From Ascidiella aspersa (lineage: Eukaryota): a DNA stretch of 64,000 bases. The translations under genes and the position numbers were made by a program. Each line of letters opens with the position of its first letter. The first letter of the stretch is position 1. The stretch spans positions 30,008,001 to 30,072,000 of the forward strand of contig OZ004611.1 of NCBI GenBank assembly GCA_963924565.1, given 5' to 3'. The notes beneath the pieces are model-generated. The model was not told the origin of the DNA, did not search any database, and worked only from the letters and a program-made list of their open reading frames with translations. This document shows positions 1-64,000 of this stretch, one piece after another.

Positions 1-2809
1 AATGTCGTAACTACTCCGTCTTTTTTTATTTTTAATTAGTTTTTTTCAGGCCATTTTCCTGATTCCATGCTAGCGGTTTTTAATATCGAAAGTGTTTATT
101 TCGTGGCAAAATATTGCCTAAGCGAACGTTCTCCTTTACTGTAAACACTTGAAACCACGAAACCGTAGATAAGGAATGAAGCATGTTCGTTGCACGATAT
201 GTATTGGAAATGTTTACAAGTTTATTGCGTCGGATTTACAATTTGTTTTGCCTGAATGGATTATCTTGTTGGGTAAAGCAAAATTACACCCTCAGAAATG
301 CTTTTTCTCACTTTGGCGTCTCGCTAATTAGGTTTCGATAGCTGTTGGCAAAAGGTCAGCGTAAACGAAGCTAAATGAGTTATATAAAATCACTGCACGT
401 TTTAAAAACACGAATCTAATCTAATTTTTTGGTGTTTATTTCGCGCTTTCTAAATGCACTGCAAATGTGGGAGGAAATGCACGATTTATTAACCGCTGCA
501 AACTTACAAACAGCCTGACACTTACAAACAGTCTGACACGGTGTTGAAGATTACATCATATATACTGGTGATCATAGATAGATTAATATTATTTTTTTTG
601 GAAACGAAACAACTAAAACTCAGTAAGAAGTAACAAAAAAAAATACAGTTTTTTGTTCCAGGATGCAGTGAAAGACTCGAATCAACTGCACCCTTTTGTA
701 CAAATACCCATTAAAAGGAGGCCAACTTTTTAAAATCAAGGGCGTTTTGTTCTAACCAGTGCAAAAAATATTAATATTAGATAAAGAATGTGAGTTTTTT
801 AGATAACAGCTTGTGTGCTGTTGCACATTGTGACAGAAACAAACCATAAAACAAATTGTAATCCCTGGCAGTGGACAAAAAGGAATAATAACTAGAAAAA
901 TAGGCATTTACATTAAATTAAAAGATTTAATTTTGGGGTTCAATGGCCTTGTGCCTACGTGTTAATCAGGAAAATTTTCACAACTTTTGATAAACTAAAC
1001 CGAGCTACAGAATTTATTTTGCACATTAAATTCGAGCGTAACTTGGTCGAACTCCCGAGCGTTTCGATGTCCTACCAGAAATCTAGAGAATCAAAAAGGT
1101 TCTGCATAAGAATTCTCCGCAGACGTAAAGCTTAGTGTTTAGGGTGCGAAAAACTTATTGCAGTCACAGTTTGGGGCAATATTTCGCTCGCTGTGGCAAT
1201 CACACAAGGCAAAAATATTCCTTCCCTCATGAAAACACACAGTTAGGTTACCGCTTCATTTACACAACCCCGTTTAACTTACAAGGTCCTTGTGTCAGGA
1301 GGGGTCCTCGGGATTGTATCGAGTCTGCAGTGAGTAGGCTACATATCCACGTTCGGCGCCTATAGTGTAATGGTATGTGATGGTAAAGTTATTTTTTTTA
1401 TCGAATTTTAAAACCATTAAGACCAGTTTGGTGACATGTGCCATAATGATGCCTGTCTAGTAGCAAGTTCAACACACATACATGTACTCAGAAAACATTT
1501 AATTATTTCGCCAAGCGAAAAAAACTAATACTATATTTTTTTCCCTATTTTAACAACGTAAATGTATTTTGCGAATCTGCGATTTGTTTTTACGATTTTT
1601 AAGCCTACTTTGTAAAACGATTTTACCCCAGAAATGTCGAGCGTCGGATTGCTGGAAAGTAAAAGTTTTGGCAACTTGGTCAATTTTTTTGCTCGAAAAC
1701 ATCTTTTTAAGTTATGTATTAAAGGTAGCACCTCTCCAACCTAAACCTACCAAAATAAAAACCAAATGTGTAGTGTTCTTAAAGTTACTTTTTTATTACT
1801 TCACGCAACGACCCGAATTTGAGACGTCACGTTATGACGTAACTAGGTGACATCATCCGTGAAAAAGTTTTCATGCCCCCCCACCCCAAACGAAAATCCT
1901 AGATCCGTGCCGGGATTTATAGTCACGAATTACTGTGGCGGCAAAAAATCATGTTTGACGATTTTATTTTTGGTAACCTGTATTAGGCTTGACAAGGTGT
2001 GTAAATGAATCACGAGGTAATGCATGTTATTACGCGCAATAAACTTACAAACAACTTTCAAAGTACCGTGCAGTTTTATTTCAAATACCCAAATTTAGTT
2101 GACCTTTCACAACGCCTTAACAATCTGATTAGCAAGCCTGAACATAATTTTATGCGTGTTTTGTTTAGTTATGTTGGTTTACCATGCAGTGGAAACAAGT
2201 TGACTAGAATATTTAGTAAACAGCCCACAAAATTTCGTGCAGCAAACTTTCTTATTTACCGCTTAGCGGTTTTAACGCAACAAGCTAATTTCGGTGTGGA
2301 AAACGTTTGAACCTTACCTGTTTTGCATAAACCTGTTTGGCAAGGGCAAACCCTCACAACACTCCCAATAACATTAAAGAGCTTCTTAAAGAAAATTTGT
2401 GAAAATGTTCGTGCTCAAATAAAAATGACGTCATGCATAAATCTTCTATGCGAATAAAAATAATAAATGGTTTAAGAATTAATTTATTGTAGGAGTTTTT
2501 AGAGTTCAAATTTAACAACACAGATATTAAGCCAAACACCCAGGCGCTTTGCTAGCCTTGGGTCACGAACAGCTGTAAGAACTACAGTTATTTTCGCTAG
2601 AACCAAGAATCGCGTTAAGCTGTTTTCTAATGATGCGACGCAAAATCGTTTTATCAATAAGAAAGGCGAAAAAAGGCTTCAAAATATCAATTTCAACGTT
2701 AAATATTCCCTTATCTAAAACCGTTAACAGTCTAAAATGCCGACAGTTTCACCTTATAGCACCATAGCCCTCTTCGCAGTTACTTGAGTACTACAGTATT
2801 TGAAAGTTT

Positions 2810-3245
2810 CACCCCGAAAGCACATGTATTTCTTTAGAAATAAACAGTTGAAAATCATTGAAATTTCTGTTGACGGTTAAGCTTACGCCACCATAAATCA
2901 TCCAGCAAATCACTTTTACAGAGCGCATATAGTTCGTTAAATATTAACAGTTCAATTTTTAGTTTGCCTTACATCAACATAAATCATCCAGCAATCACTT
3001 AAAATGAGTAATAAGTGAAACTTTCACTTTCACCCCGTTAGCGCATGTAGTTCTTTAAAAATAAACAGTTAAACTTTGCTCTGGCATTTCAAGGTTTGCC
3101 CTACGTCAACATAAATAAAAAAACAATCACTTTAAAAGGAGTAATCTGTAAAAGTCTCACTTCGATAGCGCATGCATAGTTCGTTAGATATTAACAGTTC
3201 AATTTTGAGTTTGCCTTACGCCAACATAACCCATCCAATAATCAC
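2810..3245. repeat. Degenerate tandem repeat, about 4 units of roughly 105-130 bp
   Basis: Recurring gcgcat..agttc.tta.a.at.aacagtt ... gtttgccttac..caacataaatcatccagcaatcactt. Confidence 0.75.
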
Positions 3246-6200
3246 AAAGAAAAAAAATCATCCCGATGGTGGTTGTAGTTCTTAAGTACGTTTGAAAATC
3301 AAACTTGTAACATACGACAGCAGCAATCTGACCTGTAACGCTTGTTAAGTAACAGTGCCCGCGGAATGGCGTGGTTCGTATGCTCGAAATGCTTTTGACA
3401 AAAAAAGCTCATTCAGTATTGATATTAAAATTAAACTTCGTCATTTCTCACCAACATTGCACTTTCGAAAAGCACCGCTTCGCATAGCGATCATAGCGCT
3501 TCCAGGAAGCATTAAGAAGCCAAAAGTGATGCGTTCAACGTTGAGGTTAATGTTTCGAGGAACTCGGTGACTTTTCTGTTTTGGGTGGCCGCGTAAAAAA
3601 GGCATCTTGGAAGCCAAAAAAATGTTTCAGACGATAAACTTTTTATTGCCGCCGATTAAATTGTCTGTTGTTCTTTCAGGATTTGGAATAGTTACCAACC
3701 AATTTGAATAACTTCACAGCACCCGTTTCACAAATATCATCTTGAATGAGGTTAAACTACTCAAGTTACAATTAGACTCTTTGTGCAGTTTGGTTTTCTG
3801 AAAATATTTTTTTTTAACCATTTCCAATGCTATTTTTGGCATCTTTGGTCTCAACTTGCGCATTACTTTCCTTTCACGAATGGAAATTTAAAGCCAAAAA
3901 AGTTGATTACCATTAATGTTTCCTATACGCCGACCAAATTGGGCCTTTTACCTTCAATTTGCATTAATGTTCGCTCTTAATCTACAGTTGTGCAATATCC
4001 TCCTACACAAAACTAGTACAGAAAAATCGTTCTGCCATCATAATTAATTGAACAAAATAAGCAAACTATGTTAGCTATGTTAGCTAAAATACTGTTAAAC
4101 TGATTTCAAAGACATGCAGTCAACAAATTGATCAGAAGAGAAAAATACAATCCACCATTAAATCTCAATTTATTTCTGTCAGCAATGGGCAAGGAAAATT
4201 ATCATGTAAATTGTAAAAAATAGACAAAAAAAGTAAATAAACACTGATGAGTGATCATATACAAGTGTTTAGGGTAGAACATTGTTTTTAAATTTGGTGG
4301 GCGCCTACTTGACTAAAACTCGCGTCCCCTTTTTGAACAATAAACCCCCTTTCTCTGCTACTTTTAACGTGTATAGGTTCTGAGTTGAACAGGCTCTAAA
4401 AGCGACTACGAACAAAAGCCGGCTTAGAAATTCTTGCAGTAAACGCCCATTCCAGTGAATTAAGCATGTCCAGGAAAAGCGCTATGTAAGCCCTGTATCC
4501 TAATTGCCGGTCACGTTTTAACTTGGCAAGGCAGAACACCCTCAAAATCTCGGGCGTTTGCTTGTAAGGCGCCAGGGTTTGGTTACAAGCCTTTCTATTT
4601 CGGTGATTTTATATATTTGCTAGGTAAGGTAAACTGGGAATCCACCGGGTCATGATAAATCTGTGTGCATGTACAGATTTGTAATAAGTCAATAACGTCT
4701 AAATCTGTTTGCAATAGGAGTTCCTAACCACTTTTAAGGCGGACATCGAATTTTTTTTTTAGTTTGCATAGGCCAAGGTTGGCATGAAATTGTTCGAGAC
4801 GTCATAAATTGACGTCATCAAACCAGTAGATTTAAAAATCTCGATGTTTTAGGTTCAACAAATGTGAAACTAAAATGGAGTCAAAATGCATTCAAGAAAA
4901 AGGTACCCAAGCCTTTACATACAAAACAGATTTTTGTCAGTTTAGTAAAAATCACCAAGATTTTAATTAGGTCTCTCGGGTTTAAATATAATAGTCTTGG
5001 TTTTGCGAAATGGACGAAGTAAAAAGTGTAAAAAGGAAACGTACCTATTCAAATTGTCAAAATAATTTACAACAGACAGTAAAGAAAAACGGAAACAGTC
5101 TCGGATATTAAAATTCGAGGAAGAAATGTAACCAATAAACGCAAAAAACTAAGCTTTAAATAATTAATGCTACAGAACTGGATAGACCACATCACATACC
5201 TTAGATTTGTAAAATGGCCGAAATTAAGGGTCTAAAAAATAATTTGTTCTGAAACATGACACAAAAAAGAAACAATGATGGATAAATCAAATGTCCAGTA
5301 ATTCAAAAGGGTAAAATAACAGAAAACATTGTTGTTTTAAAATGACTAAAATAGAGGGGAGAAAAATAAACATCACCCTCAAGTTGTCAAAAATGTCACT
5401 TAGACTAAGGGCGAAGAAGGCAAGTTCAAGTCTTATTTATTTGAAATCAGCAACGCAATCGTTAACTTTTTAAACAGGAAATTAACCTATCCCAACTTAA
5501 TTAGTCAAACATCACATAAACTCCAAAATTGAAAAAACAGCCGCGAAGCGAACGATTCAAACACCCAAAGTGCTTCTAAAAATGCATCGTCAGCACATTA
5601 AGGCCTAATTACATTTCATATGCACGTATAAGCTACGTGACCTGCCGTTGTGCCAAGCCACTACCTTAACTGGCTAGTCGAAGTTTTATTGCTTCCCTCG
5701 CCTGATTGCCCCAGACTAGTGGGGTGTCAGCTGGCCTGGCTTGGCCCGTTTGGCCACATTCCGGAACGCTTCCCTAGAAAACGTGACGTCATGCAACTTT
5801 AGGTTGAAACAAAAATGTGCAGCAAAAAAGTGAAATTTCTATGAGAAAGTTTTTTTGGCCCTTGCATGATATTTAGTTATACAAAAATCTAAAATCTGCA
5901 GTGAAAGGGCGGTGTGGCTATTAAGGATGTTTTGAAAACAAGTTTCAAAACCGATATACGATAAGGGATAGTATCGGTACTCGTCCGATACCAGGGTGTC
6001 ATCGGTGCCGGTGCGAAACCAAATTAATTTGTTTATTTCAGACAAGTTTTACAATCCAGCGTTTTAAACATCTTAGAATATATTACGTTAAAAATCGAAG
6101 ACAATATACTTCTAAGTAGAATGGTTTGATGTTGTTATAAGGCGTAGTAAAAATATAGGGGTGCCAAAGTAAAATACCAGGCATTGGACATCCAAAAAAA

Positions 6201-8150
6201 ATATTTGTATTGTGCCATATAAGGAAGATAGGGCCTTAAAAATGAAGAAATGCATTAAAAACGCACAAGTAAATTACATAAAATTATCGAGTAAATTCAT
6301 TAGTGCTTTACATAAACTAAAATGTTGGGCCTACAAAATTGTGACGTCACATGACCTGATGACGTTGGTAAAGCTTTTTTTTAGGTTTCAGAAAAACCAA
6401 GTCATCCTCGATGGCATAAAAAATCCATTGAGCTAGGCCTACTAAGCGTTCCAAACTCGCTAGTTTGAAAGTAAACAGCTGAACCTCGCGTCACAATAGC
6501 TATGTTACGTCACAAACAAACGTAAAGAAGAGCATATTGAACGCTTGCGGTTATACATAGTTGGAAGTACTTGATTTAATGGCTCCCATTACACTGAGGC
6601 GACGACGGCATGGATTCAAATGCGTATTATAAAGGCTAATTTTACGAAGCTGCAAAACATTCAGTGGGTTTAAATCAGTGAAGGCGCCCGAACAAAACAA
6701 ATCCACACCTCGAAAAAAAATTATCACAATTTATATAGTTTGATTTTTTTCCTTTTTTGACAAGGTTTGCCATTGTTTTCTTAGCTCAAAGCACAAAACA
6801 TAAGCCTTCATGTTTTATAAGCCTTCATGTTTCCTAATTTATCGTTAGCAAATATATGTATTTTTCCTTGAATAAAAGTTAACGTCAAGCTCGGGTTTGC
6901 GAAGGATAAGTGATTTATGCAGTGACTTTGTGTCGTCATCTCTACACACCAGCATGTGTTTAGGTCAAATAATTGCTTTCCCACCCCTGGTTTGAATACG
7001 CTAAGGTTTTTATGATTCGCCCATAGTGCGTGTCTTCAGCTGGGGGTGTGATATTGTCGGCAGATGCGAGCTGACCTGCTTCTAAACGTCAGTTAGATTA
7101 TCGAACAGAACACTGCACATTAAACTAGAGTTCCAATCCTACGTCACTTAAAGTAAATTTAATGAACCATCAGTTTTACACACAAACTGTAAGTCAGGGG
7201 TTGCTAAACTTTTTTGAACGGGTAAAATTTTTTTTTGGTATGCGTGGACCATCAGGATGACGTCATATAACAGGTGCTAACAATTGTATAAAAGAAACTT
7301 GAAAAGCTTTCTCAAAACCGTGTTTCATCTGGTGAAAGTAAAAAAGCTTTACGTAGAAGTATAGATTTCTACTTTGACCTGATGAAGCATGGTTGTGCAA
7401 AAGCTTGTCCAAATTTTCGGCGTAGCCTGCAATTTTAACGGATGACTCGGTTGTTTTTAAGATTTGCTTATTAATCTCTGTAGTAAAGGTCACGTTGATT
7501 CAGCCAAAACGTGATTCTTTCTAGCTTAGCTTATAACGTCGCTTGTTACGTCAATTAGGCAGACTTGGCAAGCTCAATTACAGGCAACCCTAAAAAACGT
7601 GCCCAAATTGCCCATTGCTCGTCAAATTGAAACATTAATTTTGATCGCCTTTTATTTCTTTTTTAATTTATTAGTCTTATTGGAATTTAATTTCGCAATT
7701 TAAAAATAGCTAAGGGCGCAACAGTTGATTTCTGAAACCTAGAAGTATACATCAAATCCCATTTTTGAACTTTTGTTTAAAGGTTTTCTGGCTTGACTCA
7801 ACGCCCCAAAACACATTGATTGCTTTGAGCGCTATAGTAATATGAAAATCTTAAATAAATCCTTTACCACAATAAGTGATGAAATCAACCAAGTTGTCGT
7901 TTTAGATATATTTGCTTTGTACATGTATATATATACATTTTTTTTTTATTAGAAAAGACACAAGAAATGTCATGGCGGATTTTTAAATTAATAAAATTTG
8001 AAACGTTCTGAGTATTTTTAGCGACTGTATACATCGGTATGAATAGTTTTGTGCTAAATTACGTGCAATTGCCGATATAACATACAATCCGACATATAGG
8101 ATATAGTTTGATATATTTTAAAGCCGATATAGGATATAGTTTGTTATAGG

Positions 8151-8637
8151 CAAACTTGGACGACTAGATTTATTTTAGCTTTTTAAAATTAGATTAGAAT
8201 TAAAATTAGAGCATTTTGGTTTTCTCAAATTAGATTAGAATTAGAATTACCGAATTCTTCAAAAAACAAATTTGAACTAGAATTTAAACTAAAATTACAT
8301 TTTATTATTCACAATCAATTACATTTAAATCGAGAAGTATTTTGATAGGAATGTGCATGTCAATTATGTGTGCGCTAATTTTTAAGCATCTTAGCATAGA
8401 ATATGATTTTTAGTCCGTGAAAATTACGTTCCAACCAAAGAGTTTGAATTTAATTTCTTTGCCTTGACTAAGAGACTAAAACTGCCGTTGGACAAAGTAG
8501 CATTTTTGGTAAAATCCGAATTAGATTAGAACTAGAATTAGAGCACACAAGCAATTCACAAATTAGATTAGAATTAGCCGCATTTTGCTCTAATTCATTG
8601 AATTAGAAAACTAGAATAAGCTAGTTGTCCAAGTCTG
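8151..8637. mobile_element. Non-autonomous hAT-type DNA element (MITE)
   Basis: About 30-bp imperfect TIRs (caaacttggacgactag... / ...ctagttgtccaagtctg), perfect 8-bp TSD GTTATAGG (8143-8150, 8638-8645), internal AATTAG repeats. Confidence 0.85.
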
Positions 8638-9485
8638 GTTATAGGTTAAAGTGAAAAACCTGACTTATTTTTGCCGACAACCGAACGTATTTTTACAGCA
8701 AGCATTTACATTTATTGTTTGCTGGTTTAAACGCATGGATGTGATCAACATTTGAAAACGTTTAGGATTTGATTTCCACACTATTTCAACGGAAACATTT
8801 TTATTGAAACGCCGATATCGAATATATAATCCAATATATTTCGTATTTTGGTTCAATACTAATATTTTAAAGCTAAACTAGGCCGCCCTATTGAAGACCA
8901 TTTGTTTCCCGGTAAGGCTAACATTGAGACATAAAATTTGCCGTAATTGAATTTTATAACGTAAATTCTTTCATTAATCAGCTATCGGTTTACCAACGAT
9001 ATTATTTACCTGTTATCGGAAGACTGTTACGATCTAATAACATCGCATATTCAAAACGTAACTGTGGTAGAAAAACTCCAGACAGCCTTACGCCAATAAT
9101 TAAGACGTAGACGTAAATAAAAAAGAGAGATGAAGCGTAATGCGTCAAACACGACACGCAAAAAGGAAAAAGGCACTCTTCAACGAGCTCTCTCTATATA
9201 GTGACGCGAACCGTTTGTAAGTTGTCAGATAGATGTGCTACCGTGCTACGCGCATCAAACGTAACGGTGGGACGGTTCGCCTCTTTTTGGGCACCGTTTT
9301 ACATTTTGGAGTGATGGTAGAAATTGGGTTTAGGGTTCAAATTTTAAGGGGATTTATGTTCTTAGGGATGAGGTTAGGTAAAAGGTTGTATAGGCCTGCT
9401 TCTGACAATTTAGGTCTTATTCCTATGGATTTAGGGATTACTCCGATTTAGCGGTAATAATCGCATTTTGGTTTTTATGCCGCAG

Positions 9486-9577
9486 TGTGTGTTTTTATCC
9501 GACGTTGGTGTTGTCCTGTTTTCTGCGCTTTATCAAACTAAACAACCAAGAAAACAAACAAAAAAAGTTCAGCAAAG
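9486..9577 (+). other. Candidate non-coding 5' UTR exon of the protease gene
   Basis: Acceptor-like ttttatgccgcag before 9486 and donor AAG|gtgcgg at 9577/9578. The first coding exon has its own strong acceptor (ttcttgccttttcag|10185), so an upstream exon or a trans-spliced leader is implied. Confidence 0.35.
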
Positions 9578-10216
9578 GTGCGGTGCGTTCGTATATGCGC
9601 TCATAACGTTGATTTTTATGGAGTTTATGCATAGGTTGGTATAAGATGAGTTTATAAATTATTGAAGGGGTGACTTACTTCAATATTCGTATGTAAAAAA
9701 ATGATACTTAACGATAACCAAACGTTTCTGTTTGTGCCAACACGATAGGAAGTTCCTATTGCAAAAACATCTTGTGCTGTATTAACGTTTTTACAATGAT
9801 TCTTTAAGGCAAATGCAAAACACGATTTCCGCAAACTACAGGCCGACAAAAGTGTTCTTGTATTTAAACCTTTTTTAGTTTTATTTCCATCTGCATTTAT
9901 GCCAAGACAATTTTTTTGGGAAATTAAGAATATACGCAATAGGTTTGTGTTGAGAAAGTTGTCCATTCAATAAATTTAAACAACACCGCAGAAAAAAATG
10001 AAGGGCACTATAAAGTTAAAAATGTCTCAAAATGAATATTAGAAATAGCGTTTTTGTACTTAAGGAATATGGAGGTGTCGGAATGCATAGAATATTCTTA
10101 AACAAAGGACATCTCGGGCGGAAGGGTGTAATTAGTAATGCACAAAAAAAGGAAACCAAAATAATTTTTTTCTTGCCTTTTCAGCGTCAACATTCTCTAT
10201 TTACAAAAACATCACA

Positions 10217-10403
10217 ATGCGACGCTTAGTGTTAGTAACCTTAAGTGTGGCGATTGTTCTATGCCTTTACATTGCATTGGCCGCCGGCGACAATTGGAAT
10301 TATCGAAAAGAAGCCGCCACGAGATTTCAGCTGAGGACAAACTCCAACTACAACCCACCCGGTGGTTTCCTTGCGGGGGAATACCCCAGCAAACTGCTCC
10401 AAG
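10217..10403 (+). CDS. Protease coding exon 1: signal peptide and propeptide start
   Basis: [27 protein letters not shown]...SKLLQ. Acceptor at 10184/10185, donor AAG|gttggt, phase 1. Confidence 0.85.
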
Positions 10404-13400
10404 GTTGGTATTTAAACTGTATTTATTTGTTAGTAAGAAATGTGGTATAGATAGCACGTGATTATGGGTAGGTTTTTTAGATAATGAAAATAAATTAAGG
10501 TACACTATGCACTGATCTGCAGGGCATCTTAACAATGCATTTTGAAGTCAAAAAGGTGTAAATCGACATGCTCTTGATTATCACGTTTTGATAGGTATTC
10601 TGTTAATGTTACCAGAAAATATATTTTAGTGGTTACTTTGACTGAAATAATAAAACAACAAGATAAATGCGTGAATGCGGCGCATATCTATTCAAATCGC
10701 ATTTTCTTCGGTGAAATGTGTTTTTACGCCTGTTTGGTTTGGCGTGCGTGGGATCTTATTAGCTATGTCAGATAATTCTCATTATCTTCATATCCAAAAC
10801 CTTTTTTTGAATCGCGACCCTCTCTTATAGCAAATGACGCCATTACTATGCTCAAAAAAGCAAATTAGACGAAATCAAAACGTTCACTTAGTTACCTTTA
10901 GCTGTAATCCTAATATATTTTTTCATAAATTTACCCTTAAAAGTAAAACACGAGTAAGTAAAAAATTCTTTATATTAATTCAGCATCGAATCGACAGCGA
11001 TACGACCCTAGTATCGGACGATTTACCGATATATTTATTGGTAGGGTATCGGCTCCGATCCGATATTAACGCAAATCCTTTGCTGTTATCATTAATGGCG
11101 AGAAATGTGTTATTTAATTATTTATGTTACAATGTATCCAAATTGGTATAAAATTAATTATGTTCTCTGTGTTTTTGTCATTTTCTCAGGTTCAATTCTT
11201 CTGTTTTTGTTCGGTTTAACTAAAAAAAAAAATTCTTCAATACCAATAGAAAAAATCGTTTGAAAAACTTCAAAAAACACCAATTTGAAAAATTTCGAGA
11301 ACACAGCCCCTTAAAAACTTGGCGAAGATTACAGACAGCACTAGTAAAAGGAACGCGACAAGAATTCAGCAGCGTCCTATGCAGAGGTCTTGATCGGTAG
11401 GCAGCGAGATTTCTAATCCTCGCCAACGTTGACGCGATTCCGAGAAAGTGGAATTCAAGTGAAATCAAAGCAATTCGATTTCATCAAAACCGGTTGTTTA
11501 ATTTTGCTGATCCGATTAAGCGTCGTCAAATGTGCGCAGAAACATTGAACTGAGAGTGGAAAATATCGCCTTTGGCAGAAATTTGATCAGCGATATTTGA
11601 CGCGAAAAGCAGACGCTTCGCTTTCAAATTTTTTTTTCAGTTTTTTGCGGTGGTTAGAAATCGCCAGTAGCAAAAACTTATGAGTAAAACAAAACAAGGA
11701 TTTGACGGAATAGCAGTGTTTTCAAACTTATTCAGCATGCGGCACTTTAAGTAGAACAAAACACTGAACTATTTTATAAAATACGATAAAAATTGACAAA
11801 TAAAAGTCCATCAAGATGATGTCGGTTTACTCTACGTTTTTGGCTTTGAGAAATATTATGAAGCTACATTACAAATCTTTAGATAATGCATTAAAGTATA
11901 TACTTACATTATTTGTGCAAGTCTTACATCTTAATATTTCTGTTCAGTTTTAGAGTGTTAAACAGGTCCACCAGGTTAAAAGATTAAGAACCACAGACTT
12001 TTGGTTAATTTTGGCAAAATATTTAGTGTTAGACCCGTCAGGCTTAATGAACTACCAAGCTGAAGTGGCTACGTCATAATAAAGTTTCGCGCGTCGTCAA
12101 TTTTCGAAATCCCGTCGAGATGTTTCTGTCGCCGACGAGACTTATAATCCGTCCGCCATCTTGTTTTGTTTGACGTCATGTCGTCGGTCAAAGGTCAAAA
12201 ATTGCCGCCTCGAGTTTGCAATGGCAACAAAAAATTGTAGCCTGGAGATCTTTATCTTAATTATCTATTTACACATATTCAATATGATTCTTTCGGCTAA
12301 CAATGTAGATCTTCTGTATGGGCTTTGATATTCTTATCACGTCTTACTTACTACAAGCTCCAACCATTATGCTCTAAAGTTTATTGTCAGTCACTATGGA
12401 GAAAAGACGAAGACTATGTTAAGAATATGTAAAGAGTTATTCGAACCGTTTAAATGATACATACTTCTGTATGGGCTTTGATATTATTATTACGTCCTAT
12501 TACAACCGCCAACCATTATGCTCCAAAAATGTAGATACATTTGCTTCAATTTGTTTGTTTGAAATACTTACACCCTTATTTTTTACCGATTTCCAATGTC
12601 AAATGAAGTAAATGTTTATCTCGATTTTAAACGCACACGCATAAAATAAATGCGACTCTTTCGGCTCACAATGTAGAAAAACTTGCTCTATTTATTTGTT
12701 AGAAATACCTCACCCCTGAAGTCCTGAATATAGGGGATTTATACCGATTTCAAATGTTAAATTTTGAAAAATTACGATCTCTAATAATATCTTGAATAAA
12801 TCATTTTCTATCTCAAATCCAGATGATGAATGTTGTGATAAAAAAGTGCCAATAGTTTGGTAAAAAGCTTGCCGCTCAATTGTGTAATCGTATAACCTAT
12901 CACGATGCTAACAAATTACTAAATATTCGGAGATTTTCATAGATTCTCGATAGGAATGGACAACAACTGAAACGTTCATGTACAAAATGTGTATTCTGTG
13001 AACAGGCCCTTCTGGAGTCATACTGACAAACTATAACGACACCCATATATAGTCGGTTAACCTTTCCGAAGGAATCTTGTGCAGAATTTGACAAGCGCTT
13101 AATTTAGGATTTTTCCTTATATTATGTAATCTCTGTATAAACAAAATCGTGTTTCGTGTTATTTTCCTTAATTGATTTTAATCCAGATATTGCACATTTC
13201 CTTCCCCTAATCACGTTTTGGAAGATCCAATCGCTTTTCCATGTTTCTGCTTTTCTGCACGTTTCGCCTTTTTGAGACTATACCTTCGTCTCGGCACGAA
13301 TTTAATGACGTAGGCGACGAATTGCGGTTTTCAATGCAAATTCAATTCTCACTTCTCGGAAAAATCGTATGCGTTTTTTTTAAAGGAACCGAAAAAATCG

Positions 13401-16400
13401 TAAGTCATCAATATTGACCTAATGTACAATTTATCCTGTTAGTCAACTTATCTACAGAAATCAAGTCAAAATAACAATTAGTCACGAATAAGGTTTTAAA
13501 TTGTGTAAGTTTTCGACAGTAAAAAGGCAACAGCAAATGATTTTTATTTTTTTCCAACACATGGATAAAGTAGCATTTTGTCTTTTATAAACATACAACC
13601 TTCCATAATATCTGAGTTATATCCAGAGACGACGGCTTTTATCAAACAACAAAACAACACATTAGCTGAATCAAACTGTTTGAAAAGAAGGTGCTAAAAG
13701 AAAAATGTTGTTCGTTCTTTCGTTTTATAAAGGTAGTGTTTTGCATGTAATGAGAATTACTGGGTGAATTCCCCTATGTAAAACAATGTTTAGCTCAATG
13801 GTGAAAATAACGGCCCAAATAGACGTAAAAAGCGACATGCTTTATTGTTGATATCACTGATGATGGCATGAGCATTTGCCGAAACGTTTGAACAATAAAG
13901 CATGTCGCTTTTTACGTCTATTTGGGCCGTTATTTTCACCATTAAACCTATGAACACATCCGTATATAGTGTTCCAATGTTTAGCTGCGTTCCACAAAAT
14001 GCATTTTTCTATCTTTGCCAATTTTGCAAAACGAGAATTCGATTGTATAACAGAGTTTAAAATAGTGCGAGTAAAAACTGTGCCTTGTCTTTGTAAAAAT
14101 GCCATACAAGCAATATCTTAAGGTTGCCGATAACTTCTCAATTTTTGTTAAACTTTGCCAAAACTGCAATAACAAACCTTATCAGTAAAATTCTCCCAAA
14201 TTTCTATTAAGCAATCCACATTGAAAGCTAATTATTAGTAAAGTACGACCTTGGGTGGCATCAAAAGCGGTGATTAGCTTTGCAGGTTTCTCACCACAGA
14301 CACGCCAGAACTCTAAGGCTCACCACCCAGCAAATGTGTGGCTGGGAAATTATCGCTTTAGCTTCCGCATGCCTTGCAGTGCAAATTCTCATCCCGTTAA
14401 ATTTGAGTAGTTAGACCTAAAATATTTTATTTTTAACACTGATTTTAATTGTTACATTTCAAATTTCAAACTGTGCATTCCTATCATGTTGAAGATGAGT
14501 AAAGTGACATTCGAAACATTCAAAATATTACCTGATTCTATATAGGATCTACTATTCATACTTTGGTTTTCAAGCTGTTTGTTTATTATTTTAGTTTCAC
14601 AGTGTTTTTCAATATTTGTTTTTTACACTGTATCTTGGCAAGATGACATTTGTCCAGCGCTAAAATTATATTGAAATGAAAAACTAAATTGCCTGCGAAT
14701 AGTGTTCGATGCACAACATTTAAATAAAGTTGTTCCGACAGTCGTGTAAGATTGAATATGACTTTATACATAAATTTTTAGTCGTTTGACTTTCACTGGA
14801 GCACAATTTATGTAAATATATATCTGTGTAATTTGGAACACCTTTTGTAACCAGGAAGCCAGAATGTGTTATTTTTGGGAACAAGTTCTTACTGATGAAA
14901 GCTTATATTTCTTCATAATTTTCTTAAATAAAAATGTACTTCAATATTTATCACAAATTTTGAGTCATTAAGGCTACCTTTTGAATACTTGAACTTATTG
15001 AAAACAAATTGGTGCAGCAAAAGTATATTTTTTGGGTTGTAGGTAATATAACCTTGTATTGCTTTTTGATTATAGATTTAATACCAATTTATTGTAATAC
15101 TAAATGTTTGCAGATAAGGAGAAGCCCCGGCGAAAACGATTCTTTGACGACGACGACATGTTCTTTGAGGGTGGGAGTTTTCTGGATGGACTATATTCTT
15201 GTGGTTTAGACGAACAACCGTGTCCCGAATGGTAAGTGATAGCTAGGGGCGTCTACATTTTATACCGATTTACGACTCCTGACCGATTCCAATAGGGTTT
15301 AATTCCTATACCCGATATTCTGATAAAATAAGGTAAAACTCGAGATTTTTAAATCTTTTAAGGTTTCAAAACTAACATATAGCAAAGAATTAAACTTGCG
15401 AAAGTGGTTCTAAGTTCCTATGGAGTCGTAATATACTTTAAGCGAATTAAAAGACGTTCTTGAATTATTTTATTAATATTTTTTTGCGAAAATAAAATGA
15501 TCGTTGCTTCACGGCTTGATTTTGTCTTTAAATTTTACATTTCAACTCTTTTTATTACTTCCGTCGCAGCTCAACAATAGAACTTTTATAATTATCTCTT
15601 AGTATTACAAGTTTTAAGGAAAACATTACGTAGCGAGAATAGTAAAACCCACATAGAAGTAGGTAGCATTTTGAATGTTTCGAATATCATCAGTTGCTGC
15701 ACATATATAAAGAAATATTCGAAACGTTAAAATTGCTGGATACTTCTACATGGGAATTGATGTTTTTACTACGTTTAAATAAAACCTCCAGACATTATGC
15801 TTATTTTCAACGAACTTTCGCGTTCAGCGAACTAAAAGAAGTCTAAAATCAAAACTTATGCCTCCTTCAAAACCGGCTCACGCGCCCACGGGCTATTATT
15901 TGGATTTGAAATCGAGTCGGCCTCAGGTTAAAACAAAAGTTCGATTTGAGTTCGCCAATCTTTAAGCCGATCGCAAATAAGTGGCACGGCAGGATTGCGC
16001 AATACTGTTTTGCAAACAAATGAATTTTGAAATCAATTAAACTCTAGGCAAATTATTTGGAAAATAGCTTAAAATAGTATTTGCAAAATACGGTAATTCT
16101 AACTTATTATAAAAGTCCAAGTCATTTATTGAGTCCGCAAACACTAGAAAATGATTTCAACTCTCAATTTATTTGGATTGTTATTTAATTTTTATAGCAA
16201 GGTTACCGCTTTCAAAGCAATAAATTCACCGCAAATACAAGGTACTTTCGGAATACGTACCGACAATTTGAGTATTTGCAAAATACCTTGTTTTCACTTT
16301 ACAAAAAAAAACGAGTTAAAAAAAAGGAATGAATTCATACTTTACGTCGTTGGTTGTAAAACCATGTTTTAGTCCGATTTAATGTTTTATTTAATAAAAG

Positions 16401-19400
16401 TTTTTGCAAAACCTATAAATTAAACTTAAAACCTGGCCAAAATTATTTTAGTCGAACCGATTTCAATTCAGAATGAATTCGAATTTCAAATTATTAATCA
16501 TAACCAACAGCAAATATTATGTCTCGCAAAAAATTCGCTTGGAAAATATGAACAAAATGCTTCATAAGAAAAAAACTAACTGAACCAAAACTAAAGCAAG
16601 TAATCCGATTAGAAATTAGATTGAAATCAGCAATTTTAGGCATAATTACTCTGCTGAAAAATTATCCAGTCTCATCATTGTCAAAGACGTTTCACACAGA
16701 GAAAAACAAAAACACACAACGGCAGCCAAAGCTTACCAAAGCTTGCGACTATGTTTACTATTTAAGGCGTTGCCTTGCTAAGCACCTCTCGGATTTTAAG
16801 AGGCCGACGTGCCACTCTACTATTAGAAATTCCGTCAACGCTTGAAGCGGCGTTTGTTTTTCGGATTCCGTCCTTGTTTTGTTTATTTGTTTGCGCGATA
16901 AATTCGCCACAAACAGAGGCTTTTGGCGGAGAAAGGCCATAGGGACTTTTCAAGAACGGGGAAAGGGCGTTTTATTTTATTTCAAACAGTGGATGCCAAT
17001 CACTGCCTTCTTGCTATGTTAAAAATGTTGAAAATGAATAAAGAGATATTCAAAACTTCGAAATGCTACCTACTTGTCTATAGGCCTTTATATTATTACT
17101 ACATCTTACTCCAACCTTTAACCCTTATCTTAAGATTTATTGGAAATTGGAAACATTCACAAAATACTTCCTACTTCTGCATGGGCTTTGCTATTCATTC
17201 TGCGTCTAACTACAACCTCCAACCATTATGTTAAGAGTCATTAAAACGCTACCTACTTCGGTATGGGTTTTGACATTCTTATTACGTCTTACCACAACTT
17301 TTAACCATTATGCAGTGGTTCCAACTTTTTAAAGGTTATTAAGCTTTCGGGCCCTCAGATATTTTAACTCGGACCCTGACCAATGATTTTGCAAAATTAG
17401 TTGTAGTTCGGTACTTCAATGCTTTGCATAATTGGTTCAACGCCGATATAATCAAAGCTCATCAAAGTTGCCTTAAAACAGTGCTTCTTAACCTACGAGT
17501 CGCGACCCCACATTTGATTTGGTTGCATCACCGACGAGAGATTTAAGAACATTGCGGAGAAATTCAAACAACACATGGTCCAAATAAATTCAACCTATTT
17601 ACGCTAATGTAATGTCCTATGTTTTGTTTGCTTTCAAAAAGTTCAGTGAAGAGAATTGAGTCGCCAAAGATTTTTTGTTTTATTTATAGTATTTCGCAAA
17701 AAACAGGTTGATAAACACTGCCTTTAAACAAAGATACCAAATCGTCGTTAAGTCCCTTTACAGCCAACCTCGGGAAAAAAACGTAAATCGCAAGCGCGCA
17801 AATATTTTGCCAAAAAAAAAAAATTCCCGCCGATTGAACAAAAGCACAGCTCAAGACATATCAGCACTCGGCGAAATAAATCGCAATCCTAAAGAGCCGA
17901 ATTTCGAGAAAAACACGCCTCGCATGACGCAGGCCCGCTGCTTTAATTGTCGGTTTCCCGAGCGGGTTCAAAGCACCAGAAATCCCGCGGAATTCTGTTG
18001 GTCACCCGCACCAGCTGCTACCGGTTGAGAATGTGGCGCGCCCACTTTGACCGCGACCGCAAAAGAGGAAAAACAAAGTTTCCGAGACTGGTTTTGGAGG
18101 TGATCGGTGAAAAACAATGCTGTGGTCGCGTGCTGCAAACGTTTTTTTGTGTTTAAAAATATTGTAGGGATGCCGCAATCTATTAATTATTTCTGAGGGG
18201 TGCCGCTAGCCACAAAAGGCTGAGAAACACTTATATACAAAATACCGATCACAACACCCAAAATAAATTGCCCAACATGAAACACAGATTTCAGCAAAAT
18301 TAGCTGCATGGCCAGTGACAAATTCCCACTATTACTCACATAATCAACAGTGTCTGCCAGTGCTTTGGTGGAGTCTTCTCAGTTTTCCTGGACCTTCATT
18401 TTGTCGAACGCTTTTTTTGTGCGAAAGGCTTAACACACGAATTGCAAGGTTTTAATGTAAAGTCGTTTTAACACCTAATTTTTAACACGAATTTAATTTT
18501 AAGTTTTAACAGATTTTTTCCAGGCCCCTGTGTTATAAAAACGTAACAGTTATGTCTCGCAATTCTTACGTCACACTATGCAATCATTGCGTCCCAATGC
18601 GCAATCATTGCGTCAAAGGACCTTTTCTTACACTTTCGTTTACACTGGCTATACCAAGGCTTGTTTTAAAAAAAATTCATTACTACGTCACACTGTGTGC
18701 ATTATTACGTCACAGTGTCAGTTGTTTTTGGCAGGACAAGCTGGACGGGTCATCGTACGTGCAGCGCCTCTTGTGGTGGAGGTTGGGGCGTTTTGCGACG
18801 ATATTGCAGCAACCAGAGGGACGACCTGACCTGTGATGGAAAGGACACACGACTGGAGCGGTGCAACACGCACGAGTGTCCACAGTGGACGACCTGGACT
18901 GCAAATGGACTCTGCAGCAAGTCTTGTGGTGTCGGTCAGCAGATTTTCACCAGGTCAGCAAATTTATTTGGTCATTTTTTCGTCGAAGACGCGTATTGAC
19001 AAATTAAGTCCTTTTCATACTTTTATCAAATAAAATATTACTTTCAATGCGTTCCAGTTAAGCTCGTTTTTTGAAAGTCTGCTTTATTATTGACAGAACA
19101 ATGGAAAAATGTTGTAATAATTTTCACTTAATTCAATAAGTTTTCGCTTCAAGATGATCAATTCACTAGACAATACTTTGGTCAAACTTATCCTTTCAGA
19201 ATTATCAAATTCGGCCACAGTTTAAAAATTTCTTTGCAACACATCATGTCTAACATGGTATAACTAATACGTCATTCGTGTTCTGCATAGGTGTAACAAA
19301 ACTTGAAATAATTATCTAAAATATGATCGGAAAAGGCGTTTACCAAATATAAATAACAATTCATCAAAATAAAATTGCTTTTTGAAGATTTTTCTTTATA

Positions 19401-22400
19401 AAACACTTTAGTTTTGCATTTTGCAGTTTGCAAAAACAAATCAGAAATACTTGCTTTAAATAAACTGCTACAAAATGGCGTCCAAAACGCAACCGGTCTA
19501 ACCGCTTTGGTTTAAACAAATCCGCAACAAAGTGCAAATAAAAAAGGCGCGATTTAACATAAAAAAAACGCGCGATTTAACATAAGCTAAAACGAAATCT
19601 ATCACAATGCGCTTTCCACAAGCCTTTCTCATTAAAAAACGGATTACGAGAGACGAAAAAAGTTCACCGAGCATATCAACAAAGAGTTAATTAACGCTGG
19701 TTACGCCCATAATAACCTAAACATTCGGCTCCAAGTTCTTCTAAGGCGCTTAAAAGGTTGAGTACAGAAGCAATGTAAGCAAGCGTGCATAAATAAACAT
19801 TCTTGTTTTGTTTTTTTGCTTTTGCCATGCACGTCGTTTTCTTCGTGTTTTCAAAGACTAAAGCTTGCCTGATTTAAACTGCCGCAAACGGGTTTTGTTT
19901 AGGGCGAAGTTCGAAGCCAAAACTATGTTTACCAATGCGGTATTGCAACGGGAAATCGCTTACTTGCGAATCACGATCCAAGCGTTTCACATTCTTATTT
20001 ATGCTTTACCCTAGACCTAGATTAAAACGGAGTGGCTTGACTTTTGTACGCTTAGCCGCTTTATAAGCAGTCACGATTTTTGCACACGCTTTCTGCTGAG
20101 TTTAAGGTTAATAAACACACTTTAGAGCCATGTGCTACTTATTTGTACCAGTTACGCTCAAGTGTATCAACATTACAGCATCTCTGCCTGTGTTTGTTAT
20201 TCAGATTTTCGCCCAGCCCGAATTTTTTTCCTGTTTGGTTTTGGAGGTAAACGGAAATCCGATTATGTTATACGCGGAGATGTTTATGTTTCGTAAACCG
20301 CGCAAACTCGCAGGCTTAACTTGACCAGCTTTGGTGGTTAAACGTAACAGTGAGTCAGCATGTTTTTTACAGAGCCGTTATGTTTATATATAAAAATTAG
20401 CACTGTTAACAAACTGTTTGTTCACATTAGACAACCTTTAGCACACAACTGAGCCGCATAAAGTCAGAGTAAAAATAAAAGCGAATTAAACAGCGATGTA
20501 AAGGCAAAATAATTTTGGAAATAACAAAAAGTTGTGCTCTATTTTCGCTGGTGTCTTTCCAGCGCTTGCAGCATCTTGTTAATTGTTTTGTTCACCAATT
20601 AAATCAACTGGTTTGTATTGACGATTTGTCGCGTTTTCTTGTGATAGTTTGCTCAACGAACGGACCTTAACGTAAATTGGGATCGGTAGCGATTCTTAAG
20701 AAATTTCAGTCTTGGGTTGTGAAATATCACGCGATTTGCATAATACACAAGCTGCGTGCGGTATAAACGAACCATAAAAGCACGCAAACGCACATAGAAG
20801 TACGCAAACTCACGCAAACGCACTTAAAAGTACGCAAACTCGCGCAAACGTACTCAAACATACGCAAACGCACGCAAACGTACTCAAACATACGCAAACG
20901 CACGCAAACGTTACCAAACGCACTTGACATGAAGCAAACGTAACCAAACGCACTTAAACTTAGTCAAACCTACTTAAAAGTACGCAAACGTACCGAAACG
21001 CACGTAAACGTACCGTAAAGGAACGCACACATTTAATTACATTAACAACGATTGATTTCCATAATGCTAAAACACCGAAAAGAACGTGCCGCATTGGCTG
21101 AACAGACTTCCGTTCAATAAAGGTACATAGCTCACCAAAATCGTTTTTGAAAAAACCTCACGGAACTCGTTGTGCTGCGAATTTCGTCGCGCTCTCGTCT
21201 CCTAGAATAAACGTGTCTCAGCGGGTAATGAGTGCTTAATGAGCCGACCAATACGTGTTATATGCAGATTTCGAAAGGCCCATGCCAAAAAACGCCGGTT
21301 CTTTTTAATGCGAGGGAGTCATTTAAAGGGTGTGGCATAAGTTTCATTGGTAAAATACAAGCCTTAGGTTGTAAGAGAATGGCCTTTTTCTGACATTGGT
21401 ATATGTTAATTTAGGCTTTGCAAAAAACTTGATTTTCTTCTGATTTAGAGCTGTTTTATTTTGCTTATAAAATCCACGATTTCTTCTAATTATCCTCAAT
21501 AAATTATAAGTCCATATTGAACAGGGGTTCTTAAACATTTTTTAACGGCGGACTGCTAAAATAATTTTTTGCTTCACGTGGACCACGGTAAGCAAGACAG
21601 TTCATAAATCGACGTCACAATACAAATAGACTTTATAAATCGGTTGATTTCGGTTAAAAAATTAAGAAAGTGAAATGGAGTTTAAATACAGTAAAAAAAC
21701 ATTTTATTTTATTTAAACTGTTTCTTTAAAAGATTAATTACTTCTTAAATATGAACAACTTCAATTAGGATTTCATGAACCCCTAAAGCTAGTCCACGGC
21801 AAAATATAATTGCTTCTGATTCCTTTTTGGTAAATAAGATTTAGAAACGGTAAAAACAAACTTTGTCGGGCAAAAATTGTTTTTTAGATTTTTGCTTGTC
21901 AAGAGATGCCACAAAAACATTTCCGTCTCTTCACCTTTGAAACGTGATTTACGTTGCAAAACTTTCCAAATCAAAAATAAAATCGTGAAAAAGAGAAACA
22001 AAACAATACATTTCCATATTGCAATTAGACAGAAATATTGTGCAACAATTTGTTCTTGAAAAAGAAAATATAAATTGTTAAAAACGGATTCCGTTTGATT
22101 CTGTTAACAAATCAAAAAATTAAAAAACTTCCCCCCCCCCAAAAAAAAAAAAATCGAGGATTTAGTTTTCCAAGAAATGAACAATAACCACAGTCACATC
22201 GCATTTCTAACCTCCCAAACAACCCATCCATAACCTTTTGCTAATTTACATTCTTGCTTAGCGTTTTTTTACAAATCGACAGAAAAACCTCGAAAAAACA
22301 ACACGAAAATAAGAATTAAACAAAACACCACGCGCCTCGCTTTCCAAAAGCTCAACAATTTCCATACTTTCATTAAGCGGAAAAACATACCCGCCAGCCA

Positions 22401-25400
22401 ATAAACGCGATACGATTCTACACGTTCCTGTGTGTGACGTAATAAAGACGGGCGCGAGCGGGGTCGCAAACTCCATAAGGACCTCGGTGCCAAAAGCAAC
22501 ACGTGGCTGCTTTGCATTCTTCCAATAACCTGAAGGCACGTTTTTGAAATCGCCTATATTGAGCAGTGGCCCTTTAAGGAAAGCAATAGTTTTTAGGATG
22601 CAAATTAAACGCTGGCAAAATCACGCAAATCGTTTTCTACTTGCGAAATTAACTGCGATCGTTCTACCGTACATAGAGCCCGCGTTGGGTCGTACTGAGG
22701 GCAGTCGAGCGGAAAATTAAACTCTACTATGAATATTATTTTGTAAGTACTTCTATCTGCACACACGGAGTGTTGTCGACATGCCTAATTACTAAATTAG
22801 TGCATGGGCATTAACTTTGGGTGTGGCGATTGATAATATATTTCCTTGGTATAAAACAACTTTCTTGTTTATACGCTTAACTGCAAGCGCAGTAATCGAA
22901 ATCGAAAGCCCTTTTTAAAAACCTTATAGTTTTAGCTAGGTCACCTTATCTTGTTTATTTTAGTAATGCCATTTTGGTCGTATTTTCGTTATTGTTCGCA
23001 GCACCAAGACTGCGCCAAAATCGCTTCAAAGTTTGGCCGACAAAAGGATAAGTAAAATTGATCTTCCGGCAACTTATTAAACTACCAACGTTTCCATCAC
23101 CTATTAGGGCATAAGTATGTGGCTTTCCAAACTTCATATTAATTTAATTTGTTTCAAAAAATATTCTTAATAGGCGAAAAACGAATTCCAGAGAAATAAA
23201 ATGTTTTCATGCCTAACACAATTTCAGACCATTGAAGTATTAGTCGGGAATCTAACCCACTGTAACTTTAGAAATTGCACACTGGACGGCGCAGCGGCGC
23301 ACGGTTGCGCGGGACAACGCGAGGAGGTACGCGCATGCGCACAACGTCAGGAGTGCACGCCTCACTGGAGCGAGTGGTCACGCCTGAGTGCGTGCACAAG
23401 AACATGTGGAGAGCTGGGAACTCAAAGAAGAGTGAGAAGTTGTGTGGGACAAACAAGACAAAAGGTAGATATTTTCTAACCTTAAATAAAGATAGTACAC
23501 CAAAAGCCACTGCAGACTTGCCGAAACTGTCGATTAATGATGCAACCAAGGCAAGCTAGAAAAACAACTAAAGCCTGCAGTGAGATTCGAACTCACGACC
23601 CTCCGGTCAAGCCGGGACCGTCGCTCAACCAACTGAGCTAGACAGGCTCAGAAAGGAAGCAAGTCGAGAAAAAAACATACGCCAATACTTGCAATAAAAG
23701 GTTTTAGAAGAGTAGTTCTGAAACTGGAGAAGTTATGTCACAACCTGGAAATTCCACACTGACCCCAGTTCGTTTGTGTTATTTTTTTGGTTTAAATTGT
23801 TGTTAGAATTGGACGAGTTTACAAGTTTCAATAGTTTACCAGTTTACTTTTATGTCAATGACATGACTTGAAATTGACTTGGTCTCATAATGAATTGACT
23901 GGGACTTGACCTGGGCAACCGGGACTTAAGTCATTTCAAAAAGACTTGTTTACAACACTGATGGTTATTAAGGTTTTTATGCTTTCCAGAGCTCGGTCTG
24001 CGTCGGTAGAAGTTCTGAGCTGGTCAGTTGTAACAGTGAGGTGCCCTGTCCGGCCAGACACGGACCCTGGTCGCCATGGGCCGGCTGCAACGACCTGGGC
24101 TGCGGGGACTGGGAAGAGGCCATACGGAACCGGACCTGTCTTGCTGAGTATTGCGAAAAAGGTAAGATAGCAGTTGTAGAGTTATTACGCCGTTTTTAAT
24201 ATATGGTAAACTGGGGCACAATGACTTGGTATTAACCGAAAGATTTCAGGCAAATTTCTAACATGAAAAAAGTAGTCGGGGCACAATACCTGGACTAAAA
24301 TCATTAAATAATCATTTGGGCAAAATGACTTGGAACTCTTAGTTAATTTAGTCAACCTAACGTAATTTAGTTGGATAAACAATTTCGTGGACAACGTTAA
24401 AAAATTCCACCGTATTATGTTTAGGCTAAAATATATTGTCCTGTCATTATCAACAGTCAGTTCCAACACAATATTAAAACGGTTGCCATCGTATTATAAA
24501 AAATTATAATGTTTACATGCTTTCCAAAATATTAATCATGATAGCCTTTAAATTTATTCTTAAACTATAGTAGTGTGATTTTTATGGTTTTGCGAAACAA
24601 GACGCTTTTTACTTTAAAGATGAGCTGGTGGAGCGAAGACTGTGTATGGGAGCGAAATGCGACGCCAACGAAACAATCAAGAAAATACAGCAAAATCGTG
24701 ACCTAAACAATGTGTAAGTTCATATTCTTAGTGTGTTCGTTACATAGGGGAGTCAATATGAATACAACCCTTAACTCAGTGGTTCTCAACCTTTAATGGC
24801 TTGCGGCAATCCTTAGAAATAATAAATAGATTAGGGTTTTTTTCCGTAGGTAAATCACTAGAATATCACAATAAACGGAATTGGAACAACCCACATATCA
24901 ACTCTGCACAACGTAGGAAGTTTTAATTGGATATATTCCGCTCTAATCTTACACAAAAGTTATAAGAGTTGGCAAAAATCAGATTCTCAAATATCTCTCG
25001 GCACCGCTAGAAATGGCACCCGCTTGAGAACCACTGACTTTACTGTTTAAAATTGTTTTGGTTTAAGGTAAAACTCTGTTTTAGATGTCATTATTTCTAT
25101 TATTTTTTTCTACAAAATAATGTCTGTATAGAATTTGTGAAATGCATGTTTGTTGATTACAACAAAAAGTATCAATGTTACATATTCCAGGTCTATAAAT
25201 CTAGGGCGAGGTTGTTATATTAGACAAGCAGTTCACAAACTTTGAAGTCTGACACTAAATCAATTATTGCCCGATACTATAGGGTTGTATCCGTGGCATA
25301 ATGTTAACCATCTGGATGTAATGAAACTTCTTCGGGCTAATATAACTATTTAATGACGTTCATCGGTTTCGTTTGGTCTTTTTGTGGTAGTGTAAATTAC

Positions 25401-28400
25401 TGACGTCAATTCGAATCAAATGTGAGTCAAAAGCTTTAAACAAAAACTCTTTTGGGGCAAATTTTTGTTTTGGTTAGCTTAATAGTTTTTCCTGAAATTG
25501 AAAATAATTTAAATTGGACAGCGACCTATTTTTAAAATTGGGGGAAGTTTCGGCTTACTGCATAGAGATTTATTTCTACCTTTCGTAAATATTCCCTGAG
25601 ATCACCTTAATTGGCACGAATTTCAGCAATATATTTTTGTATTAGTCCATAGGCTATGCATCGCCAAAACATTTAATAATATCGCAAAATTTTTCACAAA
25701 TCCAACCGAATGGTAACAAATTTCATTGAGATATTTTTGTATTGGTCTACAGGCTATGCATCTCCAAAAATGTTTAAATATCGCAAAATTTTGCACAATT
25801 CCAACCAAATGCTATGTAATTAGAGAAGAATAAAGAAATGTCGCGACATTCTTGGTCACGATCAGTGGTTTGACCCCGGGCCCCAAACCACAGTACCGGT
25901 GGCCGGTGTGAGATTTGGGAAGGGTGAAGCTCTAATTGCCCGGCAATTTTCACGCCTTTACTCGGCCGCGGGCGAGTTTGAAACAAGTTAGCATTTTTAT
26001 GGCATTTGTTGCGAATAATGCTGGTAATGGTACCACACAATATTCATACCAAGTTGCAACACACGTTTAACCATGATGAAACAGAAAACGCATGGAACGT
26101 AAGACACAAAAATCGGTTTCGCATTATTTGAGCAAAAATGTGGTGTTTAACAGTATATTGTTTCTACAGTTGATAGTTTGCTGTAATTTGAGTAAATACG
26201 CTAATCGCCCGAACAAATAAAGGATATACTCGGCTCTTAGGGCTGGGCTTGCCGTTCTCATGACAATTGAACTACAAACTAAATTTAGAATAGTTTGAGT
26301 TTATTTCCCATTTTTTTTCAATAAAGAGAGACTTAAAAAAAAACACACAGATATTTAGGTTATTGATCTGCTTAGCACGTTTTTTTGGTTCACCGATAAA
26401 AAATTATGTTTTCTATGTTTTTCAGCCACGTGCTTGGCGCTTGGTCGAGCTGGAGCGTGTGCTCAGTCAGCTGTGGCGAAGGCGTGACCAAACGGAGCCG
26501 ACAATGCACTGACCATGTTACTAAGTTAAGGTAAGAGAAAAAACAAAAAAAACTGAAATTCTGAAAAATAAATTTTTATCATTTCAAAAGAAAAGCTATT
26601 TTTACCATTTGAAAAAAAATACCATTTAAAAGAAAAGTTATTTTTATCATTTGAAAAGAAAGACTATTTAGAAAAGCTATTTATACCATTTGAAATTAAA
26701 GAACATTTAAAACTAAATTTAGGAATACCATTTAAAAGAAAAAATATTTTTACCATTTGAAAACAAAGACCATTTAAAAAATATTATTTCTACCAATTTG
26801 AAAAGAAAGACCATTTGAAAAGAAAGACTATTTAAAAGAAAATATATTTTTACATTTTAAAAATTAAAGACCAATTGAAACTAAAGTTAGGAATACCATG
26901 TAAAAGAAGATACATTTTAGCATTTGAAAACAAAGACCACTTGAAAAAAATATATTTCTACCATTTAAAAACAAAGGACATTTAAGAAAAAGTTATTTTT
27001 ACTATTTAAAAAGAAAGACCATTTAAAAGAAAAATTAATTTGACCATTTAAAAAATAGCATTTGAAAGTAAAGTTACTTTTACCATTTAAAAAAGACTAT
27101 TTGAAAGCAAAGTTTATTTCACCATTTGAAAAGAAAAACCATTAAAAAGAAAAGGTATTTTACCAACATACAATCTTTAAATTAAACACTTTCCGTATTC
27201 ATACATGCATTATACTACTTCTCAGTTTAGAATCCAATGGCACAAAATACGTTTAATCGGTTATGGTCGTTTTTTTAGGAAACGAAACGGCAACTAAAAT
27301 TTCTGCAGCAGTTTAAAAAAAGATATGTTTTGTAATACCACAGAGAATTAGCACAAATTAGTTGCGATATCTTGAAATCTCTTAGCGGTCACCAAACTCA
27401 AACCTAAAAACGCGTGTCGAAATTTCGATTTCCGCATATGCAATAATCTTGTAAATGGCCGTATTTGTCTGATTCTAAACAGAGCAAACAGGTGGCATCA
27501 TATAAAGGCACGAACATTTTAATTTCTTTTATTTGTACTTCGACATAATGAAGCACGGCTGTGCAAAAGCTTGTCAAGATTTTAATATCGTTTGTCGATG
27601 CGCTATCAATGTTTCTCTATTTATCTGTTATCGTAAACGTACACAAAAACAGTTTTGAGAATTTTCAAGGCGCAATCTAAATGAAATTACACTATACGTA
27701 AAGGTTCAGAGGCGTTCAGAGCCGTCACAGAGGCAATAAAAAACACATTTTCTTGTTTTTAAGCGATTTAAGATGGGTTTTGTGCGAGCAAGCAAATTAT
27801 TAGTAGCCAGTATGATTGTTGTGGCAAAATAAACATGACCAGAGACAACGTTGAATATCAGAGCTAAACTAGTTGGAAGAAACGCATATTCAATAGTTCT
27901 GGAAATGACAAAGGTCTTAAAAAAACGGTCTTATCTGGTTTAAGGGCACGTGACTATTGTTCTCGCGTTACAAGATCTTATCGCATCCTCAATTTGACCA
28001 ATTGCGTTTCTGCCCAAAATGCAAAGTCATCATATTTTTACCAAAACTTAAGACTTCGTTGGTTGGACATCCGGTTATAGGATGTCAAACTTGCAGCATC
28101 GATATATAGTTACAAAAACAAATCCTACAAACGCGAATAATTGTTCCGTTATAAAGGGATTCTTCTGACAAATATGTATTCAGCGCCAAAAGCCTGGCAG
28201 CAACGGTATATTCATTAATTGTTCCTTGTTAAAAAAAACTTTGACAAAATAGCGGGCTTGTGACGTTTTTATGATAAAACCTAATTTACAATTTCAAACT
28301 TCAGTAAAGATATTTTTTTAAAGCAGTTAACTGCAAATTGACAAAACTTCCACATGTAAGCTATATTATAATAAAATGGCACGACAACCACCAAAGTTTA

Positions 28401-31400
28401 AATACATGCCGTTCGTCTACTATGACTTTTCTTGAGCAAACAAAATTCGTGGCGATTTTACAAAAAGTTAAACAATATATATGCCACAAAGATGCATTGC
28501 AACCAAGAAAGTGAAAAAAAATGCAAAAACAACATATTTTATTTCCAGCAACTGCAATGGGGAGTTTACCGAAACCAGGAAGTGCTGGCAGCCCCTGTCC
28601 TGCCCGGAGTGGTCAACCTGGTCTAAGTGTGGTCAATGGTGCGAGAAGAAAAAAGGCGTATGCAGCCGCTCGCGATATTGTGTCGCCAGAAGGTACGGAT
28701 TAAAAAAATTGTACTAAAATGTAGAATGTAAACGTTTGTTTTCGTAAGTTTGGTTTCAGAAGCTAGTAGAACAAAAAAAGTTAATTTCTGTCAATCAGAT
28801 ACATTCAGACGCTTTAATTATAACTTTTTTATCGTAAGACTTATTAGGCTATAAAAATAAAAAAATATTTATTAAATTAAAAATGTGACATTTATTTTTC
28901 TGCTTTCCTTATTTTATCGCAACCAATTTTTTAATCATCTAAAAATAGAAACATTTGATTAATCAAAATTGAATACCAAGATAAAGCTAAATTGAGCCAA
29001 TACAAATTAATCCGAGCATTGCAGTTTTGTAATAGAGGCGAATCTATATACATACCCATTTTTTTCCTTAAGGTTGATAATAAATTAGAAGTAAAAATTT
29101 GAAATATTACTTCAAGGGGGATAAAAGTTATTCTTGAAAGAATTACAACCGTACATGGCGAATAAAATAACAGTAGTCAATATGTTAGAACAAATGTAAG
29201 GTTTTGGTTTTATGAGGCCCTTTATAAATGGATTAAAATTCATGAAAATGTAAAAAACACTGTTCTAACTTCCACTTGCGATTTCATTTGCTCTCACGAT
29301 TATGCGAAAATAATTATTTGAAACTTCCACACGACCGGACTTTGCAATTTATATATTACACGTCTTGTCACCACCTGTGCCCATTATGCTTGATAATTAC
29401 TTTTTCATTTCACACCAAATATCTTATGATTAGGGCAATTAAAAACCTTCTTTCAGATATGTATAGCATCACCAACTAAAACGTCATATAGTCATGTCAG
29501 AATGTCCAAGAACCCATAGGTTCCTCGTACCAGTTAGTACGGGTTTCAAATGACTATAATTTTGGCGTTTTGTGCTGTTTTGTCGGCAAATCTGCGTTTC
29601 AAAAATCGACATTACTGGCGTTTCTTTTCCCATCAAATTTTTCCCATGCGGCAGAGTACACTCAATGGCATTTTAATTGATACTCTCGGCGCTTTTGTTG
29701 TACCCACAAGGTACGTTTGGACGCGTGTTTGACCAGTCAATAACTATAATTGAATTTGTTAAACATTGCTTTTCAAATAATAAAGAGCGGTTCTACTTTG
29801 TCATTCCCATTATATTTTCTCATTACATTAGCCCTTATCACGAGGTGCGCCGAAACATGACTTAAGATTTTGGATGATAACCGTAAAACATAATGAGCAA
29901 CATAATATCAGCACCTAGAATATCGTTACATTTAGACAGAAATACTTGTCTGGATAACGCAATGATTGTGTCGCACTGTTTGGACAATAAAAATACGTTC
30001 TTGTGGTATATATTTGTTAATATATACCACAAAAACGTTTTTATAATATACTATGCCTGGTAGCAACAACATATGTATTGTTTGGATTTTCAAGTTTATG
30101 CTAGTCTGTTCTATGTAATAGCTTTAGAATATTCATTTTACGGTCGAATTTATATTGCATTAAGTCTAATATGCCAAACATGTGCTTGTAAATTGTCAAT
30201 ATAATAGCAACCGTTTCTATTATAATTATATGGAAATTAAAAAAACGGTTGTGATAACAACATATCGTGATTTCTTATCATTAAAATTAACTATTGTAGA
30301 AGCCCTGTCAAAAAAGTATTTTGTTAAACTGTCGAAAAGTTTTTTTTTGCATAAAGCAGTGGACATGTGGGTTATTAATTTCTAAGGGACAAAATTAACA
30401 ATTGTATAATGAAGGGTGATATCACAAATAATTCCGGGAGATATATTTGACCACTGAAAAGTTTATTCAGCTTTTGAACTGGATAAAATTTTAAAGCATG
30501 TTCGTACATTGATGTAAAAAAATGAACAAAGAGTTAGTCGAACCGTTGAAAATGTTAATTATTTCCACATTAATAATCCTACTATATCCAACTTAAACCT
30601 CCAACAACATGCTCCATATTTTTTAATCCATTAAGCTCTTATCGGGGGTAACCACACAGTAAAGATTGGCAACTACAGTCCTACAAATGATCCCGCCTAA
30701 ATTTGCGAAGAAAAAATCGTGTCAAACTATGAAGTGCCACATCCTTCGCTTTCACAACAGCTAGCCAAAAAACTTTTCTAAGAACTTAACGGCGCAGTAT
30801 AACGAGACCGTGTGCAGACCTTCCTTAACATTTATTGCAAAGGACTGCGCCAAGCGCAACTAGGGAAATTCCCCGGCGTGGACAATTTAGCCCATTCATA
30901 AAAATCTGAGGCACGATTTGGCAGCCGACCAATACCGCGTGATAGAGTTTCACATCGGGTGTTACAACACCTTTATGTTTGTTGCGCAATCACAATCAAT
31001 GGCGTCTTTGCCGCGGTCAGGCAAATATGTACTGTATACTTAGGTACACTATTAAAAGCAAGAAAATTCGAGTAACTCGGCAGCATCATAATGAAGAAAT
31101 TTCAATACGCACTCGTCATCACCAGTTAAAAAGTATTTGAATCACACCAGTTAGTAAAGTATTTGTATCACACCAGTTAATGTACTTGTATTGTGTCACA
31201 TTAACTGATGATGATATGCCTATAACTGCGTATCGAAATAAAGAGGTAGATAGGGTCTTCAACGTTTCGACTATTCCTGAAAATTAATATGGAGCTATAT
31301 ATATCTCTTATAAAGATGAAGAAACAACTTTAAGTTACAAGTTTAACTACAACCAAACTTAATATTAACAAGAGTGAACTGATTTGACTATTGTTTCAAA

Positions 31401-34400
31401 GTGTTGCCAAACTTTTTCCCGAGAAATATGCAGTCACTTAAAAAATTGAACTTTGACCAGCGGCAATATTGGACCACGCCTTGCATAGTTCACTTTTAAC
31501 GTTGCGGTAAAGTCCTGCTTATTTTTCGCAGGACGGGCGGGATTACAGGAGATTAGGTGAGTCCAAAGTCGGATAAGGCGTCTAGCGTTAGCGCCTTTTG
31601 CTAGCGCCTGCATAATGCTGATTTATGCTCGGTTTATTTTGCCAGCAACGGGCTTAGGCTTCTAGCGGGAGTTTTCCTAGAAAGTGCAAGCAAAGGTAGC
31701 CGTTTGATCGCTGAAATATTAGCTGCGCGGCCCGTTGAGCAAGTTAGTTAAATGTCAAGCAGATGTCTAATCGAAAACTTGGCTAGTGAAAATTTGCCGC
31801 AGGATTATATTGAAAAATCGGGTACACACATATCCGTGAAGAAAATTATCTAGGATATTCAATAAAGTTGACACAGTGTGAACAAACTTGGACGAAAATG
31901 AACTTCAAGCTAAGAAAAATCACGTAGAATGGATGTTAAAGGCCATACAGAAGTGGTATAATAAGAATATCAAAGCCCATACAGAAGTAGGTATCATTTT
32001 GAACGTTTCGAATAACTCTTTATTCATTTTCAACATAATGAGGGTCATGTTGAAAATGAATAAATAGTTATTCGAAACGTTCAAAATGCAACCTACTTCT
32101 GTATGGGCTTTGATATTCTTATTATGTCTTACTACAACCTCCAACCATTATGCTCCAAAGAAGTGGTATAGTTTGAGCGCTTCCATTAAATCTTCACATA
32201 TTTTTAATTTCGAGACGTTCGAAATATGCTACACTTCTGAAGAGACTATTTTTATAATAGCACCATAACGATGTTCTATTTTATCTTTTTTAGAAACAAA
32301 ACGGAGTTTCCATCTGTTCGGCCACAAGGTAAATTGCAAAGTGTTTTGTAATGCAAGTGCGAACATTATTTCTTTGAAATGTAATGTTTACAAATAACCT
32401 ATTACAACGTGAATAACCCCCTATAATTACTGCACTCAAATAGTTACCTTCTGGAATTAAAAAATTAAAAAATCGAATAAAATCCTCTATGCTAATAGGT
32501 TTTATGTAAACACAATACATCTGCTGTCGTTGGTTTTACACCTGAAGCCTGCACAGCAGAAGTACTATGTCTTTAGGCTTTTGTTATTAAGTCTTAGAAC
32601 AATCTAGAATCAAGAAACTTGAGACAATCCCTAAAAGTAACACAAAGCAAAAGGATTTATGAATTTTGACGGCCCAAATCGCAAAGCAACTCCAAATAAT
32701 CTTACAAGTATCAATATTTCGGCTAAACATAAACTCGTAGCCGTATATGACAAAAGCAAATATGATTCAACTTATCTTTAAAACGCAGTTGAAAGAATCG
32801 ACATCCAGCAATCCAACTCCACCGCTTTACCACGTGTCAGACAAACAGGGGAAACACCCATATCAAAACCCAACGGATCGCACGCGGGGGAATTACCAGA
32901 AGCGACACCCGTTGTTAATATAACAAACGCGTTGATCGAAAGTAGCGGCGCTTCCGGGTCTGTTTCTATGGCAACCGTACCCACTTATGACGCGTCGACT
33001 ACCGGTCGAACCGCGACGCTCGTGGAGGAAGGAATGACGCAATATCCGGAAACGATAGAAGGTGTGAGACCAGAAATAATGATGTTTTTTTTACTTGATT
33101 TATGATAGTTGGAGGTTTTAGTAAGAGGTAGTAGGAATATTAAGGCCCATATACAAGAAGCATTTCAACGTCATTATGCAATACAATTTTGTTGCGTTTT
33201 ATTTTATTTTACCAAACATTAAAAACGTAAAGCTTCAAGAATATTATCGCAGAGATTTTCTTTTCTAACAATCTGAAATGCCTACTATAGGAAGTTTTAA
33301 TCATTTTTTTATATATTCGTTGGCTTTGAGATTATGACGAATGCTATACAATGCAATTTTGTGGCGTTCTTCTATTTTAAGAACATTCAAAACGTTAAGT
33401 TAAATTGGTTCTCGCAGAAATTCTGGAACCGGATTATAAAAACCAGTGGCTTTATAATAGATTTGCTTAACTCCACAATTTGTTTGACTTTATATCAGTT
33501 TTAAAATGCGTATTACCGGAGGTTTCGGTAATTTTATATTATTTATTTTTAAATTGCTATAAAATACAATTTTGTTGCGCAGTTTCAATAATAAATGACA
33601 TACAAAAGTAAAGCTAATTTATTCTCACAGAGATTCTTGACCCGGATTTTAAATTTGTTTTGTTGCTTTTTTTGTTTCAAATGACATTCAAAACGTAAAT
33701 TTTCTATTTATTTTTGCAGAGATTCTTGACCCTGATGCTTGCAATGGGGGCTTCCCCAAGTCACGTGATCTGCGCAAGTGCGACGTGCTCCTGTGCGCCC
33801 CCGAGTGGAGCACGTGGTCGTCATGGTCGAGTTGTTCCAGCAGCTGTGGAAGCGGATACAGGGAAGCGCAGAGAACATGTAACCAGACACTGTTTGAAGG
33901 TGAGTTTTTACAGAATTTTATGAAAACTGACAATTTTTTTTTAATCTTATAAAATCTGACAAAGTTTTTGTGTAGAGTCAGGATTTTATGAAAACTCAGT
34001 AATTTCAATAAAAATTCTAAAGCCATTATACTCGTTAAGATGACAGAATTTGTTCGTAATTAGTAATGCTTGAACCATAAAAATCATGTTGCTGAAACCA
34101 TGCTACCTTAAACGACATCAGGAGTCTTCGATATTCCACTCAAACAATTCAACAAAAGTCTTATTTCACCCAGGTCTATATCACTGATCAGTTTCAAGCA
34201 AAATCCAATCTACGAGTAAAACTTCAGGCCTGTCACCTTAACCTAATGTCCTCGGCTAATTACCACATGCTTCTACATACTTTCAGCTGATTGCCTTGGT
34301 GAGTCGGTCAAGTACGAGCAATGTTCTGCTCTGCCCTGTTGGAGCGACTGGTCGGTGTACAGCCCTTGCACGAAATCTTGTGGTGGAGGGGGCAGGCAAA

Positions 34401-37400
34401 CCCGCTGGAGGGAGTGCCAGGGGTATGACGTCATCGAGCTGCAACGTCACGCTTTCTGTCACGTGAACGATACCGAGATTGTGGCTTGCAACACGCACGT
34501 AAGTACAGAAGAAGGTTTTTGGTGAAATATATTGACTTTTTTGCGCAGTTTTTTATTGTTTGGCATTCAAGTGACAAATTGTAGGCTTTTTGATTGCAAG
34601 TTTAACACAACGCAAAATAAAAAAGCTTAAGTATTTAACCGAAAAAAAGGAGGGGGGGGGGGTTGTTTTGACTTTAGAAAGTAAGAGTGATTAGAACTTA
34701 CGTTGTTAATTTAGGTTGAAGGCTGAAAAGTTAACCAAAATTCCTTATACAGTTGCATTTGAATTTGTTGTTCTGTTACTTCGGCATCGGCTTTCATATT
34801 TTGTCACGCAAAATTGTGTGAAAAATGAAGTTTAGCTAAAGACATGACATAACCTATGTAATGTTTGTTTTCAGGCGTGCCCTTTATGGAGCGAATGGTC
34901 CCAGTTTGGTGAATGCTCACTTTCGTGCGAGGGCGGGTCCCAAAGGAGGGTCAGGGAATGTTTGCAGGGGGACTGTGAGGGGGAATCCACTCAAGTTGAG
35001 GGGTGCAACTTTCAGGTAAGAGCCCCCCTCCCCGCACGAAATAAAAAAAAATAATTTTTGAAAAAAAAAAGTTGTTGATTTTGCTCAAGTCATTTAAAAA
35101 GGTATTTTGCTGTAAAATGACCTGAAAGAATAGTATTTCAAAAAAATAGACTTAGACAATCGTGTACATTGCTTTTATAGTCCCAACGTACATTGAAGCG
35201 CAGACCCCCTGTTTTCGCGTTAGTCACACACGTCCATGCGAACATGCGTTCTGTGGATATGTTAAACTTCATCATTCTTATAGCCTTTTACTCGCGCTGG
35301 GGTTTCTACTTCGTGCGTTTTAATTGCTTTCATTTATACTTTTACCTGATGAAGCACAGTTGTGCGAAAGCTTGTCAAGATTTTATTACAATTTGCTGTA
35401 AAACAGTGCCACCTGACCCCATTATTGAGTCTATAAACGCCAGTAGAAGTTTGTAACTACTATTTTTTACGCAGGAATGCCCGAAGTGGCGCGAATGGTC
35501 GCTTTTCACCTGCTGTAGTGTTTCTTGTGGAAGAGGAATGAAACAGCGGTCGAGGAAATGCAAGAACGGTCAACCGGGACAGAAAGGTATAAGCTCTTTC
35601 AGTCATGCCAAGTTTCTTTGATTACATCATTCAAAGTCTCTTTAATTACGACATGCTAAGTTTTTATAATTACGTCATGCTTAGTTTCTTTAATTGCGTT
35701 ATTCAAAGTTTCTTTAATTGCGTCATTCAAAGTTCCTTTAATTGCGTCATATAAAGTCTCTTTAATTACGTCATGCTAAGTTTCTTTAATTACGTCACGC
35801 TAAGTTTCTTTAATTACGTCACGCTAAGTTTCTTTAAATACGTAATGCTAAGTTTCTTTAATTACGTAATGCTGAGTTTCTTTTCTAAGTTTCTTTAATT
35901 ACGTCATGTTAAGTTTCTTTGATATCGTCATGCTAAGTTTCTTTAATTACGTCATGCTAAGTTTCTTTGATTTCGTCACGCTAAGTTTGTTTAATTACGA
36001 CATGCTAAGTTTCTTTAATTTCGTCACGCTAAGTTTGTTTAATTACGACATGCTAAGTTTCTTTAATTATGCCACGCTAAGTTTTTTTAATTGCGTCACG
36101 CTAATTTGTTTAATTTTAACCCTTTTCTTTTCCAGGTTGCGACGGTTCGGTAAACAACGTGGTATCTTGCGACGCAGGTCCTTGTATTAACGACACCATA
36201 ATACTTGACTTCCCTGGATGTGGAGTTCGTGGAACTGACAAACCGGTCAAAAAGTCGCTCTCTTCCGCCATCGTGCGGATTGTCGGTGGAAACGTAAGTT
36301 CAAATTCCCTTCCTTATTTATTTCGAAGCTCAGTCTTACCCAGTGGTTCCCAACCTTTTTTGATTTGCGGCACCCTACATAAATCTTAAATAGTTCGCAG
36401 CACCCTTGCTCGTATTTTTGCTGAATGTATAACTGTACCGTTACAATAAACGAGATTGAAATAGTGCAATAAGTGAGCAACAACGTTAAAACAGTCTTTT
36501 TACTATTCGGCACTTTTATCCTGCACAAAAATTATATCAAAAAGCTTACTAATCAAACAAACCAAAAAAATAATCCTAAAGAACTTGAAATATATTTTGC
36601 ACCCTTGAGCATAAAAAATGACACCCTAGAGTGCCGGTTGATTGCAGCCCAGATTATTAGGGTTGGGTTAAGACCAGTCGACTTAGTTATGCGAAAAAAC
36701 TATTGGCGTAGTTTGACATTTTAGTTATTTGCAATACTTTTTTTCTGTTGTAGGTTTGTACGTAGGCTATATGTGCAAAACATTGATGTCAACATTCAAA
36801 CCATATTTGAATGGCGTTTTTGTTTGTATTTAAATCTGCATTCAATTTTCAAACAGTTTAATGCCTCTTACTTTGCAAATCAAACATGCGAAAACCATAC
36901 TTATTACAAAAAATCATCCATTTTATAACTAAATTGAACCAGAATTATTATCGAATAATGGCGATAAAATAGCGGTACCTTAAGCTCTTTAATGACAAAT
37001 TGCAAATCGTCGCTTGACGTGTATATGAACTAATACATTACCAGTACTAACACTTGCATAAATTTACACTTACACGAATCGACAAGCAAATTACCAATAC
37101 TCTCTATATATAACCAAACAAAACATCTCTTACCACAACAGCAATAATAAACACTATAGAAGAAGTGTACAGCATTAAGAAAAATTACCAACACTGGTGT
37201 GCTACATTCTGTCAGACAAGGCAAGAAAAACATAAAAAATACTTTTAAAGAGATTTATCCCAGTAACAACAATACACGAGATCGTATACGCTTCAATCAT
37301 TATTTCTAACACAACCTATAACTTACTCAGCCTGACACACAGATGTATATCGCATTTTAAGCACTTATACTATTACCACTACAACTACTATTGCTGCTAC

Positions 37401-40400
37401 TGTAGATTTGCTTTTTGTCAATCAAACCAACAACAAATCCCTGCAACTACAGTACACACCTGATCGTGTACGCTTTAATCACATTTTAAGCACTTATACT
37501 AATACCACCTCAACTACTATGATTGCCACTGTAGTACAAGAGTACATCCTTCCTAAAAAGTTTATTAACTAAACTTGCCTGCTATACATTTTGTCAATCA
37601 AACCAAAAACGAATTCCTGCAACTACAGTACACACCGGATCGTCTACACCAGTGGTTTCCAAACTGTGGGCCATGGACCAGCACTAGGCCACTAAAACAT
37701 TTTCAATGGGCCACAGAGCCATTTGAACAGATTCTACAGTTTTGTTATACTGTACATATTATGCGCTTTGTTAAAACAATAATTATTTAGCAACAATGGT
37801 TATTGTCTCCTAAAAATGGGTTTTAGCTGCTGCGTTGAAGATAGCAGTTTTTGAGTTACATTTTCATAGAAAATGTTTGTGTGGTCAAATTTAGAGCACG
37901 TGGTGAGCCACGAATCGCTATTAAATAGACATTTGGGCCATAGACGAAAAAAGTTTGGGAATCCCTGGTCTACACTTTAATCACCACTAGCAATACAACG
38001 TCTCACTTACCAATCTGACAATCCTTTAATGTATGGCAGCTCTCCAAAGACTCTGCTTGGCCCTGGCAAGTCAGTCTACAGCATCGTGTTGCTTCGGGAA
38101 GATGGATTCACTTTTGCGGTGGAACTTTGCTGAACCAGCGCTGGGTTTTGTCGGCGGGCCACTGCACAAAAGAGGGGTAAGCAGTTGTGAAGCAGATATA
38201 CGATACTTGTATTTCATCCGATAATCATTATTTGATGAATTTGCAGAAAATAACATTGGATATGCGTTCTCATTCAGGGGAAATTTATAGTATTCTATTT
38301 TGTCCAGTCGATTCGCGAAAAACATTTTTTCATTTCGTGTTTGTAAACCAAAAAAACAACATTCTACATTTTAGCACAAAAAGAGAACAAAAATCGATTT
38401 TATATCTTTTAAATCAGTAATAGCACTGTAGGATGTAATACTAGATTTGCTGTGCAATATATATTCGTTGTTCTACACAGAGGGATAATCCCAGGTTCCA
38501 TTATTTATAAAACTTTAAGGCGAATTATTTTAAACTACAAAATAAAATCTTGAACATGCCATGTTTTTTACAGCGATAATCTGTTTTAACTGTATCCTTA
38601 AACGGTTTTGTTCCTGGTTAAAGTACTCCCACGTGAAAAATTGTGGTAAAACGCTGACTAAGGAAAACTTTTAACCTTTCATAGAACATCCGCTTTAATA
38701 TATTGTGGGGACGCCTATTTAGCTTTGTGTTGACAAAATACTAGTATAATTAAAATGGTAGACGAGTAGAAATGGACCGTATATTCACGAAATTTATTTC
38801 CTAATAAGAACCAGGGTTATATAAGCAGCATTATATAGAATAAGTCTGTTAAAAACACCGACCTAATCACCAAGATTGCTGTCATTATTCTAATCGTATT
38901 TTAAGACTTACATTTTTAAGCGTATTTTTATTTTAAAATATTGCTAATTCGTATAGTTTTTAAAAACTTGTTTTACCCACCACTTGTTGTGACGTTATTC
39001 CTCTTCTGCCGAGTATTTAGCATCAACGATTGTTATTTCTCGCTTTTCAGGAAACGCAGTCTTCGTCACGACGATGTCGGCCCTGATTGGTCGGTGCTTG
39101 TGGGAACCAACAACGTCACAGGCGGACCCGGAAGTGTACGCGTGGGAATTAAACGAATCATCGTTCACAACGACTACTTTTACCACATTGCAGCAAAATG
39201 TAAGTATATGAGCTTAAAAAATAAAAAAAAAACATCACTAGCGGTTGGATATTTACTTGTTGAAATCCTATTATTTTTTTTACTGCAAAATGGAACGATA
39301 TAAATATAAGGAAGAAAACTATAAATACAAGTCACAGACCGTACTGTAGCCTTTCGCAAGCGCCTTTTTAAAGCAGAATACCATCTTACATAATGGAAAA
39401 AATTGTAAAGGCTTGTTTGGCAAGGTACAACTCATACATAATATAATTCCCTCTTGGCAAAAATTGTATATATATCCAGGGTAGGTAAAAAAATTGTCAT
39501 ATATATTCAGGTTAGGTAACTTTAAGTCAAGGACAAACGGTTGCCTAAGTTCCTTACATGTCCTTGTATCCGACTTCAAGTCGCAGGCCGCTAAAATACC
39601 TGTCTTTAACTTGTGTAATTCTAGACAGAGTCACCTCACTCAGTTATAATTGCTTGGTAAGTATATTGACAGTTATATGTCAGAGCTTACGACAAAGACA
39701 AGCTGCGATTTCTAGCGAATGTAGGGCTGTAGTTACGAGTAATAAGGCGCCGACTCTTAAGACGAGAGCCGACGACTGCTTAAGTCTCTTACACGTCCCC
39801 AACTGACTCCATAGGAGCAGACCGCTATATTACCTGTCCTTAACCACTTCTTGTACTTAGAAAAGTCACTGTAGCGTATTGAGGCCTGTAGTCAGGGGTA
39901 AAAGTGCGCTGGCTCTGTAGACGAGAGTCGACGACTGCCTGAATCCCTTACTAGTTCTTAATCCGACTCCAAAGGAGCAGGCCGCTAAAATACCTGTCCT
40001 TAACTTCTTGAGCTCTAGACAAGTTCACTTCACTCAGTAGATATTACTCGTTGAGTATATTCACAAATCTCAGAAACACACGATATAACGAAGCGGTGAT
40101 TCAGGCCGCCAATCAGTAAGACGTATTTCAAGTAGAATGAATGCAAGACGCTGAGAGCAATCGGCTCGGCGCTTGGTCACGCGTCAGTGGACAACGATCA
40201 CGTGCATAGTGACATCAAATTTGGCAAAACCGAGTAATATTGCATGTTAAATGCTACATATTATACTGCCGAATAAAGTAGAATCTATGGCTAGCAGAGA
40301 CTGAAATCACATTGTGTATTTTTTCACGCATCGGTAGAAACCAACGACGCGCATTCCTGACGTAATATCAGACAGGCTAGTAGAGTAGATCGAGTATAAC

Positions 40401-43091
40401 ATTCGGATTCATGTCTACCTTTGTTTACTATTTACTTAGTTCATAAACAGCGCTATAATTCACGTTAGGTTACACGAAAAGCTTAAGCTGCCTGACTAAC
40501 GGCATAGCACGAAACCTCAAATATCTCTGTAATAAGTTTGAAGTGCTCGACTTGGTAAAAAGCTAGTACGATGGCTTCCTTGGCCACACCCAAAAATTGA
40601 CCTGTAAATAAACTCAACACTGAAATCACAAACAACGGAGTGTACCTCGGACAGCTTACGAATGCCGTTCAGATTTGCCCCGTAAAGCGTAAAAGCAATT
40701 AGTGCCGAAGGTGACAGTCAACAAACGCAAATGCGAAAATGAAATCAGCTGATAACGGTCTATTAGAAGATGTGTGTTTAAAAAGACGACAAGTCGTCCC
40801 CAGGCAAGGCAAAACAGTAGCAGAAGTGTCCTCTCAATATAAGACTGATTTTAATATCTCCAACTTAAAAAGCCGGGCTCCTACGTAAGGGTGCCATTTT
40901 TTAACAGGCAAAATCCTATAAAAACTTATCACAGTTTTGGAAAAACAACTGTAAATGTATTATGGAAGTATATTTCGCTTTAAAGTCATTGAAACCAAAC
41001 AACCCTGTAGACTTTATTGCACTAAACTAGATTGGTCATGGTAAACAATCTCTCACTCATACAAAGTTTTACACTAAAATGCCTGATATGTTTGATATCC
41101 GGATGTATGGCAATTCTTACCTTGGCATATTATACTTTTGGTACGCTCCTAAACATTAAACGGATCGATGGGTTTCGGTGGGTATCCAGATATGACGTCA
41201 CAATGTGTCTATTTGCCACGCCTTTGCGCAAGTTTTCCCGGAACTGATGATGTCGCTCGAGCAAAATTGTTATATTCCTTTAAATATATGTCAAGTACTT
41301 TATTTTAACAGGGTTTTAGTCTTTAATAAAAAAATGAACGACAAATCCGGCTACTGCTAAAAACTCCATCTTTCATTACAAACACATTTTTTAAACAGAT
41401 GACATCGAACTGATCAAACTGCGAAGAGACGTGACCTTCGCCAATAGTCTCCTGCCAGCCTGCTTGCCTCAAGGTCAACTGGCCACGCCCAACGATACCT
41501 GCTACGTCACAGGATGGGGAAAAACCGGTAGGGGATTTTTATATCTATTTTGTGAATAAAGCATTTTTTAGTGTGTTTTGACTGTTCAATACAGGTATAT
41601 GTAAGTTAAGCGAGTAGATTTCTACAAAAAGGTATAAATACATTTACCGATAGTGGGTTACCGTATTTCGTTGCACCCGTGTCTTTATTGCTAAAATAAA
41701 ATGTATAAATTGTCCCTAATATTTACAAGTGACCAATAGTTATGCATTACAAATGCAAACATAACACAATACCAAGGTGACCAGAAGCGAAGCTTTTTTT
41801 AATTTTTGCTTTTTGCCGAGTCAAACTAATCGCTCTATAGCACTGATTCCCAAAACTGTGTGCCGCAGCACAGAGAGATTGCCAAGTGTGCCACGAAACT
41901 TTTTTTAATTTCGAAAAAGAGAGTATTTATATTACCAATAGGCATACACGCAAGCATTTTAGACCTAAATACGCACTACCCATTGCAAATTAATCATATT
42001 GAGACATTTACATATATGTTTTCGCGTGTTAAGCGAGATTGTAAAATGACTCTATTTTGTTCTGTTAAAAGTGTGCCACGAAATAGTTAAGATATTTTTA
42101 GTGTGAGAAAAAAAAAGTTTGGAAACCACTGTTCTGTAGACTAACTACAAAACGACTCGCTTGTTTAATAAGGAAGTTTACAAGGATGCAAGCCGACTGT
42201 TTGTGTCTTCAGAGGCCACCGACTCTGAGCAAGAAATGTTGCTGGAGGGCAAGATGCCAATCATCGACTTCCGCAAATGTGGGAAGCTAGGGGGTCGGTA
42301 CCGCTACTATTACCGCTACTACCTATCTGCGCAGTACCACATGTGCGCAGGTGACCCCAAGCACGCCAAGGTCGACACGTGTGAGGTGAGATTTAAATTT
42401 GAGCGGGAGATCAAAATTTAAATTTTGTATGAATATAATTTTTTATACTTTTTAGATATTCATAATGCTTCTAGGAGCCAAAAAAAAAAATTAAAACGGA
42501 TTGCCTCATTGTCTCTGATTTAAACCGGATTTTGACGTTTTATCGTAATTTTTTACTAACGATTTGCTAACATCTAAATTAAAAAATGAATAAATAAAGC
42601 GAGAATCTCAAAACGTTTATACTTGGAAAAAAGAAAAAAGGAAAAATAGGAAAAAAACTGCTTTTAACTTAAAAGATCGAAAACAACTTATTAATATACA
42701 GAATACTGCTGTCACTTAAAAAAAGCCATCGTAAGTTCTGCTAAAAAATCTGATTCGAATGAAACAAAGGTTAGGCTATTTAACCTCAGGTGACATTTCC
42801 AAGTTAAACGTAGTAGGCTAGGTTCTATTTAAACGAAAAAAAATTGCACACGTCTAAGCACGGCTTACTTGCATTTCAAGGCATTTTTTATCCATGATTT
42901 TAACTTAGGGCGACTCTGGAGGTCCACTGGTTTGTCGACGAACCGACGGACGCTGGTACGTTGCTGGCATCACCTCATTCAGCTTCGTGGCCTGCGGAAC
43001 TCCCCAGCATGTCGGAATCTACGTTCCCGTCGCAAAATTTGAGGCCTGGATAAGGGACGTAATGACCGAATACTCGCACGCCGGATGTTGA
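10217..43091 (+). CDS. Secreted TSP1-repeat (x10) trypsin-family (S1A) serine protease zymogen, 20 coding exons, 1037 aa: join(10217-10403,15114-15231,18735-18953,23272-23464,23990-24161,24620-24713,26426-26530,28549-28692,32294-32328,32789-33061,33720-33899,34287-34498,34875-35015,35475-35586,36136-36293,38040-38176,39051-39199,41399-41527,42213-42385,42909-43091)
   Basis: Exons joined by hand at GT-AG sites. Lengths sum to 3114 nt with consistent phases and no internal stop. Signal peptide, RRKR, ten WxxW..CxxxC..RxRxC..C..C..C repeats, R|[47 protein letters not shown] at 43089-43091. Confidence 0.9.
13854..13891 (+). ncRNA. Minimal type-I hammerhead ribozyme-like motif
   Basis: TCA-CTGATGA-T-GGCA(8 nt)TGCC-GAAACGTT|TGA, lying in the loop of a perfect 53-bp inverted repeat. 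Confidence 0.6.
15114..15231 (+). CDS. Protease exon 2: furin site and acidic/aromatic segment
   Basis: tttgcag|(D)[38 protein letters not shown](W)|gtaagt. Phase 1 to 2, matching both neighbours. Confidence 0.88.
17479..17720. mobile_element. hAT (Charlie-like) MITE
   Basis: cagtgcttcttaacc...ggttgataaacactg; TSD ccttaaaa/cctttaaa. Confidence 0.75.
18735..18953 (+). CDS. Protease exon 3: TSP1 repeat 1 and start of repeat 2
   Basis: [17 protein letters not shown]...[12 protein letters not shown]...[14 protein letters not shown]; ggcag| and |gtcagc. Confidence 0.93.
20780..21030. repeat. Degenerate 10-bp tandem repeat (YACGCAAACG)
   Basis: Columns of cacgcaaacg/tacgcaaact/tactcaaaca with period 10. 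Confidence 0.85.
23272..23464 (+). CDS. Protease exon 4: TSP1 repeats 2-3
   Basis: [22 protein letters not shown]...[26 protein letters not shown]; ctttag| and |gtagat. Confidence 0.92.
23572..23647 (-). pseudogene. tRNA-like repeat copy in protease intron 4
   Basis: Near-identical to 62455-62529; A box TAGCTCAGTTGG, B box GTTCGAATC. Confidence 0.75.
23990..24161 (+). CDS. Protease exon 5: TSP1 repeats 3-4
   Basis: [20 protein letters not shown]...[13 protein letters not shown]...[12 protein letters not shown]; tttccag| and |gtaaga. Confidence 0.92.
24620..24713 (+). CDS. Protease exon 6: end of TSP1 repeat 4 and linker
   Basis: [31 protein letters not shown]; ctttaaag| and |gtaagt; phase 1 to 2. 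Confidence 0.85.
24777..25036. mobile_element. hAT (Charlie-like) MITE
   Basis: cagtggttctcaa...ttgagaaccactg TIRs; degenerate 8-bp TSD. Confidence 0.75.
26426..26530 (+). CDS. Protease exon 7: TSP1 repeat 5 start
   Basis: [34 protein letters not shown]; tttcag| and |gtaaga. Confidence 0.93.
26570..27165. repeat. Degenerate A-rich tandem repeat (ACCATTTRAAAAGAAA motif)
   Basis: Recurrent accatttgaaaa/accatttaaaa units in intron 7. Confidence 0.8.
28549..28692 (+). CDS. Protease exon 8: TSP1 repeats 5-6
   Basis: [47 protein letters not shown]; tttccag| and |gtacgg. Confidence 0.92.
31994..32041 (-). ncRNA. Minimal type-I hammerhead ribozyme-like motif, U3-A8 core variant
   Basis: Reverse complement reads UCAUUAUG-UUGAAAA-U-GAAUAA(agag)UUAUUC-GAAACGUU|CAAAAUGA. 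Stem I 7/8 bp, stem II 6 bp, palindromic loopless stem III. Confidence 0.6.
32046..32088 (+). ncRNA. Minimal hammerhead-like motif, U3-A8 variant (inverted partner copy)
   Basis: TTGAAAA 32050-32056, GAATAA/TTATTC stem II, GAAACGTT 32074-32081. The 5' strand of stem I is truncated by the inversion. Confidence 0.5.
32294..32328 (+). CDS. Protease exon 9: 35-nt mini-exon
   Basis: ttatcttttttag|(R)[11 protein letters not shown]|gtaaat. It supplies exactly the phase 2 to 1 shift needed between exons 8 and 10. Confidence 0.75.
32789..33061 (+). CDS. Protease exon 10: Ser/Thr/Pro-rich, Cys-free insert
   Basis: aacgcag|(V)[15 protein letters not shown]...TQYPETIE|gtgtga. 273 nt open, GC-richer than flanks, phase 1-1. 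Confidence 0.8.
33720..33899 (+). CDS. Protease exon 11: end of TSP1 repeat 6, start of repeat 7
   Basis: [53 protein letters not shown]; tttgcag| and |gtgagt. Confidence 0.93.
34287..34498 (+). CDS. Protease exon 12: TSP1 repeats 7-8
   Basis: [43 protein letters not shown]...CNTH; tttcag| and |gtaagt. Confidence 0.93.
34875..35015 (+). CDS. Protease exon 13: TSP1 repeat 9
   Basis: [47 protein letters not shown]; phase 0-0. Confidence 0.93.
35340..35379 (+). ncRNA. Minimal type-I hammerhead ribozyme-like motif
   Basis: TTTTAC-CTGATGA-A-GCAC(agtt)GTGC-GAAAGCTT|GTCAAG; stem I 5/6 bp. Mutated relatives at 7373-7412 and ~27540-27585. Confidence 0.6.
35475..35586 (+). CDS. Protease exon 14: TSP1 repeat 10 start
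   Basis: [37 protein letters not shown]; acgcag| and |gtataa. Confidence 0.92.
35600..36113. repeat. 24-bp tandem repeat (about 21 copies, TAAGTTTCTTTAATTACGTCAYGC) filling intron 14
   Basis: Visible periodicity; it explains the 8-aa-repeat ORF 35906-36190. Confidence 0.93.
36136..36293 (+). CDS. Protease exon 15: end of TSP1 repeat 10, activation peptide, R|IVGG
   Basis: [16 protein letters not shown]...FPGCGVRG...AIVR|IVGGN; tttccag| and |gtaagt. Confidence 0.94.
37650..37967. mobile_element. hAT (Charlie-like) MITE
   Basis: cagtggtttccaaac...gtttgggaatccctg; perfect TSD GTCTACAC (37642-37649, 37968-37975). Confidence 0.85.
38040..38176 (+). CDS. Protease exon 16: catalytic His57
   Basis: [15 protein letters not shown]...[22 protein letters not shown]. 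Confidence 0.94.
39051..39199 (+). CDS. Protease exon 17
   Basis: [22 protein letters not shown]...[21 protein letters not shown]; tttcag| and |gtaagt. Confidence 0.92.
41399..41527 (+). CDS. Protease exon 18: catalytic Asp102
   Basis: [24 protein letters not shown]...CYVTGWGKT. Confidence 0.94.
41841..42131. mobile_element. hAT (Charlie-like) MITE
   Basis: cactgattcccaaa...tttggaaaccactg; TSD ctctatag/ttctgtag. Confidence 0.7.
42213..42385 (+). CDS. Protease exon 19: includes S1-pocket Asp189
   Basis: ...[14 protein letters not shown]...RYRYYYRYY...[16 protein letters not shown]|gtgaga. Confidence 0.93.
42909..43091 (+). CDS. Protease exon 20: catalytic Ser195 and stop
   Basis: [60 protein letters not shown]. 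Confidence 0.95.
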   Translation, partial: GDSGGPLVCRRTDGRWYVAGITSFSFVACGTPQHVGIYVPVAKFEAWIRDVMTEYSHAGC

Positions 43092-44368
43092 GCCTCGAAA
43101 TCCCGCGGAATTGCCGAATGATTCCTGAAGGTGCTCGATTAATAGTTGGCGGGGATTTAAAGCGAGAAATCCGGCCGATGTGGAAATGTTTAAAAGTGGA
43201 GAAACTTTTATTCAGTGATGGATTTTTTTTTTTGAAAGCGAATAAGGCGCTTTATTAGACCTACCGTGGCCCTTAAAGTGGTATTTGTTTTTTTGGTTAA
43301 TTATTACCAAACCGGGCTTTGTTCATCAGCTGCCATGAGGCCACTTTGTAGTTGACAAGCTTTGGCGAACACAAATTATCTTCACTAAGCTTTTTGCTAG
43401 ATCAAAATATGAGAAATTAGCAATATTGTCTGGTTTAGTCGTTTAAAAAATACCAAAATAACACAAGTAACGCTGCATGCAATCTAATGTTGCTTTATAA
43501 ACACATTTTTACCATCTATTTTTTTGCCAAAGTCGGACTCTGGTTGCTGTAAAATGGTTTTCTACATTGTGTCAAGATTTTAACCGTTGGGGAAGCTTTC
43601 AAAGCCCAAATAATAGTCGGAAAATTGAGGCTATTCATAACGCTTTCTGGACATTACAGCAGTACTTTAATGGCATCTGCGGTCCTTTATAAAGCAAAAT
43701 TATGTACTGTTGTTAAAGCTGCGTTTTCGAAGTAAATTTAGTGCATTAAATTGCCTTACAGTGATCTATATCTTGAAACAGTTCACAAGAAATTTGTTGG
43801 ACAACATTTTTTAAAGAGTGCGTGTGCGTTGCGCCCAAAAGTTAAAGGATATAGGACAATGTGCAACATGGACTTTGTATAAGGTTTCTGCTTTTACGGT
43901 CAATTTTAATGTTGAAAAAAACTAGCTCAAATATAAATCCTTCAGAATTGAATGCGCGATTTAAAAATATAACCGGTGAAAAGTAATTTGCTATAATTTA
44001 TACTTTATTTTGAAAAGGGGGCAATGTAGTTATGACAATGGCAACGTATGTCAAGGGGTCTGAAACTCTATTTTTCACCTCATAAAACATGTTTTTTTTT
44101 TCCCAATAATTAACCAATATTGAACAGAAAAAATCGTTGTTTATTTTTTATTTGATTTATTTTTGAAGTATTTTATTCCAAGGAGGTCCATTCGTACAAA
44201 AAGTTTAACAATTTTAATTTAAAAAAAGATATATCGTAGAATCGCAGCCGACTGTATTTACTTAGTAGACTAATTTGCTTTGTAAAATACGTGCTTAGTA
44301 GGTTTCCGGACTCTACTTTGATGTCATTTCGTCCAATCAGAATATCCGCACAACTGCTCCTAATAGAT

Positions 44369-44692
44369 CAGTGGTTCTTAACCTTTTTTCTTTCGTGGCC
44401 CATTTACGTTGCAAAAAATTCTGTGGCCCAATAATTTTTATGAAAGAAAAAGCTGTAAAATAGGTTTAGAACAAACACAGCAGAACATATTTCGAAACAG
44501 ATTATTTATTCAACCGTGCATTAGTGAGATACTTGCGGCTGAACAATAAATTTACATTCCGTTTTATTTCCTCCCGAAGCCATTATTCCTGTAAAATTAA
44601 ATATAGTGTAGCGTTTTAAATTGGTCTGTGGCCCATCTCAAATGTTCTTATGGCCCACCAGTGAGCCATGGCCCACTGGTTGAGAACCGCTG
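44369..44692. mobile_element. hAT (Charlie-like) MITE
   Basis: cagtggttcttaacc...ggttgagaaccgctg; TSD taatagat/taatagac; subterminal GTGGCCCA repeats. Confidence 0.85.
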
Positions 44693-47600
44693 TAATAGAC
44701 TAATTAGGCCGATCGTACAAAATGGCCGAAGAAAAGCTAAAGAGTAAGCAACGTTGCTAGCCAGAACGTTGATTCTTAATCCAAAACAATACGGTTAACC
44801 ATCGGCGTCTTTTTGGAGAAAGTAATTTGAGCACAGAGTTGTTTACAAGCTTAAATAAGTTGCCACGGCTTACCAAGACCACAAAAAATTTAATTTGGTT
44901 TCTTACTTCATGGTTTCCCGTAAATGTAAATGTAAATGTCTAATTGAGACATTTTTTTTTCTTTTTTTTTTCGATTCAAAATCACGCATAATAATGTCGG
45001 CATTTAATTTCCTTAAAAACAATATATGTAAATGTCTCAAAAATATTAATTTGTAATATAGTTCGTATTTAAGTCTAAAATGCTTGCGTGAATGCCTATT
45101 GGTAATACAAATACTCTAGTTTCCGAAATTAAAAAAGTTTCGCGGTACACTTGGCAATCTCTCGAGGCACACAGTTTGGGAATCACTGGTTTATGGTTTC
45201 CCGTGTGGTCAAACTGGTTCGCAACTCTACGACTTTCGATCCGATATTATCAGACGCCGGCTTAATCCTCTCGTGTAAACTCAAAGGTGTTTGGAAGGTT
45301 ACTCGCCTTTGTTTATTGTTGCAGTTTTATCGCGCCGTTTTAAAGTTTAAGAGCGCTCTGCGTTTCAATGCACTCTTTTAAACTTTGCTGTCTGTTTAGT
45401 TCCCCTTTTTTCTTTTCTCTCATCGAGCGATTCACTAAAGCCGAAGACAAAATGTCGATGATTTTATCCTAGCTTTGAAATGCTTTAAACGTTGTAGCTA
45501 CCTCGTGTATACGCTTCGGTGCTTAGCGTGTTTTTCAGTTGAAATGGAACATTCATCACCAATTCGTTTCCACGTGGTAAATAAGGTTATACCCAAAACG
45601 CACAAATATTACAAATTTTGATGTTAATCTCTTTTTAAAACTCGTAGTAATACATTTTTAACTGTTTTTTTACAAATCAGTGAAAAGTAGTTACCGCCAT
45701 AGCATTTTATTTTGTTTAACATGTACATGACAAATGCTTAAAGTGCAAACCACGGGCATTGGGTTCTTTTTTGTTATTTATTTAATTTTTTAAATTCTAC
45801 AAACCTTTTGTTTTTATTGCCTTTGTAAATATTGTGTTCAACTCCCGAACATTCCTACTCTTCTTCAGCCGTTGTTTTTCGCTTTCTGCGCGCTTTTTGC
45901 TCGTTTTTTCTTCCTCTATTTCCGCTCACCGTTGTTTTGTAGTGTTTTCGCTTTTCCGTTTCCGCCTTTCAGTCTAGCCCGCGCCTCGAGAAATGTCGAT
46001 TAAAATCTCTGATTTAAAATTGTGTTTGCAACATTGGTAAGCACACGAAGTAAATTTATCACAGTTTATAAGTTATTTTAACTGAAGTTTACGTTTCAAT
46101 CCGCAAAATAAACAGCAATAGGTTTATGCCTAAATTTAAGGCAGTTAGAAAATGCACCGTGTCTAAAAACGATTAGCTTGACAGAGGAGTTATAAATCGA
46201 ACTAAAGCAGTGATATAAAAAAACTCGTGAGAATAAAACACGTCATTTAATGCGAAATCTATTTTTTCTATGGTCTGAAGTTTGATACAACTACAAAGTG
46301 AATGAACTGCAAACTCTTTCATTTTGAGATATTAAAAACAATTTAAACCTTGTTTAAACAGCAATATTAAAGTTGATCAAGCAAACTGCTCAATATACCG
46401 AATGGGTCAGATAATAAATGAATCTTCGGTACAAATTGTGTTACTGAGGTTTGCATTGGATTTCTGCTATAATGCAAGTAACAAAGTTTGTCTTGAAACT
46501 ATAAAAACGACAATAAATCATGTTATACCTAAGGATAACAGTATCACAAAATCAGTTGTTACCAAATTAAACTAAAATTATATGAATTCCTTTTTATTGT
46601 TATTTATCTCATTAAAAATTGGACATGAGATGTATATGGTTCAAAATTCATTTTTCCTAGCCAAAATTTATTGGTGGAAAAAAAATTCGCAATGTTACTT
46701 GTCTGCCGTGTCAGTTTAACGTTACAGCCATTTGATGTTGTTAATCTCAATCGTACATAAACTTTGAAGGAACACAAGATTATAGCCGCGCACCTGTGTT
46801 CTGCAGATTTACAGGCGTTTGTGGAATCACAGCTTTGAACAATCTAGGCGAGAGTACTTTGCGGTTTTACAATCCGCCTTGGCTTTAGCGTGGAGTCTTT
46901 AGGTCGCACTTTTGCTCAGGTGCGGAGAATTGCTCGATTTGAGTTGACGATAAAATGCCACTTCGACCGCTGAGTTCGAAATAAGCAGTTTAATCCAAAA
47001 GTTTGTCAGCCAATTTGAAATTTTTTTTTACACCGAGGAGTGGGTAAATTAGGAGGATTTTAAAGCAAAAGTTTTTAGCCAGTTTTGACACCGATTTTTC
47101 ATACTTTTGGGATGTTTTTTTCTGAATTGTTTGCTTTTTGTAAATTGTGCTATAGAAGGTAAAGATATAAATTAGAAACCTTAAAATATTTGCTAATGTA
47201 AATGGTTTCAATTCTCTATTTTTGAAAAAGTACCACAAGAATAACTTTAAAATAGGTATATTTATATATTTTATATTTTTAGTTCTTTTGATTTGCTGCT
47301 GTGCCTTCATCGAACTAAATGGTTGCGTGACTGAAAAGAATAAAAAATTCGAACAATATATGTGTAAACCAATTTAAATTAAACTCGCCTCATTTCGAGC
47401 CCTGGCATGTTACATTCCCATTTTCACGTTTCGTGTCGCGTGACGCTTGCGGTTGTCGTTGTCGCCTCGTCGCGTGCCCTTGTGTCGCCTTTGCGATAAC
47501 GATCGCGTCCGACCCGGTTTCGGCTGGCACGATTGGAATCGCGCGACGTCGCGGAAGCCAATTACCGAAGCGACACGCGACGTATCTGCTTGTCGCGAGT

Positions 47601-49694
47601 CGCGACCGCCCTTTTTCCGCTGTTTGTTTGTCCTGGTGAACCGCATTGCGTTTAGGGAGATGCAATCAGGGAAATAACTGCAAAAGTGAAGTTTCAGAGC
47701 GACTTGAGTTAGTAGCAGTTGTTTTTTGCCGTCAGTGTTTGTATTGTAACGCACTGTTGTGTTCTTAGATTAACTGAGTGCGTTTACTTCGCGTACCAAA
47801 AAGGAAGAAATCAAAGCGAGCACGTTTTACAGTAGCGCCACGATTACAATATTAAGATCAATGGCGCCATAACACGTAATCATTGAAGCGCAAAGTACGT
47901 GGTAACACAACAATTAATAATAATACACAACACGTACCAAAAATCGTAGCTCTACAAGTGGATTTCGCAAGCGTAAAAAAAATGACGAACAGTTCAAGAT
48001 TATTACGTCACAATGCGCCAGGTGTACTCTCTGCTATTTACTTCCACACCCGATTTTTCCAGTGCCTTCCCGTCAGGAATCTTTGGCGTGGAATGCTTAC
48101 CCAAAATCATGCCAGTGACGTCATTTTGGCGTAAAATATAACCTGGCGAATTTACCAAGAAAAAAATGGTCATGTTGGGCGTATATATCGTCCCAGTTTG
48201 GTGTTACGTGTTTATCAACACTTAAACACCCAAATTAATTAATTGCCATAAGCCAAATCTTAGAGTTCATAATAATATTAAGTTATCTTACGAATTTTTA
48301 AATAAGGCTTTAGATTACGCGTTTCAGCTTTCGTTTGCCAAATATGTTCTTCAGTTACATAATATCATATTTGATGATGCAAAGTTTTCCGAATTGTTGT
48401 GTGAAAAATTCCTGAGTTTTCCTGCTTCAGTTCGCCTCGTTTCAAACTTGACATTTGGCGTAGGATTTCCGCCGAAAAAAGATTTTTCGTAAATTTTTGC
48501 CGGCCACAATTATGGAATGCAGCCAGGCTTAAACAGCATATATTGCCTTCATTAATATATCATTCAGCTTAGTTTATTACTAATAATTTGGTACTAATAT
48601 AGCGGATCAAATGCTTACAATTTTAAAAGGGGTTTACTCACTTTTGTAGTGAAATTTGTGTCAGTCGCACTTAATCTCGCAGAATGTACAAGTTATTTTT
48701 GCGGTGTGCGTTCATTGGAACGGCCTCGGCCCGACCAAACGGGGCCCCTTGAATTCTGCGGTCACATGGTTCCAACTGGCCACGAAGTTAACGGGGGACC
48801 AAGGCCACAGAAGCTGGGGTATAGGTCAATGCGTTGCAAGTTGCAATGAGGAACGATATCTAAGGACCAATATATGGAGTGAAATACTGGATGCAGATAT
48901 TTTCGAAAAGAACATATATATTATTTTTCTATATTACAGTTTAATCTATAAACTGTTGCTATCAGAAATAGTAATACTAATCAAAAAACATCTCCTCCAA
49001 TAATTGTAATTCTTAATTAACATTTTGGCAACCTATGCAAATTGCCTTCAGGTTTGTCGAAGCCTTGGTTAAAAACTACAATTACCAAAGGAGCTGTTTT
49101 TGATTGATATTATTTCAGTTGTTAATTAAAAAAAAGCGGAATTGACCACGAGTTTTCCCAAGCTAATATTGTGCGCACGCCATTACCGTTATTTTAAATC
49201 TCACGACAACAAACATCAAGTTTCCTCTGCGAGGTTTCGCAGAACGAGGCGTTAAGTTGCGAGAAAATCTTGCTGAGTTTTTGGAAACGGCAAATGCATG
49301 TCTTGCGCCAGTCTAAGCCACCTTAATCCCTAAGCTTTTTATTTAGACCGGGTGTTTTATAAACGCAGGAATTTTCGAGCTTTACAAAACGCCCCTTTAC
49401 TCGGAAAAGCAACGTTACAAAGGGGATCGTTGTATAGGCGTGAAAAGAAAACAGAAGATTCTACATAAAGCTATTCGTATCGCCTAAAGCTAATACAGAG
49501 CTATATTCAGATTCAAATGGTAAAATTCGTTTTTAAAGATGTCGTTTCTCAAGTTTTGCAAGTAATTCTAAACTTAAAAAAAAAAACATTTTATGAATGA
49601 TATGGTACTGAAGACTCCCGTTAAAGAGTGGTTGCCTGACTAACAGAATGAAGCAAGCATTGTTTTCATTGTTGTTTCTCGACTTGCTCCCCTC

Positions 49695-49769
49695 TTTTAT
49701 GTAGCTCAGATGTTAGAGCGACGGTCCCGGCTTGGCCGGGGGTCGTGAGTTCGAATCTCACCACAGGCT
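49695..49769 (+). pseudogene. tRNA-like repeat copy (more degenerate pieces at ~50440-50610 and ~51690-51720)
   Basis: tagctcagatgttagagcgacggtcccggcttggccgg...gtgagttcgaatctcac. Confidence 0.7.
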
Positions 49770-50068
49770 AGTTGTTTTTCTGCCTGCACTGCTTGCATCA
49801 TTGATCGACAGATTCGGTTTGTCTGCGAAGGCAGCACTATGGTACGTAAGCCATTAACAGTTGTCAAAGCGAAACCGGAAGGACTATATCACAGTTGTTG
49901 GACACGTAAGTATGTGTTTCTTTCGTTAAACAATTTATTTGTTATACTTGGGTACACTATGCACGGATCGGTAATGTAGCTTAATAATAAATTTCAAAGC
50001 CAAAAAGGTCGACAATTGCGTCCTACCTTTTATAATTGAAGCTTTGATTTGCTTTTCAGTCACACTAA

Positions 50069-50100
50069 CTGAAGATGATACAAGTTCGTATCGAAACGTC
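50069..50100 (+). ncRNA. Hammerhead core motif (second copy 58313-58344, minus strand)
   Basis: CTGAAGA-T-GATAC(6 nt)GTATC-GAAACGTC; stem I is not evident in either copy. Confidence 0.45.
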
Positions 50101-50865
50101 ATAATCAAGATGCTGTCGATCTACTCGACCTTTTTGGCTTTGAAATTTATTATTATTTGTTATAGTTTTGACTATTTCGAATTTACCAATAAGCATGTAA
50201 CTGATATACCTAATAGATTTTTATTTTTACGTAGTTTCACTCCTCTGTAATTTGTTAGGGATTTTAGAGTTTAGACGTAAAAAATTCAAACTCCATAATT
50301 ATTATCTAATTAATTATATAGAGCTATTTGTTGTTCAGATTTTGAAGGACAAATGCATCCTAAAATCACACAAGAGGCTTCAAAAACTAACCGAATGTTT
50401 CAATCCATTATGTAAGCAAGGCGTGCCTACGAAAATTGACCTTAGGTGAATTTTAAACTCACGACCTATACCATACTGAGACCGTAGCTCTGTCGACTGA
50501 GCTCGCTGGCTCAGAGGGCAGAAAGTCGGGAAATAATTGAAATATCGTTGCTTGTTGCATGATGTTTGTAAAACTAACCTGCGGTGAGGTTCTAACTCAC
50601 GACGTCGGCCAACATGCCAGATCAGCCTTATCTAAACCCATCAGATATTAAAATCCTCGCCAAATTTAGCGCCGTGGCGTTTTGAAACCCGCGAGTTCTA
50701 ATTTGCGGCAAAGGAAAGTGAATGTAGTGAAGGCAAATATTTAATTACACCTTCGGGATTATGCTTTGGCAGGTTGGCAAAAGGCAGTTTACAACTCAAA
50801 CATTGATTCGTTTCGGGGTAACAGACTCTTGCTAAATTGCCTAAACGTGTTTCGGTGGTTCATAC

Positions 50866-51350
50866 CAGTGTTGCCAACAATTCATCTTGAAATGACTCAA
50901 GTCCTATTCAAATCATTTATGAAATAACTCAAGTCCAAACCAAGCTTTTTTAGAAAATAACAAGTTAAGTTCCAGTTACAAGTTATTATTAGAGAAAGTC
51001 ACCTCCAAGTAAAATCATTAATATAAAAAAAAAACAATAAACCTTTAGATACGTTCGATTTAAAGAAATAACACAACTAAAAAAAAAATGGAAAGAATAC
51101 AACATAGCAACCTAAACGCCTTATGTGCAACATTTGCTCAATTTTTTACCAAAATGTGAAACAAAAACACTTTTGACTAAAGGACTTAAGTCCAAGTTAA
51201 GTCCTTTGTGCAAAACACTTGAAGGTGGTCAATTTTTTTACCACATGTCAAGGTTTTTTACCCAAATGACATAAGTCAACGAAATACTTTTGAAAACAGT
51301 AATTTAAGCGCACTTAAGTCAAGTCACTAACTTAAGTCATTACAACACTG
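50866..51350. mobile_element. Putative MITE with CAGTGTTG/CAACACTG ends and internal AAGTC repeats
   Basis: 8-bp terminal inverted repeat; related end fragment at ~23850-23960; TSD unclear. Confidence 0.55.
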
Positions 51351-53175
51351 TTCTGTTCATAGTGAGAGTCAAACACGATTAGTAAGAGGGTCAAGTTGTT
51401 GGAGTCCTGGATCTAATTGGCTGATATAAACGCTTGTCCTGTTTTCCTAGTTTGTTGTGGTGTTGCTTGGATTTTAAAGTCCCCCCCCCCCTTCGCGCCC
51501 TTATATTTCTCTAAGCACGCATGTCAATTATAATGTCAATATATTTTTAGGAAAATATTTCAATTAAAAATGTTTAGTATAAATAGTCAAACCAATATAC
51601 TATGGGTACCTTCTGAAAATCTGTTTTCGAAATCAGTTCGCCTCATCACGATTGCAGTGCAAGCAAGGTCAGCTAGAGAAAACCACAATTATGCGGTGAG
51701 GTTTGAACGAACGACCTCGGCCATACCATGACAACTAAATAATTTGCTTAGCATTTGAGCAAGTGAAAACAGATTTTCTTACAATTTAAACACAAAATTT
51801 GAAAGCAAGATGTAACAAATGACACAAATTTTACCATTTTTCGGTTTAAAGTCAACAAGGCGTAAGGCGTATTATTCATACTTCCAAAGTAAACAAATCA
51901 TAAAGTGCCTAATTTATACTTAATAAGGTAGTTTGCAGCCGTAATTCAACACCACAAGATCACAATTAAATTTATTTGCAAGTGGATAATTTACTTCAAT
52001 CCAGATATTTCAAATATATAAAAGCATGATTAGCAATACTCAAAGAAACAATTTATAGGTCATTTCGAAGAAAATGATTTCATAATAAGTTCAAGGAAGA
52101 CGTATTAAGAATATCAAAGCCCATACTGAAGTAGGAAGCATTTCGAACGTTTTGAATAAATCCTAAGATAATGGTTGGAGTGTATGGGAGACCAGAAAAT
52201 GTTTTGAAGGGCGGGGGTAAAAATTTGATGCAAAATACATATCATAACTAATTTGTAAAAAAGTTGTATTTATCCTAGAGTTGTGACAAGCTGGAAGTAA
52301 TTTGAATAAGGTGAGGATGACTTGCAAGTGTAATTTGTTCAATAAAATATGAAAAAATTATAAAACAATGCAATAGTAGTGTTTTACCTAAAAAAAATAA
52401 GCGTTTATAGAAAATAAGCGACGGGCCGGATGAAACTGCCTTGCCCGCGGGTTTTAGTTTGCCTAGGTCTGCACTAAGCTATAACTCGCGGCCTTATAGT
52501 AGAAGGGTACGGATCCAATGTTTGACAACAAGTACAATATTCATTTAGGGCGTTGGATAGAGGCAAATTGAGTTTATTCTGCCACATTGTCACGGATCAG
52601 CGCAACTTAGACTTCGTACCATGCCAAGACAGGGATGGTTCCAGGATTTTTGTTTGGGGGGATTATAAAAGTTTTCAGGGATGACCCATCAAACAATTAT
52701 TGTTGAAAACACTATATTGTTGTTTTTGAGCGAACTCGTGCGCAAATTGTAGCTGAAGCAGTCTATTTGCGCGAAGAGCAAAAAAATGCGTTTATTTGGT
52801 TTAAATTAACAAAAATATAAATGGGAACGTGAGGTAGTAGACACATAAAAGAGATTCTTATATTGCTTGAAAGTACAGCATTTTTCAAAAGACATTTAAA
52901 AAAAATTATAGGCTTTGAAAGACCTAAAATCGTCCACTAGACATGATTTGAATATAATTCGCACACAAAACAGTACAAATGCCATGTTCAACACAATAAG
53001 AAATAGCCTAACAAATTGGTTTAAAGTGGCACTTTCAAAACAAATAACTCATCTGTATATAACCTTATGTATGGGGTTCTTTTAAATTCCATTAGGCCTT
53101 CATGAACCCCCTAAAACTAGTTTACGAACCTCCAAGGGGTTCCATGGACACCAGTTTGAGAACTCCTGCCTTATG

Positions 53176-53459
53176 CAGAGGTGGGCAACTTTTCGCCCGC
53201 GGGCAAAATCCGGCCCGCCATCGCAAATCATACGGGCCGCGACCTATTTCACAAACTGGGCGTAAGGCCACTCCTCACATTTGTTTGGCTATTTCAAGCG
53301 TAAATCTCGTTTCTCCATCGAGTAAATTGCAAAATACCCTAGTTTTATTCCTTATTAATTGTCTATATGCGTGAAGTCTACCAGTTAATATTTAACGGCC
53401 CGCAGAGACCTTTATGAGTTTGGTTTGACCCGTGACTGGAAAAAAGTTGCCCACCCCTG
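53176..53459. mobile_element. hAT MITE
   Basis: cagaggtgggcaac...gttgcccacccctg; TSD gccttatg/gctttatg; subterminal GGCCCG motifs. Confidence 0.8.
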
Positions 53460-54519
53460 GCTTTATGCACGGCGTCTTTGGGCTAAACATATTTCCCGTA
53501 AAACGGGAAAAACTCTATCATTTTAGAAATAACACGGCGTACTTGGGATCTTGCATCATTTTAGAACATCAAGGCCAATACGCGGAAAGCTTATGAATCA
53601 TATTTCAACCTCAAGTGTCCTAATTTGGCCGTAATACGATAATTTAAAGTGGGTAACAACCCTATTTTGCCACCGCAAATGTTGCGATTAAAAGTGGCGT
53701 TTAAGTGGCAATAACAGCTGATTAGCTAAATTACTAAAGTCGGAAACAAATTTTAAAGAGCAAAGGCAATGTCATTAGTTAGTCATAGGAACAATTTAGA
53801 AAAAAAAATAGGAATTTGAATTAGTATGGAGCAAAGGATACTTGTAAATTTCCTAATTCAAATATATTTATTTTAATTATGAAATTCGACTTCTTGATCG
53901 GCTAAGTTTAAAATGATCGGCTAAGTTTAAGTTTGTTTATTTATTCTTTCAGTTAGTAAAAATTGCACCCCAACCACAAAAAAAAAATTTTGAAGTTGAT
54001 TTAACATTGCGTTTTTTCGAAAAAAATCAGACAAATTGCAAAACCAAATTTATAAAACACATTAATCTAATCTATGCCACTCTTTATTAAACTATTGAAT
54101 AGAGATGGTTAGAATATAAAATTTGTGTACCGCAAATTATTTTCGAAATCTTAAGCTGCGCTGCCCGCGAAATTTGAGCACAATAAGCTATATATTTCAA
54201 CACTTATAAAAAACACTAAACACCTAAAAAGCTAAATGAAACATCCACGTGTAAACTGCTTTCCATTTCTTTTCAATTAACTAAAACGAAAACTTTGACA
54301 TGCCGTACGCGGCATGCGGCACGGCGCGGCAAAATGTTCAGATTTATTTACGCGTCGCTGTGTGGTTACTCGCCTAAACTGAGCAAGCGGCCGCAATCGC
54401 TGCGCGGTTGACATCTCTACTATTGAATCTAAAATGCGGCTTGCGAGTTAATATATTTGCCCACAACTGGTAGGAATGTCCGGTAATATCAGATCGGAGC
54501 CGATATCCGATGTCAAGTG

Positions 54520-56669
54520 GTATCAGTACTCGTCCGATACTAGGGTGGTATCGTTACTCGTCCGATACTAGGGTTGTATCTGTACTCGTCCGATACTAGG
54601 GTAGTATCGGTACTCGTCCGATACTAGGGTGGTATCGTTACTCGTCCGATACTAGGGTGGTATCGTTACTCGTCCGATACTAGGGTAGTATCTGTACTCG
54701 TCCGATACTAGGGTAGTATCGGTACTCGTCCGATACTAGGGTGGTATCGTTACTCGTCCGATACTAGGGTTGTATCGATACTCGTCCGATACTAGGGTTA
54801 TATCGGTACTCGTCCGATACTAGGGTTATATCGGTACTCGTCCGATACTAGGGTTGCATCGTTACTCGTCCGATACTAGGGTTATATCGGTGCTCGTCCG
54901 ATACTAGGGTTATATCGGTACTCGTCCGATACTAGGGTTATATCGGTACTCGTCCGATACTAGGGTTGCATCGTTACTCGTCCGATACTAGGGTTATATC
55001 GGTGCTCGTCCGATACTAGGGTTATATCGGTACTCGTCCGATACTAGGGTTATATTGGTGCTCGTCCGATACTAGGGTTATATCGGTGCTCGTCCGATAC
55101 TACGGTTATATCGGTGCTCGTCCGATACTAGGGTTGTATCGGTGCTCGTTCGATATTAGGGTTATATTGGTGCTCGTCCGATACTACGGTTATATCGGTG
55201 CTCGTTCGATATTAGGATTATATCGGTACTCGTCCGATACTAGGGTTATATCGATACTCGTCCGATACTAGGGTTATATCGGTACTCGTCCGATACTAGG
55301 GTTATATCGATACTCGTCCGATACTAGGGTTGTATCGATACTCGTCCGATACTAGGGTTGTATCGATACTCGTCCGATACTAGGGTTATATCGATACTCG
55401 TCCGATACTAGGGTTGTATCGATACTCGTCCGATACTAGGGTTATATCGATACTCGTCCGATACTAGGGTTATATCGGTACTCGTCTGATACTAGGGTTA
55501 TATCGGTACTCGTCCGATACTAGGGTTATATCGGTGCTCGTTCGATATTAGGGTTATATTGGTGCTCGTCCGATACTAGGGTTATATCGGTGCTCGTCCG
55601 ATATTAGGGTTATATTGGTGCTCGTCCGATACTACGGTTATATCGGTGCTCGTCCGATACTAGGGTTATATCGGTGCTCGTTCGATATTAGGGTTATATT
55701 GGTGCTCGTCCGATACTACGGTTATATTGGTGCTCGTTCGATATTAGGGTTATATTGGTGCTCGTCCGATATTAGGGTTATATCGGTGCTCGTTCGATAT
55801 TAGGGTTATATTGGTGCTCGTCCGATACTACGGTTATATCGGTGCTCGTCCGATACTAGGGTTATATCGGTACTCGTTTGATACTAGGGTTATATCGGTA
55901 CTCGTCCGATACTAGGGTTATATCGGTGCTCGTCCGATACGAGGGTTATATCGGTGCTCGTTCGATATTAGGGTTATATTGGTGCTCGTCCGATACTACG
56001 GTTATATCGGTGCTCGTTCGATATTAGGGTTATATTGGTGCTCGTCCGATACTACGGTTATATCGGTGCTCGTTCGATATTAGGGTTATATTGGTGCTCG
56101 TCCGATACTACGGTTATATCGGTGCTCGTCCGATACTAGGGTTATATCGGTACTCGTTTGATACTAGGGTGGTATCGATACTCGTCCGATACTAGGGTAG
56201 TATCGATACTCGTCCGATACTAGGGTTATATCGGTACTCGTTTGATACTAGGGTTATATCGGTACTCGTCCGATACTAGGGTTATATCGGTGCTCGTCCG
56301 ATACGAGGGTTATATCGGTGCTCGTTCGATATTAGGGTTATATTGGTGCTCGTCCGATACTACGGTTATATCGGTGCTCGTCCGATACTAGGGTTATATC
56401 GGTACTCGTTTGATACTAGGGTTATATCGGTACTCGTCCGATACTAGGGTTATATCGGTGCTCGTCCGATACGAGGGTTATATCGGTGCTCGTTCGATAT
56501 TAGGGTTATATTGGTGCTCGTCCGATACTACGGTTATATCGGTGCTCGTTCGATATTAGGGTTATATTGGTGCTCGTCCGATACTACGGTTATATCGGTG
56601 CTCGTCCGATACTAGGGTTATATCGGTGCTCGTCCGATACGAGGGTTATATCGATACTCGTCCGATACT
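54520..56669. repeat. 28-bp minisatellite, about 77 copies, consensus GGGTTATATCGGTACTCGTCCGATACTA
   Basis: Directly visible period of 28 with no spacers; internal TATCGG/CCGATA inverted repeat. Confidence 0.97.
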
Positions 56670-59600
56670 GGAGTGGCATCGGTGCCCCATCTGCATGGAA
56701 ATTCCAGCCACAATTTATGGTCTAACCCGGCGATTTTATTCTTCTACATCGAAAATATTACGGTTAACACCTTGACCTAACTATACTTCTTAACTCTAAA
56801 ACAAACTGAGGCTCATAATGTAAGACACTTGTCTTTAAACGTTTTAATGTTATGTGTATGACCTTTTGAGCATAGTTATGACGTCATTTAGTATGGGATC
56901 GGATGGCGATACTTTTCGTCCAAAATATCGGGTATCGGAATAAAATGTCATGTAACGGATACACCAAACCCTTGCTACACAGAGGTTTAGTTTTATGCCA
57001 GAATTTCGGTCCCTCGGTATAAATAATAACCTTTAAATGATCCGACAGTAAAGCAAACAAGTCAAAAGGCATAAACAGATAAAGTGGCAAACTTAAAAAA
57101 GATCACAGGAAATCTTAAAATTAAACAGTTCGTGAGTTGAATTGACTGGCGAATCCATGCCAAGCCTCTACGCACTCCTTAACCTAATTTAAATTCACGC
57201 AATAAACCATGACTTGCGGCATATCAAGGGAAAGGCAGGAGATAAATATTAAACAAATGCATGAACATGCCGGGCGTTGGACAGGGTTAAACGTTGTTTC
57301 AATACGCCGCAAAGAACTTAATCTGGGCTTTTGACATGTTTTTAGCCGACGATTCTTATTTCTAAATATCGGAGGATTTCGTCATAGTTCAACAATCCTG
57401 ATGAAAATAAGAATTCATTTCTGTCAATGTAGTTAATTTGCAATGGCTGAAAATAATGTCAAAAAGCAGCCTCAGAGTTATTTAACACGTATGTGTGTCT
57501 ATCGTTTATTTATGTCAAGTTGTACTTTTATGTTTATTTTTCTTAATTAACCTTTATTCGAACTCAATACGTACATTTTTGACTTCTTGTAAAGCCTACA
57601 ATCCCTATTTCGAAAGTTCTGAGTACTTAGTCTTATTTCCTGGCAAGAGGCACTACTTAATTGCGATTATTAGACTTCGGTCTTTTTAAGTTCAATTCTA
57701 GAAAGTAGGCAATCAAAATTTCTTTAGCTAGGAATCCTTTAGTTTTAACCTAAACGTGTTTCTATAGGTCAATTTTTTAAAGAAACCAATTTAATTAAAA
57801 ATAAAACGGTTTTGCTCTGACTGTATTTCAACTCCATTTCACTTGCACATTTTTTGGGTCGAAATCCACAGACTTATGAAGTCCATTTGTATTGTGTCGT
57901 CAATATGACATCATTTTATGAAATTTTCTTGCCCATCGTGGTCCACGCGAAGCAATAACAAATTTTAGGGGTCCACAGTAAAAAAAGTTACTTCTTCCGA
58001 TAGATATGTTATTCCGATACCGATACACGATTTTTTTAAAAAAGTATCGCGATCCGATACAAAATTACGTCATTACTATTTTCAAATAAGCGTAATAGAT
58101 CAAACTAAAACGCTCAGAGTTTGTTTTAGGTTGATTGCGTCATGGCCGATACCACCCTAGTATCAGACGATTATATTGATACTGTCTAAAATCCCTATTT
58201 TTAGGTTTCTGATTGCTACTCGTCTGAGTTTCACGCGGTTTTAAAATCTTTTAAAGTTAACAATAAATTACAAAGCCAAAAAGGTCAGGTAGATCGACAG
58301 CATCTTGATGAAGACGTTTCGATACGAGCTTGTATCATCTTCAGGTAACGTTTTAGGGATAAGATTTTAAATTTAGTATAGGTACACATTTAAGTTCAAT
58401 TGTCGATTTTAACGAAATTGCCTCGGTTTTAAACGTCATTTTCAGCCGCTTATTATTAACGGATTTTCCAAGCAAAACGAGCCGTCCTTGGATAACGATT
58501 TACCGACATAGATCGTGAACTAAACTAATAAAATCCAATTCCATTTCGAATGCCAGTTTTAACTGCTAGTTAAACAAATTTCAGTTATCCCAAAGAATTC
58601 CAATTCGTGGGATTTAAATTTAACAGTTATAGTTTTAACCTAATTTGGGAAAGTCTAAGATCGCGATTTAAATAGCAGATTACGCCAGTGCTAATAAAAT
58701 GCGTTTTAATGCATTCACAGTAACTCGGGTATGTAATTCCGTAAAAGGTATCAGAACACGGGTATGCTACTTGCTCATCAAATGCACATCAATCAATTAA
58801 AAAATATTGAACGTATAAATCATACATCTAACGTAATTTGTCTAATTATGGCTTGAAAAGATAAAATCTCAAGTGGCAAATATACGTATATTGACACCGC
58901 AAAATGCCCTCTTAAAATGGGCGAACAAGTGGAAATAAATGTCAGAAATGCTTAAGTACGCACACCCAAGAACCGTTGATACTTATATGTTCGTTGTGTT
59001 ATTTTTAGAAGCAATTTGCGGATTACTTTGAACGTACATTTCCCAGAAATTGACGTTGGTTTTGAAATGGTTGACTTATGTGGTTTTCGTTATTTCGAGA
59101 ACTGGGAAAGAATCGTAATCGTTGAGCAAGGCTTTGTTTAACTAAAAAAGAAATGTAGCATGTGTATGTATAAACCGTTGTTACCAGGCATAATATTAAT
59201 CAAAAAACAGCTCCTTTGGTAATTGCAATTTTTAACCACCGTTTCGGCAACCTTTTTAAATCGCCCTCTTCAGGGTGAATGACGTCGAACGTTCACATGA
59301 ACAATGGAAAAATAACGCTCGTACGAACAACTTTTGGTAAAACACAATGGAAAAAAAAGAAAAAACGCAGACAAGTGGTGTTGCAAATCATTACACATTT
59401 TAAATAGGCTTTGTTTATCTGAAATATAAGTTTAGCTTAGTATTTATGGTTGTTCAAGTATCACTCTTTTTGCATTGCCCCCCTTGCATTTTTTTCTTTC
59501 GCAAATCAATGCAAAATTTAAATGAACGAAAATAAAATTAGGTTTGTGGTAGGAATGAAAGACAATCGCATTTAAATATAATTATAGTAGAACAATTTTT

Positions 59601-60471
59601 AAAATCGTTTGTAATCTGAAAGTTTTAGAAATGTTGGACCTACTGTAATCGAGAATAAATAGGTATTAAGAAGTTACTGGTTTACTTGCATAACAATTCT
59701 TAAAGCAAATTTAGCTATCGAAAAACTATTAAAATTAGTTTTTGTAGTCATTTGTCTTTCTTTTGTCATAAAAAAGATTTTATGATTGTATTTATCTTAA
59801 TTTTATGTAAAAAAATATTATTACGCAAAAATTATTAAATGAGAACTTTTAATTTTCTGAAGTAATATATATATGACGATATCTAATTAACTAACTTTTG
59901 AGGCATATTGTACTTTATTAAACATAAAAAAATGTCAATTATGTGCTATGTTAGCTCACCGGCGACAAAGACCTCTTTAAGAAAAGGTGATTAAATACCT
60001 GAATCCCGTGGCAAAATTTGCTGCAAAAATGGATTACGACAAAGGGATAGCGTCAGTGTCTGCGCCGCGATGTCAAACAAAGAAAAAGTCAGCAACAATA
60101 AGACGTTAATGGCGCCTCTGCCAAGTCTATAGCCCTTGGGCCTTTAGCATTGTCAGTCAAGATTTCAGCGCGAAAAAATAAATCTTTTTCTTCGCGCGAT
60201 ATTTTGACGATTTTTGTCAACTGTTGAGTTACCGGTTGAATTCAAATAGAGTACACAAGTCGAAGTAGCAGGTTTAACAGGTGTATGATTGAAGTTGAAG
60301 CTATTACATATATGTGCCGGATATAACAGGTTAATTGGCCCAACCGACGGGCGTAATTGGTTATTTTTAACAGGGCAGACGAAACGGCATGAGGGTGCAA
60401 TTTAGACGCGCTAAACCGTATCAAAAACACGTAGGACGATTAAAGTTATGCGCACAGCTGGCAATAAAAGT

Positions 60472-60547
60472 GGCCAATCATAATCCAGCAGAGAGACCAT
60501 TCCCTTAATTTATTTGACGTAATTGGTTGCGCCTCATGAGTATAAAA
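60472..60547 (+). promoter_or_regulatory. Putative Pol II promoter of the downstream gene (CCAAT, CRE-like, inverted CCAAT, TATA)
   Basis: GGCCAATCA 60472-60480, TGACGTAA 60515-60522, ATTGG 60522-60526, TATAAAA 60541-60547, about 1.1 kb upstream of the ATG exon. Confidence 0.4.
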
Positions 60548-61709
60548 ACCCCGGTGAAATTCAGCCTGACTTGTGTCTGTTGTTCAAAGAACCTCGGAGG
60601 TCTAGCGTTCTTTGCATTTTTACAGGGATTTCAGCAGACGTTGAACAAGTTAAGTCGTGGAGTTGATGTAATTCTGGATCATCCTACCGAAAAACGTCGG
60701 TCGTTTTCCGTAGAGAATCCGATAGAAAAAAGCAGATTCGTAAACGTGTCAGTAATATGCTAATTACCTCCAGGATTCGCAAAAAAAACGATATAAGGCA
60801 GTTTATTGCTGATATGAGTAACGAGGGTATTTTGTTCAGTTAAATAATTGATCAAAAATGACCCATCGATCATTTAATTAATTGGTTTATAGCGATCATG
60901 CTTTAAGACAAAAAACATTAGGTTGAAACTGTAGCTTTACCTGGAAACTAGCTATTTTGATTTTGTTTTTGCATTTCTTCATTTCTTTTAAGGTTGTTGC
61001 AAATGCTTTTTTCGCCTTTGAAGTTTTGGCTTTCTTTTAATTTTACCTTTTTTCGCGTTTTACAACTTTTAAGTTTGTTTAGAATGGTGTTTTTTCATTT
61101 TGAACTTTTCGCTTTGCTTTTGAATTTAGCAAAAATATTTTTCCATTTGCTGAAATCTAAATAATACAAACCCATTAAATGCGCGTTGATTGAGTAGAAA
61201 ATACCACAAGAACAGTTGTTTTAAATTTAATTCGCAGGACGTTGTTACAAGAAATACAAAGAGAGATTTTAAAGATATACAGCGCTCCGTTATATTTGTT
61301 AAAACAATTTTACCAGGTTTATAAAGTTTGCAGAATTAGAATCTCAGGGACATAATGCATTTAATGAACTCGCAATGATTGTACTTTTCGTATAGGATTT
61401 TAAAGGCTTGAGTATGGTAACGACACTTTGAAAGCTGTTTATTTTGCAATAGTTTTCTGGTTTTATTTTGCAATAGTTCTCTGGTCCACAGAAATTTTGT
61501 CGTCTGTTTTTGTACGTGTGTAATATACAATTTGACTAAATTGCAAAATTGAAACTTGACATTACACAACTAATGTGAACTGTTATTTGGCATCTATTCA
61601 TGCTGCAGATTTTACAGATTTAAAGCGTTTTCATTTAAAGAAAGTCACTTTACTAAAGTGTGTTTTCGATGAGATCCTGAGCCGGCGACAAAACTTAGAG
61701 AGAAGAATC

Positions 61710-61827
61710 ATGAAAGTAATATTGCTGGCCACCATATTGGTTTTTTTTCGAGGTGCCGAAGGTTGGGAAAATGGACCTCTGCTTGGGACAGTCGATGCCG
61801 AAAAATTGGACAACTCAAACATGAAAG
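61710..61827 (+). CDS. First coding exon of a second secreted protein (gene continues past the window end)
   Basis: MKVILLATILVFFRGAEG-WENGPLL...NMK has a signal peptide with an A-x-G cleavage motif. Donor AAG|gtgtgt, phase 1; upstream acceptor near 61608/61617. Confidence 0.65.
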
Positions 61828-62454
61828 GTGTGTTGAATTCTTCTGGACTATTTTTTTATTTTAACCTTCTGCAGCATTTTATATGTTTCATTTCAGTGAT
61901 TTTAAATGTTGCTATTTTAGTTGCTAAGTATGTAACTCAAAACTTAAAATTTTAAAGTTTATACAAAATTATGACGTGCAATTCACTAATGATGGAAAAT
62001 CGAAATAATGACTATGCATCTTAATGTACGTAAAAAATGTAACAATAGCTCACAATTTGTTCTGAGGTGAAATGTGCCTAAATCAACTTTTAGGAATAAT
62101 ACCACTTTCGGATAACCACTGGTTTTATAACGATCAAATTGGTTTAAGAGTGGGCGATAGATTTGCGTAATTGTTAAACCGTGGATAGTTTCTTTGAATT
62201 AATGTTTTGATATGTTAGACTATAGTTTTAACAATTAAACGAGATCCTATCTGATAGCCACTTAATAGCATGCTGTAAAATGTTTAAAGTATTTAAACAT
62301 TTTAACACAAACATTTGTGTTTCTTGTAATGTTTGATCAGTTTATAATTATGGACAGATATGCCCGATAATAGCGAATTAGAGCCGATATCCCAAAATTG
62401 TAGTATTGGTACAAGTACGATATTAGTATAGCAGGGCAGACTAGAAAAACAACT

Positions 62455-62529
62455 AGCCTGCAGTGAGGTTCGAACTCACGACCTCCGGTCAAGCCGGGAC
62501 CGTCGCTCTACCAACTGAGCTATGCAGGC
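62455..62529 (-). pseudogene. tRNA-like cloverleaf inside a dispersed repeat (best-preserved copy)
   Basis: GCCTGCA/TGCAGGC acceptor stem, GCTC/GAGC D stem, GTGAG-TTCGAAC-CTCAC T arm, A and B boxes. The anticodon arm is 19 nt and non-canonical. Confidence 0.75.
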
Positions 62530-62630
62530 TCAGAAGGGAGCGAGTCGAGAAACAACGATACGCCAATGCTTGCTCAATGTGTTAGTACAAGCAACTTCAA
62601 TAGAAGGGGATTCACAGTACCATATCATTA

Positions 62631-62788
62631 TGCAATGAAACATGAACGCACACATGTGTGTTTACAACTGAAATCTAGCCCTTCTGAAGCTGCTTTTTAT
62701 CAAACTTAAATGGTTCGAGGTTTATGTGTTACCTTAAACCAGCTAGATTTCAGTTGTGAACACACATGTGTGTTCATGTTTTATTGCA
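62631..62788. mobile_element. Small fold-back element (about 48-bp inverted arms)
   Basis: tgcaatgaaacatgaac...gaaatctagc versus gctagatttc...catgttttattgca. Confidence 0.7.
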
Positions 62789-63150
62789 CCTTCGATATTA
62801 TGTTGATATCGGTGCCGATCCAATACAAAATAAGTAAAGGATTTTCAAACATGATTCTCCATCAAACACAGCGATTTCTTTCGTAAAAAATACCACCTCC
62901 CCCCCAAAAAAAAATACCACCCCCTCCCAAAAAAAACGTCAGGTGTCTAACATTCTTAACTTTGGGTCACAGTTGGTACCCTTAAAAAAATACCAAGCTT
63001 TTAAAGTAACTAAAATAAAAAGTTAAAAGAATTGTTGGACCAAAAAATTAAACAACCACCCAATTAAAAAACCTTAATGAAGGGCGTTTTTGTTGTCGTG
63101 CGTGTTTCCATTTTTAGCCTTGACGTATCCACGCTCCTATTTGTTTACAG

Positions 63151-63288
63151 ACGCGACGTCCGCTGTTTGGATTCGCGACCCCGGAGCCGAAAACGTGTCG
63201 GGAACGCGAACGGCCGCGAAAGCACGCGAACGACTTCGCAGAAATTCGCCGGGCGTGACGACGACACCCGAAAGCGACGTAAGAATTC
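63151..63288 (+). CDS. Second coding exon of the downstream secreted protein (3' end at 63278 or 63288)
   Basis: ttgtttacag|(D)ATSAVWIRDPGAENVSGTRTAAKARERLRRNSPGVTTTPESD. GC-rich, phase 1 start matches the previous exon; two candidate donors (gtaaga 63279, gtaagg 63289). Confidence 0.6.
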
Positions 63289-63383
63289 GTAAGGTTACAC
63301 CTATTTAAATATTGTAGCTTGTATATAGTAAACACGAAAGTTCCACAACTTAATACATGCAGTGGCCAACAGTAGGTTTAGAC

Positions 63384-63711
63384 CAGGGGTGTCCAACATG
63401 AGGCACGTGTGCCAAATGTGGCAGGCGACCTAATAAAAAATGGCACGAAGTCCCCCAAAAAATACAGCCAATTGTCAAAAAAGCTAAATGTGTTATACAG
63501 CTAATTTACATTGTGTATTCACAATACAAAACAATTCCAGCAATTACGACAACAAACAACTACTTATAATATTATAACATTATACTGTTTTTATTTTTTG
63601 TATAAAAGCGCTTTTAATATTAGAAAGAAAAAATAGTTGCTAAACTTTGGCACGGGAAGAATTTATAAGATAAAAATTGGCACATCGGTATGTTTGAGTT
63701 GGACACCCCTG
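63384..63711. mobile_element. hAT MITE
   Basis: Perfect 14-bp TIR caggggtgtccaac/gttggacacccctg; TSD gtttagac/ctttagac. Confidence 0.87.
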
Positions 63712-64000
63712 CTTTAGACGTTTCCAGTATTGCAATGAATTAAGTCAATGACTTAAATCAAGCGCGGTTAAATCTTTGGTTTTAAATAACTTGACTTGGC
63801 GTAAGTCGAACTGGTACAATTACTTTACTTTGTACAAAATAAATAACTTGAACTTAGGTCAACGAGTCCAAAGACGTTTTGGAGCATAATTGTTGGAGGT
63901 TGTAGTAAGACGTAATAAGAATATTAAAGCCCATACAGAAGTAAAGGTATCATTTTGAACATGATGTTGAAAATGAACAAAGAGTTATTCATGACGTTCA

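What the first reader, a model, noticed from the sequence alone, without database searches (positions are those of the whole stretch)
31961..32157. Abundant ~100-150-nt repeat family with a U3-A8 variant hammerhead at its unit junction (candidate tiny retrozyme)
Seen: a dispersed repeat (copies at ~12310-12525, 15625-15800, 17020-17312, 30500-30615, 31961-32157, 33100-33170, 52085-52180, 63880-64000) has the consensus CATTATG-TTGAAAA-T-GAATAA(agag)TTATTC-GAAACGTT|CAAAATG-CTACCTACTTCTGTATGGGCTTTGATATTCTTATTACGTCTTACTACAACCTCCAAC-CATTATG. The unit end (CCAACCATTATG) is also the 5' strand of stem I, and end-to-head junctions are visible at ~17221-17250 and ~52140-52180, giving a monomer of about 103 nt. 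At 31961-32122 two copies form a head-to-head palindrome. Known: the hammerhead core is C3UGANG8A...GAAA...UH, C3-G8 pair in the active fold, and U3-A8 is a tolerated compensatory variant. Minimal type-I hammerheads with palindromic loopless stem III occur in Penelope-like elements and animal retrozymes and are thought to act as dimers. Inference: UUGAAAA is exactly the U3/A8 double change and recurs in several copies (17028, 32050, the minus-strand partner, 63968), so a CUGANGA-based search would miss the family. It may be an unusually small non-autonomous ribozyme-processed retroelement that makes circular RNA.
Basis: partly seen in the sequence, partly recalled or inferred. Interest (0 to 1): 0.85.

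Follow-up and report, generated by a model that had tools for sequence, protein, structure and literature searches.

The report
Truncated Penelope-like elements with variant hammerhead
The repeat is the roughly 115-base end piece of an intact-looking Penelope-like retrotransposon, scattered over 1,700 times in this animal genome; it carries a variant (U3-A8) of that family's minimal hammerhead motif that was already described in 2014, and it is not a tiny circular-RNA 'retrozyme'.

Summary
The repeat family is real: about 12 copies lie in the window and at least 1,703 in the 308.6-Mb genome. It is not a self-contained 100-150-nt retrozyme. The unit is the first ~110 nt (5' leader, motif, ORF start, 'tail') of a 2,666-bp tandem Penelope-like element (PLE). 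That element has an intact 836-aa ORF with reverse transcriptase and C-terminal GIY-YIG domains. Short copies show the PLE insertion signature:
- exact 12-13-bp target-site duplications;
- an upstream inverted 5'-truncated copy;
- a 30-34-nt tail at one end only.

The window copy at 31961-32158 has all three.

The U3-A8 motif is real and fixed in the family (U3A8 1,703; C3A8 42; U3G8 8; C3G8 0). It sits where sister PLE families in this genome carry canonical C3-G8 minimal hammerheads, with a different but still pairing helix II. This PLE min-hammerhead, including the U3-A8 core, was published in 2014 for Schistosoma Cercyon.

Most copies end at one base, 25 nt downstream of the last base of a TATA box, and often carry an extra G. 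I read that base as a capped transcription start. No excess of 5' ends marks the predicted cleavage site.

The parts
31949..31960 (.). Left target-site duplication (TSD), 12 bp (AGAAGTGGTATA)
   Evidence: Identical 12-mer at 32159-32170.
31961..32036 (-). Upstream inverted copy of the PLE terminal unit (reverse complement of unit positions 1-76). It lacks the 3' tail.
   Evidence: 96% identical to the sense arm. The same architecture is seen in most of 30 genomic copies, with the outer end fixed near unit position 80.
32002..32033 (-). U3-A8 min-hammerhead motif on the inverted arm
   Evidence: Pattern match at 32004-32033 on the minus strand.
32037..32046 (.). 10-nt filler between the two arms
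   Evidence: Read directly. Fillers differ between copies.
32047..32158 (+). Sense copy of the PLE terminal unit: from the discrete 5' end (ATGTTG..) to the 3' end (..GCTCCAA)
   Evidence: Matches L052:2882-2993, the start of the intact PLE ORF copy.
32050..32081 (+). U3-A8 min-hammerhead motif: U3UGAAAA9, an extra U, 6-bp helix II, GAAA, C15.2-G16.2, U16.1, H17. The predicted cleavage site lies between 32081 and 32082.
   Evidence: Homologous position to the canonical C3-G8 motifs of sister PLE families.
32056..32158 (+). Decayed start of the PLE ORF. The ATG is A9-U-G10.1 of the motif. This copy has a stop at codon 4.
   Evidence: (MNK*LFETF..), compared with the intact MNKELFETS.. in L052.
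32127..32158 (+). The PLE 'tail': about 32 AC-rich nt present on the sense arm only
   Evidence: Corresponds to the 30-40-nt tail of PLEs (PMC8557442, PMC11167929).
32159..32170 (.). Right target-site duplication
12311..12525 (+). Two older copies. The first runs about 40 nt past the tail into PLE ORF sequence (..FIVSHYGEK..).
14484..14565 (+). Older diverged copy (74% identity) with a U3/G8 core (TTGAAGA)
15636..15801 (.). Old head-to-head pair of the same family
17025..17313 (+). Three old partial copies in tandem. The junctions lack the 5' hammerhead core.
   Evidence: TRF finds no array here because the copies are too diverged.
30519..30616 (+). Old diverged copy (70% identity)
33102..33160 (-). 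Old partial copy
52089..52159 (-). Old partial copy with a tandem-type junction (..CCATTATC|TTAGGA..)
63880..64000 (.). Young head-to-head insertion cut by the window end. Here the inverted arm carries the tail.

Best explanation
The repeat is the terminal unit of an autonomous, canonical (C-terminal endonuclease) Penelope-like element (PLE). The parent is a 2,666-bp tandem unit made of four parts. First, a 146-nt 3'UTR holding a TATA box. Second, a discrete RNA 5' end 25 nt downstream of the last base of that box. Third, the minimal hammerhead motif, whose A9-U-G10.1 is the ORF start codon. Fourth, an 836-aa RT + GIY-YIG ORF. Reverse transcription starts at two internal sites, about 71 and 101-105 nt into the ORF. 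The 30-34 nt between those sites is the one-sided 'tail'. Both strands of the cut target prime synthesis. This gives a sense copy with the tail, an upstream inverted 5'-truncated copy without it, and 12-13-bp target-site duplications.

Shown: the parent element, the insertion anatomy, the fixed U3-A8 core and its homology to C3-G8 motifs of sister families.

Inferred: most of the ~1,700 copies are only ~115 nt long because the RT start site lies close to the capped 5' end of the PLE mRNA. A cDNA from that site to the cap is then a complete 'mini' copy. The motif is a true member of the PLE min-hammerhead class. Whether the U3-A8 version cleaves is not shown. I put appreciable in-vivo self-cleavage at about 35%.
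For: 1. Parent element. Tandem copies have a ~2,666-2,671-bp spacing (exactly 2,666 bp in L052). L052:2891-5398 is an intact 836-aa ORF with RVT_1 (E 2e-9) and GIY-YIG (E 7e-4, 20.2 bits, just under Pfam's 22.6-bit curated cut-off). Two copies match the full 836 aa with no stop, and three more are open over residues 1-797.

2. PLE insertion signature. 21 of 30 young copies have an exact duplication of 9-14 bp, mostly 12-13 bp. In 8 copies the duplication abuts the fixed outer end of the inverted arm exactly, and in 7 more it overlaps it by 2-7 nt. The inner end of the arm varies, and the tail is on one arm only. This matches the published PLE anatomy and the two internal RT start sites of Poseidon PAc (PMC8557442, PMC11167929). 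The distance of 26 nt from the ATG to the cut site equals that reported for PAc.

3. Motif. [quoted passage not shown] U3-A8 stands where three canonical sister families here, and a fourth looser CTGAAGA match (59240-59273), have C3-G8. Helix II differs between families but stays paired. Counts are U3A8 1,703, C3A8 42, U3G8 8 and C3G8 0.

4. Discrete 5' end. Of 1,270 copies, 171 continue into the parent sequence and ~1,100 stop at the A. The base before that A is G in 527 copies (48%, against ~18% background), while the parent has T there. A TATA box lies at -32..-25. One long copy starts with G+ATGTTG, and at ORF residue ~229 it jumps to a second G+ATGTTG.
Against: The extra G could reflect a junction or microhomology preference rather than a cap. 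T and C at that position are confounded by head-to-head joints.

Evidence against an active ribozyme:
- Helix I in the parent context has only 2 contiguous pairs.
- Helix II is five A-U pairs plus one G-C pair.
- The MFE fold does not form the hammerhead (-5.1 kcal/mol, z +1.3).
- There is no excess of copy 5' ends at the predicted cut site. 1,262 copies read through it and 145 have a purine before it. Most of those 145 have A, which probably reflects a CA-insertion variant and one large array; I did not inspect them.
- Published PLE min-HHRs cleave poorly in vitro, and HHR mutants do not affect PAc insertion in vitro.

The GIY-YIG Pfam score is below the curated cut-off. The call rests also on the domain's position and on homologues named GIY-YIG endonuclease.
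Confidence: 0.85

Rival explanations
1. One reading: a 100-150-nt non-autonomous retrozyme. Tandem units place a U3-A8 hammerhead at each junction, and transcripts self-cleave and circularise.
For: Old tandem arrays of the unit exist (window 17025-17313; L020 with period 88). Animal non-LTR retrozymes are reported to derive from PLE pLTRs (bioRxiv 10.64898/2026.07.22.740005). The core motif is real.
Against: The tandem junctions lack TTGAAAA and the 5' strand of helix II. The junction needed for the proposed stem I is at chance level, with 1 exact match and 29 at one mismatch or fewer. About 87% of copies are solo or head-to-head insertions with TSDs that end at one fixed base. No copies cluster with 5' ends at the cut site. 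A transcript of the palindromic copies would fold as a perfect hairpin.
Confidence: 0.04
2. The short copies are solo pLTRs. Full-length insertions (unit-ORF-3'UTR-unit) later lost their interior by recombination between the two 115-bp direct repeats.
For: A full-length, more-than-unit insertion would carry the unit at both ends. Such a deletion leaves TSD-unit-TSD, as seen in L010, L012 and L019.
Against: It would require more than 1,000 independent deletions among copies still 95-98% identical. It explains neither the extra G at the 5' end, nor the inverted arms of variable inner length that abut the TSD, nor the G-marked end-to-end template jump in L057/L059.
Confidence: 0.08
3. A foldback/MITE-type DNA transposon: the palindrome is a pair of terminal inverted repeats moved by cut-and-paste.
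For: Palindromic copies flanked by direct duplications.
Against: The two ends differ: one has a 30-34-nt tail and the other does not. The inverted arm ranges from 11 to ~80 nt or is absent. TSD length varies from 9 to 14 bp. The sequence is the ORF start of an RT/GIY-YIG element.
Confidence: 0.01
4. The hammerhead-like string is a catalytically dead relic. On this view it is kept because it overlaps the transcription start, the 5' leader, the start codon and the N-terminal codons, or an RT-binding structure, and not for cleavage.
For: Weak helices I and II, and no HHR in the MFE fold. No cut-site 5' ends in the genomic record. PAc HHR mutants still insert in vitro, and Naiad PLEs thrive without an HHR. 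Cleavage at either copy of the site would separate the cap and AUG, or the RT start site, from the ORF (inference).
Against: The 5' core (positions 3-8) lies upstream of the ATG, so coding cannot explain it. The change is the Watson-Crick-preserving double change, with no C3A8 or U3G8 lineage of any size. Helix II stays paired across families despite different encoded residues.
Confidence: 0.5

Closest known systems
Minimal hammerheads of metazoan Penelope-like elements, including the U3-A8 core variant of Schistosoma mansoni Cercyon (Cervera & de la Pena 2014, PMC4209133)
   Same: Located in the PLE terminal repeat. Type I with no real helix III, and a palindromic 15.2-16.2. Extra nucleotide between 9 and 10.1, G10.1-C11.1, and a long helix II. 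U3-A8 replaces C3-G8. Thousands of mostly single motifs from truncated PLEs, plus pairs on opposite strands 100-700 bp apart.
   Different: A different host genome and element. Helix I is shorter here (2 contiguous pairs, like the D. virilis variant). The family is very homogeneous (517 identical 32-mers), whereas the paper stresses extreme variability except in D. virilis.
Poseidon PAc of Anolis carolinensis: internal initiation of reverse transcription (Frangieh et al. 2024, PMC11167929)
   Same: The ORF starts at helix II of the HHR, with C3 and G8 upstream of the ATG. The cut site is 26 nt after the start codon. There are two RT start sites a tail-length apart inside the first ~110 nt of the ORF. 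Both target strands are cleaved and extended.
   Different: The start sites here are about +71 and +101-105, against 111-118 in PAc. The core here is U3-A8. The evidence here comes from genomic copies only, not from biochemistry.
Animal non-LTR retrozymes (Cervera & de la Pena 2020, PMC7229834; Li et al. 2026 preprint, 10.64898/2026.07.22.740005)
   Same: AT-rich, PLE-related, short non-coding copies. Some tandem arrays exist.
   Different: Retrozymes are 150-450-bp head-to-tail repeats, each with a complete canonical type I HHR with loop-loop contacts, and they are expressed as circles. Here the arrays lack the 5' core, and most copies are solo or head-to-head insertions.
Extra 5' G and twin priming in LINE-1 insertions (from my own knowledge, not checked here)
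   Same: An untemplated G at the 5' end of complete copies, usually ascribed to copying of the cap. Inverted 5' segments arise from priming on the second target strand.
   Different: A different RT/EN class. Here the second priming site is at a fixed position on the RNA rather than a variable one.

Membership tests
Penelope-like element, canonical EN+ type | Single ORF with a reverse transcriptase followed by a C-terminal GIY-YIG endonuclease | tested here: met
   L052:2891-5398 is 836 aa with no stop. RVT_1 matches residues 403-550 (E 2e-9) and GIY-YIG matches residues 739-776 (E 7e-4, slightly below the curated cut-off). Homologues carry RVT_1 and are named GIY-YIG endonuclease by one source.
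Penelope-like element, canonical EN+ type | Partial tandem (pLTR) organisation | tested here: met
   Tandem copies with a 2,666-2,671-bp period at three loci. The unit is present at the ORF start and again after the 3'UTR.
Penelope-like element, canonical EN+ type | Upstream inverted 5'-truncated copy, and a 30-40-nt tail at one end only | tested here: met
   Seen in most of 30 loci. The tail is 30-34 nt.
PLE minimal hammerhead (min-HHR) | Core boxes CUGANGA (or the U3-A8 covariant), GAAA, and U16.1-H17 | tested here: met
   UUGAAAA .. GAAA-CG-U-[C/U]. Both H17 = C and H17 = U are allowed.
PLE minimal hammerhead (min-HHR) | Unpaired nucleotide between 9 and 10.1; G10.1-C11.1; long helix II; palindromic 15.2-16.2 | tested here: met
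   Extra U. G-C closing pair. 6-bp helix II. C15.2-G16.2.
PLE minimal hammerhead (min-HHR) | Helix I of about 4-5 bp | tested here: inconclusive
   In the parent context only G-C and U-A are contiguous, with one more pair after a mismatch. The published D. virilis variant has 2 bp.
PLE minimal hammerhead (min-HHR) | Mg2+-dependent self-cleavage, as a dimer | not testable with these tools
   No RNA data. The genomic 5' ends give no sign of cleavage.
Animal non-LTR retrozyme | Head-to-tail tandem repeats, each monomer holding a complete type I hammerhead | tested here: not met
The array junctions lack the 5' core and half of helix II.
Animal non-LTR retrozyme | Expression as monomeric linear and circular RNA | not testable with these tools
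MITE / foldback DNA transposon | Symmetric terminal inverted repeats with a fixed-length TSD | tested here: not met
   Asymmetric ends, a variable or absent inverted arm, and TSDs of 9-14 bp.

The most novel reading that the evidence does not exclude
The ~115-nt copies are complete cDNAs that run from the PLE's internal reverse-transcription start site to the capped 5' end of its mRNA. The RT recognition site lies only ~100 nt from the transcription start, so the element throws off about ten times more 'cap-to-start-site' mini-copies than long copies, and it also joins them end to end by template jumps. On this reading the genome itself records the PLE transcription start (a TATA box at -32..-25 and an extra G) and both RT initiation sites. 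It would also explain why single min-hammerhead motifs litter animal genomes.
Probability: 0.5. Interest if true: 0.45.

Novelty: new member of a known kind. Interest (0 to 1): 0.33.

Why it matters
The finding as written would have been a new ribozyme variant in a new, tiny class of retroelement. It is neither. It is a clean, young and abundant example of a known class: PLE minimal hammerheads, U3-A8 version.

Its value is as material. The family is homogeneous and has intact autonomous copies. Sister families in the same genome carry the C3-G8 core, which gives a natural pair for testing whether U3-A8 min-hammerheads cleave.

The sharply defined copy ends give DNA-level support, in a second and distant species, for the internal RT initiation and two-strand priming shown in vitro for one lizard PLE. 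They also suggest where PLE transcripts start.

Tried and rejected
1. Rfam. No hammerhead hit at the gathering threshold in the window. None at E<=10 on 31900-32250, where only hairpin-type miRNA models matched because of the palindrome. This is expected for a loopless min-HHR with a variant core, so it is not evidence against the motif.
2. A genome-wide RF00163 scan scored only 74 of 39,749 candidates and found nothing, so it is uninformative.
No RNA evidence was obtained.
4. TRF on 16900-17450 found no array because the copies are too diverged.
5. The protein homologue search gave only unnamed relatives at 50% identity or less. The host organism and the exact PLE clade were not established. 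I see no Cx2-5CxxC linker ahead of the GIY-YIG domain, which hints at the Penelope/Poseidon type, but that rests on reading the sequence only.
6. I looked for another ribozyme that could create the discrete 5' end at ATGTTG. There is no GAAA box upstream of it and no Rfam hit, so I rejected this in favour of a transcription start.
7. I tested whether copies start at the hammerhead cut site and found no excess.
Later checks used pattern counts and small fetched pieces.
Full report
**1. The observation**

The window is AT-rich (about 36% GC). It belongs to a 308.6-Mb assembly of 75 contigs.

The focal locus is a head-to-head pair. The 79-nt arms are 96% identical, and 31961-32158 folds as one hairpin of -108.6 kcal/mol with z -21.8.

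Genome-wide, the first-pass search gave 1,723 candidates, and the 40 that were scored were 95-98% identical. Exact pattern counts are 517 for the 32-nt motif and 1,703 for its first 16 nt. The reversed-pattern controls gave 0 and 10. The family and the motif are therefore real.

**2. Anatomy of a copy**

I oriented 30 loci with 1.5-kb flanks and found a constant layout:
- a target-site duplication (TSD);
- an inverted arm whose outer end is fixed (it begins CGTAATAAGAAT, the complement of unit position ~80) and whose inner end varies, so the arm is 11 to ~80 nt long or absent;
- a short filler, or more parent sequence;
- a sense unit that starts ATGTTGAAAATG and ends ..CCATTATGCTCC plus 0-3 A and sometimes G;
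- the second TSD.

Twenty-one of the 30 copies have an exact duplication of 9-14 bp, mostly 12-13 bp. In 8 copies the left duplication abuts the outer end of the arm exactly, and in 7 more it overlaps it by 2-7 nt.

The last 30-34 nt of the sense unit are missing from the inverted arm. In the copy at 63880-64000 the inverted arm carries them instead.

The window copy fits this layout:
- TSD AGAAGTGGTATA at 31949-31960 and 32159-32170;
- inverted arm 31961-32036;
- filler 32037-32046;
- sense unit 32047-32158.

Variable-length TSDs, asymmetric ends and truncated inverted arms exclude a cut-and-paste transposon with terminal inverted repeats.

**3. The parent element**

Some copies continue upstream into a shared sequence. 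Searching the genome with that sequence found tandem copies spaced 2,666-2,671 bp apart at three loci.

In L052 the unit at 2882 opens a stop-free frame. [quoted passage not shown] Two genomic copies match the full 836 aa without a stop. Three more are open over residues 1-797.

This is a canonical endonuclease-bearing Penelope-like element (PLE). The repeat in question is its first ~110 nt, which recurs after the 146-nt 3'UTR of each tandem unit.

The layout in section 2 matches what is published for PLEs: partial tandems, an adjacent inverted 5'-truncated copy, and a 30-40-nt tail at one end (PMC8557442). It also matches what was shown in vitro for Poseidon PAc: both target strands are cleaved and extended, and reverse transcription starts at two internal sites a tail-length apart just inside the ORF (PMC11167929).

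With the A of ATGTTG as position 1, the landmarks are:
- core positions 3-9 at 4-10;
- ORF ATG at 10-12;
- GAAACGT at 28-34, with H17 at 35;
- the first 3' end at position 80;
- the second 3' end at positions 110-114.

The distance from the ATG to the predicted cut site is 26 nt, the figure reported for PAc.

**4. The hammerhead motif**

The string reads U3-U-G-A-A-A8-A9, an extra U, helix II GAAUAA/UUAUUC with loop AGAG, then G12-A-A, A15.1-C15.2-G16.2-U16.1, and H17 = C or U.

Sister PLE families in this genome carry the canonical core at the homologous place:
- the 44%-identical ORF family (L055), with CTGATGA, an extra T and helix II GGCAA/TTGCC;
- window 13857, the same family;
- window 50069 and 58344(-), with CTGAAGA, an extra T and helix II GATAC/GTATC;
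- the 29%-identical ORF family (L056);
- a looser CTGAAGA match at window 59240-59273 (-), whose helix-III segment is atypical.

Canonical patterns occur 5 times in the window, against 0.09 expected by chance.

In three families the extra U completes the start codon (A9-U-G10.1). The 5' core therefore lies outside the ORF, and coding cannot explain its conservation. Helix II differs in sequence and in encoded residues but stays paired.

In the focal family the counts are U3A8 1,703, C3A8 42, U3G8 8 and C3G8 0. The master copies therefore carry the double change.

All of this fits the published description of metazoan PLE min-hammerheads. That paper explicitly reports a U3-A8 covariant core in S. 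mansoni Cercyon with about 1,300 hits. It also reports the extra nucleotide, G10.1-C11.1, the palindromic 15.2-16.2, the long helix II, the short helix I, single motifs from truncated PLEs, and paired motifs on opposite strands (PMC4209133). The motif is real but already known as a kind.

**5. What does not hold**

That junction is found once exactly and 29 times at one mismatch or fewer. Random 5-mers in front of ~1,500 copies would give about the same number.

Real tandem arrays (window 17025-17313 and 52089-52159; L020 with period 88) join ..CCATTAT[CG] to TTAAGA..TTATTCGAAACG. This skips the 5' core and the 5' strand of helix II.

In the parent context helix I has two contiguous pairs. The region does not fold as a hammerhead (MFE -5.1 kcal/mol, z +1.3).

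If cleaved RNA served as a template, copies should begin at the C after GAAACGTY. Instead 1,262 copies read through that point. Another 145 have a purine before it, nearly all A. That pattern fits the CA-insertion variant seen in older arrays and a ~50-kb-period array on contig 7, though I did not inspect those copies.

There is therefore no DNA-level sign of cleavage and no support for a retrozyme life cycle.

**6. Why so many copies are only ~115 nt (inference)**

There are 1,270 copies with the exact 19-nt 5' end. Of these, 171 continue into the parent sequence (TCTCT before the ATG). The rest stop at the A.

The base before that A is G in 527 copies, A in 109, C in 142 and T in 492. The T count includes the 171 parent-type copies and also perfect head-to-head joints. 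G is thus about 48% of non-parent copies, against ~18% genomic G, while the parent has T at that position.

A TATATATA box lies at -32..-25 from that A.

One long copy on contig 2 starts G+ATGTTG after unrelated DNA. At ORF residue ~229 it jumps to a second G+ATGTTG..tail. This looks like an end-to-end template switch that copied an extra G each time.

I read the A as a capped Pol II start. The mini-copies would then be cDNAs from the internal RT start site to that cap. The rival reading, solo pLTRs formed by deletion, is less likely but not excluded.

**7. Limits**

The host species and the PLE clade are not established. Catalysis is untested.

The scan had already noted PLE-type hammerhead insertions elsewhere in this genome and at 13797-13943 of this window. 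I confirmed the canonical motif at 13857.

**8. Verdict**

This is a new member of a known kind: truncated insertions of an active-looking PLE carrying the U3-A8 min-hammerhead. The retrozyme interpretation is not supported. The cap-to-start-site reading of the mini-copies is the only part with some novelty.

Noticed in passing
window 13797-13943: A head-to-head insertion of a different PLE family. A canonical C3-G8 min-hammerhead (CTGATGA, extra T, helix II GGCA/TGCC, GAAACGTT) sits at the centre of a long inverted repeat. This is the same family as the 44%-identical ORF at L055.
   Followed up: partly
window 50069-50100 (+), 58313-58344 (-), 59240-59273 (-): Further canonical-core PLE min-hammerheads from two other families. 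CTGANGA..GAAACG occurs 5 times in the window against 0.09 expected.
   Followed up: partly
window 14484-14565: An old relative of the focal unit with a U3/G8 (wobble) core, TTGAAGA. It may be an intermediate state between C3-G8 and U3-A8. Only 8 such 16-mers exist genome-wide.
   Followed up: partly
L005-L008 and L021 (contig ends: C5 at 33 kb, C3 at 38 kb and 39.26 Mb, C2 at 0.45 and 0.83 Mb): Five copies share identical flanks on both sides and lie near contig ends. Here the PLE insertion sits inside a larger, probably subterminal, duplicated segment.
   Followed up: no
G000 contig 7, about 2.42-3.90 Mb: About 25 copies with the same variant (A before CAAAATGCAACC), all on the minus strand and spaced roughly 45-60 kb apart. 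This points to a large tandem or segmental array that carries one PLE fragment per unit.
   Followed up: no
L017:1080-1110 (parent 3'UTR, antisense): The PLE 3'UTR contains an inverted copy of its own 5' end (..ATCAG ATGTTGAAAAAA). It resembles the fillers ending in CAG that precede several short copies (L003, L018, L024, L025).
   Followed up: no
L057/L059 (G000 C2:23391560-23392470, minus strand): A composite copy: G + unit + ORF residues 1-229, then G + unit with tail. It looks like an end-to-end template jump with an extra G at each RNA 5' end.
   Followed up: partly
window 62455-62529 (-), 23572-23647 (-), 49700-49763 (+): Three tRNA matches above the Rfam gathering score.
   Followed up: no
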